DNA of 64,000 nucleotides, taken from NCBI GenBank assembly GCA_903877885.1, contig CAIRFN010000011.1, positions 9,281 to 73,280 on the forward strand, given 5' to 3'. Under the pieces are notes generated by a model. It did no database searches and had not been told where the DNA came from. It was given only the letters and a program-made list of their open reading frames with translations. This document shows positions 1-64,000 of the stretch, piece after piece (positions within the stretch are counted from its first letter, which is position 1; each line of letters begins with the position of its first letter). This DNA comes from an uncultured Candidatus Berkelbacteria bacterium. Its GTDB lineage: Bacteria > Patescibacteriota > UBA1384 > UBA12157. The position numbers and the translations under genes were made by a program.

Positions 1-341
1 AACTCACGCTTAATGTTCGTCAGGTGTAATCTTGCTTGTTGCTGGGTTTGGGAAAGTATTAGCACGAACTTTTTTTGTGGTGCTCCTAGAATTGCCCAGA
101 TAGGGTACGATAAAGTCATAATTGTGCTTTTGGCGCTTCCCCTAAAGGCACAGATTACCGCATTTTTAACGGAATCTTTTTCGGTAATTTGAAACATTTC
201 TTTATGAAACTCGGCTGTCGGATATTTCACGTAATCATGCAGGTAAATATGGAAGAACCAGTAGTGGCTTTCACGGGTCAAACTCTTTCTTAAAATCGGG
301 TCGCTTAATACTTTTTCGATTGGGAAATCATTAGCTTTCAT
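1..341 (-). CDS. Phage terminase large subunit, N-terminal fragment; gene continues past the window start
   Basis: Minus-strand ATG at 341-339 overlaps the stop of the upstream small-subunit-like gene by about 11 nt. The reverse frame is open to position 1 (checked codon by codon). Translation MKANDFPIEKVL...EFHKEMFQITEKDSVKNAVICAFRGSAKSTIMTLSYPIW has a terminase-type Walker A (AFRGSAKST). Not in the supplied ORF track because it is edge-truncated. Confidence 0.5.
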   Translation of the reverse strand, partial: MKANDFPIEKVLSDPILRKSLTRESHYWFFHIYLHDYVKYPTAEFHKEMFQITEKDSVKNAVICAFRGSAKSTIMTLSYPIWAILGAPQKKFVLILSQTQQQARLHLTNIKRE

Positions 342-747
342 TTTGGTTCCTTTCGTTAACTTGGGCCATTAATATGGCTTGTTTAATTAATTCTTTTTCT
401 TCGGGAGTCAGCTCCCGGTCTAAATGTTTTGTGGTCACTTCAACTTTATTTCTGTAAGCGTTGTGGTGGCTACGAAGCCAGAACATAATCGCGCTCATAT
501 TTTTGTCTTTAATGGCGGAAAGTAGCTGCGATTCAGCCATGTCATTAACAAGGTTCAGACCTTGTTCGACAGCTGTTTCTACGCTATTGTTAAATTCCTC
601 ATCCTCTTTGCGCCAGCGGTAAAAACTGGCTCTGGCCACTCCTACTCGTTCGCAGGCGACTTGGATGATCGGTGTTTTCTTGAGTTGTTCAAGAATCGCC
701 GCCTGTTCTTTTCCTTTTCGCTTGGTTAGATTACTATTTGCTTCCAT
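331..747 (-). CDS. Terminase small subunit-like HTH protein
   Basis: 138 aa. N-terminal helix-turn-helix (IIQVACERVGVARASFYRWRKEDEEF) typical of phage small terminase / homeodomain-like proteins. Lies immediately upstream of, and overlapping, the terminase large subunit start. Confidence 0.45.
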   Translation of the reverse strand: MEANSNLTKRKGKEQAAILEQLKKTPIIQVACERVGVARASFYRWRKEDEEFNNSVETAVEQGLNLVNDMAESQLLSAIKDKNMSAIMFWLRSHHNAYRNKVEVTTKHLDRELTPEEKELIKQAILMAQVNERNQNES

Positions 748-2065
748 TGATTTTCCTAGCTTTTTTACCAGTTAATTTCTCCCAGCGCTTCTTAATGACT
801 TCGGCATAAACTGGAGATTTTTCCATAAGGTAGCATCGGCGGTTCATCTTGGTTGAAGCAATCAAAGTCGACCCGCTGCCCCCGAAAGGTTCCACTACTA
901 AATCTCCTCGTTTGGTTAGCACTTTGATATATGGGATTAAAATATCCAAAGGTTTCGTGCCGAAAATTATTCCTTGGCCAGAACTTTTTTCGTCAGCCGC
1001 ATTAAACTCGATAAAGTCGGTGGGACAGATCTTCTTACCCTTTTCATAGCCCTCCCAATGGGGTTTGCCGGCTGTGGCATATAAAGCAGTTTCATACTCG
1101 GTTTGAAGTAATTCATCTTCGGATTCGAGATTAAATTCCGTTTTTGGTTCGGTGGTGCCAACCATAGCGATATCGTGTTTATTGAAGAATTTGTATTTCG
1201 CCGAAAATCCCTGAACTCGGTTTGGCAAGTGCCACACTATCATGTTCCTAACTTTCCAATACTTTTCCATTTCGTTCCATATGGTTCGAATATTTTTCCA
1301 GTTTTCATAGCAGATGATGGTGAAGTTCTCTTTCTGGGTTTTGGCGATATTTGCCATCCAAAGTTCGGTGAAATTATCAGGCAAGACATCGGTTTCTAAA
1401 TACCTTCTATCTCTTTTTGCTCCGAAACCAGTTACAGCTTTGCCGTGCCGCTTGGCTTTTAGGTAATCCAAAATGTAGGGTGGGTCCGTCATGCACATAT
1501 CGGCCTTTTCATTTCCCATTAGTTTTAGAAAATCGGCTTCGATGGTTGAATCGCCGCACATCAACCGACTGCCGTCTAAGTCAAAGACATCACCCTTTTG
1601 GATTTCGATATTCTGAATATCGAGCTTTTCCAACTCTTTTTTAAGATCAAACTGTTCCGGTGTATCATCGATTTGGAAGACATCATCTAACTCTTCGGAA
1701 GAAAAACCGATATCAGCCAGAAAACCTTCATCATATTCACCTAATAAACCCCAATCAAATTCACCGATATTCTTGTTTAAGCGGATGTTTAATTCTTTTT
1801 CCTTTTCGATATCTGAGAGACTGACATAAACCGAAGGCATTTCTGTGTAGCCCAAATCTTTGCAAACTTTTAGCCGGAAATGCCCGCCAATGCAAATGTT
1901 TTTTCTTTCCGGCGCGCTGTTTAAAACCAAGGGATCGACCACCCCAAAGCGCTTGATGCTCTCGGTCAGATCGGCAATCGCTTTTTCTGACCACTTTCTT
2001 GGATTGTATGCGGCGGCGTTAATTTCTTTTACCGGCACATACTGAACGTTTAATCTTTCGTTCAT
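734..2065 (-). CDS. ParB-like nuclease domain fused to a DNA methyltransferase (beta-class N6-adenine/N4-cytosine)
   Basis: 443 aa. N-terminal ParB/Srx-like region (VPVKEINAAAYNPRKWSEKAIADL...). MTase motif IV DPPY (MCMTDPPYILDY) precedes motif I FxGxG (VVEPFGGSGSTLIAS). This fusion is a typical phage gene placed just upstream of the terminase genes. Confidence 0.75.
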   Translation of the reverse strand: MNERLNVQYVPVKEINAAAYNPRKWSEKAIADLTESIKRFGVVDPLVLNSAPERKNICIGGHFRLKVCKDLGYTEMPSVYVSLSDIEKEKELNIRLNKNIGEFDWGLLGEYDEGFLADIGFSSEELDDVFQIDDTPEQFDLKKELEKLDIQNIEIQKGDVFDLDGSRLMCGDSTIEADFLKLMGNEKADMCMTDPPYILDYLKAKRHGKAVTGFGAKRDRRYLETDVLPDNFTELWMANIAKTQKENFTIICYENWKNIRTIWNEMEKYWKVRNMIVWHLPNRVQGFSAKYKFFNKHDIAMVGTTEPKTEFNLESEDELLQTEYETALYATAGKPHWEGYEKGKKICPTDFIEFNAADEKSSGQGIIFGTKPLDILIPYIKVLTKRGDLVVEPFGGSGSTLIASTKMNRRCYLMEKSPVYAEVIKKRWEKLTGKKARKINGSK

Positions 2066-2098
2066 TTTTCCTTTCTTGAGCTCATTTTCTTTACTAAA

Positions 2099-2123
2099 CT
2101 AAAAAACGAGCTTGTTAAGCTCA
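2099..2123 (-). terminator. Rho-independent terminator after the 2155..2757 gene
   Basis: Hairpin GAGCTT-gtt-AAGCTC at 2108-2122 with a plus-strand A-run at 2101-2106, giving a T-run on the minus strand. Confidence 0.4.
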
Positions 2124-2154
2124 TCTTCTCAAAAGAGTACTTATCTAAATTTAT

Positions 2155-2757
2155 CTAACTTTTTGCAGGCTTTCTCAGGTATAAAAGATTAACACAGACG
2201 GTTTTTGTCGTAACTTCAAGCAAATCTTTAATGCCAGTTTCTATTGCAACTTTGTCATTTATTTCGTTTGCGGGGCCATAAACCTTACGCCAACCATTTT
2301 TTCCATATATCTTTTTGCTGTCGCCCCAATCCTCAACTAGCTCATCCCATGACCAGACTTTTCTCATTGAAGCCATGTTTTTAAAAATACTTTTGCAAAG
2401 CAAATGTTGTCTGTTTGCTTTGGCTTTATCAATAACAACTTCTTTACCAGCAAATTTCAAAATAGAGCGACCTGCGTCAAAATCTGGCGAATCAAACTCG
2501 GGCTTCTGGGATTTTAATTGCTCAAGCATTAGTCTGCGAATTTCGGCTTCTTCACGGTCTTTATTGTAATCATGGCCAACCACAAATACCTCGCCGTTAA
2601 CCTCAGGAAAGCTAAGCTCTGGGAGTTTTATAGTTCTAATCTGATCACTAAAATCGGACAATACTTTTTGAGCTTGCTTTTTAGCGGTTAATATTACTTC
2701 CGGTGATAATTTTGGCCGCGTTTTCTTAATTTTATCTAAATCTGGTTCGGTTGGCAT
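2155..2757 (-). CDS. Hypothetical protein (phage module)
   Basis: 200-aa ORF, co-directional with the terminase/methylase genes. No recognisable motif. Confidence 0.5.
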   Translation of the reverse strand: MPTEPDLDKIKKTRPKLSPEVILTAKKQAQKVLSDFSDQIRTIKLPELSFPEVNGEVFVVGHDYNKDREEAEIRRLMLEQLKSQKPEFDSPDFDAGRSILKFAGKEVVIDKAKANRQHLLCKSIFKNMASMRKVWSWDELVEDWGDSKKIYGKNGWRKVYGPANEINDKVAIETGIKDLLEVTTKTVCVNLLYLRKPAKS

Positions 2758-2781
2758 TATACTCCTTAAACTACAACCAAA

Positions 2782-3795
2782 TTATACCATATCTGCTTCG
2801 ATTATATCGAGTAGATTATCAAGTTCAGATAGCTTGATGACTTGAACATTGTATTCCTTATCAAGTTTCAATTTGCCAACTATTCGATTTCTCATAGCTC
2901 CGTCCGTGACTATATAGTGGCAATATGGCATGATCGCCGAGATTTGATGAACATCCATAATATCCGACGATCTAATTTTTTCTTGGCCTGTTGTTAAATC
3001 GCTCACCAACTTGCAGCTAATATCTACCGAAGGAATTACCTTAAAATCTTCTGAATTATAAAATTTTAGCAATCCATTTAAGCCCTCGGGTGTTCCATTA
3101 TAATGTTTCCATAGAGTAATAGGTCTGCCGACAATATCCATGGATTTAATCATGTCCTCAAACGATACAGGCATTTTTTTTATTTGTTTTTCCAAGAGCG
3201 AAGAGAAATCAGAAGCAACCGCCGATCCATAACCTGTGTATTCCATATTTAGCGCGACTGAAAAATTTATTTTATTTTTAATTCTCTCAATTCTAAGATT
3301 CTCCCATATACGAGCAATTTCTTTATGTGAGCCATCGATTTCTATTAATTCCTGTTCTGAAGTGCTATGGTGCACAGTAACGATAAAGGGGCTTTTGTCT
3401 TGGAGATCTTTGATTGGATCACGGTAAAAAATACCTTCCCATGGCAGATCAACAGAATTTTCTTTATCAATATGCGCTTTCATAATTAAAGATAATTGCG
3501 AATCTCCAATAGCATTATAAGTTAATACGCGTATACCTTTAGACATTCTGGTCTGCAGGTGCCGAATTTCTTCGATTAAGCGCCTTCCTTGTTCATATTC
3601 AATATCTTGATCCGCTTCTGGACAGAGAATTTTGCAATCATCAGTTAATTTTGAAATTCGAGTGACCAGTTCCTCATACTTTTTCTTATCTTCAGCTTTA
3701 GCGGATTTATCATTAAGAGCCCTCGCCATAGCGATAATTGCGTGCGTATCCAGCCAAACAAGCTTAAAGGGTGGTTTTTGAATGTTTGTTTTCAT
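2782..3795 (-). CDS. Hypothetical protein (phage module)
   Basis: 337-aa ORF, tightly spaced with its neighbours. No recognisable catalytic motif. Confidence 0.5.
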   Translation of the reverse strand: MKTNIQKPPFKLVWLDTHAIIAMARALNDKSAKAEDKKKYEELVTRISKLTDDCKILCPEADQDIEYEQGRRLIEEIRHLQTRMSKGIRVLTYNAIGDSQLSLIMKAHIDKENSVDLPWEGIFYRDPIKDLQDKSPFIVTVHHSTSEQELIEIDGSHKEIARIWENLRIERIKNKINFSVALNMEYTGYGSAVASDFSSLLEKQIKKMPVSFEDMIKSMDIVGRPITLWKHYNGTPEGLNGLLKFYNSEDFKVIPSVDISCKLVSDLTTGQEKIRSSDIMDVHQISAIMPYCHYIVTDGAMRNRIVGKLKLDKEYNVQVIKLSELDNLLDIIEADMV

Positions 3796-3859
3796 ATATT
3801 TTGTGCTTTTCCTAAGTTTTATGTTAGTTTAAAGACAGGGCAACAACTTTCAATGGGCG

Positions 3860-4072
3860 CTAACTCCCGTTGATCAAGTCATTAAGCGATTTTAGCTGTT
3901 TAGATTCCAATAAGGTATCTAAATGCATATCACTCCTGACTCCGAGGTCTATACCATATTCTGCCTCGACGGTAGAAATATGAGTATCGCCTCGTTTTTC
4001 GCGTAGCGGTCCGGTCTCATTACGAGAGCGGATGCCACGCATTCCAGGTGCGTCCTTCATCGGATTGCTCAT
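3860..4072 (-). CDS. Hypothetical small protein
   Basis: 70-aa ORF, first gene of the minus-strand phage-like operon. It sits just downstream of the DnaA-box/iteron intergenic region. Confidence 0.35.
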   Translation of the reverse strand: MSNPMKDAPGMRGIRSRNETGPLREKRGDTHISTVEAEYGIDLGVRSDMHLDTLLESKQLKSLNDLINGS

Positions 4073-4219
4073 AGCATTACTCCTTCTTAATTTAGAAGGC
4101 TCGACATCCTTCTGACCGTTTTACGGCCCTGCCGTATAGCCGTTATTTAGCCATTCAGAATTGAAAGAAGCGCCCTGTCTTATAATATTAAATGTAAAGT
4201 TTGATTTACTTAGTGTCAA

Positions 4220-4248
4220 TGTGGAAACAGTGGATAACCTGTGGATAA
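4220..4248 (-). promoter_or_regulatory. DnaA-box cluster (three tandem boxes)
   Basis: TGTGGAAAC (imperfect), AGTGGATAA and TGTGGATAA at 4220-4248. These are reverse complements of TTATCCACA-type DnaA boxes; the last is a perfect consensus. Confidence 0.5.
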
Positions 4249-4275
4249 GTTCGCTTTGTGTTCGGTTTATACCTA

Positions 4276-4378
4276 AAAATGAGACACAAGTCCTAAAACG
4301 GCCGTAGACTGTCTCATTTGTCTCATTTTCAGGTCAGAAATAGAAAAAATGAGACACAGACCGTCAAAACTGTCTCAA
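4276..4378. repeat. Iteron-like repeats built from a TGAGACA / TGTCTCA inverted-repeat unit
   Basis: AAAATGAGACACAAG...ACTGTCTCATTTGTCTCATTTT and AAAAAATGAGACACAGACCGTCAAAACTGTCTCAAAT. Two direct copies of an inverted-repeat unit plus a tandem TGTCTCATT duplication, in the divergent intergenic region. Confidence 0.45.
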
Positions 4379-4480
4379 ATCTTGCCATTCAACCTGAAAT
4401 CCGCTACAATTGGAGAAGATACTGAAAGGGGCAAAAGGTTCTAGACCGACGTGTCCCGCCATTAAAATAGGGAGGTGGAA

Positions 4481-5221
4481 ATGTCTGTTGAAATGTTGAA
4501 TAATCCAGAAGCAGAATTAAATGAAAATGAAATAAAAGAGAGAGAAAAAAAGATTGCTGATTTGTTTGAGCAAGGTTTGGACTCGCCAGATATAATGGCT
4601 TATCATGGAACTTCTCTCGAAGCAATCAATGAACTAATTAAAACCGGCTATTTACCTACTGGTAAGATTGAAGGCGGAATCGACTATTTATATTTTTTTA
4701 GATTAGATAAACCGGTTCCAGAATCTTGGTTAGATGGTGAAACTGAAAAAGAGCATATTCAAAGACGAATAGAAATGTATGCGAGAGATCTAGCTTTTGA
4801 AGCTTCGCTTTGTCGAACTCTTGGTTTAGATTTTTCTAAGGATAAACAATTTTTAGATGCCATGGGTAGTGTCGCTTTTCAACATCAAATTAGAGTTGAA
4901 ATTGGTCGTGATGAACTAAAAGAGGAACATTTGCGTAATTCTTCTCATTTTGATGCAATAATTGAATATCTTAATCGATTTGGTTTTCCAGCCATCAAGG
5001 CTGCCTTTGACGAATCATTTGGAAGAGAAGGCGTTATCATCGGTATAAATTCAGAAATATTAAAAAATGATCCGCAATCAGCTTATGACGAACTGGATGA
5101 TGAGGGTTGGAGAGCTAATTTGCCAAAAGGCTTGCCACTTGAATATATCAGTGGAATAGAACCAATTGGTCAACCAGAATATGGATATTTTGAAGCACTA
5201 CAGGAAAAACACGCAAAATAA
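4481..5221 (+). CDS. Hypothetical protein
   Basis: ORF with RBS GGGAGGTGG 5 nt upstream of ATG 4481. The ORF track starts at GTG 4475, same frame. No recognisable motif. Confidence 0.55.
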   Translation: MSVEMLNNPEAELNENEIKEREKKIADLFEQGLDSPDIMAYHGTSLEAINELIKTGYLPTGKIEGGIDYLYFFRLDKPVPESWLDGETEKEHIQRRIEMYARDLAFEASLCRTLGLDFSKDKQFLDAMGSVAFQHQIRVEIGRDELKEEHLRNSSHFDAIIEYLNRFGFPAIKAAFDESFGREGVIIGINSEILKNDPQSAYDELDDEGWRANLPKGLPLEYISGIEPIGQPEYGYFEALQEKHAK

Positions 5222-5258
5222 TTTTTGATTTTAAAATTTGATAAATCAAGAGGGGAAA

Positions 5259-5765
5259 ATGGTCGAAGAATTAGCAATTAACGAACTCATCGAAGAAAAA
5301 ATTTATATGATTCGAGGCCAAAAAGTGATGCTCGATCGTGATTTGGCTATGCTTTATGAAGTTGGAACAAAGGTTCTAAATCAGCAAGTTAAAAGAAATA
5401 AGATAAGATTTCCTGAAGATTTTATGTTTAGGTTAACAAGAGAAGAATTTAAATTTTTGAAGTCACAATTTGTGACCTCAAACTGGAAGGTTCATGATGT
5501 CTCTCTTCCATATGTTTTTACCGAACAAGGCGTGGCAATGTTGTCATCAGTTTTAAACAGTGACAGAGCCATTCAAGTAAATATTGAAATAATGAGAACC
5601 TTTATCAAGATTAGAAATATTTTATCCGAACACAAAGATTTATTAAAAAGGCTTGATAGTATGGAGAGAAATTACGATCGTCAGTTTAGAATCGTTTTCC
5701 AGATAATCAGAGAACTCAATTCTCCTGAAGAAAAAAATCGTAAACAAATCGGCTTTAAACCATAA
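5259..5765 (+). CDS. ORF6N-domain protein
   Basis: IRGQKVMLDRDLAMLYEVGTKVLNQQVKRNKIRFPEDFMFRLTREEF...LPYVFTEQGVAMLSSVLNSDRAIQVNIEIMRTF matches the ORF6N family signature. ATG 5259 has RBS GAGGGG upstream; the ORF track starts at an upstream TTG at 5238. Confidence 0.8.
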   Translation: MVEELAINELIEEKIYMIRGQKVMLDRDLAMLYEVGTKVLNQQVKRNKIRFPEDFMFRLTREEFKFLKSQFVTSNWKVHDVSLPYVFTEQGVAMLSSVLNSDRAIQVNIEIMRTFIKIRNILSEHKDLLKRLDSMERNYDRQFRIVFQIIRELNSPEEKNRKQIGFKP

Positions 5766-6101
5766 AATATTTATATTAATATCGAAAAAGGAGGTTTCAT
5801 GGAAATCAGACGAGTTACACCAGATAAATTAGAACCATTGGTTTCGCCGATTAAAAAAATTGGGACTACCGGTGATTAAACAGACTTAACTGAAGAATCA
5901 CCAAATCAAAGCCCTGAATTACTAGAGCCAACGAATCCTTCAGAGGAAATTGAATCGAGCGATAATTTAACTGCTGATTCATATTTTCCGACCTATGGTT
6001 CTGATGGAAAAGTTTTACCTAAACCAGAATCTCGTGAAATCGGGCAAGGCTAAAAATTATCAAAATATAAATAATAGGCTAATATTAAATATTAAGGAGA
6101 T

Positions 6102-7268
6102 GTGTTGGAAAATTTTGAATTTCAGAAATATCGCGATGATTTAGCACAAAAAATTACTCAAGAGCCAGATCATACTAAAAGGCGAGAAATTTTATCTTTA
6201 GAAAAAATGACACCGGAATATCAGGAAGCCAAAAAATTGAGACGACTCGAATTCGGTTCTGAAAAAAATAAAAACGACAATGACCAACTTATATCATATG
6301 CCGAGGAGCATTACGGTGAATACAAGATTTTTACCGATGAATTAAGAGATCTTATAAATACGATTGTAGCTAATAGGAACGAATTCGAAACTGTTACTAA
6401 AGCGAATATTCCTGAAGAATTATTAAATCAAATCCTTGATTTTTGCGAAGGTATGCCGAACGAACAGATCGAAAGCCTTCTTAACCGTGCAAATTTTAAT
6501 TATGAAAATTTGTTAGCTGGTGAAGTAGACGAATATACAAAGGCTAAATTAATCACAGAAGCAGTTTTAAAAGCTAAAAGTTATGATTTGGCTGTAGAAG
6601 AAAATAGAGGAAAAGAAATTGATTTTATCGGTTTTGAAAAAGATCAAGATATCCCAGACGCTAAAGATTTCATTTATCAAACATTTAGTCGAGGGTTATT
6701 AGAGAAATGTTTAATCTCGAAAATAGATTACAACGCTGATAAAGTTAATGTGGCGCTTAACGGCACTGATTATGTTTTACCGATTGAAATCTATTCAGAT
6801 TGGCAAAAGATTATGCCTGGGGTAAAAAACCACAAATATAGAGCCGAATCAATGGTCCTATGGAATACTGATCCAAAATTTAGTAAAAAATTTATTCCTA
6901 CACCAATTCGTTTTTTTAGTTTTTATGGCGAAGAACCAAATAAACTCGATTATTTAAAAGACGTTCTTGATGAAAAGAAAATGCGCCAATATAAATTAGG
7001 AACTATCGCTCATGAGGTAGCACATCATATTTACGAATATTTAATTGATGCAGATAAAAGAAATAATTGGAAAGAAATTGTTGACAGATCTGGCTCAATT
7101 ACGAATTATGCACAGGCATATAAAAATCACAATTTTAAATATGATGAATTTTTTACTGAAGCTGTTAGATTAAAAACTACAGTTCCTGATTATTTAGAAA
7201 GAAATTTTCCAGAAATTAATCAATTTATAACTGATAATTTTCCAGAAATCCAAGCTCCAATTTTATAA
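6102..7268 (+). CDS. Hypothetical protein with an HExxH motif (putative zinc metallopeptidase)
   Basis: 388 aa. The only recognisable motif is IAHEVAHHIYE (HExxH). RBS AAGGAG at 6094-6099. The start codon is ambiguous: GTG 6102 or TTG 6105. Confidence 0.55.
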   Translation: MLENFEFQKYRDDLAQKITQEPDHTKRREILSLEKMTPEYQEAKKLRRLEFGSEKNKNDNDQLISYAEEHYGEYKIFTDELRDLINTIVANRNEFETVTKANIPEELLNQILDFCEGMPNEQIESLLNRANFNYENLLAGEVDEYTKAKLITEAVLKAKSYDLAVEENRGKEIDFIGFEKDQDIPDAKDFIYQTFSRGLLEKCLISKIDYNADKVNVALNGTDYVLPIEIYSDWQKIMPGVKNHKYRAESMVLWNTDPKFSKKFIPTPIRFFSFYGEEPNKLDYLKDVLDEKKMRQYKLGTIAHEVAHHIYEYLIDADKRNNWKEIVDRSGSITNYAQAYKNHNFKYDEFFTEAVRLKTTVPDYLERNFPEINQFITDNFPEIQAPIL

Positions 7269-7350
7269 AAATATTTAGTTAAAATCATAGCTAAACCTTG
7301 ACGTTTAGTCTTTTTTGGCGTAGAATCGATATTACAAAGGGGGAATGCAC

Positions 7351-7914
7351 ATGTCAAAACATAGTGGTCACGGCCGACGCCGTGGTTGGAAGCCGCCATC
7401 ATCGTCAACTCAAAAACCTGTGGAGAAAAATCAGGAGAGCCATATTCAACCACAAAAACTTGTGGAACCTGAAAAACCGGTTGAACAACAATTCACTATC
7501 CATGCCACTCAGGTTACCGAGAAACCGCATAAAATTCCATTTTGGTGTCAAATCGGCATCCATAAACGAGAAAATGGGGTTGCTTGTATCCATTGCGGTC
7601 ATATTAAACAGCATATGCATTTATTTGTGACTTATAGGCATCGCTGCGATTTATGCGGAGCTATTACAGACCATGAACATGAATTTCCCAAAGGTTCCGT
7701 CCGAATTATCAGAGGAAATTGCCGTTGTCAGTTATGCGGCAAAAATCATGAATATGAGCATAAGAAGCATGAATCAGTTGGCATTGAAGAAACTGGTTAT
7801 GGTAAGTTCGAGCATTTTATCGACTTTTACCAATGTCTTCACTGTGGCAATATCAAACATGTCACTTCTATGGCTAAGTTTGCCAGTGAAACCAAAAAAA
7901 CTTTTGATCCTTAA
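7351..7914 (+). CDS. Cys/His-rich repeat protein (putative metal-binding)
   Basis: Four CxxCG-type motifs (CIHCGH, CDLCG, CQLCG, CLHCG), each followed by His-rich stretches (HEHEF, HEYEH). RBS AAGGGGGA before ATG 7351. The ORF track starts at 7345, same frame. Confidence 0.55.
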   Translation: MSKHSGHGRRRGWKPPSSSTQKPVEKNQESHIQPQKLVEPEKPVEQQFTIHATQVTEKPHKIPFWCQIGIHKRENGVACIHCGHIKQHMHLFVTYRHRCDLCGAITDHEHEFPKGSVRIIRGNCRCQLCGKNHEYEHKKHESVGIEETGYGKFEHFIDFYQCLHCGNIKHVTSMAKFASETKKTFDP

Positions 7915-7987
7915 TCTAATTCACATTAACCAATTTCGTCACTTTTATTAGTGGCGTTTTTTTAATCTTTTTGATAGAATAAAAGTA

Positions 7988-8260
7988 ATGATTATATTAA
8001 TTTTAATTTTGTCGGGATTTTTAGGTTTCGCACTCGGACGTCTAGGGCATATTTACGGTGGCCAAATTAACGGTCCGCATCATTGGATTTATGGTTTGAT
8101 TTTAATAATTATCGGAGTGATTTTATATAAAACTGATTTAGGCAAAATGTTAATGGCTTTTGGTCTCGGTGTTTTTGTGAGCGACTTCAAAGATTTTTTG
8201 GCTTTTAGAATTTATGGTGTTGATGATGTGGTAATTAAAAAATTTTGGCAAATAGATTAA
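7988..8260 (+). CDS. Small membrane protein
   Basis: 90 aa with two or three hydrophobic helices (MIILILILSGFLGFALG..., GLILIIIGVILY, MLMAFGLGVFV). Confidence 0.4.
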   Translation: MIILILILSGFLGFALGRLGHIYGGQINGPHHWIYGLILIIIGVILYKTDLGKMLMAFGLGVFVSDFKDFLAFRIYGVDDVVIKKFWQID

Positions 8261-8294
8261 ACCTATAAAAATACAAAAAGAAAAAAGGAGAACT

Positions 8295-8672
8295 ATGACT
8301 CAAAAAAATCAAATTTACAAATGCAGTGTCTGCGGTAACATTGTGGAAATTTTGCACGTTGGTGCGAGTTCTTTGGTTTGTTGTGGTAAACCAATGGAAT
8401 TACAGGAACCAAATTCGTCTGATGGCAATCCAAAAACACACATTCCGGTGATTGAAGTAACTGCGACTGGCGTCAAGATTAAAGTTGGTAGCGAGCCACA
8501 TCCAATGGAAGAAGATCATCATATTGAATGGGTTGAAATTATGGTTGGCGAATATGTTGATCGAAAATACTTAAAACCTGGCGACGCGCCAGAAGCGGAA
8601 TTTAATATTACGGGCGACGGCTTAATCGCCAGAGCCTATTGCAATATTCACGGTCTTTGGAAAAGTGAGTAA
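8295..8672 (+). CDS. dfx: Desulfoferrodoxin / superoxide reductase
   Basis: N-terminal desulforedoxin motifs (YKCSVCGNIVE...LVCCGKPM) and a C-terminal SOR centre (HPMEEDHHIEWVEI ... CNIHGLWKSE). Full-length collinear match to the Desulfovibrio Dfx pattern. RBS AAGGAG. Confidence 0.9.
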   Translation: MTQKNQIYKCSVCGNIVEILHVGASSLVCCGKPMELQEPNSSDGNPKTHIPVIEVTATGVKIKVGSEPHPMEEDHHIEWVEIMVGEYVDRKYLKPGDAPEAEFNITGDGLIARAYCNIHGLWKSE

Positions 8673-8690
8673 TTAAATAGTGAGGGAAAA

Positions 8691-9170
8691 ATGAAATTAA
8701 ACAACATTGCTAAATTCATTATCGCGTTTGGAGTGACTTTTGCCGCTGCCGCGGCTGGTTCATTGGCGACATTTAGCCAAATTCCGACTTGGTATGTAAA
8801 TCTAAATAAAACTAGTTTAACGCCGCCAAATTGGGTTTTTGGGCCGGTTTGGACGACACTTTATATTTTAATGGCTATTGCTATGTACTTAGTTTGGACC
8901 GCGAAAACTAAAAAACCGGAAGCCAAACAAGGTTCGATTTTATTTGTCGAACAATTATTTTTCAATGCCGCTTGGAGTATTGTATTCTTTGGCTTTCATC
9001 AAATTCTATTTGCTTTTGTGATTATCATTGTTCTGTGGCTGACAATTCTAGCTAATATTATTTGGTTTTTTAAAGTTTCTAAATCCGCCGGTTATCTAAT
9101 GCTACCTTACATTGCTTGGGTTAGTTTTGCCTCGATTTTAAACTTTGCTGTATATTTAGCTAACAGATAG
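8691..9170 (+). CDS. tspO: TspO/MBR family tryptophan-rich sensory protein
   Basis: WYVNLNKTSLTPPNWVFGPVWTTLYILMAIAMY signature and five-TM layout. Confidence 0.85.
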   Translation: MKLNNIAKFIIAFGVTFAAAAAGSLATFSQIPTWYVNLNKTSLTPPNWVFGPVWTTLYILMAIAMYLVWTAKTKKPEAKQGSILFVEQLFFNAAWSIVFFGFHQILFAFVIIIVLWLTILANIIWFFKVSKSAGYLMLPYIAWVSFASILNFAVYLANR

Positions 9171-9203
9171 TGATAAAATTAAACTAATCACAAAGGAAGT
9201 TTT

Positions 9204-9386
9204 ATGAACAACAAATTTTATTACAAATGGATGGCGATTGTGGCCGCCGGTCTGATGGTTGTCCACTATCTGATTTTTTGGATTACTAAAACCGACGAAT
9301 CATTCTTTTTCCTAATTGCCATTGCGATTCTGGCGTTGGCAGTGACGACTTGGATTTTCGATTTCTTTGAAAGGCGCAAAAAGTGA
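9204..9386 (+). CDS. Small membrane protein
   Basis: 60 aa with two hydrophobic helices. Its stop overlaps the start of the downstream gene. Confidence 0.35.
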   Translation: MNNKFYYKWMAIVAAGLMVVHYLIFWITKTDESFFFLIAIAILALAVTTWIFDFFERRKK

Positions 9387-10069
9387 AAACGAAAATTGTT
9401 GCTACAATCGGCCCGGCCAGTTTAAATTTTGAGGTACTTAAAAAAATGGTTGAAGCGGGGTTGGCGATTGGACGGATTAACACAAAATATGGTTCGCCAA
9501 AGCAATATAAAGAAATTACCGGAAATTTACGAAAATTGGATCGCCCGGTCATGTTTGATATTAAAGGGACGGACGAAATCGAGTGGCTAACAAATCAAAA
9601 TTTCGATTATTTGGCGGTCAGTTTTGCCGAAACCGCCGAACAAATTAATCAAATTCGACACAGATTTAAAGATCACGACATTAAAATTATTGCCAAAATC
9701 GAAGATCAAAAGGGGATTGATAAACTGGAAGAACTGGCTAGCGCGTCCGATGGGATTATGGTGGCGCGCGGCGATTTGGGCCGCAATATTAAATTGGAAG
9801 ATGTGCCGATTGCTCAAAAATTGATTATCAGAAAATGCAATGAAATGGAAAAAATGGTCATTACGGCCACCGAAATGTTACTGTCGATGACGCACTCCAA
9901 AACGCCCGAGCGGGCCGAAGTTTCCGATGTGGCCAATGCGGTTTTAGATGGCACTGATTATGTTATGCTTTCCGAAGAAACATCACTTGGCGAATTTCCG
10001 GTTGAAGCGGTGGCTGAAATGAATCGCATAATCTTCGAAACCGAAAAAAACGAAAAAAAACTGGACTAA
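9383..10069 (+). CDS. Pyruvate kinase-like protein, minimal A-domain (TIM-barrel) core only
   Basis: PK motifs KIVATIGPAS, MVARGDLG, VITATEMLLSM, RAEVSDVANAVLDGTDYVMLSEET present in PK order. Only 228 aa; the lid (B) domain and the C-terminal regulatory domain are absent. GTG start. Confidence 0.7.
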   Translation: MKTKIVATIGPASLNFEVLKKMVEAGLAIGRINTKYGSPKQYKEITGNLRKLDRPVMFDIKGTDEIEWLTNQNFDYLAVSFAETAEQINQIRHRFKDHDIKIIAKIEDQKGIDKLEELASASDGIMVARGDLGRNIKLEDVPIAQKLIIRKCNEMEKMVITATEMLLSMTHSKTPERAEVSDVANAVLDGTDYVMLSEETSLGEFPVEAVAEMNRIIFETEKNEKKLD

Positions 10070-10129
10070 ATATATCATCTTAATTTTTAATTGGTTTGCT
10101 AAAACCTGCTTTTCTGTTATATTAAAAAC

Positions 10130-11866
10130 ATGTTACTGGATGAAGTTGAGCAAGTTAAACAAAGAATAGATATTGTCGAATTTATTTCGTCGTATTTAAC
10201 TGTGAAAAAGGCGGGCGCCAATTATCGAGCGCTTTGTCCTTTTCATCATGAAAAAACGCCGTCAATGATGATTTCGCCAGATAAACAAATTTTCAAATGC
10301 TTTGGCTGCGCGGCCTCTGGGGACGTAATTTCGTTTCTGATGAAAATGGAAAATTTAAATTTCCGCGAAGCCTTGGAGGTTTTGGCCGCTCGTGCTGGTG
10401 TAGAATTAGTCAAGAAAACGCCGGATCAAATTCAGGCTCATCAAGAAGAAGAAAACCTAAAAGCCAGACTTTATAATTTAAATATGTTGGTGGCCCGGTT
10501 TTGGCAGAAAATTTTACTCGATCATCCGGTTGGCCAAAATGCTTTGGAATATTTGAAATCTCGCGGTTTAACTATTGAAACAATTAAACTTTTTTTACTT
10601 GGTTATGCGCCGGGAAAAATTTCGCTTTTGAAATGGTTGTCGCTTAAAAATTTTACAGAAAATGAAATTCAAGAATCTGGTAGCCCAGATCGATTTTTCA
10701 AACGGATTGTTTTTCCAATTACCAATCCGTTGGGCCAAGTGATTGGTTTTACTGGACGAGCGACCGAATTTGGTCAGGAGCCAAAATATTATAATTCACC
10801 GGAAACCAGTATTTTTCACAAAAGCCGAACGCTTTACAATTTGGAACGAGCTAAAGTTAGTATTCGTCAAAATCAGGCGGTGGTGGTAGTTGAAGGTCAG
10901 ATGGATGTGATTAGTTCTTATCAAGCCGGCGTTGAAAATGTGGTGGCAACTTCGGGCACGGCTTTAACCGTTGATCATTTGCAGATTTTGGGCCGATTTG
11001 TTCAGACAATTATTTTTGCTTTTGATACTGATAATGCTGGACTGACAACTCAAAAAAAAGCTTACGAAATGGCGATTGCTCAAGGCTTGAATGTCAAAAT
11101 GGTGATCATTCCGCCACCTTACAAAGACCCTGGCGAGTTTTCGATTGCTTCGCCTGAATCTTGGCAAAAAGCGGTTCAAAATGCGATTCCGGTGGTCGAT
11201 TGGTATTTTAATTTGGTTTTTGGTCCGAATATCAAAAATACCGATCAGTTAACATCGATCCAGAAAAAAGAAATTGCCAAAGAACTTTTACCGATTATTA
11301 AAAAGATACCAGACAAAATCGAACAAGCTCATTATGTTGGCGTTTTGGCGCGCAAATTAAAAATCGCTGAAGAGGTCATATTTAACAGTTTAAATAATGT
11401 TATCGATAAGAAACCGGACAAAAATAACAAAGAACAGACCGAAAATCAAAAAGCCAAGCTGACTGATGAAGCGATTTTGGTCGGACTTTTGACCTTGGCG
11501 CCAAAAAATATTGAAAAAGCCTCATTAGTAGTTAAGACTGAAGATTTGCCAGAGGATTTGAAACTGCTTTACAGCAAGCTATTAACCTGGTACAATGATA
11601 AAAGAACAGATAAACTGGGTGAGTTTTTGAAATCAAAACTAAAAGATAGCGATTTTCAAAAATTGGAGGGCTTACAAATTGAGCTGGAAAATGACTATCC
11701 GAATATTAACCAAGTCATTGATGATTTGCTGGCCAATTTCCAGGCTCACAAACAAGAAAAAATGAAACAATTCTACGCCGAGGCTATTGCCAAAGCTGAA
11801 GAAGACGGTGACCGGGAAAAATTAAAACAACTGGTTAAGGAGTTTCAAAATGCCATCAGTCAATAA
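10130..11866 (+). CDS. dnaG: DNA primase
   Basis: CHC2 zinc finger ([30 protein letters not shown]) and Toprim region ([19 protein letters not shown]). Classic dnaG-rpoD arrangement. Confidence 0.92.
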
Positions 11867-13037
11867 AGAAGCCAAACAATCTCGCGAACGCCAAGCCGTG
11901 GATAGCGCCAAACGCGCTGTTGAAAAAGCGGCTAAAAGCAAAAAACCAAAAAAGAAAATCCGAGAAAACGAAGTTAAATTTCCTGAACCGATTAAATTGC
12001 TTTTAGAAAAAGGCCATTCTCAAGGTTTTGTCACTTATCAAGAAATTACTCAAGCTATGCCTGAACCGGAACGAAATCTCGGTTTAGCCGATGCTTTATT
12101 TGATGAATTTTTAAATTTAGGAATTGATGTGCGCCAAGGTCGCAAACTTTTGGAAATTCCGGGCGAAGAAGAAGTCGAAAAATCCAAAGCCGGTGAGCTC
12201 AAAGATATTTCCGATGATTCGGTTCGAATGTATTTGCGTGAAATTGGTCAAATTCCTTTACTTAGCACTGAAGAGGAAATTCGCTTAGCTAAAAGAATTG
12301 AAGCCGGGGATGAAAATGCCAAACGAAAATTAGCTGAAGCAAACTTACGACTAGTCGTTTCCATTGCCAAAAAATATATCGGTCGGGGATTATCTTTACT
12401 AGATTTGATTCAAGAAGGTAACACCGGACTTTTGCGTGCTGTCGAAAAATTCGATTTCCACAAAGGTTTTAAATTTTCGACTTATGCTACTTGGTGGATT
12501 CGCCAGGCGATTACCCGGGCGATTGCCGATCAGGCTCGCACCATTCGTATTCCGGTTCATATGGTAGAAACGATTAATAAATTAATTCGGGTGCAACGTC
12601 AATTAGTTCAAGATTTGGGCCGCGAACCGCTTCCTGAAGAAATTGCCGCTGAAATGCAAATGCCAGTCGATAAGGTTGAACATATTATTAAAATTTCTCA
12701 AGAAACAGTTTCTTTGGAAGCGCCGGTTGGTGAAGAAGAAGATTCGAAATTGGGCGATTTCATTGAAGACAAAGTTTCGCTTTCGCCGGAAGAAAATGCC
12801 ATTTATCAATTAATGAAAGGTCATGTTGGTGAATCGTTGATTAATTTGGCGCCACGCGAACAGAAAATCTTGAAAATGCGTTTTGGTTTGGAAGAAGGCG
12901 GCCGGACTCACACTTTGGAAGAAGTCGGTAAAGAGTTTGGTGTCACTCGCGAACGTATTCGTCAGATCGAGGCCAAAGCTCTTCAGAAAATGAAGAAAAA
13001 CGAATCCAGCCAAAAATTAAAAGATTATTTAAAGTAA
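11850..13037 (+). CDS. rpoD: RNA polymerase sigma-70 factor
   Basis: Regions 2-4 conserved ([60 protein letters not shown] ... [24 protein letters not shown]). RBS AAGGAG. Start overlaps the dnaG stop. Confidence 0.92.
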
Positions 13038-13045
13038 ATCTCAAA

Positions 13046-13143
13046 TTGTCATTCCAGATCGGACGGATTCCGGATCTGGAATCCAGGATATAATTTAAAC
13101 TGGATTCCCGATGTCGGATTACCATCCGACTCGAGAATGACAA
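13046..13143. repeat. MITE-like palindromic element, copy A (perfect 9-bp terminal inverted repeats TTGTCATTC / GAATGACAA)
   Basis: Starts 9 nt after the rpoD stop. Internal hairpins CCAGATCG..CGGATCTGG and GTCGGAT-tacc-ATCCGAC. Shares its ends and the internal CTGGATYCCCGATGTCGG block with copies at 63113-63242 and, inverted, 58355-58420. Confidence 0.55.
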
Positions 13144-13228
13144 ATTAGATGCGATGCTTTAAAACGCACACACCGGCTAAAGCCGGTGGTATTTTATTTT
13201 AATAAAAAACCGATGCGAGGCATCGGAA

Positions 13229-13897
13229 TTAAACGAGGATAGGTAAGATTTGTAAAATATTTTTCAGAGAATTTTCTTGTGTTTGATTGATGGTAATAAC
13301 TTGATCGAAGTGGAATTTATATTTATCCCAACGCGGATGAAGGTCTGAATTTGGAACAATTTCCGCTGGATCGATTTTGTTGAAATCCAGAATATCATCG
13401 ATATTTTTCCGAAATAAATTGTAGTCTGATTCACATCGATCAGCTAAATTTTCCTTGCTTTCCCATTTCTTATTGGGGTCAAACTCGCGTTCAATAAACC
13501 ACTCAATATTTTTCTTTAGCGGAGTGTTAAAAAACCAGGCGATGACTTTTTCTGCCCCAGCGATATAGAGTCTATTAATCAGATCGACCCGCGTTTCGAC
13601 ATAGCCGGTCCAGTAATCGATTAGGAAAATGCCCTCATTTTGATTAATCGATTCGATTAAAAATTGCCAAAAACATTGCGCTGCATATGGGCCTTCGCCG
13701 CTATATGGATCAAAAGTAAAGTGACCAAAATGTTCATTGAAATAGTCATCGCGGCAGAAGAAGTGAATATCGGGGCGCACTTTGTGAACCGCTTTGCAAA
13801 AATGGGTTTTGCCCGCTCCACGCATGCCGACAGTCAAAATGGCAGTTTTCATTTCGCCCTCCTCAAGTGAAACATCGTTCTCTGAAAAAATTTTCAA
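13229..13897 (-). CDS. P-loop NTPase (putative kinase-type)
   Basis: Walker A GMRGAGKT near the N-terminus. The true start is probably the internal Met (MKTAILTVGMRGAGKTHF). The rest is unassignable. Confidence 0.5.
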   Translation of the reverse strand: MKIFSENDVSLEEGEMKTAILTVGMRGAGKTHFCKAVHKVRPDIHFFCRDDYFNEHFGHFTFDPYSGEGPYAAQCFWQFLIESINQNEGIFLIDYWTGYVETRVDLINRLYIAGAEKVIAWFFNTPLKKNIEWFIEREFDPNKKWESKENLADRCESDYNLFRKNIDDILDFNKIDPAEIVPNSDLHPRWDKYKFHFDQVITINQTQENSLKNILQILPILV

Positions 13898-14291
13898 GGT
13901 AAAATCATTATAGCTTGTTTTAGGGATTAAGTAAAGATTTTGAGTACAAATTTATCGCCAAAAATATGGTTCAAAAAATGAGCTAAATATCGCGCCTTTA
14001 GGTAAAGTTCGCGAAAAAACACTCATTATTTTAACCTGTTATTTGGACGAAAATAAATATCGAGATACAAAAAAGACCACTGTTTGGTCAATTTTTTCTG
14101 GTTTGTCGATAAGTCGAAATTTAAGGCCGCTACTAGGCATCAAGTCTCGCGACAGACTACTATTGACTATTTTTTTACAATATGATATTTTCTAGTTGAG
14201 TTTATTTATACCTTAACAAATATTTCTGACAGCAAAGACGGTTTCGATTAAATTAAATCGAAGACGTTAAGCCGTCAGAAGGAGCAATCTT

Positions 14292-15350
14292 ATGAATAGC
14301 AAAAACGGTATGTCTATTGGCATCGATCTTGACCAAGCATGGCTTGAATATGCCGAGCAAGGTAAGATCATTAATCAGTTTGTGGCTTATTTCGATGACC
14401 CCGCCGGTTGGTGGAAAACTAATGATATTTTGGAAACCGGAGTAGTTATTAAAGAAGGTAAACCGGTATATTATGCTAAAAATATTACTCAAGAAATAAT
14501 TTTCGAAACCAATAAGCCGATAAAAAGTTTGAATCAAAATCTGGAGGCGGTTTTTATGCCTCACCGCCGGCTTCGCGCCACTGCCGCCAATCCAAAGAGT
14601 CCTGGCCCGCAGGCAGCACCGTCGGATGATCCGCTAAAGTGCGGCTTTTATTGCCAAGATCCTGGTCATCAACATAGTCTATTACCAAGAACGCCGTTAG
14701 CCCTTTTGCCGGTTCTTAACCGCCGTTATTGGGCGATTTTCTATAATTTCTCACCTTTTGAAAAAAATGGTCATTTTATGCTCTTGCCGGTCAGGCTCCA
14801 AGGTGTACATATTGTTTTGACTCACTATCTTCAACATATGGAACTTGGTTTTCTTCAAGATGCGATCAGTTTAATTAGAAAATGCCAAAACTTGCTCATT
14901 TTCTTTAATGCTATTGGTGCTGGCGCCAGTCAAAATCATTTTCATTATCAAGCAATTGCTCATCAATTAGGTAGTTTAGCAATTGAACATAGTGACTCTG
15001 ATCATCCGATTCGGTTCATTGATTTTGATATCAACACTCCTGGTCTGGCTGAAATTGTTTTTAAACATATTCAATTCATCAATCAAACTTTTAGCGGTAA
15101 AACCAGTTATAATTTGATTTTTACCAGTCAAAAACTCTATCTTATACCGCGGGAAAAAGATCATGAAGTTTTAAGAGTTAACAATGATTTTATTACCTGT
15201 TTTGGTGCGGTCGAAGTTGCCGGTCGGCTGATTTGCACCGAAGAAAACCAATTTAACAATGTAACCTCCGAACAATACATTGCCGCTCTTAAGACCTTGT
15301 CTATAAGTAAAGAAAAAATCGACTTTATTAAAGCCGAAAGCATTAAATAA
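14292..15350 (+). CDS. HIT-superfamily-like protein with an HxHxQ motif (GalT/Apa2-like nucleotidyltransferase/phosphorylase branch)
   Basis: Motif GAGASQNHFHYQAIAH (H-x-H-x-Q), as in GalT/ATP-adenylyltransferase-type HIT enzymes. RBS GAAGGAG. Functional assignment is tentative. Confidence 0.4.
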   Translation: MNSKNGMSIGIDLDQAWLEYAEQGKIINQFVAYFDDPAGWWKTNDILETGVVIKEGKPVYYAKNITQEIIFETNKPIKSLNQNLEAVFMPHRRLRATAANPKSPGPQAAPSDDPLKCGFYCQDPGHQHSLLPRTPLALLPVLNRRYWAIFYNFSPFEKNGHFMLLPVRLQGVHIVLTHYLQHMELGFLQDAISLIRKCQNLLIFFNAIGAGASQNHFHYQAIAHQLGSLAIEHSDSDHPIRFIDFDINTPGLAEIVFKHIQFINQTFSGKTSYNLIFTSQKLYLIPREKDHEVLRVNNDFITCFGAVEVAGRLICTEENQFNNVTSEQYIAALKTLSISKEKIDFIKAESIK

Positions 15351-15361
15351 ATTATTAATAT

Positions 15362-15392
15362 TACCCGTTAGATTTGATCTACGGGTTTTTTA
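15362..15392 (+). terminator. Rho-independent terminator after the 14292..15350 gene
   Basis: ACCCGTtAGAT-ttg-ATCTaCGGGT hairpin followed by TTTTTT. Confidence 0.5.
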
Positions 15393-15425
15393 TTACAAAA
15401 AAAGACGGCGATAAACCGTATTTTT
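15392..15425 (+). repeat. 34-bp direct repeat, copy 1 (ATTACAAAAAAAGACGGCGATAAACCGTATTTTT)
   Basis: Second copy at 15805-15838 with one mismatch. The two copies flank a roughly 380-bp segment containing an 84-aa minus-strand ORF. Confidence 0.5.
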
Positions 15426-15489
15426 ACAGGTAGCGTAAAATAATTTCAAATCCCAAACATCAGGTCAAAAGAGAATCGTTCTCTGTCTT

Positions 15490-15522
15490 TTTTAAAATAA
15501 AAATCACCCCGGTTGGGGTGAG
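15490..15522 (-). terminator. Rho-independent terminator for the 15526..15780 minus-strand gene
   Basis: TCACCCC-ggtt-GGGGTGA hairpin with an A-run on the plus side, giving a T-run on the minus strand. Confidence 0.45.
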
Positions 15523-15525
15523 TAA

Positions 15526-15780
15526 TTAGCGTTTTTTACCAGACTCAAGACGGTGACGAAGTTCATTTTCAATAGTAGAAATATTTTTACGATTTATTCC
15601 CGTAGAATCAATAGGTGGAATACATAAGTAGTCACATTGAACATACGATTTAAATTCAGTGATCAATTTATCGTCTGACCATCCTTGTACTTCATCGATT
15701 GTCAAAAGCATAGCATTTCTCCTTGCGATAAGATTCATCGGTGATTTACCGAATAAGACAATTATACACTTTGCCATCAA
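15526..15780 (-). CDS. Hypothetical small protein
   Basis: 84-aa ORF bracketed by the 34-bp direct repeats. No motif recognised. Confidence 0.35.
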   Translation of the reverse strand: MMAKCIIVLFGKSPMNLIARRNAMLLTIDEVQGWSDDKLITEFKSYVQCDYLCIPPIDSTGINRKNISTIENELRHRLESGKKR

Positions 15781-15804
15781 ATTGCCAATGGGTTCTCTTT
15801 TGAT

Positions 15805-15838
15805 ATTACAAAAAAAGACGGCGATTAACCGTATTTTT
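15805..15838 (+). repeat. 34-bp direct repeat, copy 2
   Basis: ATTACAAAAAAAGACGGCGATTAACCGTATTTTT. It lies immediately left of the tRNA-end-like 10-mer at 15852. Confidence 0.5.
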
Positions 15839-15958
15839 TGACAATTAGTTGCAAAGCTCCCTCTAGCCGATATATTCAGAACGAAATACTATGATATTAT
15901 TGTTAATTTAGGCAAAGAAATTGAACTATTAAAATTAGATCCTTGCTTCGACTTTTAG

Positions 15959-16144
15959 CTAATTAGTCTCCTGACGTCGCTTTTGGACCATTTCATAATC
16001 TTCTTTGGTCATTGGTTTGTAGATTAGTTCTACAAGCCGAAGCAGTTTTGTGGCCAACTCTAAAGCGTCTTGATCGTTTAGATCTTTTCCGAACTCTTTT
16101 TTGTAAATCGCCTTAAATTTGTCTAGCGATTCTTTTGAAATCAT
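15959..16144 (-). CDS. Hypothetical small protein (divergent from the island operon)
   Basis: 61-aa ORF, predicted all-helical. A 57-bp divergent AT-rich spacer separates it from the 16202 gene. Confidence 0.35.
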   Translation of the reverse strand: MISKESLDKFKAIYKKEFGKDLNDQDALELATKLLRLVELIYKPMTKEDYEMVQKRRQETN

Positions 16145-16201
16145 AAAAATCCTTGTGTAATTACTATTTTACTGATTATATTATAAGAAAGAGTAAATAA
16201 A

Positions 16202-17479
16202 TTGAAAGATGTAATGAATAAACCTCGGAAAATAACAGATGATGAAATTCAATTTCGCAAAAATGATCTTGAACGGAAGTTTAATTATGCTTATAAACAA
16301 ATGGACGAAAAAAGCTTTTTTATTGGTGTTTCTGATTATACGAATGCAATAGAAAAATCAGGCCTATTAAGATATTTAGTCCACATATCCTTGATTGATA
16401 ATCAATTTAAGATAACGAAGCCAATAGATGATTTATCAATTAAGACGGTCGAAGAAACTATGGACACGTTCAACCAACTTATAAAGATTATGAAGGACAA
16501 CAGGATCGATGAAGCGGATTTTCAATATGAAATCGATCAATACCGCGGATATTCAGAAAATAAAATACAAATGTTAAGTGGATTTGGTAATCAAGCAACT
16601 TCTACAGCCGAAACCGTAGCCAGCCTTTGCTGGTCATTACATCAAAAGGGCTATACTGATCTAGTCAAAAAATTTGCGGAATATAGCCGTGACAAGACAA
16701 TGATTGTTGATTTTTCAGTATCTGAATCTAACAAAACTTTGAGTAAAATGATTAAAAGATTAGAGGAATACCAAATATTCGCCTTATGGAGCGATTGGAA
16801 TAAGTTGACGCTAGTTTATGTTTCAATTTACCTAAGCGATGACTTCTCGGTTTCATATAGAGAAAAAAATGAACAAGCTAATCTGCATAACTTTATAGGA
16901 CTTGTCCAGGAAATGAAAGAAATATTAGGAATCAAAAAGCTAGCGCCCTGGTTATCCCAGTATAGATTTTTTAAAATGGAAGAATTTAAACGGTATTTGG
17001 ACCGAATCCATAATCATATCTTATCTGAAATAGATCGTTTTAGTTTGACCAAAAGAATAGAAAAAAAATCAGATAGCTTGATAAAAACCATTGTTATACC
17101 GAAAGAGAACCCTGACTTTTGTTATTTTGATGGCAGAACCTTCAAGCTACAAACATCTGATGGCGGTATAAAAGCAATAAATTTTTCGCCAACTAAAACA
17201 AAGGGTTCTGATACATATTATCTATTCTCGGCGCTGGTCAATATATTAAAGCAAAAAGGTGAAAGAAAAGATAATATTTGGTTTTTTGCAGATATAACAA
17301 TGGAAGAAATAACAAAACGGGTTGCCGAAGAATTTAATGAGAATAAAGACAGAGATTGGGTCAAAAATACCAAATCTAATCTCAAAAAAGTTATTCCTGA
17401 TGATTTGTTGTCTAATTATATTCAAATTTCTAACTACCAATCGAAAGGTTATAGTTTTGGACTAAAGTTGCCAAAATAG
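16202..17479 (+). CDS. Hypothetical protein (island cargo)
   Basis: 425-aa ORF, first gene of the co-directional cassette. No motif recognised. Confidence 0.5.
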   Translation: MKDVMNKPRKITDDEIQFRKNDLERKFNYAYKQMDEKSFFIGVSDYTNAIEKSGLLRYLVHISLIDNQFKITKPIDDLSIKTVEETMDTFNQLIKIMKDNRIDEADFQYEIDQYRGYSENKIQMLSGFGNQATSTAETVASLCWSLHQKGYTDLVKKFAEYSRDKTMIVDFSVSESNKTLSKMIKRLEEYQIFALWSDWNKLTLVYVSIYLSDDFSVSYREKNEQANLHNFIGLVQEMKEILGIKKLAPWLSQYRFFKMEEFKRYLDRIHNHILSEIDRFSLTKRIEKKSDSLIKTIVIPKENPDFCYFDGRTFKLQTSDGGIKAINFSPTKTKGSDTYYLFSALVNILKQKGERKDNIWFFADITMEEITKRVAEEFNENKDRDWVKNTKSNLKKVIPDDLLSNYIQISNYQSKGYSFGLKLPK

Positions 17480-17632
17480 TTTAATTACACCAAAAATACA
17501 CCAGGCGTAGCTTAGGCGTAAAAGAAACTTGTATTTTACAGGTTTCTTTTTTTGTTGCAGGACTATTGACATTGTTTCGGTGTAAAGCCCTGATTTAACT
17601 TGATTTATGCGTAATGCCTAATTAGGTAACAA

Positions 17633-17854
17633 ATGAATAAAGTAAAAGAACCACAACTAAACCCTTACGAAAGGCTTTATGGTAGAAAGCTTTCCGAAGA
17701 TAAGGTGGCCGAGATGAAAACTAATCTCATCGGATTTTTTAGTTTGCTAATCGAAATAGATAGAGAAAATCACATTGTTAACCAAGAAGAAAATAATTTA
17801 ACAAAAGGAGTAAACAATGACCCACAAAAAGAAACTGGACCAGTCCAGTACTAA
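17633..17854 (+). CDS. Hypothetical small protein
   Basis: 73-aa ORF. It overlaps the next gene, which is a pattern of tight coupling in this cassette. Confidence 0.3.
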   Translation: MNKVKEPQLNPYERLYGRKLSEDKVAEMKTNLIGFFSLLIEIDRENHIVNQEENNLTKGVNNDPQKETGPVQY

Positions 17855-18578
17855 ACCACCTATTACGCCAGAAAACGCACAATTAGCCATACAAACACCT
17901 GTCAATCCAGCCACTCCCCCTCTTAGTAATGAAGCAAATAAACTTAGCCCACAGGATTTAAAAATCATAAATGATGTTAAAACTACGGGCGAACATCAAA
18001 TACCGAGAATAAATAATAATGATATTCAACAAATAAATGATATGGGGGTTCATCAGGTTAAAGATAACAGTCCTATTGTATATGATAAAGGTTCTTTGAC
18101 CCATTTTGCCGAAACTGTTGGTAGCCCAGAAAAATCAGTGCATTTAAGTCCGGCTGAAACTGAACTTGTAGTCAGTAATCCAGATGATGTTTTGCCTAAT
18201 TTTTTTAAAGGTGGATCGAACTCATATTTATATGTTAAAAAAACTCCACAAAACACATTGTCAATCGTGGAGGTTTTAGATGATGGGAGTAAATTGCGTG
18301 TCAGTCACGGCGGTTTTAAAACAACTGAGAACTATTTGAAACCGATGGAAGAATTAAAAAAATCTATCTTGGAGGACGGCGGATCCCTCATTGGTCAGCC
18401 TGGACAAAGTCCAGTGATTAACCCTCAAAAGGGTACTGCCGTGGTGAGCCTTGCCACTAGTCAAGATAGATTATCTAATCCAAGTATCCCACAAAAAGAA
18501 GGTCTTGTCAATCCTCCCCCTCTTAGTAATGAAGCAGGGGGGATAAGGCCAGGAGAGGTGGGAGGAGTTAAAAAATGA
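17817..18578 (+). CDS. Hypothetical protein with internal PPLSNEA repeats
   Basis: 253 aa. NPATPPLSNEANKLSP near the N-terminus and VNPPPLSNEAGGIRPG near the C-terminus. Confidence 0.45.
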   Translation: MTHKKKLDQSSTKPPITPENAQLAIQTPVNPATPPLSNEANKLSPQDLKIINDVKTTGEHQIPRINNNDIQQINDMGVHQVKDNSPIVYDKGSLTHFAETVGSPEKSVHLSPAETELVVSNPDDVLPNFFKGGSNSYLYVKKTPQNTLSIVEVLDDGSKLRVSHGGFKTTENYLKPMEELKKSILEDGGSLIGQPGQSPVINPQKGTAVVSLATSQDRLSNPSIPQKEGLVNPPPLSNEAGGIRPGEVGGVKK

Positions 18579-18892
18579 ACATAACCGAAGTTCAAATTAT
18601 ACCAATTAAACCGAGTGATGGTTTGGTCGGGTTCGCCAGTTTGGTTTTAGATGGCAAAATCTTTCTTGGCTCGATCGGGGTCCATTCAAGACTGGACGGC
18701 AACGGCTACAGAATCACCTACCCCACCAAAAAGGTCGGCGACAGGAACTTGAATATATACCATCCCATCGATCGGGATTTATCTTCAGCCATCGAAACGG
18801 CAATTTGTAACAAATTTAAAGAAGTAATGGAAAAAAGTAATGATCGACACAATAGCTTTAACCCTGAATCAGGACCAGTACAAGATTTTTGA
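18575..18892 (+). CDS. SpoVG-family protein
   Basis: ITEVQIIPIKPSDGLVGFASLVLDGKIFLGSIGVHSRLDGNGYRITYPTKK...IYHPIDRDLSSAIETAI aligns with B. subtilis SpoVG ([44 protein letters not shown]...DIAHPIN...KIQDAVL). Confidence 0.6.
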   Translation: MNITEVQIIPIKPSDGLVGFASLVLDGKIFLGSIGVHSRLDGNGYRITYPTKKVGDRNLNIYHPIDRDLSSAIETAICNKFKEVMEKSNDRHNSFNPESGPVQDF

Positions 18893-19949
18893 CCACAGTA
18901 GATTTAGATCAACTGATTATATAGGGAAAAATAGCTTTACTAAAAAAGTTTATAACCCTGATTTTAACAAAGAAGGATATAAGCCAAGAATCACTCTTTA
19001 TAATAGATTCGGGACCGAACAGATTCGAATTGAATTTTCGGCTCCTAAAATCCTCTTTGGCAATAATTTTGACGAACTGGATGAAAGCGATTTTGATAAT
19101 CTAGTGGCTAAACTCTATAACAATTTATGGGAAATGAAGATCAGAGCATATCCCGATGATTTAAAAAAAGCCAATGTTTCCAAAATAGATTATTCGAAAA
19201 ACTTTGTTTTGGGAAACGGCGTTAAAACTTGGCAAATTCTCAATGAACTCAGTAAAGTTGACCTTACCAGATCAAGTGATATTGAAGAGGTAAAATATCG
19301 TAATAAGGGGCATTGCTTGCATTTGAAGCATACCAACTCACTCGATTTTGCCGTTTACGACAAATGGGCCGATTTGGTTAAGGCTAAAATAAGCGACAAA
19401 CGATCAATTGAAAAAGATAATAAATTACAGCTTAATTTACTGGATTTAATTGAAGACACGAATAAATTGGAGATTATCAGAATTGAAGCAAGGCTCGTTG
19501 ACAGGCAGAAAATCAAAGACATTTTGAAATTATTCTCTTTTAATGATGATCTTACTTTTCAAGGATTATTCAAAAAACATATTGCCAGGGCGGTCCTCGG
19601 CAAGTACTGGCACGAAATAGCCGATGGCTTGGATATTGCAAACATAAGAGACTATGAAGAAATCGATTTGATAAGTTTAATATTGGAATCTGATAAGATG
19701 ACGGCGAACCAAGCCCTCAGGATAGCCTCTGTGATAAATATTTACCAAAAGGGTCAAGTTCTACAGTTAAAAAATCTATTGAGTTCTCACGGCTATGACA
19801 GGTCATTTAGCGAACTTGCAAAGCTTATTCGAACCTTAGATTTGCCAAAAAATTGTAAATATAAAGCCATATTGGGTATTGGCCAGTCTATCGAAGAGAT
19901 GAACAAAACAAGCCTAAAGAATCATCCAAAATTAAAATTTGCAATGTAA
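18840..19949 (+). CDS. Putative rolling-circle replication initiator (Rep_trans-like)
   Basis: N-terminal alternating hydrophobic motif MIDTIALTL, an IRIEFSAPK block and FAVYDKWADL. These resemble the Rep_trans family, whose hallmark is a conserved YDK. Assignment is tentative. Confidence 0.35.
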   Translation: MIDTIALTLNQDQYKIFDHSRFRSTDYIGKNSFTKKVYNPDFNKEGYKPRITLYNRFGTEQIRIEFSAPKILFGNNFDELDESDFDNLVAKLYNNLWEMKIRAYPDDLKKANVSKIDYSKNFVLGNGVKTWQILNELSKVDLTRSSDIEEVKYRNKGHCLHLKHTNSLDFAVYDKWADLVKAKISDKRSIEKDNKLQLNLLDLIEDTNKLEIIRIEARLVDRQKIKDILKLFSFNDDLTFQGLFKKHIARAVLGKYWHEIADGLDIANIRDYEEIDLISLILESDKMTANQALRIASVINIYQKGQVLQLKNLLSSHGYDRSFSELAKLIRTLDLPKNCKYKAILGIGQSIEEMNKTSLKNHPKLKFAM

Positions 19950-19983
19950 ACTAAAGTAAAGTATTATAATAACAGAGGTAATA

Positions 19984-21951
19984 ATGGAAAATAACGAAGA
20001 ATTTTACACATCACAGGAAATTGCCGATAAATTGAAGATCAATATAATGACCGTTTATAGACATATTAATTCTGGTAAATTGAAGGCTATAAAAACAGGT
20101 AAAGATTTCAGGGTTCTCAAGTCCGATTTTGAGGACTATTTACAGAGTAATCAGCAAAGAAATGTTCTTGAAGAAAAAGACAATAAAATTCTTTTTTTAG
20201 AAAAAACGATTGCAAAACTTAAAAATAACATCAAAAAAGAAAGATACGGGTTGAATTGGTTTGATGTCCCTGAGGCCTTCGAGGATGATGTCGAGCATAA
20301 ACTTCCAATATTAAAGGAAGACCAAAAAATGGCGATTGGAACTGAAGATGACCAACCAACTCATATACTTATCGAGGGTGATAATTACCACGCACTCACT
20401 TGCTTAAATTATACTCACAAGGAAAAGATTGATATTGTTTACATCGATCCACCGTATAATACTGGCTCGGATGGATTCAGATACAAGGACAAGAGGATAT
20501 TGGATAAATTTCCCGATGGAACTGATGTACCCGTTGATCATCCATTTAGACAATCTTACTGGCTGTCTTTTATGAAAAAAAGATTGGATTTGACATACGA
20601 TTTAATGAAAAAAGATGGTCTATTAGCTGTCTCTATCGATGACAACGAATATGCCCAATTAAAACTATTATTAGCAGAAAAATTCGGCGACTCAATCAAG
20701 ACAATTGTAGTGAAAATGAGCGAAGCCTCTGGTCTGAAGATGGCCTCTATTAAAAAATCTGGCGGTATACCCAAATATAAAGAGTACTTACTCCTAGCGA
20801 TGAAGGATGGAATTAGAAACCTATCATTCGACTTTATCCCTAAAGAAATTTGGGATAATGAGTATAATCTTATACTTGAAAATTTTTCCTATAACGACTA
20901 CCAGGAATATCTTAATATATTAGATAACAATAATCTCGCTCCTAAAACCGCAACCGAACATCTTGATGAAATTTTCCAAAATGTAAAGATTGGCTCTCTA
21001 GCGGCCACCTTAAAGTCATTAGAAATTCCAAAAAATGAATTATCTAAATGGCTTACAGATAATAGTTGGCGAATTTGCCGCAGCGCAGCTTCTAGTTCAG
21101 TTAAGAGACTCGCTGATGTCAAAAGGATGGATAGTAAACAACAGATTTTTTCTGTAAATTCTGTAAGAGATAATATCCTCTATCTTGTCAAAGGCGACTA
21201 TGACGATGATTCAGCAAGTCCTCGTGTACAATTACTCCTCGCAATCGATAATTTAAGTGTACATCCAGGCGACCTATGGACAGACATAAAAACTACTGGT
21301 CTTGAGGCAGAGGGTGGTGTAGAGTTTAAAAATGGTAAAAAACCATTAGCTCTGTTAAAAAGAATTATATCAAGCATTAACGATAAAAACGCCGTTATAC
21401 TAGATTTTTTTGCTGGTTCTGGGACAACTGGCGAAGCAGTAATGGAGCTGAATCATAAAGATAAAGGAAGAAGACAATTTATTCTAGTTACTAATAACGA
21501 GGGTGGCATTATGACTGAAGTATGCCATCCAAGAATGGTTAATTCTGTCAAAAAGTATAATGGCTCAATAAAATATTATAAGACTGCCTTTGTTGGGGAA
21601 AATAACATTTTAAATTCAACTGACCAGGATAAGCTAGAGTTAGCCTATAATGCTGGTGAGCTCTTGGCAATTGCAGAAAATACTCTTTACGAACAAAAGA
21701 AAAATGAATTTTACCAAATATTTAAAGATAATAATCGCTACACTGCAATATATTTTAGGGAAGAAATGGATAAATACGATGAATTTATTCAGGAAGTTAA
21801 AAAATTAAAAGCTGACGAAATATCCGTTTATATCTTTAGCTGGGAATCTGATGAAACAATATACGAATTTGAAGATATGAAAAATATTAGAATAAAAACA
21901 ATTCCTCAACCAATAGTAGAAATTTATAAGCAAATATATAATTTGGTATAA
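19984..21951 (+). CDS. mod: Type III restriction-modification methyltransferase (Mod) with N-terminal excisionase-type HTH
   Basis: N-terminal HTH (YTSQEIADKLKINIMTVYRHINSGKLKAIKTGKDFRVLKSDFEDYL). MTase motif IV (IDIVYIDPPYNTGSD) and motif I (ILDFFAGSGTTGEAV). It sits immediately upstream of a helicase-type restriction subunit. Confidence 0.8.
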   Translation: MENNEEFYTSQEIADKLKINIMTVYRHINSGKLKAIKTGKDFRVLKSDFEDYLQSNQQRNVLEEKDNKILFLEKTIAKLKNNIKKERYGLNWFDVPEAFEDDVEHKLPILKEDQKMAIGTEDDQPTHILIEGDNYHALTCLNYTHKEKIDIVYIDPPYNTGSDGFRYKDKRILDKFPDGTDVPVDHPFRQSYWLSFMKKRLDLTYDLMKKDGLLAVSIDDNEYAQLKLLLAEKFGDSIKTIVVKMSEASGLKMASIKKSGGIPKYKEYLLLAMKDGIRNLSFDFIPKEIWDNEYNLILENFSYNDYQEYLNILDNNNLAPKTATEHLDEIFQNVKIGSLAATLKSLEIPKNELSKWLTDNSWRICRSAASSSVKRLADVKRMDSKQQIFSVNSVRDNILYLVKGDYDDDSASPRVQLLLAIDNLSVHPGDLWTDIKTTGLEAEGGVEFKNGKKPLALLKRIISSINDKNAVILDFFAGSGTTGEAVMELNHKDKGRRQFILVTNNEGGIMTEVCHPRMVNSVKKYNGSIKYYKTAFVGENNILNSTDQDKLELAYNAGELLAIAENTLYEQKKNEFYQIFKDNNRYTAIYFREEMDKYDEFIQEVKKLKADEISVYIFSWESDETIYEFEDMKNIRIKTIPQPIVEIYKQIYNLV

Positions 21952-21953
21952 AA

Positions 21954-24332
21954 ATGAAGCAATTTAACCCATTAGAATTTCAAAAAGAGACCATAGATAA
22001 ATTATCGAAAGTTTTTGTTGAGACTTGGAAAAAAGGTGGCAAAAAACTCCCCATTGTTTTGAAAGCCCCTACTGGTAGCGGTAAAACTTTTATGGTTGCT
22101 AATTTTATCAGAGGTTTAAATCATTTACCCCAATGGCAAGAAGATAAAGCGTTTATCTGGATTACTTTTAGCGATGATCTTGCTATGCAAAGTAAAGACA
22201 AATTTGCCGAATACTTTGAGAACAATTTAGAGAACAATTTAGTTACTGTCGATGATATAAACAGAAGAAAGCTATTTAACAATGATATTATCTTTCTAAA
22301 TTGGCAAAAAATAGTTTCAAAAAGTGCCGAGACTCGGGTATTAAGGAGACCAGAAGATGAAATAATGCGAAAAGAAAGAGGGGCTTATTGGGAAGACTTT
22401 ATTGACGGAACTCAAAACGATAATCGTGAAATAATTCTCATTATTGACGAAGCTCATAAGAATAAAGGTACAATTCTTGCAAAAGAGATTATTGACTATA
22501 TAGATCCAAAAATCATTTTACATATTACTGCTACACCAGATAAAGAAGATGAACTTGAAGCCTACAGAATGGGTTCAATGGTTGAGGTTAATCGTCCGCA
22601 GGTAGTAGAACAAGGTCTTATCAAAGAAAAAATCGTGGTTCAGACAGAAGAAGATTTATTGAGCCACAAAGGGCAAGATCTTGATAAAGTATTACTTGAT
22701 TTAGGTGTTAAGCGGAGAGAAGAATTAAAGAAAGAATTTAAAGAACTTGGCAAAGATGTAAACCCTTTAATGTTGATCCAGCTACCAAACGATGACAACA
22801 AATTGATTGAAATGGCCAAAGAAACAAAAGAATCGGTTGTAAGTGATTACCTAAAAGAAATTGGAATACCTGATAAAAAAATTGCCAAATGGTTTGATGG
22901 TAGACAAGAGAATATGGAGTTAATAACTGAAAACGATAGTGACACCGACTATATGCTCTTTAAGCAGGCGGCTGGAACTGGTTGGGACTGTCCTCGTGCT
23001 TCCGTTCTCGTAATGTTCAGAGAGATTAAATCTGATAAATTTTACACTCAAACAGTTGGCAGAATACTCAGAATGCCAGAACCAGAGCTTAAAGAAGACT
23101 ACAAAAATAATGAAAATTTAAGAATTGGCTATCTTTACACGAACTATAAGAGGAATCAAGTTGAATTGCCTGATCAATCAGGCAATAATAAGCCATATAT
23201 TCATTTCTCATATCCGAAAGAAGGTGTTAAGAACATAGAGCTACAATCCGAATATATTTCAAGAGTTGATTATGGGGATATTCCAAAATCCTTTAAATTT
23301 CAGCAAAGCTTTATCAAATCAATAAACAAATATTTTGATATAACGGATAACGATATACTTGGGAAAGCCCAAAAAAAATTAGAAAACCAAAAAATAGATC
23401 TTGACGGTAATCTAACCAATAAGATTATCGTTAATGCCGAGTTTAAAGATTTCGATCAATTGAACTACGAATTTAACAAAGAAGGTAGCGATCTTGAAAT
23501 GGAAATGTCTACTAATGACGTTGAAAAAACGTTTAATTATATTTGCTATCAATTACTACAAGAACAGGAAAATAATGAAGCAAAATACACCAATATCGCA
23601 AGGTCTTGGAGTACTCTAAAATCCGCTATAAGAATTTGGTTAAAGAAAACCATTAACGAAGATAGTGATTATTTCTATCGGGTATTCGTTAAAGATATTA
23701 ATAAAGGGGCTTCTAGCAAGTTTAGACCAGCAATAACGAAAGCTTTGATTGATTTTAAGCCGATAGCAAAACAAATAATTGATGAAAAAAAGATTTTGCA
23801 CGAGCAAAAAGAAGCTCCTTTGTTTAAAATCCAAGATGAATATTCATTTACTGAAGACTATACGGATGAAGATCAGAAGCTATGTGTTCTGGATAAGTTT
23901 TATATCTTAATAGATGATTACAAGGGCAAAAAAAATGAGCTTGATTTCAAAAATTATATAGATAGTCTGGATAATTCTATTACTTGGTGGTTTAAAAATG
24001 GTGATTATGGGAAAATATATTACGCCTTAAAATATATGGACTCCGTTGATCAGAAAGAGGCTCTTTTCTATCCAGATTGGATAATCTATTTCAAGGATGG
24101 CAGAATCGGTATATTTGATACAAAAGATGACGAGACTGCTAAATCTCAAGAAACTAAAGATAAGGCCGTTGCGCTTTCTGAAAAAATAAAAGCTCTTGGC
24201 AACAAATATGTTGGTGGTATCATAGTGAAGAGTTCTGGGGTTTGGTATTTTAATGATTCGGTTAATTATGAGTTTGTAAAAGGAAAAATTGAACAAGATA
24301 AAAATTGGAAAAAATTTGAAGGAATATTATGA
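21954..24332 (+). CDS. res: Type III restriction enzyme, Res subunit (SF2 helicase-nuclease)
   Basis: Helicase motif I LKAPTGSGKTFMVANF and motif II IIDEAHK (DEAH box), 792 aa. Start is 3 nt after the mod stop. Confidence 0.8.
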   Translation: MKQFNPLEFQKETIDKLSKVFVETWKKGGKKLPIVLKAPTGSGKTFMVANFIRGLNHLPQWQEDKAFIWITFSDDLAMQSKDKFAEYFENNLENNLVTVDDINRRKLFNNDIIFLNWQKIVSKSAETRVLRRPEDEIMRKERGAYWEDFIDGTQNDNREIILIIDEAHKNKGTILAKEIIDYIDPKIILHITATPDKEDELEAYRMGSMVEVNRPQVVEQGLIKEKIVVQTEEDLLSHKGQDLDKVLLDLGVKRREELKKEFKELGKDVNPLMLIQLPNDDNKLIEMAKETKESVVSDYLKEIGIPDKKIAKWFDGRQENMELITENDSDTDYMLFKQAAGTGWDCPRASVLVMFREIKSDKFYTQTVGRILRMPEPELKEDYKNNENLRIGYLYTNYKRNQVELPDQSGNNKPYIHFSYPKEGVKNIELQSEYISRVDYGDIPKSFKFQQSFIKSINKYFDITDNDILGKAQKKLENQKIDLDGNLTNKIIVNAEFKDFDQLNYEFNKEGSDLEMEMSTNDVEKTFNYICYQLLQEQENNEAKYTNIARSWSTLKSAIRIWLKKTINEDSDYFYRVFVKDINKGASSKFRPAITKALIDFKPIAKQIIDEKKILHEQKEAPLFKIQDEYSFTEDYTDEDQKLCVLDKFYILIDDYKGKKNELDFKNYIDSLDNSITWWFKNGDYGKIYYALKYMDSVDQKEALFYPDWIIYFKDGRIGIFDTKDDETAKSQETKDKAVALSEKIKALGNKYVGGIIVKSSGVWYFNDSVNYEFVKGKIEQDKNWKKFEGIL

Positions 24333-25831
24333 AAGCGGTAATTCTTGCCAGGGTTTCGACCAAAGAGCAAGAAGATCAGGGTCATTCTTTACCCGCTCAG
24401 ATAAGAAAGCTTGAAGAATATGCGGAAAAGCATAATTTTGAGGTAGTTGAAACGTTCTCTTTCTCGGAAAGTGCTGGCAGTAAAATCAGAAAAAAGTTTG
24501 AAGAGGTTCTTAAGTACTTGAAGCAAAATAAAAGCGTCAAGGTTCTTTTATGCGAGAATGTGGACCGATTAACTAGAAACTTTAAAGACGCTGTCGATAT
24601 AGACGAAATGCGTAAAAATAACGGTCTAGAGGTCCATTTTGTTCAAGATGGCTTCTTTTTAAATGCCAAAGCCACAGGCAATCAAATGTTTATGTGGGAA
24701 GCAAAGGTCTTTATTGCCAAACAATACTTGAACAGATTATCTGATGATGTGAATAGGTCTATAGATCAAAAGCTTAGAAATGGCGAATGGCCGACGAAAG
24801 CCCCAATCGGCTACCTGAACGAAACATTAGAAGACGGCAAAAAAGATATATTGCCCGATAGTACTAGAAGGCGTTATATCAAAAAGGCTTTTGAATTATT
24901 CGCTACTGGCAGTTATAGCGTGCCGAAAATCGCTCAAATTCTTGAAGCCGATGGTTTAAGAAATAATAACCCTCAAAAATCGGTTGTGCCTTATAGCCAG
25001 ATGGATATAATCCTGAAGAATCCATTTTATTACGGCGAAATGATTTATAAAGATCAGATCTGGCCCCACCATTACGAACCAATAATCGAGAAATGGCTAT
25101 TTGAAAAATGCAATTCGGTCCGAAATGGTCGGTCCAATACTCTAATTAAATACGCCAGCAAGCCTTTTGTTTTTCGAGGGCTGATCAGATGTGGCGAATG
25201 TGGCTGTATGATCGGTAAAGACCCGAAGAAAGGTTTTAATTATTGTGTTTGTAATCAATTTAAGGGTAAGCATAAAACAGAAATAGTACTTGAAGAAGAC
25301 CTTATTGAGCAAGTTAAAGACGTTTTTCGTAAAATCAGAGTACCTATGGACGTACTTCAGGATCTAAAATTATCATTGGAAAATAACCTTAAGGCCGAGC
25401 AAGAATTTTATGAAACTTCAATTGATCAGTTCAGGAAAGAATACGACGAAAACAAACGAATATTAAAGAAATCTTACCTCGACAATGCCAGAGGGCGTAT
25501 TACAGACGACCAATATGATGAAATCTTCGAAGAAATATCAGCCAGACAAAGCTTCTTAGACAACCAAATGCAAAGGCATACAGAGGGCAACAAAGCGTTT
25601 CTTATGGCCTGTACATACCTTATCAAGCTAACAAACAAAGCACTAGAAATATTTGAAAGTTCGAAACCAGAACAAAAAAGACAACTCATCACCTTCATAC
25701 TTTCGAACTTGAAATTAGAAGGCAAAAAGCTGTCTTTTACTCTGAACGAGCCCTTCGACGCCATCGTCGAATACTCTCAATCAGTAACAAAGCTCCCCGG
25801 GCCCGATTCGAACGGGCGACCGTCTCCTTAA
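24329..25831 (+). CDS. Large serine recombinase (resolvase/invertase N-domain plus recombinase and zinc-ribbon domains)
   Basis: N-terminus MKAVILARVSTKEQEDQGHSLPAQ carries the catalytic Ser context. C-terminal Cys cluster (CGECGCMIG...CVCNQF). 500 aa. The last 13 codons or so are antisense to tRNA-Asn. Confidence 0.85.
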   Translation: MKAVILARVSTKEQEDQGHSLPAQIRKLEEYAEKHNFEVVETFSFSESAGSKIRKKFEEVLKYLKQNKSVKVLLCENVDRLTRNFKDAVDIDEMRKNNGLEVHFVQDGFFLNAKATGNQMFMWEAKVFIAKQYLNRLSDDVNRSIDQKLRNGEWPTKAPIGYLNETLEDGKKDILPDSTRRRYIKKAFELFATGSYSVPKIAQILEADGLRNNNPQKSVVPYSQMDIILKNPFYYGEMIYKDQIWPHHYEPIIEKWLFEKCNSVRNGRSNTLIKYASKPFVFRGLIRCGECGCMIGKDPKKGFNYCVCNQFKGKHKTEIVLEEDLIEQVKDVFRKIRVPMDVLQDLKLSLENNLKAEQEFYETSIDQFRKEYDENKRILKKSYLDNARGRITDDQYDEIFEEISARQSFLDNQMQRHTEGNKAFLMACTYLIKLTNKALEIFESSKPEQKRQLITFILSNLKLEGKKLSFTLNEPFDAIVEYSQSVTKLPGPDSNGRPSP

Positions 25832-25864
25832 CAGGGAGTCGCTCTACCGCTGAGCTACCGGGGA
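25793..25864 (-). tRNA. tRNA-Asn (anticodon GTT)
   Basis: Manual fold of the reverse complement: acceptor TCCCCGG/CCGGGGA, D-arm GCTC-AGCGGTA-GAGC, anticodon arm ACTCC-CTGTTAA-GGAGA, variable CGGTC, T-arm GCCCG-TTCGAAT-CGGGC, discriminator G. CCA is not encoded. Confidence 0.85.
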
Positions 25865-25899
25865 GCTTTATCACCAATTGATTTTAAAACGCTGAGCTA

Positions 25900-25936
25900 T
25901 GACGCTTAGCGTCTGGTTTTGACGCTTAGCGTCTGG
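25900..25936. promoter_or_regulatory. Two tandem copies of a palindromic 17-mer (TGACGCTTAGCGTCTGG) upstream of tRNA-Asn
   Basis: Copies at 25900-25916 and 25920-25936 with a 20-bp period. Each contains GACGC-tta-GCGTC, and they lie 35-70 bp upstream of the tRNA 5' end. Confidence 0.4.
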
Positions 25937-26047
25937 ATACCGGGGAATACTATCTAAAACTATTTTACCAAAAAATCGTCTTGATTGCAACTATTTAGCT
26001 CCAACCATATATTACCACCTCCAAGGTGGTAACGCGGTTAATTTGAT

Positions 26048-26072
26048 TTAAAAAAGCTCCCGGAAGGGAGCA
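26048..26072 (-). terminator. Rho-independent terminator after the deacetylase gene
   Basis: GCTCCC-ggaa-GGGAGC hairpin preceded by a plus-strand A-run, giving a T-run on the minus strand. Confidence 0.5.
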
Positions 26073-26096
26073 AGTGAAAAGACAAATAATCGAATG

Positions 26097-26924
26097 TTAG
26101 GTTTTAAGATCAGAGAGATTGATGGTTTGATAGTTTTTTTGTTTTAAGATTTCCAGTAATTTTGGCAACATAATCAAAGTGTTTTTCTTTTCGTGCATCA
26201 AAATGACGACACCGGGTTTAAGTCTTGCCGAAATATAATTCAGGGTTTGCTCTGGCGGCGGACCATTCTTGCCGCGCCAATCTTTCGGATCAATATCCCA
26301 AATAATGACTTTGTGACCCAAACTTTCGGCCACGGTGTCAGATCGCGAATTATGGGCGCCGTAAGGTGGGCGGAAAAAGAGCGGTTTGTGGCCAATCGCG
26401 CCAGTTAAAATTCGATCGGTTTGACAAATTTCCGATCGGTCTTTAGCTGATGAGCAGCTGGCGAAATTGGCGTGAGTAAAACTATGATTGCCGATTTCAA
26501 AACCGGCTTTGGCCAAAGCTTTAATCGAATCGGTTTGATAGGCTGCTTGTTGACCGATAAAAAAGAAAGTGGCGGTGGCGTGATATTGTTTCAGAATTTC
26601 CAAAGCTCTCTGATCGAAAAACTTTTGTGGTCCGTCATCAATCGTAATGGCGACCACACGAGTATTTTTCGGTTCGGGCTTTGACGGTTGTTTAACTTTG
26701 ATTGGTGCCAACAAACTTTTTTTCCAATTTTGATATTGATGGAATTCAACAGATTGGTCAAACCAAAAAGTTGGGGGATTTATCGAAACTGAAATTTTTG
26801 TTTTAATGACGCAGGTTTGAATTATCTGATTTTTACTATTTAAATCGGCATTAAAAGTCGGCATTGAGGCGAAAAAAGTTAATCCTAAAACTAGCAACCA
26901 TTTCATTGGATTTCTCCTTCTCAA
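26097..26924 (-). CDS. Secreted polysaccharide deacetylase (NodB/CE4 family)
   Basis: N-terminal signal peptide (MKWLLVLGLTFFASM). NodB motifs TIDDGPQ, HSFTH and RPPYG. Confidence 0.85.
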   Translation of the reverse strand: MRRRNPMKWLLVLGLTFFASMPTFNADLNSKNQIIQTCVIKTKISVSINPPTFWFDQSVEFHQYQNWKKSLLAPIKVKQPSKPEPKNTRVVAITIDDGPQKFFDQRALEILKQYHATATFFFIGQQAAYQTDSIKALAKAGFEIGNHSFTHANFASCSSAKDRSEICQTDRILTGAIGHKPLFFRPPYGAHNSRSDTVAESLGHKVIIWDIDPKDWRGKNGPPPEQTLNYISARLKPGVVILMHEKKNTLIMLPKLLEILKQKNYQTINLSDLKT

Positions 26925-26991
26925 ACAAATTTTTCAGGAACAGTAATATCAAAATTATAACTTTAACTCATCAATTTCCAAAATTGTCAAT

Positions 26992-27036
26992 AAAAAAATC
27001 GCCTGACCAATTGGTTCGGCGATTTTTTATTTTTTG
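26992..27036 (-). terminator. Rho-independent terminator after the 27045..27410 gene
   Basis: AATCGCC...GGCGATT hairpin at 26997-27024, flanked by an A-run upstream and a T-run downstream. Confidence 0.5.
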
Positions 27037-27044
27037 AGAATTTG

Positions 27045-27410
27045 CTAAGCTTTTACAGCGCTCTTAATACCAGATTTTAAACCATCATAGACAGGGGTGA
27101 TGGAATTAAAATCAGTTCTAACTGTTGCCCAGTCGGTGGCATTTTGAATATCAGTTTTCATTTGGTTCATAATAGTAATATCGTTATTAACAATATTAAT
27201 TAAGAACGATTTGCGGTCAGTAGTGATATTCTTTTTGGCATTGATAATAGTAATTTCTTTATTAAACCAACTTATTTCGGCGTTAATTTTATTGACACCA
27301 CTAGTTTTTTTGGCTGCAATCTGATTAGTATTAGCAGTCGAGGCAAAAGCAATTGCCGGAATTAACACGGCTGCGATTGCGATAGTAACGATTAAAAGTC
27401 TTGTTTTCAT
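27045..27410 (-). CDS. Small secreted protein
   Basis: 121 aa with a signal peptide (MKTRLLIVTIAIAAVLIPAIAFA). Asn/Ile-rich; no motif. Confidence 0.5.
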   Translation of the reverse strand: MKTRLLIVTIAIAAVLIPAIAFASTANTNQIAAKKTSGVNKINAEISWFNKEITIINAKKNITTDRKSFLINIVNNDITIMNQMKTDIQNATDWATVRTDFNSITPVYDGLKSGIKSAVKA

Positions 27411-27495
27411 TTTTACTCCTTTTTAATTATTTTTAATGCATCGACCGAGGCATTTGTTTTTATACTCTTATATTAACACATTTTTTATTTTTGTA

Positions 27496-27520
27496 CTAAA
27501 AAAGGGCCGGTTAAGGCCCA
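27496..27520 (-). terminator. Rho-independent terminator after the 27530..28417 gene
   Basis: GGGCC-ggttaa-GGCCC hairpin with a plus-strand A-run (minus-strand T-run). Confidence 0.45.
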
Positions 27521-27529
27521 GTAAAATAT

Positions 27530-28417
27530 TTACCAGTCATGGAAAAATGGTAAACATTTGATTAAGTTAGTTTTAGAATTGTAACTGAAAATTACTGTAG
27601 ATTGCTCCATACCATCAATAGCAATATTTAAGCTGATAAAACTCCAAATAATAGGAGTTCGCTTCACAAATTCAATATTGAAGCTTTTAAAATAATATGG
27701 ATTTAGTTTGATAAATTTCAGTAATTTGATCCGACTCTCGTCATCCATTTGTTGTAAAATTTTTGTTAAATCATCTTTGTTTATTAATGCTTTTTTAAAT
27801 TCAATAATAAAATGGTTTAGTAGTGGTGAAAAATCTTGTTGAGGAATTTTGCTTAAGAATTCAGGATCGATTTTAATTACAATATCTTTTTTAATACAAA
27901 CATGGCGATTCTTCCAAAATTCTTGATGGTAACTTAACTGATCATCACTAATCCAATGAGCGAGGGTGATATCATTGCAATTTATTTTTTGATTAGCTAA
28001 TTGGCCGTCGATCCAATAAATGATTTTTTTAATCGGATCAAAAATACCGATCATACCGACATAGGTAAGAGATTGATTTTCATCCTCTTGGTTAATTTTC
28101 TCATTCGTATTTAAATTAGAAAAATATATTAATAATAAGCCATTTTTTGACCAGGCAAGACTTAATGCCTGTCCATAACCTTGACCAACACTTTCACTGG
28201 TGGCAGAATCTGGATTTAAAGGGTACGGCCATGTGATTTGTTCAAAGGTTTTGTTGTAGTCGTAACTAACAAAAACCTGTTGACCACTGTCATTAAGTCC
28301 TTGGTCAAGTTTTACACTTATCCGGCCGTCTTTCGGTGACACAAGAATGGTTGGATTGGCCATGATTGGCAAGGTCAGCCATAAACTAACCAATAGCAGA
28401 ATTGTTAAGTTGCGCAT
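27530..28417 (-). CDS. Secreted hypothetical protein
   Basis: 295 aa with a signal peptide (MRNLTILLLVSLWLTLPIMANP). No motif. Confidence 0.5.
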   Translation of the reverse strand: MRNLTILLLVSLWLTLPIMANPTILVSPKDGRISVKLDQGLNDSGQQVFVSYDYNKTFEQITWPYPLNPDSATSESVGQGYGQALSLAWSKNGLLLIYFSNLNTNEKINQEDENQSLTYVGMIGIFDPIKKIIYWIDGQLANQKINCNDITLAHWISDDQLSYHQEFWKNRHVCIKKDIVIKIDPEFLSKIPQQDFSPLLNHFIIEFKKALINKDDLTKILQQMDDESRIKLLKFIKLNPYYFKSFNIEFVKRTPIIWSFISLNIAIDGMEQSTVIFSYNSKTNLIKCLPFFHDW

Positions 28418-28473
28418 TGAACTAACCTCCTTAGAAAGTACTCATATTTTAAAGCATAATTAGGAAATTGTCA

Positions 28474-28502
28474 ATTAAAAAAGCGATTGACAAACAATCG
28501 CT
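28474..28502 (-). terminator. Rho-independent terminator after the Cys-rich protein gene
   Basis: GCGATTG-acaaa-CAATCGC hairpin with a plus-strand A-run. Confidence 0.45.
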
Positions 28503-28522
28503 AGATAGATAGACGAACTAAA

Positions 28523-29158
28523 TCATTCCGGAGAATATTCCTTGGCCTCATTGATTTGCTCAATGGTAATAATATTGTCACGGAGTGAATCATAGAGTTT
28601 CTGAAGGTTTGGTAAATGCGCGTCGCAAGCGGCGATTCGGACTTGAACCTTATCGGGAGCTGATCGGCGGTAAACTGGCCGTGCGCCGCGACCAACCATT
28701 TTAACAATCCTGTGAGCGGCGTCTACACACTGGACTTTGGCAATGATGGCATTAAGGGAAGCGCGGCCAATGCCATCGCGATCTTTGGTGCCACAAATGA
28801 AGCAGGGGCAGACGTCGAAGTAAAATCGACTGGCGGCATGAAAGAATTCGCCGCCGGTTTCCGGTCGAAGATCCGGATTGTCGTAACAGGGCGTGTCACT
28901 GCGCGGATGGGCTTGGAGATTCGGGTAGTAATAACTTCCGTCAAGGTAACGAAAGTTGAGAGAAGAAATCTTTACTCCATCAACTAAAATGCAACAAATT
29001 TTTTCACAATCCTTATTAGTACAGCGCCAACCGACGGTTCCGTGATCTGATTGAATAATATAACCAGAGTGATAACCACAATGCGGGCAACCGTAAAGGT
29101 GGTGATCAGAAGCGGAAACAGCAATGACTGTTTGCTCGGGTTTTATTCCTGTAGTCAT
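28523..29158 (-). CDS. Cys-rich hypothetical protein (putative zinc-binding)
   Basis: RBS AAGGAG 6 nt upstream of ATG 29158 (MTTGIKPEQ...). The ORF track extends to 29203. Multiple CxxC pairs (CPHCGYHSGY, CTNKDCEKICC, CPCFICG). Confidence 0.5.
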   Translation of the reverse strand: MTTGIKPEQTVIAVSASDHHLYGCPHCGYHSGYIIQSDHGTVGWRCTNKDCEKICCILVDGVKISSLNFRYLDGSYYYPNLQAHPRSDTPCYDNPDLRPETGGEFFHAASRFYFDVCPCFICGTKDRDGIGRASLNAIIAKVQCVDAAHRIVKMVGRGARPVYRRSAPDKVQVRIAACDAHLPNLQKLYDSLRDNIITIEQINEAKEYSPE

Positions 29159-29687
29159 GAAATTCTCCTTCGGAATAGATTGTTCAAGGAACATATTTAT
29201 CATTTTATATTATTTTAAGGTTATTTTCAATAGGTTGAATACCCCGTCGGCACTGCCGCGGGAATGAAAACCTATGGAAACAAACTTTTCCGGTAGGAAT
29301 ACCTCGTCAGCTTTGCAGCGAGGTAGTTTATTTTCAAGCCTTTGTATTTCGTCAAATAAAAATCGAATGATTTTTCAATCATATTTGTCTATTCAAATTG
29401 TAAATTGTTTGCCATAATGTAAACATCCCCCAAAACTCGTTTTAGTTCGGGGCGTGTTGCTGGTGTTTACAAAGAACACAATTTTTAGTTGATGCTTGAT
29501 ATCAATTTTGATATTTGTATCAGTTAATTTGTGATTATTCTTTGGCACAAAAAGGCGATTTAGCTAAGCTATTTAATTGTTTTAGTTAAATTTAAAAAAG
29601 CTGTGAGATATCAGTAATTTTTAGAGATTGCCAAAAAATGGCACTTGACAAATATTTTCATATTTGCTTATTTGGTGTACTTAAAAG

Positions 29688-29764
29688 TTATCCACAGTTT
29701 ATCCACAGAAAATATTAAATAATCTAAAATTAAACCTGTTGAAAATAGATTCGAATTATCCACA
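29688..29764 (+). promoter_or_regulatory. Cluster of three perfect DnaA boxes (TTATCCACA) upstream of the giant gene
   Basis: TTATCCACA at 29688-29696, 29699-29707 and 29756-29764, all in the same orientation, inside an AT-rich 730-bp leader. Confidence 0.5.
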
Positions 29765-29934
29765 TCTATTGCGCGCAATTGGTGCTAATGGTAAGATAAA
29801 TAGAGAGTTAACAAACCTGTTATTAACCAAGAAAAAAGGCGAGCGACCGCATTTTTAGTTAACAAATTACATATTATTTTTTATTACGAAAACACGCTTA
29901 AGCGTGAGTTACAGAAATTAATTAGGATATAAAA

Positions 29935-32900
29935 ATGGCTCAAGGAGAGGGTTCAATTTATCCGGCGCCGACTCATAAACGCGTCAACGAATTAGACGAA
30001 AAACTAATTCAATTACAAAAAAGCACTCGGGCATCTATCCCGGCAATGGTTTGGTTTCATGATACTTTGCGCCAGAAATTTCGCTGGTATTATGCTTGGC
30101 ATATGAATGCTTGGTCAAACGCGGTGCACTGGAGTCTTTTGACCGGCTACACCGTGGCGGCTGTGGTTTTAATGGTGACTTTAGTGGCTAAAGGCCCGGC
30201 TCATCAGATTTTTGCTGCCAGTAAACAATCTTGGGCCACGGCCGATGATTGGAAAAATTGGAAATTGGAAAATTTGGCTGTGACAGCAGACGGTATTCGT
30301 TTAGCTCAAAGATCAGTCCAAGGAATTTCGACCCAAAGAATAGCTCAAGTAGTCGAATCAGCGACGCCAATTATTTCTGCTCCAGCGATCCCAGAAATTT
30401 CAGCTACTCCGTCGGCTAGCGAAATCGCAAGTCCAACTGTCTCGGCGACTGCCAGCCAATCAGCTAGCCCCAGCGCCACTCCGACTGCGACTGAATCGAC
30501 CTTGGCTACTCCAACGCCGTCAACGTTGCCAACCGAATCAACGACTTTTGCTACAACTGGTACAGCGACAATTAGTTTTGATCCTCATGATCAAGAAATT
30601 GTTGATTGGCTCGGTTCAGAAATTTCCGATGAACTAAACGGTGGCCAAATCAAGGTTGAATTTTCGACCGATAATATTTTATGGACTGAAGATGCTAAAA
30701 CTCTAGCCAATTCCAATTCGGCTTATTTGCGTTTAACCTTATCAACGACCGATATTACCACTAGTCCGGTTCTCAAAACCTTTGCCGTCGATTTTTCCCG
30801 ACTGCCAAAAACACCAACCGATCTTAAAGTGTCGGCTGAAACTAGTTTCTTAACTTCTGGCCAAGTTCTTTCGGCTGGCACATTCACTGATCCAGACAAT
30901 GATATTCATCAGGCTTCGGAATGGCAAGTAACTAACCAATCGGGCGAATATACGACTACTTTGGTTGATTCCGGTATTGATACTAAAAATTTGACTACTT
31001 ATACTGTTAGCCGCAAACTGACCGACGGCAATTATTATTTCCGTGTTCGTTATCAAGATTCCACTGGCGCCTGGTCGCCATGGAGCGCGGAATGCGGTTT
31101 TATTGTGGCTGGCAAATCGGTTAGCGTAGTGGGTGACAAACAAATTCCTAAAGACAAAAATGAAATTGTGACCAAGCGAACAGAAACGACTAAAACGATT
31201 GATAATAAAAACGGTACAAAAACTCTAGAATCTTTCAGCGGTATTATTCACTATAAAACAGATTACACTGATCCTAAAGCCCAATGGCTTGATATTAATC
31301 CTGATCATTACGTTGATTTCCCGGATTTTGTTTTGTATGACCAAATGCCTTCGACAGTTAAAGTTTACAAAGATAAAATTGGTTATGAAATTCAATCGCG
31401 CAAAACTGGCGAAAAATATACAGTGGAACTGCAAAATGTTGACGGCACGCCAGCAGTTTCCACAACAACTGGCGCCAACGGTTTAGTCAGTTGGGCAGAC
31501 ATTAATAATTCTAAAGCCAAAATTGAAGCCCAAAACAAATTAATCGGTCAATTTATTAATCCAGTTTTAGCTCAAGATTCGACCGATTCTTCAATTATCG
31601 ATAATGGCAATTTGAAATTTGAATTCCAAATTTCCGAAAATGGAGTCCGACTTTGGAAAACCATTGATGGCGCCGCCGCGCCAAAAAATTTCCAATGGAA
31701 AATCACCAAATCTGGTTCTGGTAATGACTTAAAGTTCCGCGACAACCCAGACGCTTATCAAATCGACGCTAATGGTTTGGCTCAAACTGATCAGAAAGTC
31801 ACCATTGATGCCAAAGTTATCGCCGGGGACAAGAATTCGACTTTCACTTGGCAAGAAACCGCACTAACCTCGGATTTAAAAATCGACACTGATGTCACTT
31901 TTAACCCTGATGCTTCGCCGGAAAATACTTCAGCCGACAGTTATATGTATCAAACCGGGCCGAGTGATTGGTTTGGTATGACTTATAACTATGGTAGCGG
32001 CTACGACAATACGGCCGCCAGCGGTCATTTTGCTGGTTGGTCATCATCGAATAATCAATATGATAATGTTTATCGCAGTATTTTCACCTTTGATACTTCC
32101 TCAATTCCATCTTCAGTCACAGTTAACTCGGCGACTTTCTCGGTTTATGGTACCGGTAAATCCGATGATAATTCCTGGGCGCCAAGCTTAAATGTCTATA
32201 GTTCTAATCCATCATATCCAAACTCTTTGTATTATTATGATTATTACTCCTTTGGTTCGACCGCTTTTGCCACGCCAATTGCTTATGCTAATTACAATAC
32301 TTCCGGTTACAATGATTTTGCTTTAAATAGCACTGGCATTTCGGCAGTTAGCTTGGGCGGAATTACCAAACTTGGTTTACGGACAACGGCTGATGCTGAA
32401 TCTAGTGACCCGGGTGTAGTCAGCGGTAGCACGGCTAATGCTTATTTCGACGGTTATTTTTCCGAGCAAGGAGATGGCTACAGACCAAAATTAGCCGTGA
32501 CTTATGTTGATGCTGGCACTTGCCGTTGGACCGGTTTAGGTACAGACACGAATTGGTCAACTCCGGAAAACTGGTCAGACAATACGGTGCCATCAAGTGT
32601 TTGTAATGTTATTTTCGACAGTACTTCGAGTAAGAATTCCAATATTGATACCAGTTTTGTTGGTTCAACTAAATCAATCAAATTGGATACTGGTTATGCC
32701 GGCGAATTAACTGCTAGCACTAATTTAACTAATAACGGTGACTTTATTTTGAACGCTGGAACTTTTACACCAGGTAGTCAGACGATTAATGTTGGTGGTA
32801 GCTGGACTAATGGCGGCGGCACTTTTAATAAAGGCACCTCGACAATTAATTTAACTGGCACCAATCCTAACACTACAATTCAGACCAATAGCCAACAATT

Positions 32901-35900
32901 TTATAATCTAAATGTAGCTGGTCAAATTGCGAACGATTCATATACTAAGCTTCTCATTCATGCTGATGGAGCAAATAATTCCAACAGCTTTACTGATGAA
33001 TCTGGTCATGCCGTGACAGCAAATGGCGATGCTAAAATTTCGACAACCACAAGTAAATTTGGCGGCTCATCAGCTTATTTTGATGGAAGCGGCGATTCCT
33101 TAAGTATTCCGGCCAGTTCCGATTTTAATATTGATAGTGACTTTACTTTTGACTTTTGGTTCAAATCGAATAGTACGACAAGATATACATCTTTCTTTAG
33201 TAATGAAGGCTCTGGTGGCGGTTGGACTCTTTTAATGAACAATGCCAATGCTTATGCTGGAGATATTGCTTTCTATGGTAATGGTGGTACTCCGGTGCCA
33301 TTAGTGACATCGACTGGTGGATATAATGATGGTAATTTCCACCACGTTGCCTTAGTCAGAAATGGTTCGAATTGGCAAATTTACGTCGACGGTACTTCGC
33401 GAGCATCTGTAACCAATGGCAATAATAATACTGCTGGAACTACTGCCTATATCGGTAATAATCATACATTTGCCAACCGAGATTTTGCTGGATATATGGA
33501 TGAAATTCGTATTTCTAAAGGTATTGCTCGTTGGACTGGTAATTTCTCTGTGCCAACGATTACTTATTTTTCCAGTAAATATACCTTAAGCTCCGATGTG
33601 ACTGTATCTAATAATACAGCTATTTCTGGTGGAACCTTAACTTTGGGAAGTTACAATTTATCAACGAACAATCTTTCTCAAACTGGTGGTATTCTGACGA
33701 ATACGAGCGGTGCAATTTCAGTGGCTGGTGATTTTAATCATACCAGCGGCACAACTACTAATACTGGCACTATTAATTTTACTAGCAATAATTCTCAAGC
33801 GGTTCACTCTGGCGGCGCTAATTTAGGCAATGTTAATTTTAGTGGTAACGGTACTTGGACTTTAGATGATGACGCTAGTTTTAAAGATGTTTCTTTAACC
33901 GGTGGAATTTTAGATTCTAATGGCAGAACTATTCATGTTTCGGGTAACTGGGCTAAAGACCTCGGTAATTTTACTTCAACCGGTTCAATAGTTGATCTAA
34001 ACGGAGCGACTGGATCGACTCAAATTATCAGTGGAGACACAACTTTTCATAACCTAACTTCTACCACCACCGGAACAAATACTCGAACTTTGGAATTTGC
34101 CGATGGCTCAACCCAAACAATTGATGGAACAGTGACATTCACTGGCACGGTTACAAATTATTTAACGTTGCGTTCAGTTAGCAATACGGCTGACTTCCAT
34201 ATTAATCCAAGACTTCATTCAGTTAACTATGTTAATGTTACGCATTCCTATAATGATAATTCCGGCCAAATTATTGATCCAATTTACTATATTAGCGGCG
34301 GTAACAACACCAACTGGTTTTCGGCGCCAACTTTAAGTTCGATTTCGCCAAATAATGCGGCGGTGGGTACAAAAATTACTATTATTGGCACAAATTTTGG
34401 CGGTGTTCAAGGTGCATCGACCGTGACAATTGGCGGAACTTCGGCAACCGTGGCTTCTTGGAGTGCGACTGCGGTTGTAGTCACCGTTCCTTCAGTTTCG
34501 ACTGGCAGTCAAAATGTGGTGGTGACAACTGCTGGCGGCGCTTCTGGTAGTGTTAGTTTATCGGTGATTGGTGGCACAACAAAAAATTGGGATACGAACA
34601 GCGAATTAAGTGGCTTATCACTTTCCAGTCTTGGTTTAAATACAGCTAATAATACTGTTAGCGTTGGTACAACTGGTTCGAGTTATAGTTATTCTAGTAC
34701 GATTGGTACGACAGCTGGCTCGGCCACAAATCAGCTTTATTATCCAAGAGGAGTAACTTTTGATAGTGCTGGTAATATCTGGATTGCTGACTATTATAAT
34801 CAACGGTTGAAAAAATATAATAGCGCTGGTGTTTATCAATCTTCAATTACTGGTATTTATGCTACTCAAGTCGCATTTGATTCATCGGGGAATATTTATG
34901 CTTCTAGTTACTCTAATGGTCTAATCTACAAATATAATAGTAGTGGAACTTATTTGAGCGCAATTGGTTCAGGTTATCTTTCCTCACCTACTGGTCTGGT
35001 TATTGATTCTGCCAATCATATCTTTGTGGCTGATTATGGCGCTAGCCAAGTTTTGGAATTTAACACGTCTGGTACATTACTAGCTACGATTGCCACTAAT
35101 GGTTCAACTAATGGTAAAGTTAGCTATCCAGCTGGTTTAGGCCTTGACGCTAGCGGTAATCTATATGTGGCTGATGGAAGTAATAATCGAATTGAAAAAT
35201 TTGATAATAGTGGTAATTTTATGGCTGTGTTTGGCGGTTATGGCTCTGGTGATGGTCAATTTCAAAATCCAGAAGGGGTTGCAGTTGATAGCGCTGGTTA
35301 TATTTATGTTTCCGACAGTACTAATAATCGAATTCAAAAATTAGATAGCGCTGGAAATTATGTTAGCAAATTTGGTAGTTATGGTACAGGCAATAGTCAA
35401 TTTGAATATCCTTATGGTGTAACATTAGACTCGGCAAATAATCTTTGGGTGGCTGACTGTAATAATCATAAAATTAAAGTTTTTGCGCCAAGCTCGGTGG
35501 CTTATGCTGAATCTGGTTCAGCAGTGGCATCTAGCTATGACTCCGGTTCTTACGGTACAGTTTGGAATAAATTAAGTTGGGCTTATACTTATTTACCGAG
35601 TGGGGCAGCAATTACTGGTAAAATTCGGGTAGCTGATACGACAGCGGGACTAACAACAGCAACCTGGTCAAATTCTGTTTCCAATGGTGGCGCGCCACAA
35701 ATTTCTTCGGCTTCGCCAATCGGTCGTTACGCGCAAATTGAATATGATATTACTTCCAACACGGCTCATACTGATACGCCAATAATTGATTCTTTTGCTG
35801 TTAATTATACTCTGCATGCCGAACCAGTAATCACGGCAATTGCGCCGACTTCGGCTGCGCCTGGCACGAAAATTACTCTGGGTGGATTTAATTTTAGTAC

Positions 35901-38900
35901 TGGCGATACAGTTAAATACGGCACAACCGATGTTTCTTCCTCTGCCCAATTTGGGACTAATTTAGTCACCGCTACTTTGCCTAGTAATGCCACCACTGGT
36001 CAAGCTTGGTCAATTACTAATAGCCATGGTACAGGTTATTCTTCAGCTTATACCGTGACTAGTCAAAAAGATGTTACTTGGGATACCCAATCTGATTTGG
36101 AAGGTAATTCCAATGTGACATATTCTGGGACTCAAGTTCAAGATCATGAAACTGTCAAAATCGGCGGCGGCGATGGTTTTCAATGGTCGGCCACAACCAA
36201 TATCAATGCCACGAATAGTAATATATATATGAATTATCCATTGGCTTACACGGCTGATGATTCTGGTAATATTTACGCTAACGTTTATAATGGCAGTTCC
36301 TATGTTATTCAAAAATTTGCGCCTGACGGCACACCGGTGACAAACTGGTCAGCATCTAGCTATGGTTTGGCTTTCGATCATGCTTCTGGCAAAGTTTTTT
36401 CCCTAAATTATAGTGGTGTTGATAAGTACACGACCGGCGGTAGCTATGACAGTTCTATCAGTTTCTCTGGCGCACCAACTGGTATTAATTATCCAAGTAG
36501 TTTTTTGGTTGATGCTTCAGGTAATATCTATGTTGATGATTATTACTATGATTATGATTCACATTTCTACGTTGATAAATTTAACAGTTCTGGCGTTTGG
36601 CAAGCCAGATTTGCCTACAGTAGTGGCAGCTACGAGTTTTCTAGCTATTCCTACTATATTAATGGATTTGGCGTTGATGCCTCTGGCAACTTATCATTAT
36701 TAGCTAGTGGCAAAGTTTATCAATATGCTCCAACTGGTGGAATGTCGATTACTAACTGGACGCCATCATATAATTTAGGTTCAATTAGTGTAACTTCTAC
36801 TGGTGACGTGATCGGGTTAGACACTTCGAACTATGCGATTCGCGATTATAGTAGTACCGGTACTTTAAAGAGTTCAATCACATCTTTTAATGGTGGTGAT
36901 ACCTTTAACTTTAATTATGGCGAAGTGACTCAACCGTTTATTAGTGCGGCTGGGACAATGTTTGTCTTTGACTTTAGAAACGATTATTCTAACCATTTTG
37001 TCACATTTGTTAATCCAACTTCAGGCACAGTCACAATTACCACTAACGGTCAAAGCGGGGACGCGACAGCAACTAAAACTTGGAAAACAGCCAGCTGGGC
37101 TTATACGGCAATGCCAACTTCGGCCGTGGTTTCAGCTCGAGTTCGTACCGCCGCTGATAATGCTGGCGCTCCAGATACTTGGGGCGATTGGAGCAGTACA
37201 GTTAGCACTAATGGTGGTAATATTCAAACTTCAGGTGATTTTCCAACCGGCGCGTGGGCTCAAATCGAATATACTTTAGCCGCATCGAGTGCCGATAATT
37301 CGCCAATTGTTGATGCTTTCAATGTAAGTTATAATTTGGAATCTTCCGGTCCAGTGGCGCCAACGGTTACAACATCGGCGGCTGGTGATATTACTTCAAT
37401 ATCAGCTAACTTAAATGGTGATATTACTAACACTGGTGGCGAAAACGCGACTGAAGCCGGTTTTGATTATGCGGTTGATTCTTCAACTGGTCATGATTGT
37501 ACTTCGCTTGGGACAACAGCTCAAGCGAAAAATACCAGTAGTTATGGCACTGGCGTGTATCAAATTACTACTGGTTCTAATTTGACCATTGGCACATATT
37601 ATTGCGCTCGTGCTTATGCTACTAATTCGGCCGGAACCGGTCATGGTAGTTATGTCAGTTTTAAAACTTTAGGTCCACAAATTTCCGGAACATATGACGG
37701 CGCTTCTGGCACGGTTAAAGTGGCGGTTAATGGTGTGCTTGATGCTTCTTCAGTAGCGGTTTCTTCTGATTGGACTTTAAATTTAACAACCACTCCAACC
37801 ACTGACCAAGCGATTGTGATTTTTGTGGACTCTCCAGCAACCGGTGAAAATGCTGTCACAGTGACCAAATATGATGGCGCAGATATTGCTAATTTGACCT
37901 TAACTAAAGGCGCGGTAACGATTGGCCAGACCGATCCAACTAGTCAAACTGTGGTTAATAATACTGATATTGGAACTTATACTTCAGCCAATGATAGCGA
38001 TGTAATCACGGCAATTTCTAGTACAGATTTAACTGTAACTGGGAATTTAATCATTAGCGCTGGTGATATTAAATATGCTCTTGACGGCAATACCACAGTT
38101 AGCGGTAACTGGACAAATGCCGGGACTTTTGATGGCGGTCAGTCAACAGTTTATCTAACTGGCGACGCCCATATTTCTGGTAATACAACCTTTAATAATC
38201 TTTCTGCCACAACAGGGGATAAGACAATTTCTTTTGTTGGCGCTTCGACGCAAACGATTACCGGTACTTTAACACTCAAAGGCACCAATAATCATAATCT
38301 GATTTTAACCGGTTTCGGTTCCGGGACTCAATTATGGTCAATCAACCCAACGGCTTGGGATATTGATTATGTCACAGTTAGCTATTCGACTAACCAAGCT
38401 TCCAGTCCGATCAATCCGTCTCACTGGACAAATAGTGGTAATAATACGAACTGGGTCACAGCCGCACCAAGTGGTGTAACTCTAGATACTCCGACAACAA
38501 CCGGTTTTACGGCTCATTGGACTGAATCAATTCAAAACGGCACTGGTTACAAAATTTATGTCACTTATACAATCTCTAATAATGATTGTTCACAAGCTAC
38601 TTATCCTGGTACGCCAACATACACAATTAATAGTTCAGCGACTTTATCAAAATTAGTCACCGGTAGAAATCTAGATACTCAATATTGTGTTATGGTCAAA
38701 GAAACAAGTGCTACGGGAGATTCGGCGCCAGCATATTCTAATCTACTTTATACCTTAGCTAATACACCAAATACACCAACGGTTTCTACGCAATCATCAA
38801 GCGCAATCAAGGTGACGATAGATGCAAACACAAATCGCCCAACTACAACTTATGCCATTAAGGTTGTAAACGGTGCGACAACCAAATATTTAGCTGTTAA

Positions 38901-41900
38901 CGGCACACTTTCCGATACAATAGTTTGGGATACGTTTGCTAATTTTGGTAGTACATCTGGTTTAAATAGTACCGGATTGGCGCCAAACACAACCTATACT
39001 TATTCGGTGGCGGCTAAGAATGGCGACAACGTTACTACTGATTACTCAACTTCTGCTCAAGCGACAACCTTGACGACTCATACTATTACGACTTCAGTAA
39101 CCGGCGCTAATGGTACAATTAGTCCAACTCCAACTGTGACGGTTGACCACGGCACCAGTCAAGATATTACCATCACTCCAAGTTCCGGTTACTATGTTGG
39201 TAGTATTATTGTTGATTCAACCACTCATATTTTAACTGATTTAACTACGCCAAATCCGTATATTTATACTTTTTCCAATATTACCGCCGACCACACAATT
39301 GCCGTTACTTTTGTAGCCAATAATACCAAAGTTTGGGACGGTGAATCTGATTCCAATTGGTCAACGGCGGCTAACTGGACCGGTAACACAGTGCCAACGG
39401 CCACTGATGCAGTCATTTTTGATTCAACTGCGACGACCGCCTCGACCATTGATTCTTCCTTTGCTGGCACAATTGCGGCATTAAATTTAAATTCTGGTTA
39501 TACCAATACTTTGTCAGCGACATCAGGTTTAACTGTCACTGGTGATGTCACTTTGGCGGCTGGGACATTCTCGCCTGGGTCACAAACCATTAGTGTTGGT
39601 GGCAATTGGGATTCATCCGGTGGTACCCTCACGCCTGGCAGTTCAACTATAGATCTAACTGGTACAGGTACACTTAAAACAAAGAACGTTTCTTCTCCAC
39701 CGTATGATTTTTATAATCTAAAATGCGCACACAATACTAAAACCACAACACTCCAAAATGGAGTCCGCATATCAAACTTCGTCTATCTTTATTCTGGTGG
39801 CATCGTCGGTGGCAACTCTCTATATTTATATAAGTCTGATGGTGATCCTGTTGTTAATACCGGGGCGACGATTAATGGCGCGATCCTTTATAGGCCGAGT
39901 GCAGATATAACTGTTGCCGGGCAAGTTACCGCTGGTGACATCTATTACGGATCAGTTACCAATAATGCTACCATCACTTTGTCATCGAATGTTGCTACTA
40001 TTGGCGACATTCATATCAACAGTCAAAATACTGGCAAGTTGGTAACCCTCAACTGCGGTAGTAATTCTATCTCGGCAGTTAATTTGTATTTGGGCGTCGG
40101 ATCACCTGGCGAGTATGATGGGAAGATTAATTTTGGTAGTAGTGCTTCTCATGTAATTTCTGGCAACATTGCTCGTATCGCTGGTGCTGATTCTACAGGT
40201 AATGCAATCGATTTTAATACGGCGACTGTGGCCGTTGGTGGATCGATTAATTTTACTGGCATCACTGTTACTCCTGGCACCTCGACTGTCAATATGACAG
40301 CGACGAGTGGAACCAAAAATATTACTTCAGCCGGACAAAGCTTCAATAACTTCACGATGAATGGAATAGGTGGGACTTTTGCGCCACTGGATGACCTGCG
40401 TGTAGCTGGCAATTTCACTCGCACAAACGGTACTTTTACGCCTGGAAGCAATACTGTTTATCTAACTGGAGCTGCTGGATCCACTCAAGTTATTTCGGGA
40501 TCAACAACGTTTAATAATTTGTCGGCGACCGGAACTTCAGCTCGAACAATTACCTTTACAGCTGGTACGACGCAAACAGTTAGCGGAACATGGACTGCCA
40601 CTGGCGCCAACGGTCAAAACTTAATTTTACAATCATCTTCTACTTCGGCTTGGAATATCAATCCAACAGCTTGGAATGTTAACTATGTGACCGTGAGTTA
40701 TTCAACTAACCAAGCTGCCAGCCCGATTAATCCGGCGCACTGGACTAACTCTGGCAACAATACTAACTGGACAACGGATGCTTCTTGTATCTGGAATGGC
40801 GGCGGCGCTGACAATAATTGGTCAACGGCGGCTAACTGGAATGGTGGCAATGTTCCAACTTCGACTTGCGCGGTTGTTTTCAATAGTTCTTCAGTGACTA
40901 ACTCTGTTATTGACGCTGGTTTTGCTGGCACGATTGCTTCACTATCTCTTAATACCGGCTATGCTTACACTCTTTCGGCTACAGCTGGTTTAACTATCAC
41001 TGGTGATATTACCTTAGTTGCCGGCACATTTGCACCTGGATCACAAACCATTAATGTTGGTGGGTCTTGGACCAACACTGGTGCCACCTTTACCAAAGGC
41101 ACTTCGACTATTAATTTCAATGGTTCTGGTTATCCAACAATTACAACCAACAACCAAGATTTTTACAATGTAACTGTGGCTGGTCAAGGTGGTGCTGAAT
41201 CCAATCTAGCCCATAATTGGAAACTTGATGAGAATACTGGTACTTCCACCAGTGATTCAGTAGGATCATTAAATGGTACTTTGACTGGTAGCGTCTCATG
41301 GATTAGTCCAGGCAAATATAGTAATGCTGTTTCCATGAATGGCAGCGGTCAATATGTCCATTTTGGGAATATTTCAAATACGTCAACAGAGACATATACG
41401 ATGTGGTTTAAGGATAATGGTTCGTATCAAACATCGAGTGGATATATTGGTTCAACTTTGATTAGTCAAGGTCAAACTGGTTGTCAGGGACTCGGTATTT
41501 ATATTGCTACTGGCAATAAAGTTCGCGCCTATGACTGGAATGGCGGCGCACATGATATTATTACAACCGATACCTTTAATGTTGGCGCTTGGAACTTTGT
41601 AGCCTTCACTAGAACTTCCGGTGGCTCTGCTACTATTTCCTTGAATGGTGGTACACCGGTGACTCAATCTGGCTGGTCGAACAACTTCAGTTATTGTGGT
41701 GCCAATTTTAACATTAATCGAATAGTCAACGATAACAACAGTACTTTTAAAGGTCAAATCGATGAAGTTCGTCAATATAATACTATCTTGTCGCCAACAG
41801 CGATTAGTAATCTTTATAATTATAATAACTCTGTTGGTGTCGGCGCGTATTCATTATCTTCGGCTTTGACTGCGACTAATAATTTAACCATGACTTCTGG

Positions 41901-44900
41901 GTCTCTTTCAGCCGGATCAAATAATTTAACTGTCGGAAATTATATTCAAAACAATGGCACTTTTTCAGCGCCAGCCTCAAGTAACTCAATGAATGTTTCT
42001 GGTAACTTTACTAATTCCGGTGGGACTTTTACTCATAATTCCGGCACAGTTAGTTTAACCGGGGCAAGTAGTTCGACTCAAACTATTGCTGGTTCGACAA
42101 CTTTCAATAATTTAACGGCCACGGCCACAGCGGCGCGAACAATTAGTTTCACTAATGGCACAACTCAAACCGTTTCCGGAACATTGACTTTAACTGGTGG
42201 TACTGATTCTGGCCAAGCCAAAAATATTACTTTATCTCGCTCCGGCGCCTCTGGTGTTTGGTCAATCAATCCAACCGCTTGGAATATTGATTATGTGACG
42301 GTTTCTAATTCTACCAATCTAGCTAGTTCGCCAATTGCGCCGGCTCACTGGACTGATGTTAGCGGTAATACTAACTGGGCGCCGGCGGCGCCAGCTGTGA
42401 CAACCGCGACGACAGTCGGGACTAACATTTTTACGACTACAGCCACAGTAAATGGGACAATTACTTCTAAAAATGGCGCCACTATTACTGCTTGTGGTTT
42501 CTTTGTCGGCACGACTCAAGGTAATGCGGTGGAAAAAGATTCGACTAATTGCGACTTGGCTGTGCCGAATGCGATTACTTATAATTTAACCGGATTAACT
42601 GCCAATACTACTTATTCGGTCCGCGCTTTTACTACTAATTCTGGCGGTACTGGCTATGGCAGTTGGCAAACCTTTGCTACTATATCGAACACTCGAACTT
42701 GGGATGGCGGCGGCGCTGACAATAATTGGTCAACGGCGGCCAACTGGAATGGCGATGTGGCGCTTGAAGCTGGTAATGATGTCGTCTTCAATGCAACCAG
42801 TACTAAGGCTTCCTATATCGACGCTAGTTTTGCTGGCACTATTAATTCTCTGTCGGTCAATACGGGCTATACCAATACTATCTCGGCTTATCGTTCATTG
42901 ACGGCGACAGGTGATATTACTTTAAACGCTGGTACCTTGGCTCATGCTGATAATTCGATTGCTCAAACCTATTATCTCGATATCACGGCCGCCAATATTA
43001 CTATTAATTCTGGCGGTAAAATTGATGTTACCGGACTTGGCTTTGACGGCGGTTCGTCTGGCAGCGGTGGCTATGGTAATGGCGGCGGTACGGTTAGTGG
43101 TACCTATGGCGGCGGCGGCGGTTTCGGTGGTAATGGTGGTAACACTTCAGCTGGCGGCGGCGGTGGTGCAGCCAATGGTAGTATTACAAATCCAGCAAGC
43201 CTCGGTTCTGGCGGCGCCAGTACAACAGGTTGTAGCGGCCAGGCTGGTGGCTCTGGTGGTGGTTATGTCAAATTGACAGTTTCAAATACTTTAAATCTCA
43301 ATAGCGGCTATGTCTATGCTGATGGTAACATCTCTGGTACTAACTGTGCTGGAGCTGGTTCGGGTGGCACTATAAATATCAGTGCTGGCACGATTGCTGG
43401 TAATGGTGCAATCAAAGCTTTTGGCGGTGCCAGCCAGGGTAATTATGGTGGCGGTGGCTCTGGTGGACGGGTTGCGATTGCTTATACAACTAGCAGTTAT
43501 TCCGGGACGATTTCGACTTATGGTGGCGCTGGTAGCGGTAGTGGCGGAGTGGCTGGTGGTGCGGGAACTCAATACACAAAAGATAATGGCCAAAGTTATG
43601 GCAACTTGACGATCAATAATGCTTCGACCACGGTTGGAGCGATCACAACAATTAGTACCGCTCTTGGTATGCCGGCGACATTAAATAGTTTAATTATTAG
43701 TGGAGCGACTAATATTACTCAATCAGATAATTTGACGGTAAATACCGACGGTACTTTTACGATCACAACTTACATTCAGAACGGTACTTTGACAGCCAAT
43801 AGTTTGACCACATTGACAGTAAATAGCGCTTTTTATCAGAATGCGGCTTTGAGCATGACAGGACTTACGACAGTAACATTGGCGGGAACGCTGCAATTAA
43901 CGAATAATACTAATCTAGGAACTGGCGCCAGTATTACCATTAATTCCGGTGGAAATTTGACTCACGCCGATAATTCAACAGCGCAGACAAATTACATTGA
44001 TATTTCGGCGGCAAATATTACTGTCAATTCCGGTGGGAAAATGGATGTTTCTGGGCTTGGTTTTGATGGCGGAGGAGCAGGACTATCCGGTTATGGCAAT
44101 GGTACTGGAACTGTTAGCGGTACCTATGGTGGCGGTGGTGGCAATGGTGGAAATGGTGGCAACACTTCAGCTGGCGGTGGCGGCGGCGGGGCAAATGATA
44201 GTATCACAAATCCGGCCAGTCTTGGCTCTGGTGGCGCCGGCATATCGGCTTGTGGTAATCGGACTGGCGGCTCCGGCGGCGGCTATGTTAAATTGACTGT
44301 CTCGGGAACTTTGAATCTCAATTCCGGTTATATATATGCTGATGGCAATGATGCTGGCGGCAACTGCGCCGGGGCTGGTTCTGGCGGAACTATCAATATT
44401 AGTGCTGGCACAGTCACCGGTAACGGTGCAATCAAAGCCTTCGGTGGCGCTGGTGGTGGCGGCGGTAACTATGGTGGTGGCGGCGGTGGCGGCCGAGTGG
44501 CAATTACTTATACGACCAGTACTTACTCCGGTACAATTTCGACTTATGGCGGTGCCGGTGGTAATAACGGCGGAGTGGCTGGTGGAGCTGGAACACAATA
44601 CAAAAAAGACAATGCTTTAAGTTACGGTGATTTAACAATTGATAATAGCCCGACTGCGGCCGGGGCCAAGACTCCATTGCTAGCTACGACTACTTCCATC
44701 AATACGTTGACCAACCAAAACAATGCCAATCTTGATTTAAATGGCAAAACATTGGAAGTTGCCAAAAACTTTACTAATACTGCTACTTTCACAAGTAATT
44801 CCGGCACAGTTAGCTTTATTGATGCGACTCAAACTTCGATTATTTCTGGAACAAATAGTTTCTATAATTTAAGTTCAACAATAAATGATAAAGCGATCGC

Positions 44901-47900
44901 TTTTGCTTCCGGCGCTGTTCAAACTGTGACTGGTATATTTACGATGACCGGCACTAGCGGTCACAACATTATCTTGTCCCGATCTGGTGGATCTGATCCG
45001 ACTCAATGGCAAATTACGCCAACCGCTTGGAATGTTGATTATGTCACAGTTAGCAACAGTAAAAACAATGCGGCCAGTAAAATCAATCCAGCCCACTTTA
45101 TTGATGGTGGTAATACGACTAACTGGTTCCAAATTGCGCCGAGCGCTGTCACAATTAGTTCAATTACTACCACTGGCTTTACTGTTGGTTGGACTGACAA
45201 TTCGTCTGATGAAACCGGCTTTGGCGTTTATATCGCCGCTGGTACTTCAGATTGTTCAACCGCGACTTATTCCGGTACGCCAGATTATACTGCGGCGGCC
45301 AATGCCGTTAGCCAAGCAGTGACCGGGAAATCGGTTAATACCCAATATTGTGCCAAAGTTCGAGCTTTGAATGCCACTAGTGGTTCAGCACCAGTTTATT
45401 CCTCGCCAATCTATACCTTAGCTAATGTACCTTCGGCGCCGACTTTAGGGACGCCAACAGCTTCATTAATTCCAGTGACGATTAACGCCAATTCTAATCC
45501 AGCTAATACCACTTATGCGATTAAAGTTGTAAATGGTGGCACAAACTATATTCAAACTGATGGTACTTCTGGCGCTTCTGCGGTTTGGCAAGATTTAGCG
45601 ACTTGGGGAACGCCAAAAAATAATACTGGCTTAACCTCTAATACCCAATACACTTATTCTGTGGCGGCGACTAATGGCGACGGTACGGCTACCGATTATT
45701 CCTCAACTGCTCAAGCGACGACTTTAGTGACTTATAATATTACGGCTTCGACTGACGCGAATGGCACGATTTCACCACTTGGTGTTACATCGGTAGCTAG
45801 CGGTGGTACTCAAGCTTATACTTTCTCTGGAAACTCCGGTTATCATATTTCGACATTATTGGTTGATGGTGTTGCTCAATCGACTTTAACTAGTCCGTAT
45901 ACTTTTACTAATGTGACAGCTACTCATACGATTGCGATTACGACTGTGGCTGATAATACTTGTGTTTGGACTGGTTTGGGGTCAGGAACTAATAGCAATT
46001 GGTCCAACACTTTGAACTGGTCTGGTAATGCAGTACCGACTGCGACCTGCGATGTCATTTTCAATGCTACTTCGGCGACGACTTCGATCATTGATTCCGG
46101 TTTTACAAATTCAATTAAATCCTTATCTATAAATTCTGGTTACACTAGTACAGTGTCGGTATTACACGATATTAATATAGGCAACTTTAGCCTAGCAGAT
46201 GGTTATTTCGCACCTGGATCTAACTCTGTTAATGTGATAGAAAACTGGAGTATCACTGGCGGTATCTTTACGAAGGGCAATTCTACGATCAATTTAACAA
46301 ATTGGGTTCAAGACCATACAATTAATACAAACCAAGCATTTTACAATCTTCATATTGGTATTGCTGATCAAACCAAAGTCTCCCTGCTCTCAAATATTAC
46401 CGTTGACCATAACCTATCTATTGAACATGGAACTTTAGATGCTAATGGGTATGATATTGCGATTGGCGATGGCGGTACATTTGCTGATCAAAACGGCTTA
46501 TTTACCGCTGTAACTGGCACAGTTAATTTGGCTGGTTCGGCTACAATTTCAGGGGATACAACATTTAATAATCTTTCGGCTACCACCGGCGGCAAAACTA
46601 TTTCTTTCGCGGCTGGTTCAACTCAAACTGTGACTGGCACTTTGACTTTGACTGGAACTTCTGGTTCAACTTTGACTTTGAATCGATCTGGTAGTTCTGG
46701 CATTTGGTCGATTAATCCAACAGCTTGGAATATTAATTATGTCACCGTTTCTAATTCTACTAATTTAGCCGGTTCACCAATTAATCCGGCGGTTTGGACT
46801 GATAGTAGTGGTAATATTAACTGGTCAACTTCCGCTCCGGCCGGAGTAACGATGACTAGTCTTTCGACTACAGGGTTCACAGTCGGTTGGACTGATAATT
46901 CTTCGAATGAAGATGGTTTTAAGGTTTACATTTCCACTACCCCAAATGCGGATTGTTCTTTGGCTACCTATCCAGGCACGGCCGATTATACTATTGCCGC
47001 CAATACTACAACTAAAGCGGTGACTGGTAAATCAGTTAATACCCAATATTGCGCTAAAGTCACAACCTATAATGGTACTCACGAATCAACACCGGTTTAT
47101 TCATCGCCAACTTATACTTGGGCTAATGTACCTTCGACACCAACTTTGGGCACAGCTGGATCAAGCACGATTCCAGTCACCATCAATCAGAATTCCAATC
47201 CATCAAATACGACTTATGCGATTAAAGTCACTTATAGTTCATCAACTAAATATGTCCAAGCCAATGGAACTTTAGGCGACTCGGCAGTTTGGCAAGATTA
47301 TGCGACTTGGGGTGGTGCCTCTGGGTTTACATCCACCGGTTTAACAGTTAATGTCCAATATACTTATTCGGTGGCGGCCAGAAACGGAGATAATACCGTA
47401 ACAGCCTATAGCACAACTGCTCAAGCTACGACCGTCGGTTCTATTATCTCAGGTACAATTTATACGGCAGCTAATAAATCGACCAATGTTGGTTCTGGTA
47501 AAACTGTTGGTATTACGGTTAATGGTGGTACGAATGTGACAACTGGTACGACTGATGCTAACGGCGCATTTGCCATTCCTATCATTGCTACAACTAATGA
47601 TAAACTTGGAATTTTCCTTTCCGACGCTGTCGGTGAAGCCAATCTTTTCACTTTTGCTATCGACTCAACAACAAATATTTCTGGGTTGGAACTTTACACT
47701 AATACCATTATTTTACGCAGCGAAACTGCTAATCCGATGACAAATGCGGCAATTAAACAAATTAGTACTTGTTCGGTTTGCAGTACTCATATTCACGTGA
47801 CCAATCCAACTGGTAGTAAAATTAACTTTGATGAAGGCTACAGTGTCTTAATCGATGCCAATAAGACCTACACACCTGGCGCGGAAATTGGTACAGTCGG

Positions 47901-50900
47901 TAATTTGTTGGTCAAAGGTACTTTGAATTTGGAAGCTAACTACTTAACTATGACCGGTAACTTTGATTCAACTTCCGGCACAATTAGCCAATCCGGCGCC
48001 ACTGTCACATTCAGCAAAACTTCTGGCACTCAAACTATTACTACAAATAATCAGACTTTAGGAAATGTGGTTTTTGCTAACGGTGGTACTAGACAATTAG
48101 TTGATGGTATGGCCGTGGCTGGAACCTTTACCCAATCGGCTGGTGCATTAGACTTGTCAGCTCATAATCCAAACTGGTCAGTAGCCGGCAATATGGCTTT
48201 GGCTGGCGGCTCGGTCAGTAAGGGGACTGGTGCTTTGACTTTGAATGGCGATTTGTCCTACTTGGCTGCCACTGGTATTAACCCTGGTAATGTGGCCATT
48301 GGCGCTTCACCGGATACTGTCACTTTAAGTTCCGACGCTATTTATGATTCTTTAACGATTAATTCTGGCGATAAATTGGTGACCGCTGGCTACAATATTA
48401 CAGTTAATGGTGATTTGACGATCGATGGCGAACTTGATGCTACCACGGCCAGCAGCCGAAATTCGACTATCACTGTGTTTGGTAATTACGCCAATAATGG
48501 CACACTTGACACTTCGACTTCGACTTTTGATTTTGCTAAAACTTCTGGCACTCAAACTTTGAATACCGGCGGCACTGGTTCAACCAAAGTTTTGAATAAT
48601 CTAGTTCACTCTGGCACCGGCACTTTACAGCCAGTAACTAACCATCTTAAAGTCGATGGTTATATTATTAATGCCAATGGTCCGTTCGATGCTAATAGCT
48701 TGAATATTAATGTCGCTGGCAACTGGTCCAATACTAATACTTTCACGGCCGGCAATGGCACAGTTACCTTTGATGGCGCTGGTGGCACTACTCAAGTTGT
48801 TTCCGGTTCAACCACATTCAATAATTTAACTGCGACGACCAGTTTGGCTCGAACAATTAACTTTGACATTAATTCGACTCAAACCGTGACCGGCACATTG
48901 ACTTTAACTGGTATTAATAGTCATTTGTTAACTCTCGGCCGAAATGGCGGATCTGACAATGACCAATGGAATATTATCCCAACCGCTTGGAACGTTAGCT
49001 ATGTCACAGTCAGCAATTCTTATAACCAGGCTGGTAGCGCTATTAATCCAACTCACTCGGTTAACGGCGGCAATAACCAAATGTGGTTTTCGCCAACTGC
49101 GCCGTCTGGCGTGACCATTGATACAATTCACTCGACCGATGTGATGGTTCATTGGACAATTAATTCACTGGAAGATTTTGGTAGCAAAGTTTGGCTTTCG
49201 ACTCTGGCTAATGACGATTGTTCTTTGGCGACCTATCATGGTTTACCAGATGCGACCACTTCGGCTGGCGTGGCTGCTGAATTATTCGAAGGCTTAACCG
49301 CTAATACCAAATATTGCGCCAAGGTTGTGACTGTATCAGCGCCTAATGGCGACTCCGCGCCATACTTTAGCGCGCCAAAATATACGGCCGCCAATATTCC
49401 AAATGATCCGATTTTGGGTACCGTTACTTCTGGTACAATCCAAGTGAATTTAAATGGTGGTACTTTACCAAAATACGCGATTAAAGTAGTTACTGGCGCG
49501 ACAACTAAATATTTAGCCATCAATGGCACACTTTCTGATACAGCAGTTTTCGACACTTATACTAATTTCGGCGGCGCATCTGGCATAACTAGTACTGGTT
49601 TAGTGGCCAATACTTCCTACACTTATTCTGTCGCTGGTCAAAATGCCGATGGCTTAGCCACTGATTATTCAACCGGCGCAGCCAAATCGACTTTACAAAC
49701 TTATACCATTTCTACTTCGGTTTCTGGCTCCAATGGCACGATTAGTCCAACGCCGACGGCGACCATTGATTCTGGTGCCAGCCAAAATATTACGATTACA
49801 CCATCAAGCGGTTACTATATCGGTCAAATTGTGGTTGATGGCACCTCATTGACTGGTGTTCTAACTTCACCATATTCATTCACTAATATTACTGCCAACC
49901 ATACTATCGCGGTTAGTTTTACCAATACCAATACTTGTGTTTGGGATGGCGGCGGCACTGATTCGAATTGGTCAACGGCCAACAACTGGTCTGGTAACAC
50001 CGTGCCAACTGCTACTTGTAATGTGATTTTCGATGGCACTTCCAGTACACCTTCAACGATTGATGGCGATTTTGCCGGTACTATCGCTTCGATTACAATG
50101 AATTCCGGTTACTCTGATACCTTGACTGTCGATCGAGATCTAACCATTACCGGAACTTTGGTTTTGAGTGCTGGTACATTTGCCGCGGGCGACAATACTA
50201 TCACTTTAACTGGTTCAGGCACACCGTTTGTAATTTCCGGCGGCACATTTGATGCTGGCACTTCAACTTTCAAATATCAATCGGTTGCCAATACAAACGT
50301 GGCTACAACCAGTTATCACAATTTGGAATTTATCGGTCCAGAACAAGCAACACCATCGATTTGGATTAGCAACATGATGTCTGGATTGGGCACTAACGCT
50401 TGTAGTTACAGTAAAATGGCGACTGCTACGGGTAGTGTATCTGGAACTTATCCTGCCAATGCCATCGGACCAAAATCAATTGCCTTTGATCCATTAAATA
50501 ATTTTGTTTGGGCAACCTGTGCAGATTCAGTTTACAAATTAAATGCCACGACCGGTGCTATTATCGGCTCTTTTAACACTGGCTCACCTCAAGGTATTGC
50601 TATCGACGCTTCTGGTAATGTTTGGGTTGATAATAATTTTCCAACTAAGTTTTTTGAACTCAATGGCCAAACAGGTGAAATTATGGCAAGTCATCAATTT
50701 GGTAATGGTAACGATGGTTCGACATCTGCAATGGTAGCTGATTCTACCGGGCATATTTGGATGGCTAGACATATCACTGGCCTATCGGCGGTGATAACTA
50801 AAATAAATGTGTCAGACGCTTCGATTGCTGGCGAATACCAAACTAATATTGATTCAGGTGTTTCTGATATGGCAGTAGATGCTTCTGGTAATATCTGGAT

Positions 50901-53900
50901 TGCTAATGTTGAAAATTCGAGCGTTACAAAGATGAACGGTTCGACCGGTGTGGTGATTGGAACTTACGCGGCTGGTAGTCAACCTTACGGCATTTCAGCC
51001 GACCTAACTGGTCATATCTGGGTTGCAAATTATGTCTCAAGTTTGAAAGAAATAGACAGCTCAAATGGTAGTATTCTTCACGATTATCCAATTCAGTCCT
51101 ATGCAATGGGTTTGTCGCTAGATGCTTCTGGCAATATTTGGGTCGGTGACCAGAACTATGGTGGCGGTACTGGTGTCCAAAAAGTAAGAGCTTCTGACGG
51201 TACGGTTTTAGGAACTTATAGTGCAAGTTACAACTATCGAACATCAGTCTTAGGTGATGCGACTGGCTTTAAATACTTGAATTTTGTCTTGGGTGATGGC
51301 ACGATGCCCAAATACACGCTTGGTGCCGGAACTTTGAATGTGAATAATCTGACAATTGGCGACACTACCACACCATCGTTTGTGACTGCCGCCACTCACA
51401 ACCCAACTATCAATATTTCTGGCGATTTAGATCTTAAAGCCAATGGAACACTAACTGCATCAGGAACTCATACTTTGAGTTTGGCTGGCAACTGGACTAA
51501 TGCCGGTACTTTCAATGCTAACGGTGGCACAGTCAATTTAACAGATAATTCAACTATTTCCGGTAGTTCGACTTTCAATAATCTTTCAGCCACGACTGGC
51601 GGTAAAACCATTTCCTTTGCGGCTGGTTCAACTCAAACTGTTTTAGGAACTTGGACGGCGACTGGCAATAGCGATTCCAATATTACTCTAGCTCGATCTG
51701 GTTCCAGCGGTATTTGGTCAATTAATCCAACCGCCTGGAATGTGGACTATGCCACAGTTTCCAATTCAACAAATCTAGCTTCCAGCCCAATCAATCCACC
51801 GCATTGGACTAATTCCGGTAATAACACTAACTGGTTAACTCCGGCGGCAACGGGCGCTAGTATTACCAACCTAACCTCGACTGGTTTTGATGTGACCTGG
51901 ACCGATAATTCTTCTAGTGAAGATGGTTATAAAGTTTATATTGCCGCCGGCGCATCTGATTGCTCGACCGCGTCATATTCCGGCACTGCCGACTATACTG
52001 TCGCCGCCAATACTACCACTAAATCTGTGACTGGCAAATCCGTCAACAGCCAATATTGCGCCAAAGTGACGACTTATAATGGTTCATATGAATCCACGCC
52101 GGTTTATACTAATTCCGCTTATACTTTAGCTAATGTGCCGAGTGCGCCAACTGCGGCCGCCCAATCATCGACTTCGGTTAAAGTTACGATTAATCAAAAT
52201 TCCAATCCGTCAAATACGACTTACGCGGTTAAAGTAGTTTATGGTGCAACCACGAAATATCTTCACACTGACGGGACATTAAGCGATTCGATTACTTGGG
52301 AAACTTACGCTAACTTTGGTGGCGCCAATGGCATTACCAATACTGGATTAACTACCAATACTCAATATACTTATTCAGTCGCGGCCAAAAACGGCGATGG
52401 TACAGCGACCGATTATTCTTCGACTGCTAATGCCACAACTTCGTCGACTTACGCGATTTCGGCATCTGTCTCTGGTGGTCATGGAACTGTTAGTCCAACT
52501 TCTGCCAATAAAGAAGCCGGCGCCAGCCAAGATATTACTATTACACCAGATTCTGGTTATTATATTGCCAGTATTGCTGACAACGGTTCAAGTCTGACCG
52601 GTACTTTGAGCTCGCCATATTCTTTGACTAATATTTCCGCCGCTCACACCATTGTCGTGACTTTTGTCGCCAACGGTACTTGTATTTGGGACGGCGGCGG
52701 TTCAGATAATAACTGGACAACGGCCAATAACTGGACCGGTAATGCCGCGCCAGATGCTAATTGCGATGTTATTTTCAATGCGACTTCAACCAAGGATTCG
52801 ACGATTAATACCACAACTCACTTCAAGTCAGTTTCCTTTAATTCCGGATATAGCGGTACAATAACTGATAGTTCAACTTTCAATGTTGATGGTAACTTGA
52901 ATTTGGCTAGCGGTACATTTAACGCTGGGAGCCAAGCTATTAATATTGGTGGTAACTGGAACAATACCGGCGCTACTTTTAATCCAGGTAGTTCGACTGT
53001 AACTTTCACTTCGACCAGCTCTGGTAACACCATTAAATCTTCCAATCAACATTTCAATAATTTTGTTCTTTGGGGCAATGGCGGCGACTGGACCGCTCAA
53101 GACAATATCAGTGTCGATGGTAACTGGTCAAGATTTGACGGTACCTTTATTCCAAGTGACTACACGGTTAATTTAACCGGCGCGACTGGATCGACTCAAA
53201 TTTTAACCAACGATACTACTTTCAATAATCTGACGGCCACAGCGACTGGCGCTCGCACGATTCAATTTGCTGGTGGCTATACTCAAATCGTTTTGGGGAC
53301 TTGGACGGTGACTGGCTCGGATAGTGGCAATATTACTTTGGAATTAAAATCCGGCGATGGCGATTACTGGCGAATCACTCCAACTGCTTGGAATGTTAAT
53401 TATGTGACTGTTTCTAACTCGATTAACAATGCTTCCAGTCCAATTAATCCGGCGGTTTGGACTAATGGTGGTGGCAACACCAACTGGGCAATTGGTCAGC
53501 CAACCGGTGTGACTTTAGCTACACCAACCACCACTGGTTTTACTGCTAACTGGTCCGAATCAATTCAAAACGGTAACGGTTACAAAGTTTATGTTTCGAC
53601 AACTGCTAACTCTGATTGTTCGGCGGCAACTTATCCAGGCACAGCTAGCTATACGATCAATTCAGCTTCAACTTTAACAAAAGACGTGACTGGCAAATCA
53701 GTCAATACTCAATATTGTGTCGCAGTCAAAGAAACCAGCGCGACAGGGGATTCAGCTTTGGCTTACTCGAATCCACTTTATACTTTGGCTAACACGCCGG
53801 GTCAGCCAACTGTGAATGTGCTTGGTTCAAATTCGATTAATGTTAAAATTGATCAGAATTCCAATTCGGCTAATACGACTTACGCTATTAAAGTGGTGAA

Positions 53901-56900
53901 CGGTTCGACGACTAAATATTTGCAAACCGATGGTACGCTTAGTAATTCGGCCGAGTGGGCCAGTTATGCTGATTTTGGTGGCGCTGATGGTTTAACCAAT
54001 ACTGGTTTGACAATCAATAATTTATACACTTATTCCATCGCGGCCAAAAATGGCGATGGGGAAGCGACTGATTATAGCACGACTGCCGATGGTTCAACTC
54101 TATCAACTCACACTATTACGGCTTCGGTTTCCGGTGGTCATGGTACAATCTCGCCAGCTGGTGTTACCGCTTTGGATAATGACGCTAACCAAGATTACAC
54201 CATTACACCGGCCGATGGTTACTATATTGCTCAAATTATTGTTGATGGCATCTCGATTTCCGGCACTTTGAGCTCACCATATTCATTTACCAATGTCGAA
54301 GGCGATCACACAATTGTCGCCACCTTTGCCGCTAACGGCACTTGTGTTTGGGACGGCGGCGCGGCAGGGGATGCTCGTTGGTCATCGGCTGATAACTGGA
54401 CTGGAAACGTCGCTCCAAGCACTAGTTGTGATGCAATTTTCAATGCCACTTCGACCAAAAATTCTTCGTTAGATTCCAGTTTTGAACCGGGTCATGTTAA
54501 TTCCTTATCGATTAACACTGGCTATACTGGTACTTTGACTTTGGATGATGTCCTAAACGATGATACTAATTTGACTATTGCTTCCGGTACAATTGATGCT
54601 ACCAATCAAGTAATTAATCTTGGCGGCAACTGGACGAAAACTGGCGGTACTTTCACTGCTGGTGGTGGCACAATTAATTTAATCGCTGGTGAGGGTACAA
54701 CTCAAATTATTTCCGGCTCAACTACTTTCCGTAATTTGACCGCAACTACTTCAGTCGCCAGAACAATTAGTTTTGCGGCTGGTTCAACTCAAACGGTCAC
54801 TGGTAATTTGACTTTAACCGGCACAACCGATGTGGCTTTGACTTTGGCTCGAAATGGTTCAAGTGGTGTTTGGTCAATCAATCCAACCGCCTGGGATATT
54901 GATTACGTGACGGTTAGTAACTCCACTAACCTGGCTTCCGCCCAAATTAATCCGCCACATTGGACTAACGTTAGCAATAACACTAATTGGGAAACGAGTT
55001 ATTCTGCGCCAACTGTCACGACTAATAATCCTGTCACCTCTGATCAAACTAAGACCACCGCAACTATCAGTGGTAATATCACAGCAACAGGTAATAAATC
55101 GATGACCGCTTGCGGTTTAGAGTATGGTACTGATGAAGCAAATCCGACGAATGCGGCACCGTCTACCGATTGTAATGCAACCACACCAACATCAATTATT
55201 GCCAATTTAACTAATTTAACTGCCGATACCACTTACTATGTTCGCGCTTATGCTGCCAACTCTATCGGCACTAATTACGGCGAATGGGTAAGTTTTGCAA
55301 CTTTACCAAATACTTACACAATCACTGCTTCTGCTGGCGCTCATGGCACAATCAGTCCATCCGGCGAAGTTTCAGCAAACAATGCTTCAAACAAAACATT
55401 TATCATTACTCCAGCTACAAATTATCATATCAGTAGTATTTTGTTTGACGATGAATCGCAAACGATTACCACCGCGACTGGCATGGACTTTGCAGTCAAT
55501 AATATTACGACTAATCACACTTTATCGGTCAGTTTTGCCATTAACACCAACACGGTTACGGCTTCGGCTGGCGCTAACGGTACAATTTCGCCACTGGGCG
55601 CTACAGCTGTTAATTATGGCGCCACTCAAGCTTACACTATCACACCAAACACTAATTTTCATATTGCTTCGGTTTTGGTTGATGGTCAGTCGGTCGGTGT
55701 GGTCACATCTTACACCTTTACTAATGTGATAACTTCCCACACTATTTCCGCTACCTTTACGGTTGATACTCACAATATTGTTGCTTCAGCAGGTTCGCAT
55801 GGCGCTATTAGTCCAACCGGTACAACTGCGGTTAATTATGGCGGCGATCAAGCTTATACCATTTTGCCAAGCGATAATTATCATATTGCCGATGTCTTGG
55901 TTGACTCTGTTTCTGTTGGCGCGGTCAGTGATTACGCTTTCTCGAATGTCGTAACTTCCCATACCATCTCCGCGACTTTCGTTGCCAATCCAGGCTTTGA
56001 ACACACTATTACTGCTACCATTTCTGGTCATGGCACGATTAGTCCAGCCGGTTCGGTTTTGGTTAGTGACAGCAATAGTCAAGTCTTTACTATCAATCCA
56101 TCAACCGGTTATTCTATCGACAGTATTTTGGTTGATAATGTAGCGGTCACTCCGGCTACAACTTATACTTTCTCTAATGTGACAACTGATCACACGATTG
56201 CAGTTACAATTGCTACAACTACTTACACAATTACCGCTTCGGCTGGTACTGGCGGTTCGATTAGTCCATCTGGCGCCGTTGTTGTTGATTATGATTCTGA
56301 CAAAACCTTTACCATCACACCAAAAACCGGTTATCATATTGACAATGTTAAAGTTAATAATAAATCTCAAGGCGCTATTTCGACTTACACCTTTAGTTCG
56401 ATTACCGATGATCAGGAAATTGAAGCGACTTTCGCTCTTGATCCAACTTCGATTGTTAACCCAACCAATTTAACTGGTATCGCTGGCGATTCGCAAAATT
56501 CACTTTCCTGGACCAATCCAATTACAACTTACTTTGATCATGTTGATTTATATCGATCAACTACGGCCGGCACACTTGGTGACAAATTAGCTGGAAACCA
56601 AACTGGCACAACATATATAGATCGAAACTTAACCAACAATACGACTTATTACTACACTTTGAAGGCAATTGATACTTACAATAATGTTTCGACTGGCACC
56701 GAACAATTGGCTTTGATGCCAAGCAGTATTGCAGATATCATTGCACCAAACGCGCCAACCAATTTGCGCGCCACCAACATCAAATCGACGACTATTAGTT
56801 TGGTTTGGGATGCTTCGACTGACAATGTTGCGGTTGTTGGCTATAAACTCTTTAATGCCGACACCAATATTCAAATTGCCACCACCAGCCAAACTGATTA

Positions 56901-58350
56901 CGATTTGACTAAATTGACACCACAAACCACTTACAATTTCTTTGTTGTCGCTTACGACGGCGCTGGTAATATTTCTGATAAATCTAATACTTTGCAAGCG
57001 ACCACCTTAACTGGCCTGACTACTGCCACTCAAGCCTATCTGGTGATTGATAATGTGCCAAACCAAGTTGATGCCAACACCGGTTTCAAAGATGGCTTAA
57101 AGGTTTCGGCCACCGATGCTGGTGGCGCGGCCATGGCCACTTACACTGGTAGTGTTTACTTTACTTCAACCGATGCTAAAGCGGAACTTGCTTGGACGCA
57201 AGATCACCAATATACCTTTACCACCACTGACGCTGGTAGCCACACTTTTGCTGGTTCTGATTTCAAATTCAAAACCGCTGGCGATCAAAAACTAACCGTG
57301 ACTGATGGTCAAATCCGCGGCAGTGTTTCGATTAAGGTTCTGGGCACTAGCACTACTGATACGATTCAAAAAGCCCAAGATTCAATTAATAGTTTGTTTG
57401 CCAATATTAATACTCAAGGCTTTAGTCCAGCGGCAACCAATGTCAGCAACGCCGTGATTGTGACTGCCACCGCCGCTTTGGCTGCGCCACTCGTTTTGAA
57501 TGCCACTTTGAGCGTGATTAATATCTGGCCACAATTAATTTATCTCTTGTCGCATTTGTTGCAATTCCTCGGTATTCGCAAACGTCGCAAACCGTGGGGC
57601 ACAGTCTTTAACTCCCAAACCGGTCAACCAATTCCTTATGCGATTGTGAAAATCTTTGATAAAGAATATAACCGTTTATTGGAAACTGCGGTGACAGATA
57701 GTGCCGGCCGCTTTGGCTTCCTAGTTAAAACTGGCAATTACTATGTCACGGTTCAAAAATCTGGCTACATTTTCCCATCAACTTTGAAAGTTAGCAATTT
57801 CTTTGATGAAGTTTACACTGGCGGTAGTTTGAAAATTGATAGTCATGACAAAACCATCACCTTGAATGTACCAATGGATCCAGAAGTCAAAATGAGCTTC
57901 AGCTACAAACTCTTAGTCTTCACCATCAAAGTTAACCGATTCCTCAATACTTTGCGCGTCATTATTTTGACCTTAGGAATTCTCTTTGCTATTGTCTTAC
58001 TCATTATGTCCTTTAATCTTTTCTACCTTTTCTCCTTGGCTTTCTACATTTTGATTGCTATCTTGGAATTCATTCGCTCGCGCCGCTCGCGCCCATATGG
58101 TGTGGTCACCGATACTTACGGCCGACCACTGGAAACTGCTATTGTCCGTATTTACGAAAAGCGTACCAACCGTTTGATTGAAACTGATGTAACCGATTTG
58201 GATGGCCGCTTCAAGTTCTTGGTTAATCCTGGCGTTTACTATATTACCGCCACCAAACCGTCATACACTGATTTCAAATCTCACATTATGTATTTGGAAA
58301 AAGAAAAGACAATGGTGTCAGTGAACATCAAAATGAAGAAGATGGAGTAA
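29935..58350 (+). CDS. Giant surface protein (9471 aa). N-terminal TM anchor, S/T/P linker, FN3/Ig-like, LamG x2, IPT/TIG, NHL beta-propellers, beta-helix-like repeat modules, duplicated Gly-rich module, InlB-B-like repeat array, two C-terminal CarbopepD_reg-like domains around TM helices
   Basis: Single uninterrupted 28,416-nt ORF. TM helix at about aa 63-86 (VHWSLLTGYTVAAVVLMVTLVA). LamG signatures (FTFDFWFKSN...HHVALVRNGSNWQIYVDG...GYMDEIRISKG; MWFKDNGS...WNFVAFTRTSGGSATISLNGG...FKGQIDEVRQYN). NHL blades (NQLYYPRGVTFDSAGNIWIADYYNQRLKKY ... FQNPEGVAVDSAGYIYVSDSTNNRIQKLD). TIG (PTLSSISPNNAAVGTKITIIGTNFGG). C-terminal GTVFNSQTGQPIPYAIVKIFDKEYNRLLETAVTDSAGRFGF and GVVTDTYGRPLETAIVRIYEKRTNRLIETDVTDLDGRFKF, flanking the helices LRVIILTLGILFAIVLLIMSF and LFYLFSLAFYILIAILEFI. 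Confidence 0.9.
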   Translation: MAQGEGSIYPAPTHKRVNELDEKLIQLQKSTRASIPAMVWFHDTLRQKFRWYYAWHMNAWSNAVHWSLLTGYTVAAVVLMVTLVAKGPAHQIFAASKQSWATADDWKNWKLENLAVTADGIRLAQRSVQGISTQRIAQVVESATPIISAPAIPEISATPSASEIASPTVSATASQSASPSATPTATESTLATPTPSTLPTESTTFATTGTATISFDPHDQEIVDWLGSEISDELNGGQIKVEFSTDNILWTEDAKTLANSNSAYLRLTLSTTDITTSPVLKTFAVDFSRLPKTPTDLKVSAETSFLTSGQVLSAGTFTDPDNDIHQASEWQVTNQSGEYTTTLVDSGIDTKNLTTYTVSRKLTDGNYYFRVRYQDSTGAWSPWSAECGFIVAGKSVSVVGDKQIPKDKNEIVTKRTETTKTIDNKNGTKTLESFSGIIHYKTDYTDPKAQWLDINPDHYVDFPDFVLYDQMPSTVKVYKDKIGYEIQSRKTGEKYTVELQNVDGTPAVSTTTGANGLVSWADINNSKAKIEAQNKLIGQFINPVLAQDSTDSSIIDNGNLKFEFQISENGVRLWKTIDGAAAPKNFQWKITKSGSGNDLKFRDNPDAYQIDANGLAQTDQKVTIDAKVIAGDKNSTFTWQETALTSDLKIDTDVTFNPDASPENTSADSYMYQTGPSDWFGMTYNYGSGYDNTAASGHFAGWSSSNNQYDNVYRSIFTFDTSSIPSSVTVNSATFSVYGTGKSDDNSWAPSLNVYSSNPSYPNSLYYYDYYSFGSTAFATPIAYANYNTSGYNDFALNSTGISAVSLGGITKLGLRTTADAESSDPGVVSGSTANAYFDGYFSEQGDGYRPKLAVTYVDAGTCRWTGLGTDTNWSTPENWSDNTVPSSVCNVIFDSTSSKNSNIDTSFVGSTKSIKLDTGYAGELTASTNLTNNGDFILNAGTFTPGSQTINVGGSWTNGGGTFNKGTSTINLTGTNPNTTIQTNSQQFYNLNVAGQIANDSYTKLLIHADGANNSNSFTDESGHAVTANGDAKISTTTSKFGGSSAYFDGSGDSLSIPASSDFNIDSDFTFDFWFKSNSTTRYTSFFSNEGSGGGWTLLMNNANAYAGDIAFYGNGGTPVPLVTSTGGYNDGNFHHVALVRNGSNWQIYVDGTSRASVTNGNNNTAGTTAYIGNNHTFANRDFAGYMDEIRISKGIARWTGNFSVPTITYFSSKYTLSSDVTVSNNTAISGGTLTLGSYNLSTNNLSQTGGILTNTSGAISVAGDFNHTSGTTTNTGTINFTSNNSQAVHSGGANLGNVNFSGNGTWTLDDDASFKDVSLTGGILDSNGRTIHVSGNWAKDLGNFTSTGSIVDLNGATGSTQIISGDTTFHNLTSTTTGTNTRTLEFADGSTQTIDGTVTFTGTVTNYLTLRSVSNTADFHINPRLHSVNYVNVTHSYNDNSGQIIDPIYYISGGNNTNWFSAPTLSSISPNNAAVGTKITIIGTNFGGVQGASTVTIGGTSATVASWSATAVVVTVPSVSTGSQNVVVTTAGGASGSVSLSVIGGTTKNWDTNSELSGLSLSSLGLNTANNTVSVGTTGSSYSYSSTIGTTAGSATNQLYYPRGVTFDSAGNIWIADYYNQRLKKYNSAGVYQSSITGIYATQVAFDSSGNIYASSYSNGLIYKYNSSGTYLSAIGSGYLSSPTGLVIDSANHIFVADYGASQVLEFNTSGTLLATIATNGSTNGKVSYPAGLGLDASGNLYVADGSNNRIEKFDNSGNFMAVFGGYGSGDGQFQNPEGVAVDSAGYIYVSDSTNNRIQKLDSAGNYVSKFGSYGTGNSQFEYPYGVTLDSANNLWVADCNNHKIKVFAPSSVAYAESGSAVASSYDSGSYGTVWNKLSWAYTYLPSGAAITGKIRVADTTAGLTTATWSNSVSNGGAPQISSASPIGRYAQIEYDITSNTAHTDTPIIDSFAVNYTLHAEPVITAIAPTSAAPGTKITLGGFNFSTGDTVKYGTTDVSSSAQFGTNLVTATLPSNATTGQAWSITNSHGTGYSSAYTVTSQKDVTWDTQSDLEGNSNVTYSGTQVQDHETVKIGGGDGFQWSATTNINATNSNIYMNYPLAYTADDSGNIYANVYNGSSYVIQKFAPDGTPVTNWSASSYGLAFDHASGKVFSLNYSGVDKYTTGGSYDSSISFSGAPTGINYPSSFLVDASGNIYVDDYYYDYDSHFYVDKFNSSGVWQARFAYSSGSYEFSSYSYYINGFGVDASGNLSLLASGKVYQYAPTGGMSITNWTPSYNLGSISVTSTGDVIGLDTSNYAIRDYSSTGTLKSSITSFNGGDTFNFNYGEVTQPFISAAGTMFVFDFRNDYSNHFVTFVNPTSGTVTITTNGQSGDATATKTWKTASWAYTAMPTSAVVSARVRTAADNAGAPDTWGDWSSTVSTNGGNIQTSGDFPTGAWAQIEYTLAASSADNSPIVDAFNVSYNLESSGPVAPTVTTSAAGDITSISANLNGDITNTGGENATEAGFDYAVDSSTGHDCTSLGTTAQAKNTSSYGTGVYQITTGSNLTIGTYYCARAYATNSAGTGHGSYVSFKTLGPQISGTYDGASGTVKVAVNGVLDASSVAVSSDWTLNLTTTPTTDQAIVIFVDSPATGENAVTVTKYDGADIANLTLTKGAVTIGQTDPTSQTVVNNTDIGTYTSANDSDVITAISSTDLTVTGNLIISAGDIKYALDGNTTVSGNWTNAGTFDGGQSTVYLTGDAHISGNTTFNNLSATTGDKTISFVGASTQTITGTLTLKGTNNHNLILTGFGSGTQLWSINPTAWDIDYVTVSYSTNQASSPINPSHWTNSGNNTNWVTAAPSGVTLDTPTTTGFTAHWTESIQNGTGYKIYVTYTISNNDCSQATYPGTPTYTINSSATLSKLVTGRNLDTQYCVMVKETSATGDSAPAYSNLLYTLANTPNTPTVSTQSSSAIKVTIDANTNRPTTTYAIKVVNGATTKYLAVNGTLSDTIVWDTFANFGSTSGLNSTGLAPNTTYTYSVAAKNGDNVTTDYSTSAQATTLTTHTITTSVTGANGTISPTPTVTVDHGTSQDITITPSSGYYVGSIIVDSTTHILTDLTTPNPYIYTFSNITADHTIAVTFVANNTKVWDGESDSNWSTAANWTGNTVPTATDAVIFDSTATTASTIDSSFAGTIAALNLNSGYTNTLSATSGLTVTGDVTLAAGTFSPGSQTISVGGNWDSSGGTLTPGSSTIDLTGTGTLKTKNVSSPPYDFYNLKCAHNTKTTTLQNGVRISNFVYLYSGGIVGGNSLYLYKSDGDPVVNTGATINGAILYRPSADITVAGQVTAGDIYYGSVTNNATITLSSNVATIGDIHINSQNTGKLVTLNCGSNSISAVNLYLGVGSPGEYDGKINFGSSASHVISGNIARIAGADSTGNAIDFNTATVAVGGSINFTGITVTPGTSTVNMTATSGTKNITSAGQSFNNFTMNGIGGTFAPLDDLRVAGNFTRTNGTFTPGSNTVYLTGAAGSTQVISGSTTFNNLSATGTSARTITFTAGTTQTVSGTWTATGANGQNLILQSSSTSAWNINPTAWNVNYVTVSYSTNQAASPINPAHWTNSGNNTNWTTDASCIWNGGGADNNWSTAANWNGGNVPTSTCAVVFNSSSVTNSVIDAGFAGTIASLSLNTGYAYTLSATAGLTITGDITLVAGTFAPGSQTINVGGSWTNTGATFTKGTSTINFNGSGYPTITTNNQDFYNVTVAGQGGAESNLAHNWKLDENTGTSTSDSVGSLNGTLTGSVSWISPGKYSNAVSMNGSGQYVHFGNISNTSTETYTMWFKDNGSYQTSSGYIGSTLISQGQTGCQGLGIYIATGNKVRAYDWNGGAHDIITTDTFNVGAWNFVAFTRTSGGSATISLNGGTPVTQSGWSNNFSYCGANFNINRIVNDNNSTFKGQIDEVRQYNTILSPTAISNLYNYNNSVGVGAYSLSSALTATNNLTMTSGSLSAGSNNLTVGNYIQNNGTFSAPASSNSMNVSGNFTNSGGTFTHNSGTVSLTGASSSTQTIAGSTTFNNLTATATAARTISFTNGTTQTVSGTLTLTGGTDSGQAKNITLSRSGASGVWSINPTAWNIDYVTVSNSTNLASSPIAPAHWTDVSGNTNWAPAAPAVTTATTVGTNIFTTTATVNGTITSKNGATITACGFFVGTTQGNAVEKDSTNCDLAVPNAITYNLTGLTANTTYSVRAFTTNSGGTGYGSWQTFATISNTRTWDGGGADNNWSTAANWNGDVALEAGNDVVFNATSTKASYIDASFAGTINSLSVNTGYTNTISAYRSLTATGDITLNAGTLAHADNSIAQTYYLDITAANITINSGGKIDVTGLGFDGGSSGSGGYGNGGGTVSGTYGGGGGFGGNGGNTSAGGGGGAANGSITNPASLGSGGASTTGCSGQAGGSGGGYVKLTVSNTLNLNSGYVYADGNISGTNCAGAGSGGTINISAGTIAGNGAIKAFGGASQGNYGGGGSGGRVAIAYTTSSYSGTISTYGGAGSGSGGVAGGAGTQYTKDNGQSYGNLTINNASTTVGAITTISTALGMPATLNSLIISGATNITQSDNLTVNTDGTFTITTYIQNGTLTANSLTTLTVNSAFYQNAALSMTGLTTVTLAGTLQLTNNTNLGTGASITINSGGNLTHADNSTAQTNYIDISAANITVNSGGKMDVSGLGFDGGGAGLSGYGNGTGTVSGTYGGGGGNGGNGGNTSAGGGGGGANDSITNPASLGSGGAGISACGNRTGGSGGGYVKLTVSGTLNLNSGYIYADGNDAGGNCAGAGSGGTINISAGTVTGNGAIKAFGGAGGGGGNYGGGGGGGRVAITYTTSTYSGTISTYGGAGGNNGGVAGGAGTQYKKDNALSYGDLTIDNSPTAAGAKTPLLATTTSINTLTNQNNANLDLNGKTLEVAKNFTNTATFTSNSGTVSFIDATQTSIISGTNSFYNLSSTINDKAIAFASGAVQTVTGIFTMTGTSGHNIILSRSGGSDPTQWQITPTAWNVDYVTVSNSKNNAASKINPAHFIDGGNTTNWFQIAPSAVTISSITTTGFTVGWTDNSSDETGFGVYIAAGTSDCSTATYSGTPDYTAAANAVSQAVTGKSVNTQYCAKVRALNATSGSAPVYSSPIYTLANVPSAPTLGTPTASLIPVTINANSNPANTTYAIKVVNGGTNYIQTDGTSGASAVWQDLATWGTPKNNTGLTSNTQYTYSVAATNGDGTATDYSSTAQATTLVTYNITASTDANGTISPLGVTSVASGGTQAYTFSGNSGYHISTLLVDGVAQSTLTSPYTFTNVTATHTIAITTVADNTCVWTGLGSGTNSNWSNTLNWSGNAVPTATCDVIFNATSATTSIIDSGFTNSIKSLSINSGYTSTVSVLHDINIGNFSLADGYFAPGSNSVNVIENWSITGGIFTKGNSTINLTNWVQDHTINTNQAFYNLHIGIADQTKVSLLSNITVDHNLSIEHGTLDANGYDIAIGDGGTFADQNGLFTAVTGTVNLAGSATISGDTTFNNLSATTGGKTISFAAGSTQTVTGTLTLTGTSGSTLTLNRSGSSGIWSINPTAWNINYVTVSNSTNLAGSPINPAVWTDSSGNINWSTSAPAGVTMTSLSTTGFTVGWTDNSSNEDGFKVYISTTPNADCSLATYPGTADYTIAANTTTKAVTGKSVNTQYCAKVTTYNGTHESTPVYSSPTYTWANVPSTPTLGTAGSSTIPVTINQNSNPSNTTYAIKVTYSSSTKYVQANGTLGDSAVWQDYATWGGASGFTSTGLTVNVQYTYSVAARNGDNTVTAYSTTAQATTVGSIISGTIYTAANKSTNVGSGKTVGITVNGGTNVTTGTTDANGAFAIPIIATTNDKLGIFLSDAVGEANLFTFAIDSTTNISGLELYTNTIILRSETANPMTNAAIKQISTCSVCSTHIHVTNPTGSKINFDEGYSVLIDANKTYTPGAEIGTVGNLLVKGTLNLEANYLTMTGNFDSTSGTISQSGATVTFSKTSGTQTITTNNQTLGNVVFANGGTRQLVDGMAVAGTFTQSAGALDLSAHNPNWSVAGNMALAGGSVSKGTGALTLNGDLSYLAATGINPGNVAIGASPDTVTLSSDAIYDSLTINSGDKLVTAGYNITVNGDLTIDGELDATTASSRNSTITVFGNYANNGTLDTSTSTFDFAKTSGTQTLNTGGTGSTKVLNNLVHSGTGTLQPVTNHLKVDGYIINANGPFDANSLNINVAGNWSNTNTFTAGNGTVTFDGAGGTTQVVSGSTTFNNLTATTSLARTINFDINSTQTVTGTLTLTGINSHLLTLGRNGGSDNDQWNIIPTAWNVSYVTVSNSYNQAGSAINPTHSVNGGNNQMWFSPTAPSGVTIDTIHSTDVMVHWTINSLEDFGSKVWLSTLANDDCSLATYHGLPDATTSAGVAAELFEGLTANTKYCAKVVTVSAPNGDSAPYFSAPKYTAANIPNDPILGTVTSGTIQVNLNGGTLPKYAIKVVTGATTKYLAINGTLSDTAVFDTYTNFGGASGITSTGLVANTSYTYSVAGQNADGLATDYSTGAAKSTLQTYTISTSVSGSNGTISPTPTATIDSGASQNITITPSSGYYIGQIVVDGTSLTGVLTSPYSFTNITANHTIAVSFTNTNTCVWDGGGTDSNWSTANNWSGNTVPTATCNVIFDGTSSTPSTIDGDFAGTIASITMNSGYSDTLTVDRDLTITGTLVLSAGTFAAGDNTITLTGSGTPFVISGGTFDAGTSTFKYQSVANTNVATTSYHNLEFIGPEQATPSIWISNMMSGLGTNACSYSKMATATGSVSGTYPANAIGPKSIAFDPLNNFVWATCADSVYKLNATTGAIIGSFNTGSPQGIAIDASGNVWVDNNFPTKFFELNGQTGEIMASHQFGNGNDGSTSAMVADSTGHIWMARHITGLSAVITKINVSDASIAGEYQTNIDSGVSDMAVDASGNIWIANVENSSVTKMNGSTGVVIGTYAAGSQPYGISADLTGHIWVANYVSSLKEIDSSNGSILHDYPIQSYAMGLSLDASGNIWVGDQNYGGGTGVQKVRASDGTVLGTYSASYNYRTSVLGDATGFKYLNFVLGDGTMPKYTLGAGTLNVNNLTIGDTTTPSFVTAATHNPTINISGDLDLKANGTLTASGTHTLSLAGNWTNAGTFNANGGTVNLTDNSTISGSSTFNNLSATTGGKTISFAAGSTQTVLGTWTATGNSDSNITLARSGSSGIWSINPTAWNVDYATVSNSTNLASSPINPPHWTNSGNNTNWLTPAATGASITNLTSTGFDVTWTDNSSSEDGYKVYIAAGASDCSTASYSGTADYTVAANTTTKSVTGKSVNSQYCAKVTTYNGSYESTPVYTNSAYTLANVPSAPTAAAQSSTSVKVTINQNSNPSNTTYAVKVVYGATTKYLHTDGTLSDSITWETYANFGGANGITNTGLTTNTQYTYSVAAKNGDGTATDYSSTANATTSSTYAISASVSGGHGTVSPTSANKEAGASQDITITPDSGYYIASIADNGSSLTGTLSSPYSLTNISAAHTIVVTFVANGTCIWDGGGSDNNWTTANNWTGNAAPDANCDVIFNATSTKDSTINTTTHFKSVSFNSGYSGTITDSSTFNVDGNLNLASGTFNAGSQAINIGGNWNNTGATFNPGSSTVTFTSTSSGNTIKSSNQHFNNFVLWGNGGDWTAQDNISVDGNWSRFDGTFIPSDYTVNLTGATGSTQILTNDTTFNNLTATATGARTIQFAGGYTQIVLGTWTVTGSDSGNITLELKSGDGDYWRITPTAWNVNYVTVSNSINNASSPINPAVWTNGGGNTNWAIGQPTGVTLATPTTTGFTANWSESIQNGNGYKVYVSTTANSDCSAATYPGTASYTINSASTLTKDVTGKSVNTQYCVAVKETSATGDSALAYSNPLYTLANTPGQPTVNVLGSNSINVKIDQNSNSANTTYAIKVVNGSTTKYLQTDGTLSNSAEWASYADFGGADGLTNTGLTINNLYTYSIAAKNGDGEATDYSTTADGSTLSTHTITASVSGGHGTISPAGVTALDNDANQDYTITPADGYYIAQIIVDGISISGTLSSPYSFTNVEGDHTIVATFAANGTCVWDGGAAGDARWSSADNWTGNVAPSTSCDAIFNATSTKNSSLDSSFEPGHVNSLSINTGYTGTLTLDDVLNDDTNLTIASGTIDATNQVINLGGNWTKTGGTFTAGGGTINLIAGEGTTQIISGSTTFRNLTATTSVARTISFAAGSTQTVTGNLTLTGTTDVALTLARNGSSGVWSINPTAWDIDYVTVSNSTNLASAQINPPHWTNVSNNTNWETSYSAPTVTTNNPVTSDQTKTTATISGNITATGNKSMTACGLEYGTDEANPTNAAPSTDCNATTPTSIIANLTNLTADTTYYVRAYAANSIGTNYGEWVSFATLPNTYTITASAGAHGTISPSGEVSANNASNKTFIITPATNYHISSILFDDESQTITTATGMDFAVNNITTNHTLSVSFAINTNTVTASAGANGTISPLGATAVNYGATQAYTITPNTNFHIASVLVDGQSVGVVTSYTFTNVITSHTISATFTVDTHNIVASAGSHGAISPTGTTAVNYGGDQAYTILPSDNYHIADVLVDSVSVGAVSDYAFSNVVTSHTISATFVANPGFEHTITATISGHGTISPAGSVLVSDSNSQVFTINPSTGYSIDSILVDNVAVTPATTYTFSNVTTDHTIAVTIATTTYTITASAGTGGSISPSGAVVVDYDSDKTFTITPKTGYHIDNVKVNNKSQGAISTYTFSSITDDQEIEATFALDPTSIVNPTNLTGIAGDSQNSLSWTNPITTYFDHVDLYRSTTAGTLGDKLAGNQTGTTYIDRNLTNNTTYYYTLKAIDTYNNVSTGTEQLALMPSSIADIIAPNAPTNLRATNIKSTTISLVWDASTDNVAVVGYKLFNADTNIQIATTSQTDYDLTKLTPQTTYNFFVVAYDGAGNISDKSNTLQATTLTGLTTATQAYLVIDNVPNQVDANTGFKDGLKVSATDAGGAAMATYTGSVYFTSTDAKAELAWTQDHQYTFTTTDAGSHTFAGSDFKFKTAGDQKLTVTDGQIRGSVSIKVLGTSTTDTIQKAQDSINSLFANINTQGFSPAATNVSNAVIVTATAALAAPLVLNATLSVINIWPQLIYLLSHLLQFLGIRKRRKPWGTVFNSQTGQPIPYAIVKIFDKEYNRLLETAVTDSAGRFGFLVKTGNYYVTVQKSGYIFPSTLKVSNFFDEVYTGGSLKIDSHDKTITLNVPMDPEVKMSFSYKLLVFTIKVNRFLNTLRVIILTLGILFAIVLLIMSFNLFYLFSLAFYILIAILEFIRSRRSRPYGVVTDTYGRPLETAIVRIYEKRTNRLIETDVTDLDGRFKFLVNPGVYYITATKPSYTDFKSHIMYLEKEKTMVSVNIKMKKME
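42932..44645 (+). repeat. Tandem duplication (two units of about 1 kb, about 0.7 kb each well conserved) inside the giant gene, encoding a glycine-rich module
   Basis: Unit 1 about 42932-43620 and unit 2 about 43951-44645 encode near-identical segments (LAHADNSIAQTYYLDITAANITINSGGKIDVTGLGFDGG...GGSGGGYVKLTVSNTLNLNSGYVYADGN...AGSGGTINISAGTIAGNGAIKAFGG versus LTHADNSTAQTNYIDISAANITVNSGGKMDVSGLGFDGG...GGSGGGYVKLTVSGTLNLNSGYIYADGN...). Confidence 0.7.
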
Positions 58351-58354
58351 GAAT

Positions 58355-58420
58355 TTGTCATTCTCGACTTGAATGGGATTTAAGATCAAGAATCCAGTCA
58401 TATTTACTATTAGTCATTGC
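58355..58420. repeat. MITE-like palindromic element, copy C (inverted and degenerate), 5 nt after the giant-gene stop
   Basis: AATTTGTCATTCTCGA is identical over 16 nt to the reverse complement of the copy-A terminus. The internal GAATCCAGT block is shared. Confidence 0.45.
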
Positions 58421-58508
58421 GCCTTTAGATAAAGCGGCGTCAGCTGTGTCAATCTATGATTCGGAATACTGAATCTCCGCGATTGCGAAGTAATCTATCA
58501 TGTATCCT

Positions 58509-58544
58509 AAAAAAAGACCTGGGAAATTCCGCAGGTCTTTTTTG
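58509..58544. terminator. Bidirectional rho-independent terminator between the convergent giant gene and the L,D-transpeptidase gene
   Basis: AAAAAA-AGACCTG-ggaaattccg-CAGGTCT-TTTTTT at 58509-58544. Confidence 0.65.
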
Positions 58545-58563
58545 CTATCTACTATCTACTTTT

Positions 58564-59619
58564 TCACTTGTGGACCCAAACCGGAGTGCCAATTGAATCC
58601 CAATCATAAATCCATTTAGCATCGTCATTGGAAGCGTTCAAGCAACCGTGGCTCATCGGATGACCAAAATTATGATGCCAATAAGTGCCGTGAATCGAGT
58701 AATCACCATGCCACCAGCTAACCCATTGAACACCTTTCAAATCATAGCTGTCACCCTTCATTTCGGCGACACTATTTTTACCATAAACATAGTAAACTCC
58801 AAGGATAGTTGGATGTTTGGCAATGCCCGAAGAAATCAAAAATTGTTTAACCAATTTTTCGTTTTCGTAAGCGTATAAGGTTTGCTCTGACAAATTTACT
58901 TCAATTCTTTTACCATAAAAATATTGGCCTGGGACAAATGTTTTACTAACTTTTTGGGTGCCTCGAGGTATAATAATAGCTAAAATGGCGATTGTGCCGC
59001 CAACTTTGCCTTTATCAAATTGATTTTTCAAATCTGTTAGTAATTTATCTTTATCTAAAGTTTGGCCGTCTTTACCTTCATCAACAACCGTGCCATCTTC
59101 TTCTAAAACCTTTCGATCAACCTTATCGACGTTGACAATTGGAATAATCGAATCGACAAATTTAGTCATTTTAGTTTCATCAATTTTAGTCGTAAGCAAA
59201 ACATTGTGCCCGACAATAGCTAAATGAATATTTTCATCAATTTTAGTGAAAAAGTTGCCTTGACGACCATAATTATAGGCTTCGTCTAGGGTTTTTTGTT
59301 CGTCAAAAGTAATGCCTAAATCCGAAAGTTTTGGCTTAAATTTAGTTTCTTTGTAAACTAATTGCGGTCCGGTTTTATTAACATTACTAATATAATCGTC
59401 AACAATGATTTTGGCTTCCGCTTTGGTTTTGCCGCCAACCCGAATGCCAGAGATAGTGGTATTTGGCAGAATTTTTTGGTCGTAAAATTTACTAATATCA
59501 AAAATGCCAACCGCTACCACACCAAGAAAGAGAACTAATATAAAAAGTTTTAAAGCAAAGTGACGCGCTTCTTTATGATGTTTTCGAATATAATGAATTT
59601 TTACTTCAGATGATTCCAT
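58564..59619 (-). CDS. L,D-transpeptidase (YkuD domain), membrane-anchored
   Basis: N-terminal TM (FALKLFILVLFLGVVAVGIF). C-terminal catalytic signature SIHGTYWHHNFGHPMSHGCLNASNDD (His...SHGC). Confidence 0.75.
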   Translation of the reverse strand: MESSEVKIHYIRKHHKEARHFALKLFILVLFLGVVAVGIFDISKFYDQKILPNTTISGIRVGGKTKAEAKIIVDDYISNVNKTGPQLVYKETKFKPKLSDLGITFDEQKTLDEAYNYGRQGNFFTKIDENIHLAIVGHNVLLTTKIDETKMTKFVDSIIPIVNVDKVDRKVLEEDGTVVDEGKDGQTLDKDKLLTDLKNQFDKGKVGGTIAILAIIIPRGTQKVSKTFVPGQYFYGKRIEVNLSEQTLYAYENEKLVKQFLISSGIAKHPTILGVYYVYGKNSVAEMKGDSYDLKGVQWVSWWHGDYSIHGTYWHHNFGHPMSHGCLNASNDDAKWIYDWDSIGTPVWVHK

Positions 59620-59768
59620 TTATTTAATTATACAATTAAACCACAAAATTTGCTTGTTTTTACCCGTTAATTCTGGTAAAATTTAGTTATAGATTAGTAT
59701 TTTAATAACGCTTGCAGTATAATGAACTAGTAAATAGTATAAATATTTAACTATATAAAGGTTCAATT

Positions 59769-60431
59769 ATGGCAAGAATTCAAGATCACGAAAAAGCTTT
59801 AGTTTTAAGGAAAGAGGGAAAAAGTTATAGCCAGATAAAAGACATTTTAAAAGTAAACAAGAGCACTTTGAGTGGCTGGCTAAAAGATTATCCTTTATCT
59901 GATGAAAGGATAAGAGAACTTCGTGATCATAGCGAACAACGGATTGAAAAATATCGCGAAACAAGAAGAAAAACTAAAGAAGCACGTCTAGAAAAGTATC
60001 GTCAAGAACAGGAAAAAATTATTCTTCCATTCGATGGAAAAGAACTGTATTTAGCTGGTGTATTTCTATATTGGGGAGAAGGTTCAAAAACTAGTTCAGG
60101 TGAATTGAGTTTATCAAATACAAATCCCTCTGTTATCCGCTTTTTTATGTTTTGGGCGATGAATTCATTGAACGTACCAAAAGAAAAATTTAGTGTTGCC
60201 TTACACTTATATTCTGATATGGATATAGAAAAAGAAATTGATTTTTGGTCAAAAATTTTAGAAATTCCGACTAATCAATTTTCCAAACCTTATATTAAAA
60301 CAAATTCAACGCGCATGATTAATTATAAAGGTGGGTTTGGGCATGGAACATGTAATCTTAGAGTATTCGATACTCAACTTGCAGAAAAAACCCACATGGC
60401 GTTAAAAGTGATTAACGATAAATTTAGATAA
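59769..60431 (+). CDS. HTH-domain protein, possibly a degenerate LAGLIDADG-like endonuclease
   Basis: N-terminal resolvase/IS-type HTH (LRKEGKSYSQIKDILKVNKSTLSGWLKDY). Central LAGVFLYWGEGSK loosely resembles a LAGLIDADG motif. Ends 3 nt before the tRNA-like fragment. Confidence 0.4.
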   Translation: MARIQDHEKALVLRKEGKSYSQIKDILKVNKSTLSGWLKDYPLSDERIRELRDHSEQRIEKYRETRRKTKEARLEKYRQEQEKIILPFDGKELYLAGVFLYWGEGSKTSSGELSLSNTNPSVIRFFMFWAMNSLNVPKEKFSVALHLYSDMDIEKEIDFWSKILEIPTNQFSKPYIKTNSTRMINYKGGFGHGTCNLRVFDTQLAEKTHMALKVINDKFR

Positions 60432-60433
60432 AT

Positions 60434-60473
60434 GGGATCGTAGTTCAGCTGGTTAGAGCGCTTCTCTTATAAG
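60434..60473 (+). pseudogene. Truncated tRNA-like fragment (5' half: acceptor, D-arm, anticodon stem 5' side and loop)
   Basis: GGGATCG-TA-GTTC-AGCTGGTTA-GAGC-G-CTTCT-CTTATAA. Identical to the downstream intact tRNA from the D-arm through the anticodon loop but with a different acceptor 5' strand. No matching 3' acceptor strand (CGATCCC) follows. It is followed instead by an 8-bp stem, CTTCTCTT...AAGAGAAG. Confidence 0.5.
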
Positions 60474-60536
60474 CAAAGCTTGAAAGAGAAGATATAATAT
60501 AAATAGCTATCTATAAAGTTTAGGTATAATTAATGT

Positions 60537-60613
60537 GGGCGTGTAGTTCAGCTGGTTAGAGCGCTTCTCTTATAAGGAAGATGTCGATGGTTCGAGTCCA
60601 TCCACGCCCACCA
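60537..60613 (+). tRNA. tRNA with anticodon TAT (Ile, UAU type), CCA encoded
   Basis: Manual fold: acceptor GGGCGTG/CACGCCC, D-arm GTTC-AGCTGGTTA-GAGC, anticodon arm CTTCT-CTTATAA-GGAAG, variable ATGTC, T-arm GATGG-TTCGAGT-CCATC, ACCA 3' end. Confidence 0.7.
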
Positions 60614-60705
60614 AAATGGATTTTTAAGATAATTTTTTATATTATACTTCCAGCTTTTTCGGAAAGACCTTTTATATTGCAGTGATTTTCTTTATAATAT
60701 AATTA

Positions 60706-61596
60706 ATGGATAATAAAAACTTAGAAATTAAGTTCGGTGGTGATCTCCACGAAATAGATGTCGATCTTTTGATTGAATCTCTGATTAATTATTCTTCTGT
60801 TACTCAAGAAGCTTCTGCTTATCTCTCACCTGGAATCAAAGTTGAAATAAAAATAAAGGCGCCCAAACAAGGCAGCTTTATTTTACTTTTGAATTTAGTA
60901 GCAAAAGAAACAAGTAACTTGCTAGCAAAAGATAATATTGAGCTTGCGGCAAGTATAGTAACGATTGTTGGTGGTTTATATGGGTTAAAACAGTGGATAT
61001 CAAAAAACGGTAAACCTGAAACAGTAAAACCTAATGAAGATAACAGTATTGAGATTATCAATAATAATGGCAGTATTACTATTAGTAATGATGTATATAA
61101 TATTTATCAAGAAAATCCAAAAGTTAGAGAAAATTTGAGAAATACATTTATTAAATTAAAAGAGCGGGAAGAAATAAGCGATTTTTCAATCAAAGATGTC
61201 GATACTGGTCAGGACATTTTTAGCGCCGGAAAAGAAGAGTTTAACTTATTATCTTCTTTTGACGATGAAATAGAGCAGAGAAGACAAAAAGTACTAAAAG
61301 AAAAACAAGAACTATCAGTATTTAAAATAGTTTTCAAAGAAAACTACAAATGGGAATTCTTTTATCAAGGCACAAAAATATATGCCGCTTTGAGAGATGA
61401 ATCATTTTTTAAGAAGATCGAACGAGGTGAAATTGCATTTAGAAGTGGAGACAAGCTAATCGCTGATTTGGAAATCGACCAAGTTTTTAATGAAGCAGCG
61501 AATACTTTTGTAAACGATTCATATAATATTCTAAAAGTAGTTGAACACATGCCAAGAGTTTCCGCAACTCAACATTCTTTTGATTTTGAAAAGTGA
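60706..61596 (+). CDS. Hypothetical protein
   Basis: 296-aa ORF. No recognisable motif. Confidence 0.45.
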   Translation: MDNKNLEIKFGGDLHEIDVDLLIESLINYSSVTQEASAYLSPGIKVEIKIKAPKQGSFILLLNLVAKETSNLLAKDNIELAASIVTIVGGLYGLKQWISKNGKPETVKPNEDNSIEIINNNGSITISNDVYNIYQENPKVRENLRNTFIKLKEREEISDFSIKDVDTGQDIFSAGKEEFNLLSSFDDEIEQRRQKVLKEKQELSVFKIVFKENYKWEFFYQGTKIYAALRDESFFKKIERGEIAFRSGDKLIADLEIDQVFNEAANTFVNDSYNILKVVEHMPRVSATQHSFDFEK

Positions 61597-61844
61597 ACTT
61601 TATATATTATTTTTAGTAATAATTTGTTCTCATTTTCTCTTGACATCATTTGCGCTCTCTGAAACATTCTGATATCTTTGTATCAGAGTACTTTTTCGGA
61701 TACGCGCTTTAGTTTTCTGATTAGGGCGCTGTAAACAGATGTTTCATTCTAGGAGGGTGGAACTATTTTCGGTTTCAAAAAAGTCAGTAATTTAACAATT
61801 TTACCTCGTTAGATTTCGTAAATCTAATCGAGGTTAGGAGAAAA

Positions 61845-62594
61845 ATGAAAAAAACATTCAGTAGATTTTTAATCGGTTTATTCTTGGTCCTCACTTTAGT
61901 CATTTTTGGCGCTAGCCCAGTTTCCGCTCACGCCACGACCAGTAAAGCGCCGGTGACAGTTTTAAAAACTAATCCAAATCATGCTCATAGTCAAGATGGT
62001 TGGTATACTTCGGTTACCATGATCGAACTTCATGCCAATAATAATAAAATATATTTCCAAATGAACAGCACTGATGGCAAATGGCAAACCTACAAAAAAC
62101 CAATCAAAGCCTGGCGTGGTGAAAATACCTTATACTATTATTCAGTTAATGCCAAAGGTGAAAAAGAGCAAATTAAATCAAAAGTAATTAAAGTCGACTA
62201 TATTAAATCGAAAATTAAAAATCTAAAATCAGTTTCGAAAGCCAGTGGTGTGCAAATCAGCACTATCAAAAAAACCGAACCAGTCGCTACTATTTCTAAT
62301 TCTAAACCAGTTGTAAATAATGTTTCCCCGGTTTCTAATCTGAAAAAGAAGGCGATTGATAATGCAGCTAAAACAGAGAAGATTAGCAATAATCCCGAAC
62401 CGGAAAAAACTCCAGCGCCAGTTAGTCGGCCAGCTCGGAACTGGAATCATTTATTAGTCGCTATTTCTATTTTAATTATCGCCACTGGTGCAGCTATCGG
62501 TGGTTATTACGGATACGAAGCCTGGTCCAGTAAACCCAAAGAAATAGCCGAAAAACCCAAGGAAAAAGAAAAGAAATCCAGTAGTCGTTGGTGA
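61845..62594 (+). CDS. Surface/secreted protein with signal peptide and C-terminal TM anchor
   Basis: Signal peptide (MKKTFSRFLIGLFLVLTLVIFGASPVSAHA). C-terminal helix (LLVAISILIIATGAAIGGYYGY) then a Lys-rich tail. RBS AGGAG. Confidence 0.55.
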   Translation: MKKTFSRFLIGLFLVLTLVIFGASPVSAHATTSKAPVTVLKTNPNHAHSQDGWYTSVTMIELHANNNKIYFQMNSTDGKWQTYKKPIKAWRGENTLYYYSVNAKGEKEQIKSKVIKVDYIKSKIKNLKSVSKASGVQISTIKKTEPVATISNSKPVVNNVSPVSNLKKKAIDNAAKTEKISNNPEPEKTPAPVSRPARNWNHLLVAISILIIATGAAIGGYYGYEAWSSKPKEIAEKPKEKEKKSSSRW

Positions 62595-62682
62595 CTTAGT
62601 AAAGTCATCATGAGTGAAGTCGAATGATTTCAAAATCTAAAAAATCACCCCAAGCTAACAAATAGCAAAGGGTGATTTTTTT

Positions 62683-63102
62683 GTGCTCAATTTAGGTTAT
62701 AATAGTATTAAGATGAATTTAGATTTTGAGCAAAACCCGTTTTTGAAATTTTTGAAAAAGATATTTGTTTATCTTCTGATTATCTATGTTTTCGTGCTCT
62801 TGGCTCGGTCGGTGATGGTTAATGTCGGGCTTAAAAAACAAATCGATCAGGTTAAAAAAACTAATCAGACCTTAGAAGCCAATAATAAAAATCTGCAAAA
62901 TTTAATTGTTTATTATCAATCTGCAAGTTTCAAAGAACTCGAAGCGCGAGACAAATTGGGGCTTAAAAAACCTGATGAACAGGTAGTTTTTATCCCAGTT
63001 AAAAAGTTCGATCAAACAAACAATTCAGTTGATCAGATTGCTCCTGTAAAACCGCAAAATATCTCTAATTTTCAGGCCTGGTGGCAATATATTTTCGAGT
63101 GA
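62683..63102 (+). CDS. Septum formation initiator (FtsB/DivIC-like)
   Basis: Single TM (IFVYLLIIYVFVLLA), a coiled-coil segment and the conserved ELEARDKLGLKKPDEQVVFIP motif typical of FtsB/DivIC. Confidence 0.55.
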   Translation: MLNLGYNSIKMNLDFEQNPFLKFLKKIFVYLLIIYVFVLLARSVMVNVGLKKQIDQVKKTNQTLEANNKNLQNLIVYYQSASFKELEARDKLGLKKPDEQVVFIPVKKFDQTNNSVDQIAPVKPQNISNFQAWWQYIFE

Positions 63103-63112
63103 ACTTTTTTAC

Positions 63113-63242
63113 TGTCATTCCGGTCAGGTTGGATATCCTGTATCAAGTACAGGACAGGCTCCGAACCGGAATCCAGAATCAATTCATATCTGGATCCCCG
63201 ATGTCGGTATTCGATGAACTCATACCGGCTCGAGGATGACAA
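63113..63242. repeat. MITE-like palindromic element, copy B
   Basis: Starts 11 nt after the ftsB-like stop. Begins TGTCATTCC and ends CTCGAGGATGACAAAA. The internal block CTGGATCCCCGATGTCGG is near-identical to copy A (CTGGATTCCCGATGTCGG). Confidence 0.55.
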
Positions 63243-63265
63243 AAAGGAAAACAAACCACTCTACC

Positions 63266-63294
63266 TTGACATCAAGGTCTTTTTCTGATATAAT
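63266..63294 (+). promoter_or_regulatory. Consensus sigma-70-type promoter for the CAP-domain gene
   Basis: TTGACA (63266-63271), a 17-nt spacer, then TATAAT (63289-63294), about 40 nt upstream of ATG 63335, which has RBS GGGAGGGG. Confidence 0.55.
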
Positions 63295-63334
63295 TATTTA
63301 ATGTCATTATTTTGACAGTCCTCCGGGAGGGGAC

Positions 63335-64000
63335 ATGACCAAGAAAAATAACCACAACTTAATCAAGACTTTTTACACCATTACTTTTGGTTTAATGGTT
63401 ATTTTTAGCACTATCAATATTACTTATGCCGCCGATGCCAATATTTTAATTTCTAAAGCCAATGAAGATCGTACTCAAAACAATTTAAAAAAATTGGAAT
63501 TTAACCAAGAACTGACTAATGCGGCTCAAGCTAAAGTTAACGATATGTTTGCCAATAATTATTTCGCTCATTTTTCGCCAACTGGCAAATCTCCCTGGGA
63601 TTTTATTACGGCTTCCGGTTACAATTATGCATATGCTGGTGAAAACTTAGCGATTGGCTACACTGATGATGCTGAATTAAATACCGCCTGGATGAACTCG
63701 CCAGATCATCGCGCTAATATTTTAGATAAAAATTATACCCAAATTGGGATGGCCGTTAAAACCGCTGAATTTGATGGTGTTAAAACTACGATTGTGGTTC
63801 AAGAATTTGGTGCGCCGATGGCTATAGTAACTACACAACCTGTTAATTCAATCAAACCCCAAGTGGTGGCCGGGACCAACTCAAGTCTTAATCTTCAAAC
63901 TGGACCGAGTTTCAATCAAATGTTTACTACTAGCGTTCGAATTGTTCTTGGAGTTTTATTTATTATTTTTGTTTCAGTAATTTATTTTTTCTTTCGCGAA
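63335..64000 (+). CDS. CAP/SCP (YkwD-like) domain protein, partial; runs off the window end
   Basis: N-terminal signal/TM (FYTITFGLMVIFSTINITYA). CAP signature GENLAIGYTDDAELNTAWMNSPDHRANILDKNYTQIGMAV. Frame open to the window end. Not in the ORF track because it is truncated. Confidence 0.6.
   Translation, partial: MTKKNNHNLIKTFYTITFGLMVIFSTINITYAADANILISKANEDRTQNNLKKLEFNQELTNAAQAKVNDMFANNYFAHFSPTGKSPWDFITASGYNYAYAGENLAIGYTDDAELNTAWMNSPDHRANILDKNYTQIGMAVKTAEFDGVKTTIVVQEFGAPMAIVTTQPVNSIKPQVVAGTNSSLNLQTGPSFNQMFTTSVRIVLGVLFIIFVSVIYFFFRE

Follow-up and report, generated by a model that had tools for sequence, protein, structure and literature searches.

The window, which is the whole 64-kb stretch of DNA that was analysed, contains a 400-bp spacer between two divergent genes. 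One codes for a 70-aa protein (3860-4072, minus strand) and the other for a 246-aa protein with no assigned function (4481-5221, plus strand), as had been stated in an earlier sequence-only reading of this DNA. The 70-aa gene is the first gene of a leftward operon with the order 70 aa, 337 aa, 200 aa, ParB-N6 methylase, TerS and TerL. TerL is a genuine though distant large terminase, which is split in this context (275 + 226 aa). Besides the TerS-like gene and the ParB-N6 methylase gene, two genes with unassigned functions are found leftward of the spacer. On the rightward side, the 246-aa gene is followed by an ORF6N-domain gene and then by ordinary chromosomal genes (desulfoferrodoxin, TspO, DnaG and RpoD). 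The left 8 kb of the window are phage-like in part only. When the ORFs with unassigned functions were searched with PADLOC, PHROGs and NCBIfam, only the ParB-methylase, TerS and the ORF6N domain were recovered, and four ORFs have neither family matches nor sequence relatives in PDB. Nucleotide searches gave no match to phage records for the 1-8.3 kb region and no match to plasmid records for the spacer, and the 70-aa protein has no match among viral contigs or phage records. The region had previously been taken for a phage-plasmid, but this does not fit its gene content: the terminase cassette has a size of 5.5-6.7 kb and is devoid of replication and structural genes.

The spacer contains three DnaA boxes, which are arranged head to tail on the minus strand (4220-4248) and have 0, 1 and 2 mismatches; here and below, the DnaA-box and promoter consensus sequences are assumed for this uncultured organism and may not be those of the host. 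This part of the sequence-only reading, three tandem boxes with one of them perfect, is confirmed. Box 3 (4240-4248, TTATCCACA) is the perfect one. Box 2 (4229-4237, TTATCCACT) has one mismatch and is at a distance of 11 bp from box 3, start to start. The DnaA-like box 1 (4220-4228, GTTTCCACA) has two mismatches to the strict consensus but only one to TTWTNCACA. The triple cluster did not occur in any of 300 Markov-1 simulations of the 64-kb window. Tandem pairs of boxes (at most one mismatch, 9-12 bp start to start) were found twice in the window, where 0.01 are expected; one is in the 4220-4248 cluster and the other is the pair 29688/29699. That the boxes might be a trait of the 70-aa gene family was considered and rejected: 28 loci with homologs of this gene, from many phyla, are devoid of upstream boxes, and they also lack terminase or ParB neighbours.

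DnaA-like box 1 directly abuts a sigma-70-like promoter that points leftward (4191-4219, minus strand). This has the sequence TTGACA-17-TACATT, matching the consensus at 10 of 12 positions. Its -35 hexamer TTGACA covers positions 4219-4214, while box 1 ends at 4220. Transcription is predicted to start near 4184, and the DnaA boxes would then lie between about -36 and -64 relative to this start. Between 3700 and 4700, there are eight promoter-like sigma-70 sites (2.3 expected). The two best of these are the leftward promoter and a rightward one with the sequence TTGCCA-17-TACAAT, so that promoter activity in both directions may be inferred from the consensus matches. The 5' leader of the 70-aa gene has about 118 nt (4073-4190, minus strand). 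It contains a hairpin, CCTTCTaaattaAGAAGG (4082-4099), which overlaps the Shine-Dalgarno sequence of this gene, but the leader fold has a weak z-score of -1.5.

On the other side of the boxes, two copies of an inverted-repeat unit had been reported by the sequence-only reading. The repeats are present, but their coordinates had been given one base off. The inverted-repeat units are real, though a description as five copies of (A)AAATGAGACA within 4276-4379 suits them better. These are 9-11 bp long, are irregularly spaced, and have the orientations forward, reverse, reverse, forward and reverse. We refer to them as ATGAGACA motifs: motif 1 (4276-4286, plus strand), motif 2 (4310-4320, minus strand), motif 3 (4319-4329, minus strand), motif 4 (4346-4356, plus strand) and motif 5 (4371-4379, minus strand, TGTCTCAAA). 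Motifs 2 and 3 form a tandem with a period of 9 bp, which reads TGTCTCATTTGTCTCATTTT on the plus strand (4310-4329). There is a perfect inverted repeat of 10 nt between 4277-4286 and 4310-4319, and motif 4 forms a perfect one of 11 nt with 4319-4329. Five of the six TGAGACA heptamers of the whole 64 kb are within 4280-4377. Their assignment as an uptake signal was rejected because the heptamer is not over-represented genome-wide (6 observed, 5 expected).

The repeats turned out to be the 5' module of a larger unit, referred to as element E, which has about 190 nt in the window (4275-4461, plus strand). Its 3' end consists of GGTTCTAGACC (4437-4447) and a further 14 nt that end in GCCA (4458-4461). 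The nhmmer match covers 4275-4342 (E = 8.5e-11). According to a profile search, this is the single copy of E in the 64-kb window, with no second copy at the TerL end of the cassette. The rightward sigma-70-like promoter (4382-4410, plus strand, 10 of 12 consensus positions) lies within E, and motif 5 abuts its -35 hexamer. It is also present in the related E copy L060.

A look-up of the exact 70-aa protein revealed a second cassette, which is headed by an identical protein in another chromosomal context (context B, that of the window being context A). In context B, the cassette codes for the 70-aa protein, an SLFN/AlbA_2 protein, a 189-aa protein, a ParB-methylase, a methylase, TerS and an intact TerL, and the def and PPDK genes are its neighbours. 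Nucleotide homology between the two cassettes is confined to two blocks. The first (647 bp, 94.3% identity, window positions 4461..3817) comprises the whole spacer and the 70-aa gene, the second (1.8 kb, 82.6% identity) TerS and TerL. Homology ends exactly after ...GTGTCCCGCCA at 4461, which is the end of E. Beyond this position, a different gene begins in each context, the 246-aa gene after 20 nt in context A and def after about 20 nt in context B. Thus, the spacer belongs to the leftward cassette, while the 246-aa gene is outside of the conserved part. As the next gene starts about 20 nt past the end of E in both contexts, there is no space for a further promoter, and it is the promoter within E that points into the 246-aa gene or def, respectively.

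The spacer was found in 17 contigs, 11 with context A and six with context B, and is identical within each context. Its two versions have 25 differences over 391 positions. None of the 25 is in the 102 nt that make up the three boxes, the five ATGAGACA motifs and the four promoter hexamers (P about 5e-4), a footprint that is shallow, being based on two diverged versions only. All three boxes are unaltered in context B, the sole nearby substitution (4238) being inside the 2 bp between boxes 2 and 3. The hexamers of the leftward and of the rightward promoter are also the same, and the leader of the 70-aa gene has two differences. Sixteen of the 25 differences are inside three loops between inverted repeats.

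For these reasons, we consider it most likely that the 400-bp spacer controls transcription in both directions and is not the origin of a plasmid or phage. Specifically, we assign a probability of about 0.5 to the spacer being a compound bidirectional transcription-control region that heads a small, chromosomally integrated terminase cassette. The near-consensus sigma-70 promoter would drive the leftward operon from the 70-aa gene to TerL. Host DnaA, which is predicted from the sequence to bind to the boxes at 4220-4248, would couple expression of the cassette to replication or initiator status, either by activation or by repression. The E half (4275-4461) would supply a rightward promoter to the adjoining gene. 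The ATGAGACA arms, which are conserved as sequence, may be protein-binding sites or may form hairpins. On the minus strand, two of the hairpins each precede a run of 5-6 T, so that they may also insulate the divergent units from each other. Promoters known to be regulated by DnaA include those of dnaA, nrdAB and mioC from E. coli, the sda/ywlC-type clusters from B. subtilis, and pR of lambda. The spacer resembles these in having clustered consensus boxes at a core promoter, head to tail and about one helical turn apart. It differs from them in that a terminase/ParB-methylase cassette is concerned and that the boxes are located beside a dispersed repeat. A promoter set against three DnaA boxes suggests a mobile-element module that is wired to the initiator status of its host, here in an uncultured lineage.

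Alternatively, the boxes might titrate DnaA or form a reservoir for it (datA- or DARS-like), or they might be a chance relic without local function. We regard this as very unlikely. Chance is excluded statistically by the box-cluster simulations, and the position of the boxes, abutting the -35 hexamer, is kept in both copies of the cassette. Titration sites of model bacteria need auxiliary features such as IHF or Fis sites. What speaks for this alternative is the second cluster of three perfect boxes that is found in another divergent spacer of the window.

The sequence-only reading had left open whether the spacer is a replication origin or an early control region. It is the control region that is supported, given the sigma-70-like promoters in both directions, the DnaA boxes abutting a -35 hexamer and the motifs spared from substitution, while hallmarks of an origin are lacking. 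The repeats had been interpreted as iterons. Iterons of theta origins are typically 17-22 bp long and are direct repeats in one orientation, with three or more regularly spaced copies. The spacer resembles the origins of pSC101, P1 (oriR), RK2 (oriV) and F (oriS) in that a single intergenic region beside mobile-element genes combines DnaA boxes with short repeats and an AT-rich stretch. In contrast to these, it has no regular 17-22-bp iterons, its repeats being 9-11 bp long, irregular and of mixed orientation, and no cognate Rep gene was found. The same core also occurs in more than 120 unrelated contigs without DnaA boxes: among the 123 distinct matches listed, only the two cassette copies have a perfect DnaA box within 300 nt of E. 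We also discarded the repeats as a pac site for TerS, as they are found at more than 120 loci without terminases. Given the dispersal of E, and given that among the matches listed only its cassette copies have DnaA boxes, the repeats are neither replicon-specific iterons nor a pac site, and they do not belong to a DnaA-dependent module.

A further possibility is a DnaA-dependent origin that serves the cassette. In that case, the boxes and the 40 bp of AT-rich sequence would fire in situ or after excision, and the amplified DNA would be packaged by the cassette's own TerS/TerL, similar to satellite or run-off replication. This is quite unlikely, even though the tandem boxes are not random, the cassette codes for a large terminase and TerS, and the spacer is at the end of the conserved cassette. 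The stretch 4180-4219 has 82% AT and adjoins the boxes as an unwinding element would, but it coincides exactly with the -35/-10 promoter. The best box is the one farthest from this stretch, and tandem boxes with the best one distal are reported to be the most frequent arrangement (PMC8287927). In this respect, and in its AT-rich flank, the spacer resembles the basal unwinding system of oriC (PMC8287927, PMC6669920), from which it differs by the lack of a dnaA/dnaN neighbourhood (neither gene is found within about 10 kb on either side) and of a chromosome-level skew switch. Only over the minus-strand cassette is GC skew negative; it is positive on both sides. Thus, it reflects the orientation of the genes and not a switch in replication. 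When the criteria of PMC8287927 were applied, no run of at least three NAN trios was found within 16 bp of a box on the AT-rich side, on either strand. A minimal run, AAA-CAC-AAG, is present on the opposite side, at 6 nt from the perfect box.

There are only three boxes. Neither the 10 ORFs around the spacer nor the genes to the left of the window include a member of a Rep, primase or helicase family, and the search for an initiator gene by family and sequence comparison, for which the sequence-only reading had pointed to the left of the window, did not detect any initiator-like protein. There is no integrase within the cassette, and TerL is split in context A. It had also been suggested to check related contigs for a circular element; in all 17 contigs that have it, the spacer is integrated in one of two fixed chromosomal contexts, and none has a circular or alternative junction. 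This removes a false origin call. Where a phage-like region has DnaA boxes next to short repeats, this does not suffice to diagnose a replicon.

What had been supposed to be iterons proved to be part of a discrete modular element which has no curated RNA family. Its core, which was scanned as ATGAGACAAATGAGACA-N10-40-TGTCTCAT, consists of the ATGAGACA tandem (motifs 2 and 3) and an inverted partner. It was found in at least 120 metagenome contigs and in one viral contig, with at least 123 distinct copies and a spacer of most commonly 20-21 nt. From the alignment, E is a discrete element of about 150-190 nt. On the plus strand, it starts with AAAATGAGACAC-N20-GTGTCTCAT-TTGTCTCAT, followed by a CCGACCGAGA block and a AAAAGCCC... 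block. Its 3' part consists of GGTTCTAGACCGAG and then 10-14 nt which end in GCCA. The 5' and 3' modules also occur alone. Among 137 aligned pairs of E copies, only three have both flanks in common. Most copies are between co-directional housekeeping genes with unrelated flanks. The neighbours are diverse and include AlaRS, XseA, DnaG, RecO, FtsJ, a P-type ATPase, YceG and Hsp20.

A promoter with at least 9 of 12 consensus positions is present within E in 12 of 59 full-length copies, in nine of them at a fixed place. Thus, the supply of a promoter is a trait of a subfamily, to which the copy in the window belongs. E was consequently rejected as a general promoter, and no positional promoter was found upstream of the hairpin. 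A canonical intrinsic terminator was not adopted as the main function of the first hairpin of E, as the loops have 14-23 nt, a terminator scan was negative, and U-tracts are weak in the consensus. For a LexA/SOS box, no matching motif was found in the literature consulted.

The genes around E are strongly co-oriented with it: among the matches listed, the closest gene shares the strand of E in 70 of 86 cases on the downstream side and in 78 of 110 on the upstream side. The stop codons of many upstream ORFs are only a few nt away from where E begins, and in 11 cases the stop is a TGA inside the first ATGAGACA motif. This would fit with E acting as an RNA that is made from the plus strand together with the flanking genes, be it a cis leader, a processing or 3'-end element, or a small RNA. 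At no less than eight loci, plus-oriented intrinsic terminators follow the GCCA end. By eye, individual copies have complementary stems of 7-8 nt, and in several copies the 3' hairpin GGUU-CNA-GACC can be extended to 7-9 bp with G-U pairs, on the plus strand only. On balance, however, we rate an RNA function as unlikely. E has no match in Rfam, even at E-values of up to 10. For 19 diverse copies, RNAalifold returned conserved palindromes only, with 0 compensatory pairs. Pair counts were at the level of shuffled sequences (273/500 and 161/500), and a self-versus-non-self test for stem complementarity was negative. RNA structure of E is thus unsupported. Column-pair covariation in an anchored alignment recovered only the conserved palindromes and an ACCG/ACCG direct repeat; instead of covarying, the arms keep the same sequence. 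In two variant forms of the first hairpin (L020 and L135), pairing is retained on the opposite strand only. In 53 of 63 copies, it is the minus strand that has the more stable folding energy, which is confounded by the G+U content. A tRNA- or tmRNA-like 3' end was rejected, since ARAGORN did not predict any that overlaps E in 127 segments and the "acceptor stem" failed the self-versus-non-self test.

Alternatively, E may act at the DNA level as a mobile or recombination element. It could be non-autonomous and of the HUH/IS200-IS605 type, REP-like, or a multi-site region similar to res or att. In the res/att-like version, serine recombinases and a small excisionase-like protein would be involved, and the spacer would be a cassette junction. 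While we consider such a function rather unlikely, several observations are consistent with it. Both boundaries are sharp and the flanks are unrelated. Terminal inverted repeats are absent, the two ends, AAAATGAGACA (5') and GCCA (3'), not being mutually inverted. No target duplication was seen, and a consensus is lacking in the 12 nt that follow GCCA on the right flank. There are, however, subterminal hairpins, the 3' one being at 10-14 nt from the GCCA end. In some contigs, the profile search found arrays of full and partial copies on one strand, at distances of 0.5-2 kb. Within one copy, the internal GACCGAG-type direct repeats resemble one another more closely than they resemble those of other copies (P about 1e-4 by permutation). 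A 178-aa zinc-ribbon protein starts at 22-134 nt from the hairpin at five or more loci, including the viral contig. It has weak HTH_17 matches, which are below the Pfam cut-off, and its homolog in the window is restricted to the N-terminal domain (61 aa, 15959-16144), at a distance of 12 kb. Serine recombinases are found within 4 kb of E at eight loci, but are immediately adjacent in only two of 28 divergent neighbours. No transposase, RAYT or TnpB was found among the genes that flank E, and the lack of a second E at the TerL end of the cassette also argues against this reading.

In several respects, E resembles known dispersed intergenic repeats. Like REP/BIME, Correia, ERIC and the palindromic elements derived from IS200/IS605 (PATEs), it is multi-copy, intergenic, orientation-biased and hairpin-capable, with unrelated flanks. 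It differs from elements of the REP, MITE and PATE types, as no terminal inverted repeat, target site duplication or associated transposase was found. It also differs in that conservation of the core extends over many different environmental genomes and is not confined to a single species, and in its modularity, its co-varying internal direct repeats and its fixed GCCA terminus. Some copies carry a promoter into non-homologous genes, as has been described for "putative mobile promoters" (PMC3488235). A match to the sequence of E was not found in the literature. We tentatively suggest, as a possibility well short of even odds, that E represents an undescribed family of discrete modular elements which is spread across CPR/Patescibacteria and their phages, functioning either as a hairpin-dependent site for mobility or recombination or as a new RNA element. 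The spacer might then, with the same reservation, be the junction between E and a DnaA-controlled terminase cassette. A site at which genes and promoters are shuffled may be indicated by the co-variation of the internal repeats, by the arrays of the gene-E-gene type and by the HTH_17-like protein next to E. Should E prove to be mobile or protein-bound, this would help to account for the rearrangement or punctuation of genes and promoters in the very compact genomes of CPR. One of the copies from the profile search is from a MAG of Komeilibacteria (CPR). Together with the best homologs of the 70-aa protein, this copy suggests that the uncultured organism probably belongs to CPR/Patescibacteria.

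DnaA boxes are also clustered elsewhere in the window. Another divergent spacer has three perfect boxes, at 29688, 29699 and 29756. This suggests that DnaA-box clusters are a genome-wide theme in this organism.

A cassette that ends with terminase genes is found in two chromosomal contexts, one in the window (1-4461) and the other next to the def and PPDK genes (L009:8089-14900), and its homology is mosaic. The gene order is the hub (the spacer between the divergent genes), the 70-aa gene, variable genes, the ParB-methylase gene, TerS and, as the last gene, TerL, which is split in the window's context and intact in that of L009. Capsid, portal, integrase and replication genes are absent from the cassette in both contexts. 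The G+C content is 56-58% directly beyond TerL (L001:1-4100, to the left of the window's cassette) and 32-43% in the cassette and the remaining locus (L001:4347 onward). This sharp junction recurs in three independent assemblies.

The 70-aa gene (3860-4072, minus strand) codes for a protein with homologs (51-78% identity, loci L018-L045) in MAGs from many phyla, namely Patescibacteria, Proteobacteria, Bacteroidota, Verrucomicrobiota, Actinobacteriota and Bacillota. It is devoid of matches in Pfam, NCBIfam, PHROG, PADLOC and PDB. In four loci, the homolog is directly followed by an HsdM-like type I methylase. The gene has a long, highly conserved leader (4073-4190, minus strand) with a hairpin at 4082-4099 that overlaps the ribosome-binding site. 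The leader has three very weak Rfam matches, all on its own strand (RAGATH-9, DUF2815 and sucA; E = 3-6).

Element E, a dispersed repeat of ~190 nt, adjoins genes for 178-aa zinc-ribbon/HTH_17-like proteins in other contigs. The window has a 61-aa ORF (15959-16144, minus strand) with homology to the N-terminal domain of these proteins. Two loci (L063 and L076) have in common a conserved block in the ~150 nt upstream of E, which directly abuts the element and includes …GAGATAGCGAAC…CCCTCCATAAAAA… and a terminator hairpin. A further gene for a non-coding RNA could have its end here.

A second DnaA-box cluster (29688-29764) is located in the divergent spacer that precedes a giant ORF (29935-58350, 9471 aa). 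It contains three perfect TTATCCACA boxes on the plus strand, with 11 bp from box 1 to box 2, and a TTGACA hexamer is found ~40 bp upstream of the boxes. The cluster may represent another DnaA-controlled promoter or the real oriC.

The window also codes for a large serine recombinase (24329-25864, 500 aa) with Resolvase, Recombinase and Zn ribbon domains. The 3' end of its gene overlaps a tRNA-Asn gene on the opposite strand, which suggests an integrated element at this tRNA gene. Separately, a tRNA-Ile (60537-60613) has the anticodon TAT, which is unusual in bacteria.

Follow-up and report, generated by a model that had tools for sequence, protein, structure and literature searches.

The window (the whole stretch of DNA analysed here, 64,000 nucleotides) has a G+C content of about 38% and encodes DnaG, a 395-aa RpoD, a DivIC/FtsB-like protein and a 9,471-aa ORF. 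Several of the RpoD homologues are recorded as 'Patescibacteria group bacterium', and one FtsB homologue (55% identical) as Candidatus Berkelbacteria. Contig L141 is 100% identical to positions 53815-64000 of the window and extends 6.2 kb further. Three short repeats, designated copies A, B and C, follow rpoD, the ftsB-like gene and the giant gene, respectively. Copies A and C are flanked by convergent genes (for C, the giant gene and a YkuD-domain gene), copy B by unidirectional genes. The repeats had been described in a first-pass annotation as a family of MITE-like palindromic elements sitting just behind stop codons. Reading of the sequence at each locus confirmed that all three are present, and that they begin 5-10 nt after a stop codon at three of three sites, which is a published property of the repeat class discussed below (PMC3733652). 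The positions of the repeats, their parts and the neighboring signals are summarized in Table 1.

Table 1. Positions in the window of the three repeats, their putative REP-type units and the adjacent stop codons and terminators
Feature	Position	Strand	Description
Stop codon of rpoD	13035-13037		TAA; 9 nt before the tag of copy A
Copy A	13047-13142		Inverted pair of two REP-type hairpin units, TGTC tags outward, CCAG tails inward
Copy A, left REP unit	13047-13086	+	Sequence and ssDNA fold (-10.7 kcal/mol, z -3.4)
Copy A, spacer	13087-13099		13 nt, AT-rich, GATATAATTTAAA, between the two tails
Copy A, right REP unit	13100-13142	-	Minus-strand reading TGTCATTCTCGAGTCGGATGGTAATCCGACATCGGGAATCCAG
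Intrinsic terminator of rpoD	13171-13199	+	Stem-loop 13171-13188 (CACCGGCTAAAGCCGGTG), then T-run; 28 nt past copy A
Stop codon of the giant gene	58348-58350		TAA; 5 nt before the tag of copy C
Copy C, single decayed REP unit	58356-58397	+	TGTCATTCTCGACTTGAATGGGATTTAAGATCAAGAATCCAG; sub-type of A-right and B-right; partner arm absent
Bidirectional terminator	58509-58543		A-run, GACCTG, 10-nt loop, CAGGTC, T-run; 118 nt past copy C
Stop codon of the ftsB-like gene	63100-63102		TGA; 10 nt before the tag of copy B
Copy B	63113-63241		Inverted pair of hairpin units, layout as in copy A
Copy B, left REP unit, long-arm form	63113-63176	+	Sequence and ssDNA fold (z -3.6)
Copy B, spacer	63177-63189		13 nt, AT-rich, AATCAATTCATAT
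Copy B, right REP unit	63190-63241	-	TGTCATCCTCGAGCCGG...CCGACATCGGGGATCCAG; sub-type of A-right and C
Terminator-like hairpin	63263-63285	+	Stem-loop 63263-63278 plus CTTTTTC; 21 nt past copy B

Copy A is a 98-nt near-palindrome, which folds better than shuffled sequences both as RNA (-47.6 kcal/mol, z -6.3) and as DNA (-26.8, z -5.9). Its left arm consists of a TGTC tag, a 10-bp closing stem (ATTCCAGATC/GATCTGGAAT) and a CCAG tail. In the ssDNA fold the closing stem, which encloses about 12 nt, is extended by a 3-bp inner helix capped by an apical loop of 5 nt, while tag and tail both stay unpaired. The right arm folds into a stem of 15 bp that has one bulge and is capped by a GGTA loop (ssDNA, -11.6 kcal/mol, z -4.15).

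Copy B as a whole also folds better than shuffles (RNA z -3.8, DNA z -3.5). Within the closing stem of its left arm (ATTCCGGT/ACCGGAAT) lies an inner hairpin, CCTGTA-TCAAG-TACAGG, and then ACAGGCTCC; this inner module (CCTGTATCAAGTACAGG-ACAGGCTCC) is also found, with compensatory changes, in deltaproteobacterial and Nitrospirae loci (L006, L011). The fold of the right arm is weak (-8.3 kcal/mol, z -1.4). The blocks CTGGATYCCCGATGTCGG and CCGRCTCGAGRATGACAA are common to copies A and B. Copy B starts with CTGTCATTC and ends with GGATGACAA, so its termini are related to those of copy A and not identical to them.

Copy C is a single arm and not, as first annotated, an inverted and shorter copy of the whole element. 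Many of its positions have drifted to A or T, its fold is no better than that of shuffles (RNA z about 0, DNA z -0.9), and in the ssDNA fold only TGT of the tag is unpaired.

Behind the three copies lies one unit plan. Each of the five arms carries the TGTC tag, a stem foot of ATTC/GAAT (four arms) or ATCC/GGAT (B-right) and the CCAG tail, and in four arms (both of A, both of B) the ssDNA folds leave tag and tail without a pairing partner. Just inside the foot the stems read CAGA/TCTG, CGGT/ACCG and TCGA/TCGG. The units are 40-64 nt long, with closing stems of 8-15 bp around large loops or nested hairpins, and the spacers of A and B are identical in length. Within the window, similarity among the three copies is marginal (BLAST E 0.017-0.07). 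The 9-mer TTGTCATTC occurs three times, against 1.15 expected, and three occurrences are reached by 10 of 100 shuffles. A generic scan of the window for GTC plus hairpin plus C returned 23 matches, which is background (shuffle mean about 19); among them the CCAG tail was carried only by the four known foldable arms. No further copies were found in the 64 kb with an HMM built from the arms, and the window together with L141 (70 kb of the genome) holds five units at three loci. Because these in-window statistics are weak, the reality of the repeat family rests on the shared architecture and on relatives outside the window.

Relatives were sought in the contigs of one genome per species with the pattern TGTCATYC-N18-48-GRATCCAG-N6-24-CTGGATYC, that is, one tagged arm and the central CCAG...CTGG. 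At least 120 matching stretches were found in these species-representative genomes, against our own chance estimate of about 20 (equiprobable bases). Of the 120 matches listed, 95 contain a complete inverted pair, a second tagged arm not being demanded by the pattern. Judged by record titles, the matches listed cover roughly a dozen phyla, including Alpha-, Beta- and Gammaproteobacteria, several 'delta' lineages, Nitrospirota, Nitrospinota, Chloroflexota, Planctomycetota, Kiritimatiellia, Fibrobacter and Bacteroidota, as well as a Rickettsia endosymbiont; at least eight of the records are Patescibacteria (Saccharibacteria, Parcubacteria, Moraniibacteriota and unclassified). The matches listed comprise 294 distinct arms, 205 of which are paired at each of the four positions just inside ATTC/GAAT, and the paired arms use more than 10 different stem sequences. 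This covariation points to the hairpin itself as the conserved feature of the arms. Arm lengths in the matches listed are bimodal (28-29 nt and about 38-55 nt), which places the long arms of the window in a widespread long form. Elsewhere, units also occur singly (at many loci), in arrays, inside ORFs and around GIY-YIG genes. A crude test for a 3'-end preference among the matches listed (ORFs of at least 100 aa) gave 17 convergent, 40 unidirectional and 20 divergent cases and 25 'inside long ORF', a result weakened by the abundance of spurious ORFs in GC-rich DNA.

With these relatives at hand, a chance likeness of three unrelated AT-rich intergenic palindromes, which the in-window statistics by themselves would allow, is effectively refuted: tag, stem foot and tail are common to five of five arms, both complete elements have the same 13-nt spacing, the tail singles out the foldable arms from the background of the generic scan, and the same architecture recurs at the outside loci. 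The claim of one family of small non-coding palindromic repeats is supported.

The order of features is the same at all three sites: stop codon, 5-10 nt, element, 21-118 nt, terminator. Copies A, B and C are directly followed by ATTAGATG, AAAAGGAA and TCATATTT, respectively, without an adjoining T-run, and none of them shows the GC-rich hairpin with an immediate T-run that defines an intrinsic terminator. A T-run had been annotated near copy C only; T-runs with stem-loops are also located past A and B (Table 1). The signal behind copy C, GACCTG...CAGGTC plus TTTTTT at 58516-58543, was read by eye from the sequence. It is common to the giant gene and the convergent YkuD-domain gene, and was missed by the terminator scanner because its loop exceeds 8 nt. 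The terminator-like hairpin behind copy B overlaps a consensus promoter-like site (63266-63294). Since the copies lie 5-10 nt past the stop codon and upstream of a separate terminator, they are probably co-transcribed inserts in 3' UTRs and not terminators. The suggestion that they double as terminators for want of a T-run is contradicted by these separate terminators. A side effect at the RNA level in the 3' UTR is plausible, and a role in RNA stability is possible.

A stronger version of this idea would make the repeats RNA elements first, 3'-UTR stem-loops selected for mRNA stability or for translation or transcription termination and repeated on account of function and not of mobility. The location of all three inside the probable transcript and the strong RNA folds of A and B agree with it. 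REPs of E. coli were reportedly found (Newbury, 1987) to shield the mRNA upstream of them against 3' exonucleases, and REPs lying no more than about 15 nt from a stop codon are said (Liang, Rudd and Deutscher, 2015) to lower expression via ribosome stalling. In a REP survey, many REPs have also been argued to act as RNA (PMC3733652). No Rfam family matched at A or B, however, at either gathering or permissive thresholds, and copy C does not fold. As the paired units lie on opposite strands, only one of them is 'sense' in the mRNA. Stem mismatches give no strand signal (18 G.T against 13 A.C) and show no excess of G.U-compatible over A.C mismatches. Lastly, an mRNA-end function would leave the arrays, the in-ORF units and the units around GIY-YIG genes unexplained, and the elements themselves are without adjoining T-runs. 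A primary role as RNA is therefore considered quite unlikely.

Mobility was approached by comparison of sites, which gives indirect evidence. Copy A is present in all contigs with an identical RpoD, and absent after rpoD in relatives with 89-90% identical RpoD. In the latter the 3' flanks and downstream genes differ, so that nothing aligns past the stop codon, and no clean empty site for copy A was recovered among them. For copy B, the nearest non-identical FtsB/DivIC homologues are at most 58% identical and too distant for an empty-site comparison. A metagenome scan with the A/B-specific block gave five matches, two of them with an element. One (L132, a 1.2-kb JGI contig) carries a near-identical copy A between different genes, with right arm, spacer and terminator 100% identical, which could reflect movement, recombination or mis-assembly; the other (L131) is an unrelated high-GC dimer of the same repeat family. 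The remaining three matches, in high-GC DNA, were set aside as apparently due to chance. Among 2.9 million viral contigs there were four pattern matches, two of which are real pairs, and with this near-absence phage carriage is not a feature of the repeats.

Bacterial MITEs are derived from insertion sequences and have transposon-type terminal inverted repeats and target duplications (TA for Correia elements). The MITE reading taken at first pass would make the copies deletion derivatives of an IS, moved in trans by a DDE transposase via their terminal inverted repeats. The small size, the palindromic ends (TGTCATTC/GAATGACA) and the intergenic spread in several copies are indeed reminiscent of the Correia MITEs of Neisseria. 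The other hallmarks were not seen: there is no target-site duplication at A (flanks CTCAAAT / AATTAGA), at B (TTTTTAC / AAAAGGA) or at the outside copies examined, the termini are not inverted repeats of the transposon type, and no IS with these ends was seen in the 70 kb. The sole transposase-like ORF of the window is an HTH fragment at 331-747. Moreover, the feet of the hairpins are conserved while the stems covary, and 'ends' conserved over roughly a dozen phyla, among the matches listed, are unexpected for a single IS family. Each half folds alone and also occurs alone, as in copy C and at many outside loci. 'MITE-like' is thus the wrong class because each half is a self-folding REP unit with unpaired TGTC, AT-first stem and unpaired CCAG, and an origin as classical MITEs is very improbable.

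A reading as integron attC sites was also rejected. An attC site has the inverse core RYYYAAC and the core GTTRRRY at the ends of an imperfect palindrome, and these do not correspond to the ends of the copies; there is no integron integrase in the window. The sole recombinase of the window is a large serine recombinase (24329-25831), which is part of a separate tRNA-integrated island.

The unit plan corresponds to a known group, the CGTC-tagged REPs (Di Nocera, De Gregorio & Rocco 2013, BMC Genomics 14:522, PMC3733652). They have a CGTC or TGTC (also CCTC) tag, a stem of 8-9 bp that opens with an A-T and then a T-A pair, a loop of 4-5 nt and a CCA tail, in units of about 28 nt; other loop lengths are given for some families of Bradyrhizobium, K. 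olearia and M. prima. Most are inverted dimers, foldable either as one large structure or as separate hairpins, with spacers mostly of 20-100 bp. Their place is between unidirectional or convergent genes, at under 20 bp from an ORF 3' end, and they number tens to thousands of units per genome. They are reported from five phyla and with no dedicated transposase, and the text consulted makes no mention of Patescibacteria. The window arms agree with the definition in tag, AT-first stem and a tail that fits CCA (each five of five), in inverted pairing (A and B; C is a singleton) and in the position at ORF 3' ends. They deviate from it in their length of 40-64 nt, their stems of 8-15 bp around large loops or nested hairpins, in place of 8-9 bp and 4-5 nt, and their 13-nt spacers. 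The survey further distinguishes families CGTC-1 to CGTC-4, with CGTC-1 comprising Neisseria dRS3 and Rickettsia RPE-6, and CGTC-4 being RPE-4 (PMC3733652). The window copies are all intergenic, whereas Rickettsia palindromic elements frequently occur as in-frame insertions within genes. The scan pattern itself matched a locus of a Rickettsia endosymbiont (L068).

The dRS3 element of Neisseria (dRS3/NIME repeats) is ATTCCC-N8-GGGAAT (Bentley 2007, PMC1797815), and NTS is dRS3 extended to 28 nt, CGTCATTCCCGCGMAVGCGGGAATCYRG (Chenal 2025, PMC11893778). In single-stranded form the NTS hairpin is bound by SsnA, a small single-domain GIY-YIG protein, which makes its cut upstream of the hairpin; cutting depends critically on the three bases that precede the palindrome, and binding on the C that follows it (PMC11893778). 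According to the same study, ssn genes across bacteria are flanked by Ssn-related motifs (SRM), and SsnA lowers transformation of N. meningitidis by NTS-bearing DNA. The NTS flanks, CGTCATTCCC-N8-GGGAATCYRG, are matched by the window arms in the GTC before the palindrome, the ATTCC/GGAAT foot and the C-C-A-G after it, and the Ssn-critical GTC and C are kept in five of five arms. Relative to the canonical form (8-9 bp stem, 4-5 nt loop), the window arms have stems richer in AT and hairpins of greater length. No match to the published SRM expression, HGTCWYN(0-2)YYVSBRHN(0-5)WNVSBRGN(0-2)RNCYNB, was present in the window, even when the loop was set to 0-40 nt. In contrast to the NTS and SRM-Ssn systems there are no arrays in the window, and a role in transformation has been shown only for N. 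meningitidis.

The nuclease side of this comparison was followed in the 120 listed loci, whose ORFs of at least 50 aa were searched with an HMM iterated from a GIY-YIG seed. Genes for single-domain GIY-YIG proteins of 96-130 aa are located in four of the 120 matches listed: L041 (Saccharibacteria), L060, L071 (Methylomonas) and L085 (Thermodesulfobacteriota). In L041, L060 and L085 the called GIY-YIG ORF is directly adjoined or overlapped by CGTC/TGTC arms; L041 has one arm that stops 5 nt short of the likely start codon and an inverted pair starting 8 nt past the stop, and in L085 the gene lies within an array of units. The nearest arms in L071 are of the long form, the closest ending 73 nt from the called gene. 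In an all-against-all clustering of the matches listed, GIY-YIG was the only small family to recur besides large housekeeping families. The flanking supports the published Ssn association and shows that it also occurs in Patescibacteria and with long arms.

In the host genome itself, the window contains no GIY-YIG or Y1 transposase gene (HMM search; Y1_Tnp among the 30 window ORFs scanned), and no Ssn-type, cd10448-type or Y1/RAYT gene was found in the window plus the next 6.2 kb (70 kb). L141 carries, 1.07 kb past copy B and between two tRNA genes, a gene for an 85-aa GIY-YIG protein only 31-38% identical to the REP-flanked proteins. It was tried as the cognate nuclease and is not regarded as such because it lacks their C-terminal WKLxLIExxNPxW segment and its orthologues are without arms: no TGTC arms occur within 3 kb of them in four other Patescibacteria contexts. 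For this organism, a partner of the Ssn type may be proposed only tentatively.

Another proposed multiplier of inverted REP doublets is RAYT, an HUH/Y1 tyrosine transposase. GTAG is the tag cleaved by the RAYT of E. coli, where the REP/BIME elements belong to the GTAG-3 family and have gyrase, IHF, Pol I and the RAYT YafM as partners; like the window copies, these palindromes are extragenic and occur in 3' UTRs, ahead of terminators or between them, and they differ in sequence family. In canonical REPINs, a hairpin of about 100 nt is made up of two inverted, GTAG-tagged REPs and the short spacer between them, and the RAYT gene is REP-flanked (Bertels & Rainey 2011, PMC3116915). Copies A, B and C as strict REPINs would be moved by a single-copy RAYT with no part for a GIY-YIG nuclease. 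They do resemble REPINs as inverted, non-autonomous and intergenic doublets that decay to singletons, and in Neisseria a dRS3-based REPIN, with master sequence ATTCCCGCGCAGGCGGGAATC, has been assigned to the Group 2 RAYT NMAA_0235 (Bertels & Rainey, bioRxiv 10.1101/2021.07.10.451892). However, the tag here is TGTC and not GTAG, no Y1_Tnp match occurs among the window ORFs scanned or the genes called in L141, and no RAYT was seen in the 70 kb. No transposase family recurs beside the elements in the matches listed, whereas GIY-YIG does. In the CGTC survey, a tyrosine transposase gene flanked by CGTC units was found in no CGTC-positive species (PMC3733652). An assignment to strict REPINs is therefore regarded as unlikely.

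Copies A, B and C are very probably TGTC-tagged REP units of the CGTC/TGTC-tagged REP superfamily, of the kind of dRS3/NTS, RPE-4/6 and SRM. By homology with the characterized members, they would act at the DNA level, each unit folding to a hairpin when the DNA becomes single-stranded. A dedicated small single-domain nuclease of the Ssn type would bind the stem and the following C, and would cut near the GTC tag. Such an enzyme, or else a RAYT-type HUH transposase, probably also multiplied the units. Copies would persist in the few bases that separate stop codon from terminator, since an insertion at that place disrupts no coding sequence and no promoter. As a by-product, they would become part of the transcript as 3' UTR, and there a stable hairpin near the stop codon could influence how the mRNA decays or how translation terminates. 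Taken as a whole, this account of REP-unit identity, action on single-stranded DNA, an Ssn-type nuclease and persistence at 3' ends is considered likely.

What is new here is the host lineage, the unusually long hairpins and the short spacer; the repeat class itself is already known and widespread. The finding is largely ordinary and leaves current understanding unchanged. It extends the CGTC/TGTC-REP, dRS3/NTS and SRM class to a Patescibacteria genome and shows the class to contain hairpins much longer than the published search expressions allow for. The proper annotation label is REP-type repeat, and not MITE or terminator. It is a speculative and rather improbable idea that the long-arm units (40-64 nt, nested hairpins), the pair of which is predicted to fold as a four-way junction, form a distinct cross-phylum sub-class, missed by 28-nt definitions and by SRM, and serve as sites of a divergent GIY-YIG nuclease in Patescibacteria. 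Patescibacteria have been proposed to depend on DNA uptake, and such a sub-class, if real, would connect the Ssn/REP system with the acquisition of DNA by ultra-small epibionts, and would be a tractable case for what copies CGTC-type REPs. These REPs may be multiplied by a GIY-YIG Ssn nuclease, by a RAYT or by neither, and tiny genomes with few copies could be a clean test ground for their multiplication.

The segment at window positions 15862-25777 is an integrated element that varies between strains. These ~9.9 kb are missing from two outside contigs (L123 and L125) that are otherwise identical to the window. The segment is bordered by the direct repeat CAAAGCTCCC, and its insertion point is the 3' end of a tRNA gene. 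Besides a large serine recombinase, its cargo comprises an HTH and N6/N4 DNA methylase, a ResIII helicase, SpoVG and a replication protein with a weak, Phage_CRI-like match. The coordinates of this and other features are summarized in the table.

Features in and next to the window
Feature	Position	Strand	Remark
Large serine recombinase	24329-25831		carried by the ~9.9-kb segment
tRNA gene	25793-25864	-	insertion site of the ~9.9-kb segment
Single ORF, 9,471 aa	29935-58350		
tRNA gene	60537-60610		5' half duplicated as 34-nt repeat
Sigma-70-type promoter match, perfect	63266-63294		TTGACA, 17 nt, TATAAT, upstream TG
Single-domain GIY-YIG gene, 85 aa	L141 10493-10750 (~64307-64564 in window numbering)		past window end, same genome

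A perfect direct repeat of 34 nt was found at 60440-60473 and 60543-60576. The second copy makes up the 5' half of a tRNA gene, and the first is therefore a half-tRNA remnant, located 103 nt upstream, which may be a scar left by integration or excision.

A near-identical element A is present in L132 (JGI Ga0114951_10164193), which aligns to window 13019-13212. Identity between the two is 100% over the right arm of the element, the 28-nt spacer and the rpoD terminator, but the sequence on both sides differs: L132 has another convergent ORF and lacks rpoD. The L132 copy may represent a larger module, mobile or recombining, of which the terminator is a part, or it may be an assembly chimera. Copy C lies 5 nt downstream of the stop codon of the giant ORF, which contains many internal repeat families (units of 34-300 nt, spacings of ~1.5-2.8 kb). 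Downstream of copy B, the promoter match overlaps a terminator-like hairpin and is followed by a CAP-domain gene.

In the outside loci L001-L120, one long-arm variant of the REP units is conserved: ATTCC-xGC-[CCCG..loop..CGGG]-RTAAACTCC-xGC-GGAAT. Among the matches listed, it accounts for 17 distinct arms in 19 loci (e.g., L031, L076, L116 and L030) from several phyla, two Patescibacteria included. The 28-nt REP definitions in the literature consulted do not take in this variant. In two loci (L085 and L065) of the Thermodesulfobacteriota chromosome OZ245366.1, CGTC/TGTC REP pairs are repeated in tandem every ~113 nt and form long arrays. A 96-aa GIY-YIG gene is embedded in one array, and the layout resembles that of the Neisseria NIME arrays.

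In L127, a relative with 89% identical RpoD, an 83-aa GIY-YIG ORF in the region 3850-4300 has the string GGTAGAGCGACTCCC on both sides. This string looks like a tRNA D-arm plus anticodon stem; no tRNA was called by ARAGORN at these sites. The GIY-YIG gene just past the window end is flanked by two tRNA genes in L141, the contig that continues the window. Its orthologues in other Patescibacteria (L142, L144, L147 and L152) are preceded by a set of GC-stem hairpins, and a downstream tRNA (anticodon CAT) is kept in at least L144 and L152. No match for the hairpin set was found in Rfam. The stems covary, e.g., CCCCGTGAT...TTTTACGGGG, CCACGAGAT...TTTTTCGTGG and CCCCGCGAT...TTTTGCGGGG, and the set is possibly a structure that regulates in cis or serves as a cognate site.

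Follow-up and report, generated by a model that had tools for sequence, protein, structure and literature searches.

Among described mobile elements, the IMEs of Firmicutes that rely on a serine recombinase and/or a Rep_Trans/MobT protein share several traits with the element family reported here: a size below 20 kb, an own recombinase together with an initiator or relaxase of the Rep_trans type, very short repeats at the flanks, possible R-M or toxin-antitoxin cargo, and the lack of a transfer apparatus (PMC5704250, PMC5357655, PMC7563843). Those known to use serine recombinases insert in dispensable protein genes, which they disrupt (reviewed in PMC5704250). The present family, in contrast, targets tRNA 3' ends and restores them, has its attP inside the large serine recombinase (LSR) gene, includes an obligatory SpoVG-like gene and is hosted mainly by Patescibacteria and other small-genome lineages; its Rep is too divergent for Pfam Rep_trans.

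The recombinase itself is built like Bxb1, phiC31, A118, TP901-1, SPbeta SprA and SCCmec CcrAB, with a resolvase domain, a recombinase domain, a zinc ribbon and long coiled-coil helices, and as in these systems the attP/attB identity is short and the integrase gene adjoins attP at the element edge. To our knowledge, serine integrases of this phage and island group are directed to protein-coding genes or intergenic sites and not to tRNAs. A large LSR survey makes no mention of tRNA (PMC10083194), and the literature searched yielded no account of an LSR whose reading frame passes through the crossover site.

A second point of comparison is offered by the SSV-type ("type I" or "suicidal") integrases encoded by viruses and plasmids of archaea. 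These are tyrosine recombinases that have been described as confined to archaea; as in our case, attP lies within the integrase ORF, integration is directed to a tRNA gene, the integrase gene is partitioned to both element ends, and the att segment is translated, so that protein sequence co-varies with the target (PMC7253208). Whereas their splitting yields two inactive pseudogenes, the bacterial serine recombinase described here loses only its last ~31 codons; its catalytic and DNA-binding domains all stay in one ORF, and the detached codons lie beyond the confidently folded domains. The likeness is an analogy only and not membership, given that one enzyme is a serine and the other a tyrosine recombinase. 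The myxophage Mx8 (intP/intX), a tailed myxobacterial phage of 49 kb, likewise has its attP at the 3' end of the integrase gene, and integration alters the C-terminus of the protein, an integrase of the tyrosine type.

Insertion at tRNA-Asn

The analysed window is a 64,000-nucleotide stretch of a Patescibacteria (CPR) chromosome (contig CAIRFN010000011.1); relatives of the host's RpoD at 75-83% identity are all named Patescibacteria. We consider it very probable that positions 15862-25797 constitute a site-specific integrative element of 9,936 bp, the best explanation of the locus as a whole, inferred steps included. Two contigs from sibling samples carry the empty site, in which window position 15861 is joined straight to 25798 (junction sequence GACAATTAGTTGCAAAGCTCCCCGGGCCCGATTCGAACGGG, with a single copy of the 10-mer CAAAGCTCCC); the insert therefore measures exactly 9,936 bp and can equivalently be placed at 15852-25787. 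Both contigs encode a host protein of 352 aa identical to that of the window, and they match the occupied form at 100% identity in the left flank and at 99.8-99.9% in the right flank, while a 156-kb scaffold terminates precisely at window position 15861. The insertion is discrete and polymorphic inside one near-clonal population. The empty sites alone are compatible with excision as well as with lineages that were never occupied, and cannot distinguish the two. The initial annotation, which had proposed a mobile element at tRNA-Asn and a search of related genomes for an empty site, is borne out by these contigs; the extent it gave (15850-25866) was nearly right, the true ends lying slightly inside and the tRNA being host DNA.

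The 10-mer occurs exactly twice in the window, at the two att cores (Table 1). This match, noted earlier, goes beyond chance: ~0.10 chance matches were expected, and none of 100 shuffles contained at least two occurrences. The 10-bp identity at the 3' end of tRNA-Asn(gtt) bounds the element, and the tRNA, which has no encoded CCA and constitutes the B' arm of attB, is regenerated intact upon integration. As the initial annotation had also recognized, the 3' end of the recombinase overlaps the tRNA in antisense; the last ~39 nt of the ORF run from the 3' acceptor strand through the anticodon loop, where its TAA stop falls. Beside the 10-mer, a decayed att repeat had been suspected in addition. 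The ungapped similarity (17/20) is confined to the left arm and the right arms align only with a shift of 4-5 nt, a pattern that fits the arms of serine-recombinase att sites and not a long decayed repeat. In the structural model of the A118 integrase, such a shift is expected for the P' and B' arms of LSR sites. The terminator-like hairpin to the left of the element is the native terminator that lies just 3' of tRNA-Asn in the empty site and was moved 9.9 kb by the insertion. A 40-nt direct repeat in this region (15386/15799), considered as a second att remnant, was rejected: it consists of a duplicated terminator hairpin, and the empty-site contigs have it too.

Table 1. Coordinates of the element, its genes and adjoining host features in the window.
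Feature	Position	Strand	Remarks
Host terminator-like hairpin	15818..15832	-	Second copy at 15405-15419
attL core	15852..15861	+	Left copy of the 10-bp identity CAAAGCTCCC; predicted to hold the crossover
Detached LSR 3' end	15862-15957	+	31 codons, LADIFRTKYYDIIVNLGKEIELLKLDPCFDF, plus stop; joins 24329-25797 in frame once the circle is reconstructed
61-aa ORF	15959..16144	-	Convergent with the LSR tail; no family-database matches
425-aa protein	16202..17479	+	No Pfam match
Terminator-like hairpin	17520..17550	+	14-bp stem; follows the 425-aa gene
73-aa backbone ORF	17633..17854	+	Upstream of the SpoVG-like gene; many family members
253-aa protein	17817..18578	+	Exact 23-nt repeat near both ends (PPLSNEA)
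SpoVG-like protein, 105 aa	18575..18892	+	Directly upstream of Rep and overlapping it
Rep, predicted rolling-circle replication initiator, 369 aa	18840..19949	+	Rep_trans-type fold; invariant Y173-D174-K175
Type III Mod, 655 aa	19984..21951	+	Beta-class N6/N4 methyltransferase; DPPY and FAGSG motifs
Type III Res, 792 aa	21954..24332	+	ResIII helicase; PD...DxK-like motif near the C-terminus, YPDWIIYFKDGRIGIFDTK
LSR, integrated form, 500 aa	24329..25831	+	Last gene; element-encoded up to 25797
attR core	25788..25797	+	Right CAAAGCTCCC copy; tRNA discriminator, 3' acceptor end and 4-5 nt of trailer
Host tRNA-Asn(gtt)	25793..25864 (start 25792/3)	-	ARAGORN; Rfam 63.9 bits

The recombinase gene and its detached 3' end

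That the last gene encodes a large serine recombinase, as originally proposed, is upheld by matches to Pfam Resolvase (3.2e-22, residues 3-154) and Recombinase (4.7e-11), and to the phrog_95 integrase (9.5e-64). The match to Zn_ribbon_recom (E 4e-4, 21.1 bits) falls below the cut-off of 25.3; the cysteines CGECGC...C..C are visible. The R-V-S motif, which reads ARVSTKEQ in the window, is invariant in the LSR alignment, and the AlphaFold model of an un-split homolog, P0067, contains long helices at residues 340-444. The 10-bp identity core together with the exact empty site fits a short attP x attB recombination with a 2-bp crossover.

The earlier account of this gene was incomplete, since it missed the continuation across attP into 15862-15957. 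In the reconstructed circle, the LSR forms an un-split ORF of 521 aa; as read from this reconstruction, attP lies inside the LSR gene and the reading frame runs on across it. On integration, the last 31 codons are therefore carried off to the opposite element end, and codons antisense to the tRNA take their place as the final 11 codons and the stop of the integrated form. The first ~25 nt of the detached segment double as the P' arm of attP.

When the tail is compared with that of the element with the nearest backbone (L014), 15 codons are identical, 9 differ only synonymously and 9 nonsynonymously, with the same stop; the differences are distributed 6/5/15 over the three codon positions, and the remaining frames are closed. 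A motif, [LIV]xDx[FL]RTxYY, is found in rebuilt tails of elements that occupy Asn, Gln, Arg, Gly and Ala tRNAs; un-split LSRs contain it contiguously. These patterns indicate that the detached tail is kept as protein across elements with different tRNA targets. A D-S-N C-terminal tail, the antisense of the T-loop, ends 57 of 114 full-length LSR homologs. In the P0067 model, consulted for packing of the tail on the protein, the tail has a pLDDT below 50, so that the model lends no support to a structural role. The circle-only LSR of 521 aa and the integrated form of 500 aa, with its tRNA-antisense tail, may differ in activity.

Replication module, element family and competing readings

The SpoVG-like gene is always located directly upstream of Rep in the family and overlaps it. 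Its earlier assignment is confirmed by the Pfam SpoVG model (35.8 bits, cut-off 29.6), which is covered over its full length. An orthologue of the housekeeping septation regulator SpoVG was rejected as an identity, in view of a score of 33.6 bits against the NCBIfam equivalog PRK13259, far below the cut-off of 108, and of the gene's place in the mobile backbone; the protein is probably an accessory nucleic-acid-binding replication protein. Rep had been labelled Rep_trans-like. Fold comparison upholds a Rep_trans fold, unlike the sequence searches, which gave no match to PF02486 Rep_trans, a Pfam Phage_CRI score just under the cut-off (21.2 against 21.7 bits; 3 of 42 homologs match this family), a match to the phrog_702 "replication protein" at 1.8e-7 and, in a profile search of solved-structure sequences, nothing relevant. 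The Y-D-K triplet is invariant among Rep homologs and fits a putative active-site tyrosine; no double-strand origin or nick site for Rep was identified.

Rep relatives are encoded in 161 genome loci, 80 of which were fetched for synteny. A block of SpoVG-like, Rep, HTH_17, cargo and LSR genes recurs in 56 of these 80 loci, mostly in Patescibacteria, with the SpoVG-like, Rep and LSR genes collinear, and the order of the family backbone is unknown protein, small ORF, SpoVG-like, Rep, HTH_17, variable cargo and LSR. Some loci carry Proteobacteria labels from metagenome-assembled genomes, which may be binning errors. Of the 57 loci in which an LSR follows Rep, 45 show a tRNA that is antisense to the 3' end of the LSR and overlaps it (Gly 20, Asn 14, Gln 4, Arg 3, His 2, Asp 1, Ala 1). 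At least one family member exists as a closed circle: the contig of L102 (9,589 bp) has an exact 30-nt terminal overlap, which makes it a circle of 9.56 kb, lacks a tRNA and encodes an un-split LSR of 535 aa, with Rep split across the contig ends. The earlier suggestion that the element replicates after excision holds at the family level, by virtue of this relative; of the element itself no circular form or attP junction was found, and the exact 521-aa LSR is absent from a collection of 15 billion proteins, which is a weak negative. Searches of the literature on serine recombinases or integrative elements of Patescibacteria/Saccharibacteria turned up no description of the family, nor did the plasmid and phage collections and literature searched reveal a described counterpart in Patescibacteria.

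In the mechanism that we propose, the LSR would recombine attP, inside its own 3' end, with an attB made up of the T-arm/acceptor region of tRNA-Asn and its trailer, the 2-bp crossover being placed inside GCTCC. After excision, Rep would nick an origin and drive rolling-circle replication of the circle, with the SpoVG-like protein as its presumed cofactor. The R-M system may defend the host and stabilise the element by post-segregational killing, and the HTH_17 domain, here fused to Mod, could act as a regulator or directionality factor.

Several other readings compete with a site-specific integrative element that replicates as a circle. Should the Rep_trans-like protein serve chiefly as a relaxase of the MobT type, nicking an oriT, with transfer by a co-resident conjugative or DNA-export system and rolling-circle replication as a secondary function, the element would be an IME in the strict sense. 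Its fold is compatible with a MobT-like function, the Rep_Trans/MobT proteins of Tn916 and ICEBs1 double as relaxase and rolling-circle initiator, and Rep_Trans genes also occur in streptococcal IMEs (PMC5704250); the element also combines its own integration/excision module (LSR and defined att sites) with a lack of own transfer genes. Yet neither the window nor the related loci examined contain a coupling protein, an oriT or conjugation genes, Rep finds no match among PLSDB plasmids, and L102 persists as a free circle, which fits autonomous replication, so that we regard a strict IME as rather unlikely. A filamentous, inovirus-like prophage or satellite, in which Rep would be the analogue of gpII and the SpoVG-like protein that of the ssDNA-binding gpV, is suggested by the weak Phage_CRI (G2P) and phrog_702 matches and by a size of ~10 kb, within the inovirus range. 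It appears extremely improbable in view of element proteins among which no pI/Zot morphogenesis ATPase, small hydrophobic coat protein or PHROG structural match was detected, and of a Rep for which tblastn gave nothing in 50,697 phage records and IMG/VR a single locus.

A fixed, immobile island, with the empty-site contigs as a never-acquired lineage or an accidental deletion between the 10-bp repeats, would agree with the failure to recover a circular junction of this element and with the truncation of the native LSR C-terminus by integration. We consider this very unlikely, because all genes are intact, the LSR keeps its structured part, empty and occupied flanks are 99.8-100% identical in one sample series with one scaffold that breaks exactly at the att core, and LSR-tRNA junctions of the same architecture are seen at seven kinds of tRNA.

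Going beyond the integrative element as such, we tentatively envisage a large integrative/replicative family of 6-17 kb, with no description in the literature searched and typical of Patescibacteria and other reduced-genome bacteria, whose tRNA-targeting LSRs carry an internal attP and in which integration toggles two LSR isoforms and thereby controls directionality; we rate this joint reading as possible, though with well under even confidence. The LSRs would have evolved toward conserved tRNA 3' ends, a niche otherwise of tyrosine integrases. Only the circle would yield the full-length form with the [LIV]xDx[FL]RTxYY tail, and the integrated form would bear the tRNA-antisense tail; this switch, possibly together with antisense read-through from the tRNA promoter, could serve as a built-in directionality control. 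If true, bacteria would possess, in a serine recombinase, an equivalent of the archaeal "suicidal" integrases. The splitting of an integrase gene by its own reaction, described as restricted to archaeal tyrosine integrases, now extends to bacterial serine recombinases, and raises the question of whether a state-specific C-terminal tail contributes to serine-integrase directionality, which is still incompletely understood. The family also provides dozens of natural sets of LSR, attP and attB that are directed to conserved tRNA sequences, and these are of interest as integrases for genome engineering.

Type III R-M cargo and remaining genes

The proposed Type III R-M system proved correct, with PADLOC matches of Mod to MTase_III (2e-59) and of Res to REase_III (2.1e-15) and Pfam matches to N6_N4_Mtase (3.7e-29) and ResIII (5.6e-21), respectively; the two genes abut (21951/21954). 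The N-terminus of Mod is an HTH_17 excisionase-type domain, which in most relatives is encoded by a separate small backbone gene. The nuclease-like motif near the C-terminus of Res reads PD...DTK and marks a predicted nuclease. A "split res" (428 + 277 aa) in a 445-kb scaffold was rejected as a sign of population heterogeneity or phase variation, as it stems from a 10-N scaffold gap at window positions 23120-23128.

Where cargo is present between Rep and LSR in the family, it is mostly R-M (Type I, II, IIG and III). The Res of the window is 61% identical to its counterparts in L101 and L022, two loci with Rep identity of 36% and LSR identity of 35-47%, and the nearest backbone, L014, has an LSR 78% identical yet a different R-M; these comparisons indicate that cargo moves between backbones. 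The family represents a defined element that recurs in Patescibacteria, has exact ends and combines a recognisable replication module with a cargo slot; since this slot holds mostly R-M, the family is a plausible route of defence-gene exchange in these lineages.

The element carries eight co-directional ORFs on the plus strand between 16202 and 25831 (425, 73, 253, 105, 369, 655, 792 and 500 aa). The initial annotation had counted nine; a ninth gene of the element does exist, the 61-aa ORF, but on the minus strand, and it has weak homologs in two other family loci, L049 (1e-8) and L072 (2e-6). Look-ups of the window's proteins gave no names for them, and no paper on the sample accessions was found. 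The 425-aa protein belongs, as a divergent sequence, to a conserved family that accounts for 45 of the 64 proteins collected upstream of the SpoVG-like gene in element-family loci; it is tied to this family only transitively, through a match to L073:7626-9200 at 6e-10, and neither a Pfam search nor an HMM of the upstream family revealed a domain. Relatives of the 73-aa ORF include those in L014 (2e-19) and L019 (5e-11), and the 253-aa protein gives a weak nuclease-like match to PBECR3 (E 6.9e-4), below the cut-off.

A precise, population-polymorphic insertion at tRNA-Asn

The initial annotation had placed a mobile element at tRNA-Asn and suggested a search for the empty site in related genomes; such a site is indeed present in sibling metagenome assemblies, which were retrieved via contigs encoding exactly the host 352-aa protein (14292-15350). 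Two of these contigs (L007 and L012) carry the host 352-aa gene and a small neighbour ORF, followed directly by the polysaccharide deacetylase gene that in the window lies to the right of the tRNA. Their read-out, ...TTTTTTGACAATTAGTTGCAAAGCTCCCCGGGCCCGATTCGAACGGG..., corresponds to window position 15861 joined to 25798 with one copy of the 10-mer CAAAGCTCCC, and their flanks are 100% (left) and 99.8-99.9% (right) identical to those of the window. From these empty sites and flank identities it follows that the element measures 9,936 bp (15862-25797, one core copy counted) and that its insertion regenerates tRNA-Asn intact. Further contigs of the same series also contain the occupied site, at 100% identity, and one 156-kb scaffold ends exactly at 15861, as expected where a polymorphic junction makes the assembly graph branch. 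Within the window the 10-mer is confined to 15852-61 and 25788-97, against a chance expectation of about 0.10 copies, and two copies were found in no shuffle.

A 40-nt direct repeat (93% identical; 15386-15425 and 15799-15838) brackets a host 84-aa ORF on the minus strand, and each copy has a terminator-like hairpin on that strand. It was ruled out as part of the element because both copies occur in the empty-site contigs too.

Coordinates, evidence and sequences of element features
Feature	Position	Strand	Evidence or sequence
61-aa ORF	15959-16144	-	
SpoVG-domain protein	18575-18892	+	Pfam score above cut-off
Rolling-circle initiator-like protein (Rep), 369 aa	18840-19949	+	
Type III Mod	19984-21951	+	PADLOC MTase_III 2e-59; DPPY motif
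Type III Res	21954-24332	+	Pfam ResIII; PADLOC REase_III 2e-15
Large serine recombinase (LSR)	24329-25831	+	Pfam Resolvase, Recombinase, weaker Zn_ribbon_recom; phrog_95 integrase 9.5e-64
tRNA-Asn(gtt)	25792/3-25864	-	ARAGORN and Rfam agree
attL junction			...TAGTTGCAAAGCTCCCTCTAGCCG...
attR junction			...CAGTAACAAAGCTCCCCGGGCCCG...
attB junction			...TAGTTGCAAAGCTCCCCGGGCCCG...
attP junction (reconstructed)			...CAGTAACAAAGCTCCCTCTAGCCG...
attB, arms and core			...GACAATTAGTTG-CAAAGCTCCC-CGGGCCCGATTCGAACGGGC...
attP, arms and core			...CTCAATCAGTAA-CAAAGCTCCC-TCTAGCCGATATATTCAGAACGAA...

The left arms of attP and attB match ungapped at 17/20 positions, and the right arms have GCCGAT and TC(A)GAAC in common only after a 4-5-nt shift. 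In the structural model of the A118 integrase, the distal motif at LSR sites is expected to be shifted outward in attP relative to attB, an arrangement that the right arms resemble. Judging from the 7-bp core (TGGCTCC) of L014, the contig with the nearest backbone, the crossover should fall within GCTCC. The attP arms of L014 form an imperfect palindrome (GTTCTAAAT...ATTTAGAAC); the symmetry of the window attP is weaker (6/9, judged by eye).

Element genes, family backbone and cargo

Eight plus-strand ORFs of 425, 73, 253, 105, 369, 655, 792 and 500 aa run in one direction from 16202 to 25831, accompanied by one minus-strand ORF, which corrects the nine co-directional genes described initially. 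The large serine recombinase, the Type III restriction-modification (R-M) pair and the SpoVG-like gene proposed in the same annotation were all recovered by profile searches (table), the SpoVG-domain protein scoring far under the cut-off that NCBIfam sets for the housekeeping orthologue. An HTH_17 (excisionase-type) domain precedes the methyltransferase part of Mod, the backbone HTH_17 gene being fused to Mod in this element, and Res has a PD...DxK-like motif close to its C-terminus. The 425-, 253-, 73- and 61-aa proteins gave no convincing family match in Pfam, PHROG, NCBIfam or PADLOC. Within the 253-aa ORF, an exact 23-nt direct repeat (repeat family D12; 17914-17936 and 18514-18536, 600 nt apart) encodes PPLSNEA close to both ends of the protein. 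Three independent contigs break at the same 8-10 nt (AGAATTGG) inside res, at window 23120-23130, where a scaffold has a 10-N gap and where the window and L002, a contig of the occupied site, are contiguous; no repeat is visible at this break, and a subpopulation variant is possible. An apparent split of res in one scaffold was rejected as caused by a run of Ns.

Homologs of the LSR number more than 1,500, the nearest ones in Patescibacteria, and those of Rep 340, none of them named; a scan of one genome per species yielded 161 Rep-relative loci. The backbone is conserved: in 56 of the 80 loci fetched, the SpoVG-like gene is followed by Rep, a small HTH_17 ORF that may be absent, 0-6.7 kb of cargo and the LSR, in that order. 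Likewise conserved across family loci are the 73-aa small ORF and an upstream protein family without assigned function, to which the window 425-aa protein is tied only transitively. Hosts are labelled as many Patescibacteria classes, Omnitrophota, Babeliales, Vampirovibrionales and several Proteobacteria MAGs, although some labels may be binning errors. Searches with Rep gave nothing in PLSDB plasmids or GenBank phages and a single match in IMG/VR.

Targeting of tRNAs is a family trait. Of the 57 loci in which an LSR lies downstream of Rep, 45 have the 3' end of the recombinase gene overlapping that of a tRNA gene encoded, in every case, on the other strand (Gly(gcc) 20, Asn(gtt) 14, Gln 4, Arg 3, His 2, Asp 1, Ala 1). 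Half of the full-length LSR homologs (57/114) end in a D-S-N tail, which is the translated antisense T-loop GATTCGAAC, and in most of the remainder the stop comes a few codons past the acceptor-stem antisense. Known serine-recombinase IMEs insert in dispensable genes, and it is tyrosine integrases that use gene 3' ends (PMC5704250), whereas the present family inserts at tRNA 3' ends; a large survey of LSRs makes no mention of tRNA (PMC10083194).

Between Rep and LSR, 28/56 loci have at least 400 nt, and the proteins encoded there are mostly R-M components (N6_Mtase 11, Eco57I 7, MmeI 5, Methylase_S 5, N6_N4_Mtase 4, ResIII 4, HSDR_N 3, C5 methylase 2), with some HigB toxins in the slot too. 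The window Res is 61% identical to that of two related loci, L101 and L022, in which Rep is 36% and LSR 35-47% identical, and L014 carries a Type I/IIG-like system instead; cargo thus passes from one backbone to another. Type III mod-res cassettes occupy the same slot of the distant backbones (L022 3967-8183, L101 5825-9888), one of the two in a MAG labelled Omnitrophica.

With regard to mechanism, the LSR would catalyse attP x attB recombination, while Rep and the SpoVG-like protein would drive rolling-circle replication of the excised circle; the Type III system could provide both defence and addiction, and HTH_17 may have a regulatory or directionality role. Taken alone, the locus is of an ordinary type, namely an integrative island that carries R-M genes, and its initial interpretation as an integrative element is supported overall, with corrections that include its gene count. 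Its interest is as an example of a widespread family that we did not find described in the literature searched, and that combines serine recombinases aimed at tRNAs, an attP lying within the recombinase gene and a replication module of SpoVG/Rep_trans-like type.

The recombinase reading frame runs across attP

When the circle is joined from 25797 to 15862, the LSR frame gains 31 codons (LADIFRTKYYDIIVNLGKEIELLKLDPCFDF, then stop), and the detached tail ends one base ahead of where the convergent 61-aa gene has its stop. In L014, the closest relative (LSR 78% identical, also at tRNA-Asn), the left end encodes LADIFRTQYYDTIRNLYYEIKLLKQEPCFDF in frame, with the same stop. Comparison of the two tails gives 15 identical codons, 9 with synonymous differences only and 9 with nonsynonymous ones; nucleotide differences number 6/5/15 at codon positions 1/2/3, and the remaining frames are full of stops. 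Such a pattern marks a translated sequence. The same join in other loci, with elements at Asn, Gln, Arg, Gly and Ala tRNAs, produces tails with the motif [LIV]xDx[FL]RTxYY, which is contiguous in a minority of database LSRs (P0021, P0025, P0074, P0053 and others).

Un-split LSRs are also found on two small contigs. L101 (11.6 kb) has the window layout of SpoVG-like gene, Rep, HTH_17, Type III mod-res and LSR; L102, which lacks a tRNA and has Rep split over the contig ends, is a 9,559-bp circle, its two termini being identical over 30 nt. For the window element itself, an exact look-up of the 521-aa circle-form LSR in a 15-billion-protein collection found no attP junction. In the AlphaFold model of an un-split homolog (P0067), all confidently folded domains lie before the crossover point and the tail is of low confidence, and the integrated LSR is thus likely to retain catalytic competence, in contrast to the 'suicidal' integrases of archaea (PMC7253208).

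In the related locus L019 (1516-3162 and 3034), a second, more distant LSR upstream runs over a hybrid junction and on into the downstream element's tail (...SQLWLP followed by LVYKFRTEYYDSIL... and a stop), which shows that a single tRNA hosts two tandem elements. Another locus, L017, has two left-end-like copies at ~385 and ~1660 with a SocA_Panacea toxin-antitoxin module between them, in a tandem or nested arrangement.

Target tRNA and host surroundings

With its end at 25831, the LSR ORF is antisense to tRNA-Asn over its last ~39 nt, from the tRNA 3' end to the anticodon loop, which supplies the TAA stop. At the core, LSRs usually have the codon TGG (Trp), antisense to a CCA encoded in the tRNA gene; the codon is AAG in the window because this tRNA-Asn gene does not encode CCA. 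The tRNA leader and trailer (25768-25884) form a long helix extending the acceptor stem, which is continuous when the site is occupied (-59.8 kcal/mol) and has a 2x2 internal loop when it is empty (-53.0). According to these predicted folds, the element right end mimics the tRNA 3' trailer and pairs better than the native one. Integration also parts tRNA-Asn from its terminator at 15818-15832, and the minus strand within the LSR 3' end showed no terminator-like site; tRNA read-through antisense to the LSR is thus possible, if speculative.

The target tRNA-Asn gene of L014 (11468-11765, minus strand) has its anticodon loop interrupted by a group I intron (11510-11720; Rfam RF00028, 85.4 bits, E 2e-22), and ARAGORN overlooked this intron-bearing tRNA. 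The left end of the L014 element contains a tRNA-Arg(tct) gene (4378-4450, minus strand) at the position of the 61-aa ORF in the window.

The host is a Patescibacteria bacterium: the flank of the element includes dnaG and rpoD, and the named RpoD relatives at 75-83% identity are all labelled Patescibacteria. A single ORF of 9,471 aa (28.4 kb; 29935-58350, plus strand), 4 kb beyond the right end of the element, encodes a giant surface-type protein, its counterpart in a sibling empty-site contig being called as shorter pieces with Laminin_G domains. The window also contains a tRNA-Ile with anticodon TAT (60537-60613, plus strand), which is unusual for bacteria.

Follow-up and report, generated by a model that had tools for sequence, protein, structure and literature searches.

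Perfect DnaA boxes between two predicted promoters of a giant surface-protein-like gene in a Berkelbacteria bacterium: a candidate DnaA operator

Upstream of a 28-kb gene in an uncultured Candidatus Berkelbacteria bacterium, three exact copies of the DnaA box TTATCCACA (29688-29696, 29699-29707 and 29756-29764) lie on the plus strand within 77 bp, exactly where an earlier note on this DNA had placed them (29688-29764, same orientation). Positions are those of the window, by which we mean the whole stretch of DNA that was analyzed, 64,000 nucleotides of contig CAIRFN010000011.1. The perfect boxes are present in statistical excess, and their position relative to conserved promoter elements is kept in several species. 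We favor, with moderate confidence, the reading that the cluster is a DnaA operator within the promoter region of the giant gene, and DnaA probably regulates that gene. The mechanism, transcriptional control by DnaA bound to a double DnaA box, is known; what would be new is its occurrence in an unstudied phylum and at an unusual target gene. To our knowledge, gene regulation in bacteria of the Candidate Phyla Radiation (CPR) is almost entirely uncharted. Giant surface proteins of CPR bacteria are thought to mediate host contact. A conserved canonical DnaA operator in front of such a gene would offer a concrete, testable link from replication status to surface-protein production, through a factor whose DNA recognition is known in detail and lends itself to assays with the recombinant protein.

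The cluster is located in a divergent intergenic spacer of 776 bp (29159-29934), which is flanked by two genes:

28523-29158, minus strand: 211-aa Cys-rich gene, divergent from the giant gene, start fixed by gene calls
29935-58350, plus strand: giant gene, 9471 aa, with an N-terminal membrane anchor, ConA-like/Laminin-G, Fn3 and CarboxypepD_reg domains, and C-terminal hydrophobic segments

The giant protein looks like a cell-surface protein because of this anchor and these domains. In the window, dnaG-rpoD, which lies upstream, points the same way as the giant gene downstream, and two loci of relatives (L026 and L035) show this co-orientation of dnaG-rpoD-(tRNA-Asn)-giant gene as well. Compared with L026 and L027, a four-gene block at 26.1-29.2 kb is an insertion between tRNA-Asn and the leader. 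The 211-aa gene has no match to a Pfam family and just six homologues, every one in an unrelated and partly phage-like context. It shows no synteny with the giant gene at other loci and, as its six homologues are all in unrelated contexts, was dropped as a synteny anchor for the leader comparison. No tRNA or tmRNA was detected within the giant-gene leader. Many assemblies from a single metagenome series contain the locus in identical form (largest contig, 445 kb), and since the 776-bp spacer is 100% identical across nine same-species assemblies, these strain-level copies give no conservation signal.

The boxes and the elements around them are arranged in the following order:

29645-29674, plus strand: candidate distal promoter P1, with -35 TTGACA (29645-29650), an 18-nt spacer and -10 TATTTG (29669-29674)
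29688-29707, plus strand: double DnaA box, two perfect copies of TTATCCACA in tandem with a 2-bp gap, beginning about 13 nt past the P1 -10
29733-29740, plus strand: motif AACCTGTT, copy 1, AACCTGT in the window, L021 and L022, and AACCAGT in L027
29756-29764, plus strand: DnaA box 3, perfect, ending 4 bp upstream of the P2 -35
29769-29797, plus strand: candidate proximal promoter P2, with -35 TTGCGC (29769-29774), a 17-nt spacer and extended -10 TGgTAAGAT (29789-29797)
29814-29821, plus strand: motif AACCTGTT, copy 2, in the inferred 5' UTR, with ACCTG invariant in four species
29832-29856, plus strand: A-run, small hairpin and T-run (AAAAAAGGCGAGCGACCGCATTTTT), with the A-run and a short stem in four species

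The three boxes are 179-247 bp before the start codon of the giant gene. Exact copies of TTATCCACA occur four times in the window, with 0.59 expected from shuffles; the fourth (4240, minus strand) has a partner with one mismatch at 4229, 2 bp away, and no exact box was found elsewhere in the roughly 63 kb of the window outside this site and the giant-gene leader. Boxes with one mismatch are not enriched (14 observed, 19 expected), and the excess is specific to the perfect 9-mer. Both members of the tandem pair match at 9/9 positions, and with their 2-bp gap they have the form of a double box, that is, tandem 9-mers 2 or 3 bp apart of which at least one is near consensus. As a group of high-affinity boxes outside oriC, the three also resemble clusters of the datA or DARS type. 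The box preference of this organism's DnaA is assumed here from the general conservation of domain IV.

As would be expected of a DnaA-regulated promoter, the boxes lie between predicted P1 and P2, and they do so in four species. The proximal element P2 has the same form in all four: TTGCNN, 17 divergent nucleotides ending in TG, one base, and then TAAGAT, TAATAT or TATATT. Because this spacing is kept while the spacer sequence has diverged, we read P2 as a sigma-70 promoter with an extended -10, which is predicted to start transcription near 29804 and to leave a 5' UTR of about 130 nt. The -35 context of P1, TTGACAAA, is identical in the window, L021, L022 and L027, with TATTTT or TATTTG 18-19 nt downstream. 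The -10 of P1 is weak (4/6 match), and P1 is a putative second, weaker-looking promoter with a start near 29681; relative to this predicted start the double box would span approximately +8 to +27. Downstream of P2, the stem of the A-run hairpin differs by species (GCG/CGC, AGG/CCT, AGCGT/ACGCT and AGCG/CGCT), and the hairpin is weak when folded alone (-4.8 kcal/mol, z -0.85).

For the comparison with relatives, orthologues were sought with the first 150 residues of the giant protein, which comprise YPAPTHKR...QKFRWYY and the membrane helix. This query identified orthologues in an ENA contig (L012), a Berkelbacteria genome (L019) and 15 JGI metagenome loci (L020-L034); the nearest named genome with a related N terminus is the complete MAG Berkelbacteria bacterium GW2011_GWE1_39_12. 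A profile search for further N-terminal homologues returned three short matches only, and a scan of viral contigs yielded no orthologue of the giant gene. After duplicates had been merged, 14 other non-redundant loci were counted (L023 duplicates L022, and L035 duplicates L027). The 300 bp upstream of their start codons hold eight exact boxes where about 0.1 would be expected (Poisson P ~2e-13) given the 3 boxes in the other 125 kb of sequence at these loci, with the qualification that the boxes of L021, L022 and L027 are not fully independent, as these leaders share ancestry with that of the window. At least one exact box is present in 5/14 loci, and the perfect 9-mer totals 11 instances in six loci. 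These counts support the coupling of giant-gene expression to DnaA that the earlier note had raised as a possibility, since four other species also have perfect boxes before their orthologous giant genes, 74-260 bp from the start codon, and in L021, L022 and L027 these boxes align between the two conserved sigma-70-type promoters.

The leaders of the window, L021, L022 and L027 can be aligned over approximately 300 bp. The shared order begins with TTGACAAA, TATTTT or TATTTG 18-19 nt on, about 13 nt, the tandem box pair and AACCTGT, and it continues with box 3 (perfect in the window, one mismatch in L021), CTATTGC, 17 nt, the extended -10, ACCTGTT, the A-run hairpin and the start codon. The tandem pair keeps a 3-bp gap in all three relatives and consists of two perfect boxes in L021, a 7/9 box (two mismatches) followed by a perfect one in L022, and an 8/9 box (one mismatch) followed by a perfect one in L027. 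At the site of box 3, L021 has TTATACACA, with one mismatch, and no box 3 is present in L022 or L027; in these two, box 2 is followed after 4 bp by an extra perfect box in inverted orientation, and L021 additionally has an inverted 8/9 box within the P2 spacer. The leaders of L024 and L026 are unrelated to the others, yet in both a single perfect box is found next to promoter-like hexamers in the interval from tRNA-Asn to the gene.

Boxes are absent from L012/L025, L019/L030, L020 and several short loci, amounting to about half of the orthologous loci. Among these, the complete Berkelbacteria genome CP011213.1 has no box with one mismatch or fewer within 1.1 kb of the orthologous locus, which is at 523.6 of 915 kb. 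In box-free relatives such as L012 and L020 the spacer is short and has a plain promoter of the TTTACA...TATAAT type, which shows that the boxes are an add-on to the promoter region, and since about half of the orthologous loci do without them, the complete genome included, any regulation through them would be clade-specific and dispensable.

The arrangement has close counterparts in Escherichia coli, where DnaA binds nearly all of its non-oriC ChIP-seq targets as box pairs 2-3 bp apart, an altered gap abolishes binding, and DARS2 (upstream of mutH) is among the double-box targets (PMC11317965). Shared with the targets purH, polA, mioC and mutH/DARS2 are tandem 9-mers of which one or both match the consensus, the 2-3 bp gap, an upstream position and a non-oriC location (Stringer, Fitzgerald & Wade 2024, PMC11317965), and purH even combines a 7/9 upstream box with a perfect downstream box, as L022 does (PMC11317965). 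Unlike those targets, the present one belongs to a CPR host, the gene concerned is for a giant surface protein and not for nucleotide metabolism, replication or repair, a third or an inverted box is added, and the sites are known from sequence alone. A second counterpart is dnaA autorepression in E. coli, in which a consensus TTATCCACA box lies between dnaAp1 and dnaAp2 and DnaA-ATP represses both (PMC8203912). Boxes between two tandem promoters are common to that region and ours, but the gene concerned here is a different one, the promoters are deduced from conservation, and ATP-DnaA-specific low-affinity sites were not identified. Because the 2-3 bp gap of the pair and the layout of boxes between promoters have both been published for E. 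coli, DnaA is the likely ligand and regulation the likely function. In Caulobacter crescentus and Bacillus subtilis, DnaA directly controls non-replication genes and so couples them to the replication cycle (PMC3193534, PMC8203912). Those regulons were defined experimentally, and the known classes of DnaA target do not include giant adhesin-like proteins such as this one, which would belong to a probable episymbiont.

What we infer here is that DnaA occupies the boxes, that the promoters are active and in which direction regulation acts. ATP-DnaA would bind the double box cooperatively as a dimer and might oligomerise from there toward box 3. Once bound, it would block transcription from P1, form a roadblock to read-through from the upstream P0 unit (described below), and modulate P2 in one direction or the other; judged from the geometry, repression of P1 is the most likely outcome. 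Transcription of the 28-kb gene would then track the cellular level of DnaA-ATP and with it the replication-initiation status. Because the 9-mer stays perfect while the orientation and arrangement of the extra boxes vary between species, the sites point to a binder that engages one box per monomer, such as DnaA, and the variable arrangement does not fit a dimeric repressor of fixed symmetry. A bolder version, that in this Berkelbacteria-related clade DnaA serves as a cell-cycle or growth-state switch for the largest surface protein, maybe together with an undescribed small RNA from the promoter at 29410-29427, strikes us as unlikely. If true, it would mean that replication-initiation status gates the building of the attachment apparatus, a 28-kb transcription unit, in what is probably an episymbiont, and the Candidate Phyla Radiation would have a first defined regulatory circuit.

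The cluster might instead serve to control DnaA itself, as a titration site like the DnaA-box clusters (DBCs) of B. subtilis and datA of E. coli or as a DARS-like site that reactivates DnaA, chiefly tuning replication initiation, with any effect on the giant gene secondary. DBCs, datA and DARS1/2 are made up of a few high-affinity boxes outside oriC, often in intergenic or promoter regions, and this applies to both DARS1 and DARS2 of E. coli. In the leader, three to four high-affinity boxes likewise stand outside any origin, at a position conserved in several species, and synteny with dnaG-rpoD-tRNA-Asn is retained. Here, however, the position is tied to the promoter elements of one gene, with which the boxes are interleaved at a fixed distance from its start codon. 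In addition, relatives lose the boxes entirely, the boxes number just three or four, and an IHF-type site was not recognised. We therefore consider a DnaA-control locus possible but doubtful. Titration and transcriptional control are compatible with each other, and the same data would fit a titrating or recycling site that resides in the promoter region.

It is also conceivable that the 9-mers are read by a factor other than DnaA or owe their conservation to something other than protein binding, such as membership in a structured RNA leader made from P0 or P1. The boxes are within a region that is likely transcribed from P1 or P0, and other conserved motifs, namely the two copies of AACCTGTT and the 18-mer of P0, are nearby. 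Against this, what is conserved is precisely the universal DnaA 9-mer of high affinity, perfect in 11 instances at six loci, and the 2-3 bp spacing of the pair is that of DnaA dimers. The 9-mer is moreover kept in either orientation (L022, L027 and L026), which an RNA motif would not tolerate, and we regard a role independent of DnaA as very improbable.

The earlier note had offered a replication-origin-like element as its alternative, and the region could in principle be a chromosomal origin, or half of a bipartite one, away from dnaA. Three perfect boxes in the same orientation sit in a stretch of 29% GC, the flanking genes diverge locally, and three boxes within 77 bp agree with the cluster expected at oriC (at least three boxes with a spacing within about 100 bp). 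Under the permissive BUS search rule for an unwinding module, a box followed by a spacer of at most 16 bp and at least three 3'-NAN-5' triplets (PMC8287927), box 3 passes: a 14-bp spacer with a GC cluster leads to five consecutive 3'-NAN-5' triplets, one of which is GAT. The tandem pair fails the same rule, as do the aligned sites in L021, L022 and L027, so that box 3 of the window is the only site to pass. In relation to the basal unwinding system of oriC (PMC8287927, PMC6669920), the leader therefore shares a cluster of perfect boxes in AT-rich DNA and one box that follows the rule, but its triplets are poor matches to 3'-GAT-5' and unconserved, neither skew nor gene orientation switches, and dnaA is not nearby.

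The strand asymmetry of the window speaks against an origin here. At four-fold sites, the coding-strand GC skew of plus-strand genes is -0.03 to the left (4.4-13 kb) and -0.08 to the right (beyond 59 kb), and that of minus-strand genes is -0.41 (26-29 kb), -0.38 (58.6 kb) and -0.24 (below 4 kb); the left plus-strand genes differ from the left minus-strand genes with a chi-square of ~16. From this difference between plus- and minus-strand genes, the plus strand is G-rich, and so leading, on both sides across -9 to +72 kb, as when one fork passes from left to right. An origin at 29.7 kb is disfavored because it predicts the opposite skew relation on the left, and the same argument excludes one at the 4.2-kb box pair. 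Cumulative GC skew, a check that the earlier note had suggested, has no minimum at 29.7 kb in the stretch analyzed and climbs from 4 to 29 kb. Genes on the plus strand number 38/50 across 82 kb, including dnaG-rpoD upstream and ftsH and murJ downstream. The window has no dnaA, as had been noted, and both dnaA and dnaN are absent from -9 to +72 kb, which covers the window, 9 kb to its left and 8.6 kb to its right. Three marks of an origin are thus missing: conserved trios or an unwinding element, a switch of skew and orientation, and adjacency to dnaA/dnaN within that range. The orthologous locus in the complete genome CP011213.1 is free of boxes. On the grounds of skew, gene orientation, the unconserved trio module and the absence of boxes in relatives, we reject the origin as the least probable of the readings considered. 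DnaA-box clusters alone are a poor basis for origin calls in fragmentary metagenome assemblies.

Beyond the DnaA boxes, the earlier note had described palindromes, a direct repeat and hairpins in the leader and had taken the density of symmetric sites as a sign of multi-factor control. Four further features concern us here:

29237-29266 and 29297-29326: two related hairpins adjoining the 211-aa gene, -13.8 and -11.5 kcal/mol
29410-29427, plus strand: candidate promoter P0, the 18-mer TGCCATAATGTAAACATC, read as an extended -10, TGnCATAAT
29424-29640, plus strand: structured segment between P0 and P1 with 3-4 hairpins, candidate small RNA or long structured leader
29893-29906: palindrome CACGCTTAAGCGTG, 28 nt before the start codon, folding at -6.6 kcal/mol

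The position given for CACGCTTAAGCGTG was correct, and a terminator scan lists it on the minus strand. The other two palindromes had been misplaced: ATTGCGCGCAAT, assigned to 29770-29781, is at 29768-29779, where it overlaps P2 and is the P2 -35 region of this species, and TTGATATCAA, assigned to 29488-29497, is at 29496-29505, where it forms the apex of the longest hairpin in the P0-P1 segment. The direct repeat AGTTAACAAA is present, with its second copy at 29857 instead of 29867. Perfect palindromes of at least 10 bp number four, with 1.7 expected from dinucleotide shuffles (P=0.09), and the same shuffles gave P=0.10 for at least 12 bp and P=0.14 for at least 14 bp. None of ATTGCGCGCAAT, TTGATATCAA and CACGCTTAAGCGTG is conserved in the alignable leaders of L021, L022 and L027. 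Palindromes that occur at chance frequency and are unconserved were rejected as operators, and multi-factor control cannot be argued from their density.

The two related hairpins of about 30 nt exist as well, although with somewhat different limits from those first given (29236-29262 and 29299-29330). Their arms are 79% identical over 24 nt, and the window holds only these two copies. BLAST of the hairpin half of the spacer against the relatives' loci gave no match that covers them. As they have no counterpart in those loci and adjoin the inserted block at 26.1-29.2 kb, they probably belong to that block and not to the control region of the giant gene.

Exact matches to TGSCATAATGTAAAYATC were found only in the species of the window, L021, L022/23 and L027/35, which are the species that share the box architecture. 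Between P0 and P1, the orthologous segments are 140-220 nt long across species and have little sequence similarity, with 3-4 hairpins each, and that of the window terminates in a weak hairpin and a T-run. Its minimum free energy is -55.1 kcal/mol (z -3.9), and the orthologous segments have z-scores of -3.4, -4.8 and -6.3. Control intergenic regions range from -1.8 to -8.3, similar to the P0-P1 segment, and fold z-scores were therefore rejected as proof of an RNA gene. Searches of the leader against Rfam 15 returned nothing at the gathering threshold (best sub-threshold hits, 17-24 bits, E 0.4-4) and no family consistently shared by the leaders of L021, L022 and L027. RNAalifold on the L022 and L027 segments gave a weak consensus (-12 kcal/mol) from a MAFFT alignment that is not structurally meaningful, and this consensus was set aside.

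Because control z-scores are comparable, we keep just two hints, the strand asymmetry of the segment, whose plus strand folds more stably than its minus strand in 4/4 species, and the conserved 18-mer. The P0 18-mer and the P0-P1 segment may represent a new small RNA or a long structured leader. As a separate observation, the occurrence of AACCTGTT in two copies and the conserved 18-mer are taken as a sign that further factors or RNA elements act here.

Upstream of P1 (29645-29674), a candidate sigma-70-type promoter of the giant gene, lies a part of the leader that is recognizable in the window and in three relatives with an orthologous giant gene and an alignable leader, and it is delimited by conservation and folding as follows.

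29410-29640, + strand: conserved 18-mer and structured segment

The 18-mer, TGSCATAATGTAAAYATC, resembles an extended -10 promoter in its sequence, and the 140-220 nt located 3' of it fold into three to four hairpins in these four species. In every one of them the + strand fold is more stable than that of the - strand, and the hairpins stop just short of P1. The hairpin segment matched no family in Rfam, and it may represent a novel small RNA or, alternatively, a long structured leader. Farther downstream, AACCTGTT occurs twice in the window (29733-29740 and 29814-29821, spaced 81 bp apart), with one copy on each side of the second candidate promoter, P2 (29769-29797). Both copies are kept across the four alignable species and could serve as the binding site of an additional regulator or as an RNA motif.

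The surroundings of the leader differ among related loci, and the features concerned are these.

~14000-25864: integrated element bounded by tRNA-Asn and a serine recombinase
24329-25831: serine recombinase
25792-25864, - strand: tRNA-Asn
26097-29158, - strand: four-gene block between tRNA-Asn and the giant-gene leader

The four-gene block encodes a polysaccharide deacetylase, a 121-aa protein, a 295-aa protein and a Cys-rich 211-aa protein, and the GC skew of these genes at four-fold sites is unusually low (-0.41). The leader directly adjoins the tRNA, without this block, in L026 (a relative with an unrelated leader) and in L027, and of the block L021 has a homologue of the 121-aa protein only. 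The integrated element, whose cargo includes an N6/N4 methyltransferase, a ResIII/SWI2-SNF2 helicase and a SpoVG-like gene, is missing from L005, a second strain of the window's species; there, the GDPGP1-like gene and rpoD come directly after the polysaccharide deacetylase gene. In the window, the intergenic region downstream of rpoD (13038-13228) has a predicted fold much more stable than that of shuffled sequences (-77.8 kcal/mol, z -8.3), the strongest among all control regions tested, and it matched nothing in Rfam at the gathering threshold.

A second double DnaA box is located at the left of the window.

4229-4237 (8/9) and 4240-4248 (9/9), - strand: tandem DnaA boxes, 2-bp gap

A weaker third site lies 10 bp from this pair, which is followed by five occurrences of TGAGACA/TGTCTCA, two of them exact AAAAATGAGACACA. 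The region (4219-4380) lies within the divergent control region belonging to a prophage-like block that carries ParB-methyltransferase and small-terminase-like genes, with Terminase_6C further left. It resembles a phage operator, or else a region that controls replication, in which host DnaA is employed as well.

In most assemblies the call for the giant gene itself (29935-58350) is 9471 aa long. Among the copies compared (L002, L004, L005 and L008), it is 9209 aa in L002 and split or truncated in others (e.g., 1253 + 838 aa), which suggests repeat-number variation or assembly collapse in the repetitive body. In L022, a group I intron (2255-2467; Rfam RF00028, 86 bits) adjoins a GIY-YIG ORF and a sequence resembling an interrupted tRNA, with the 18-mer about 130 bp downstream of it.
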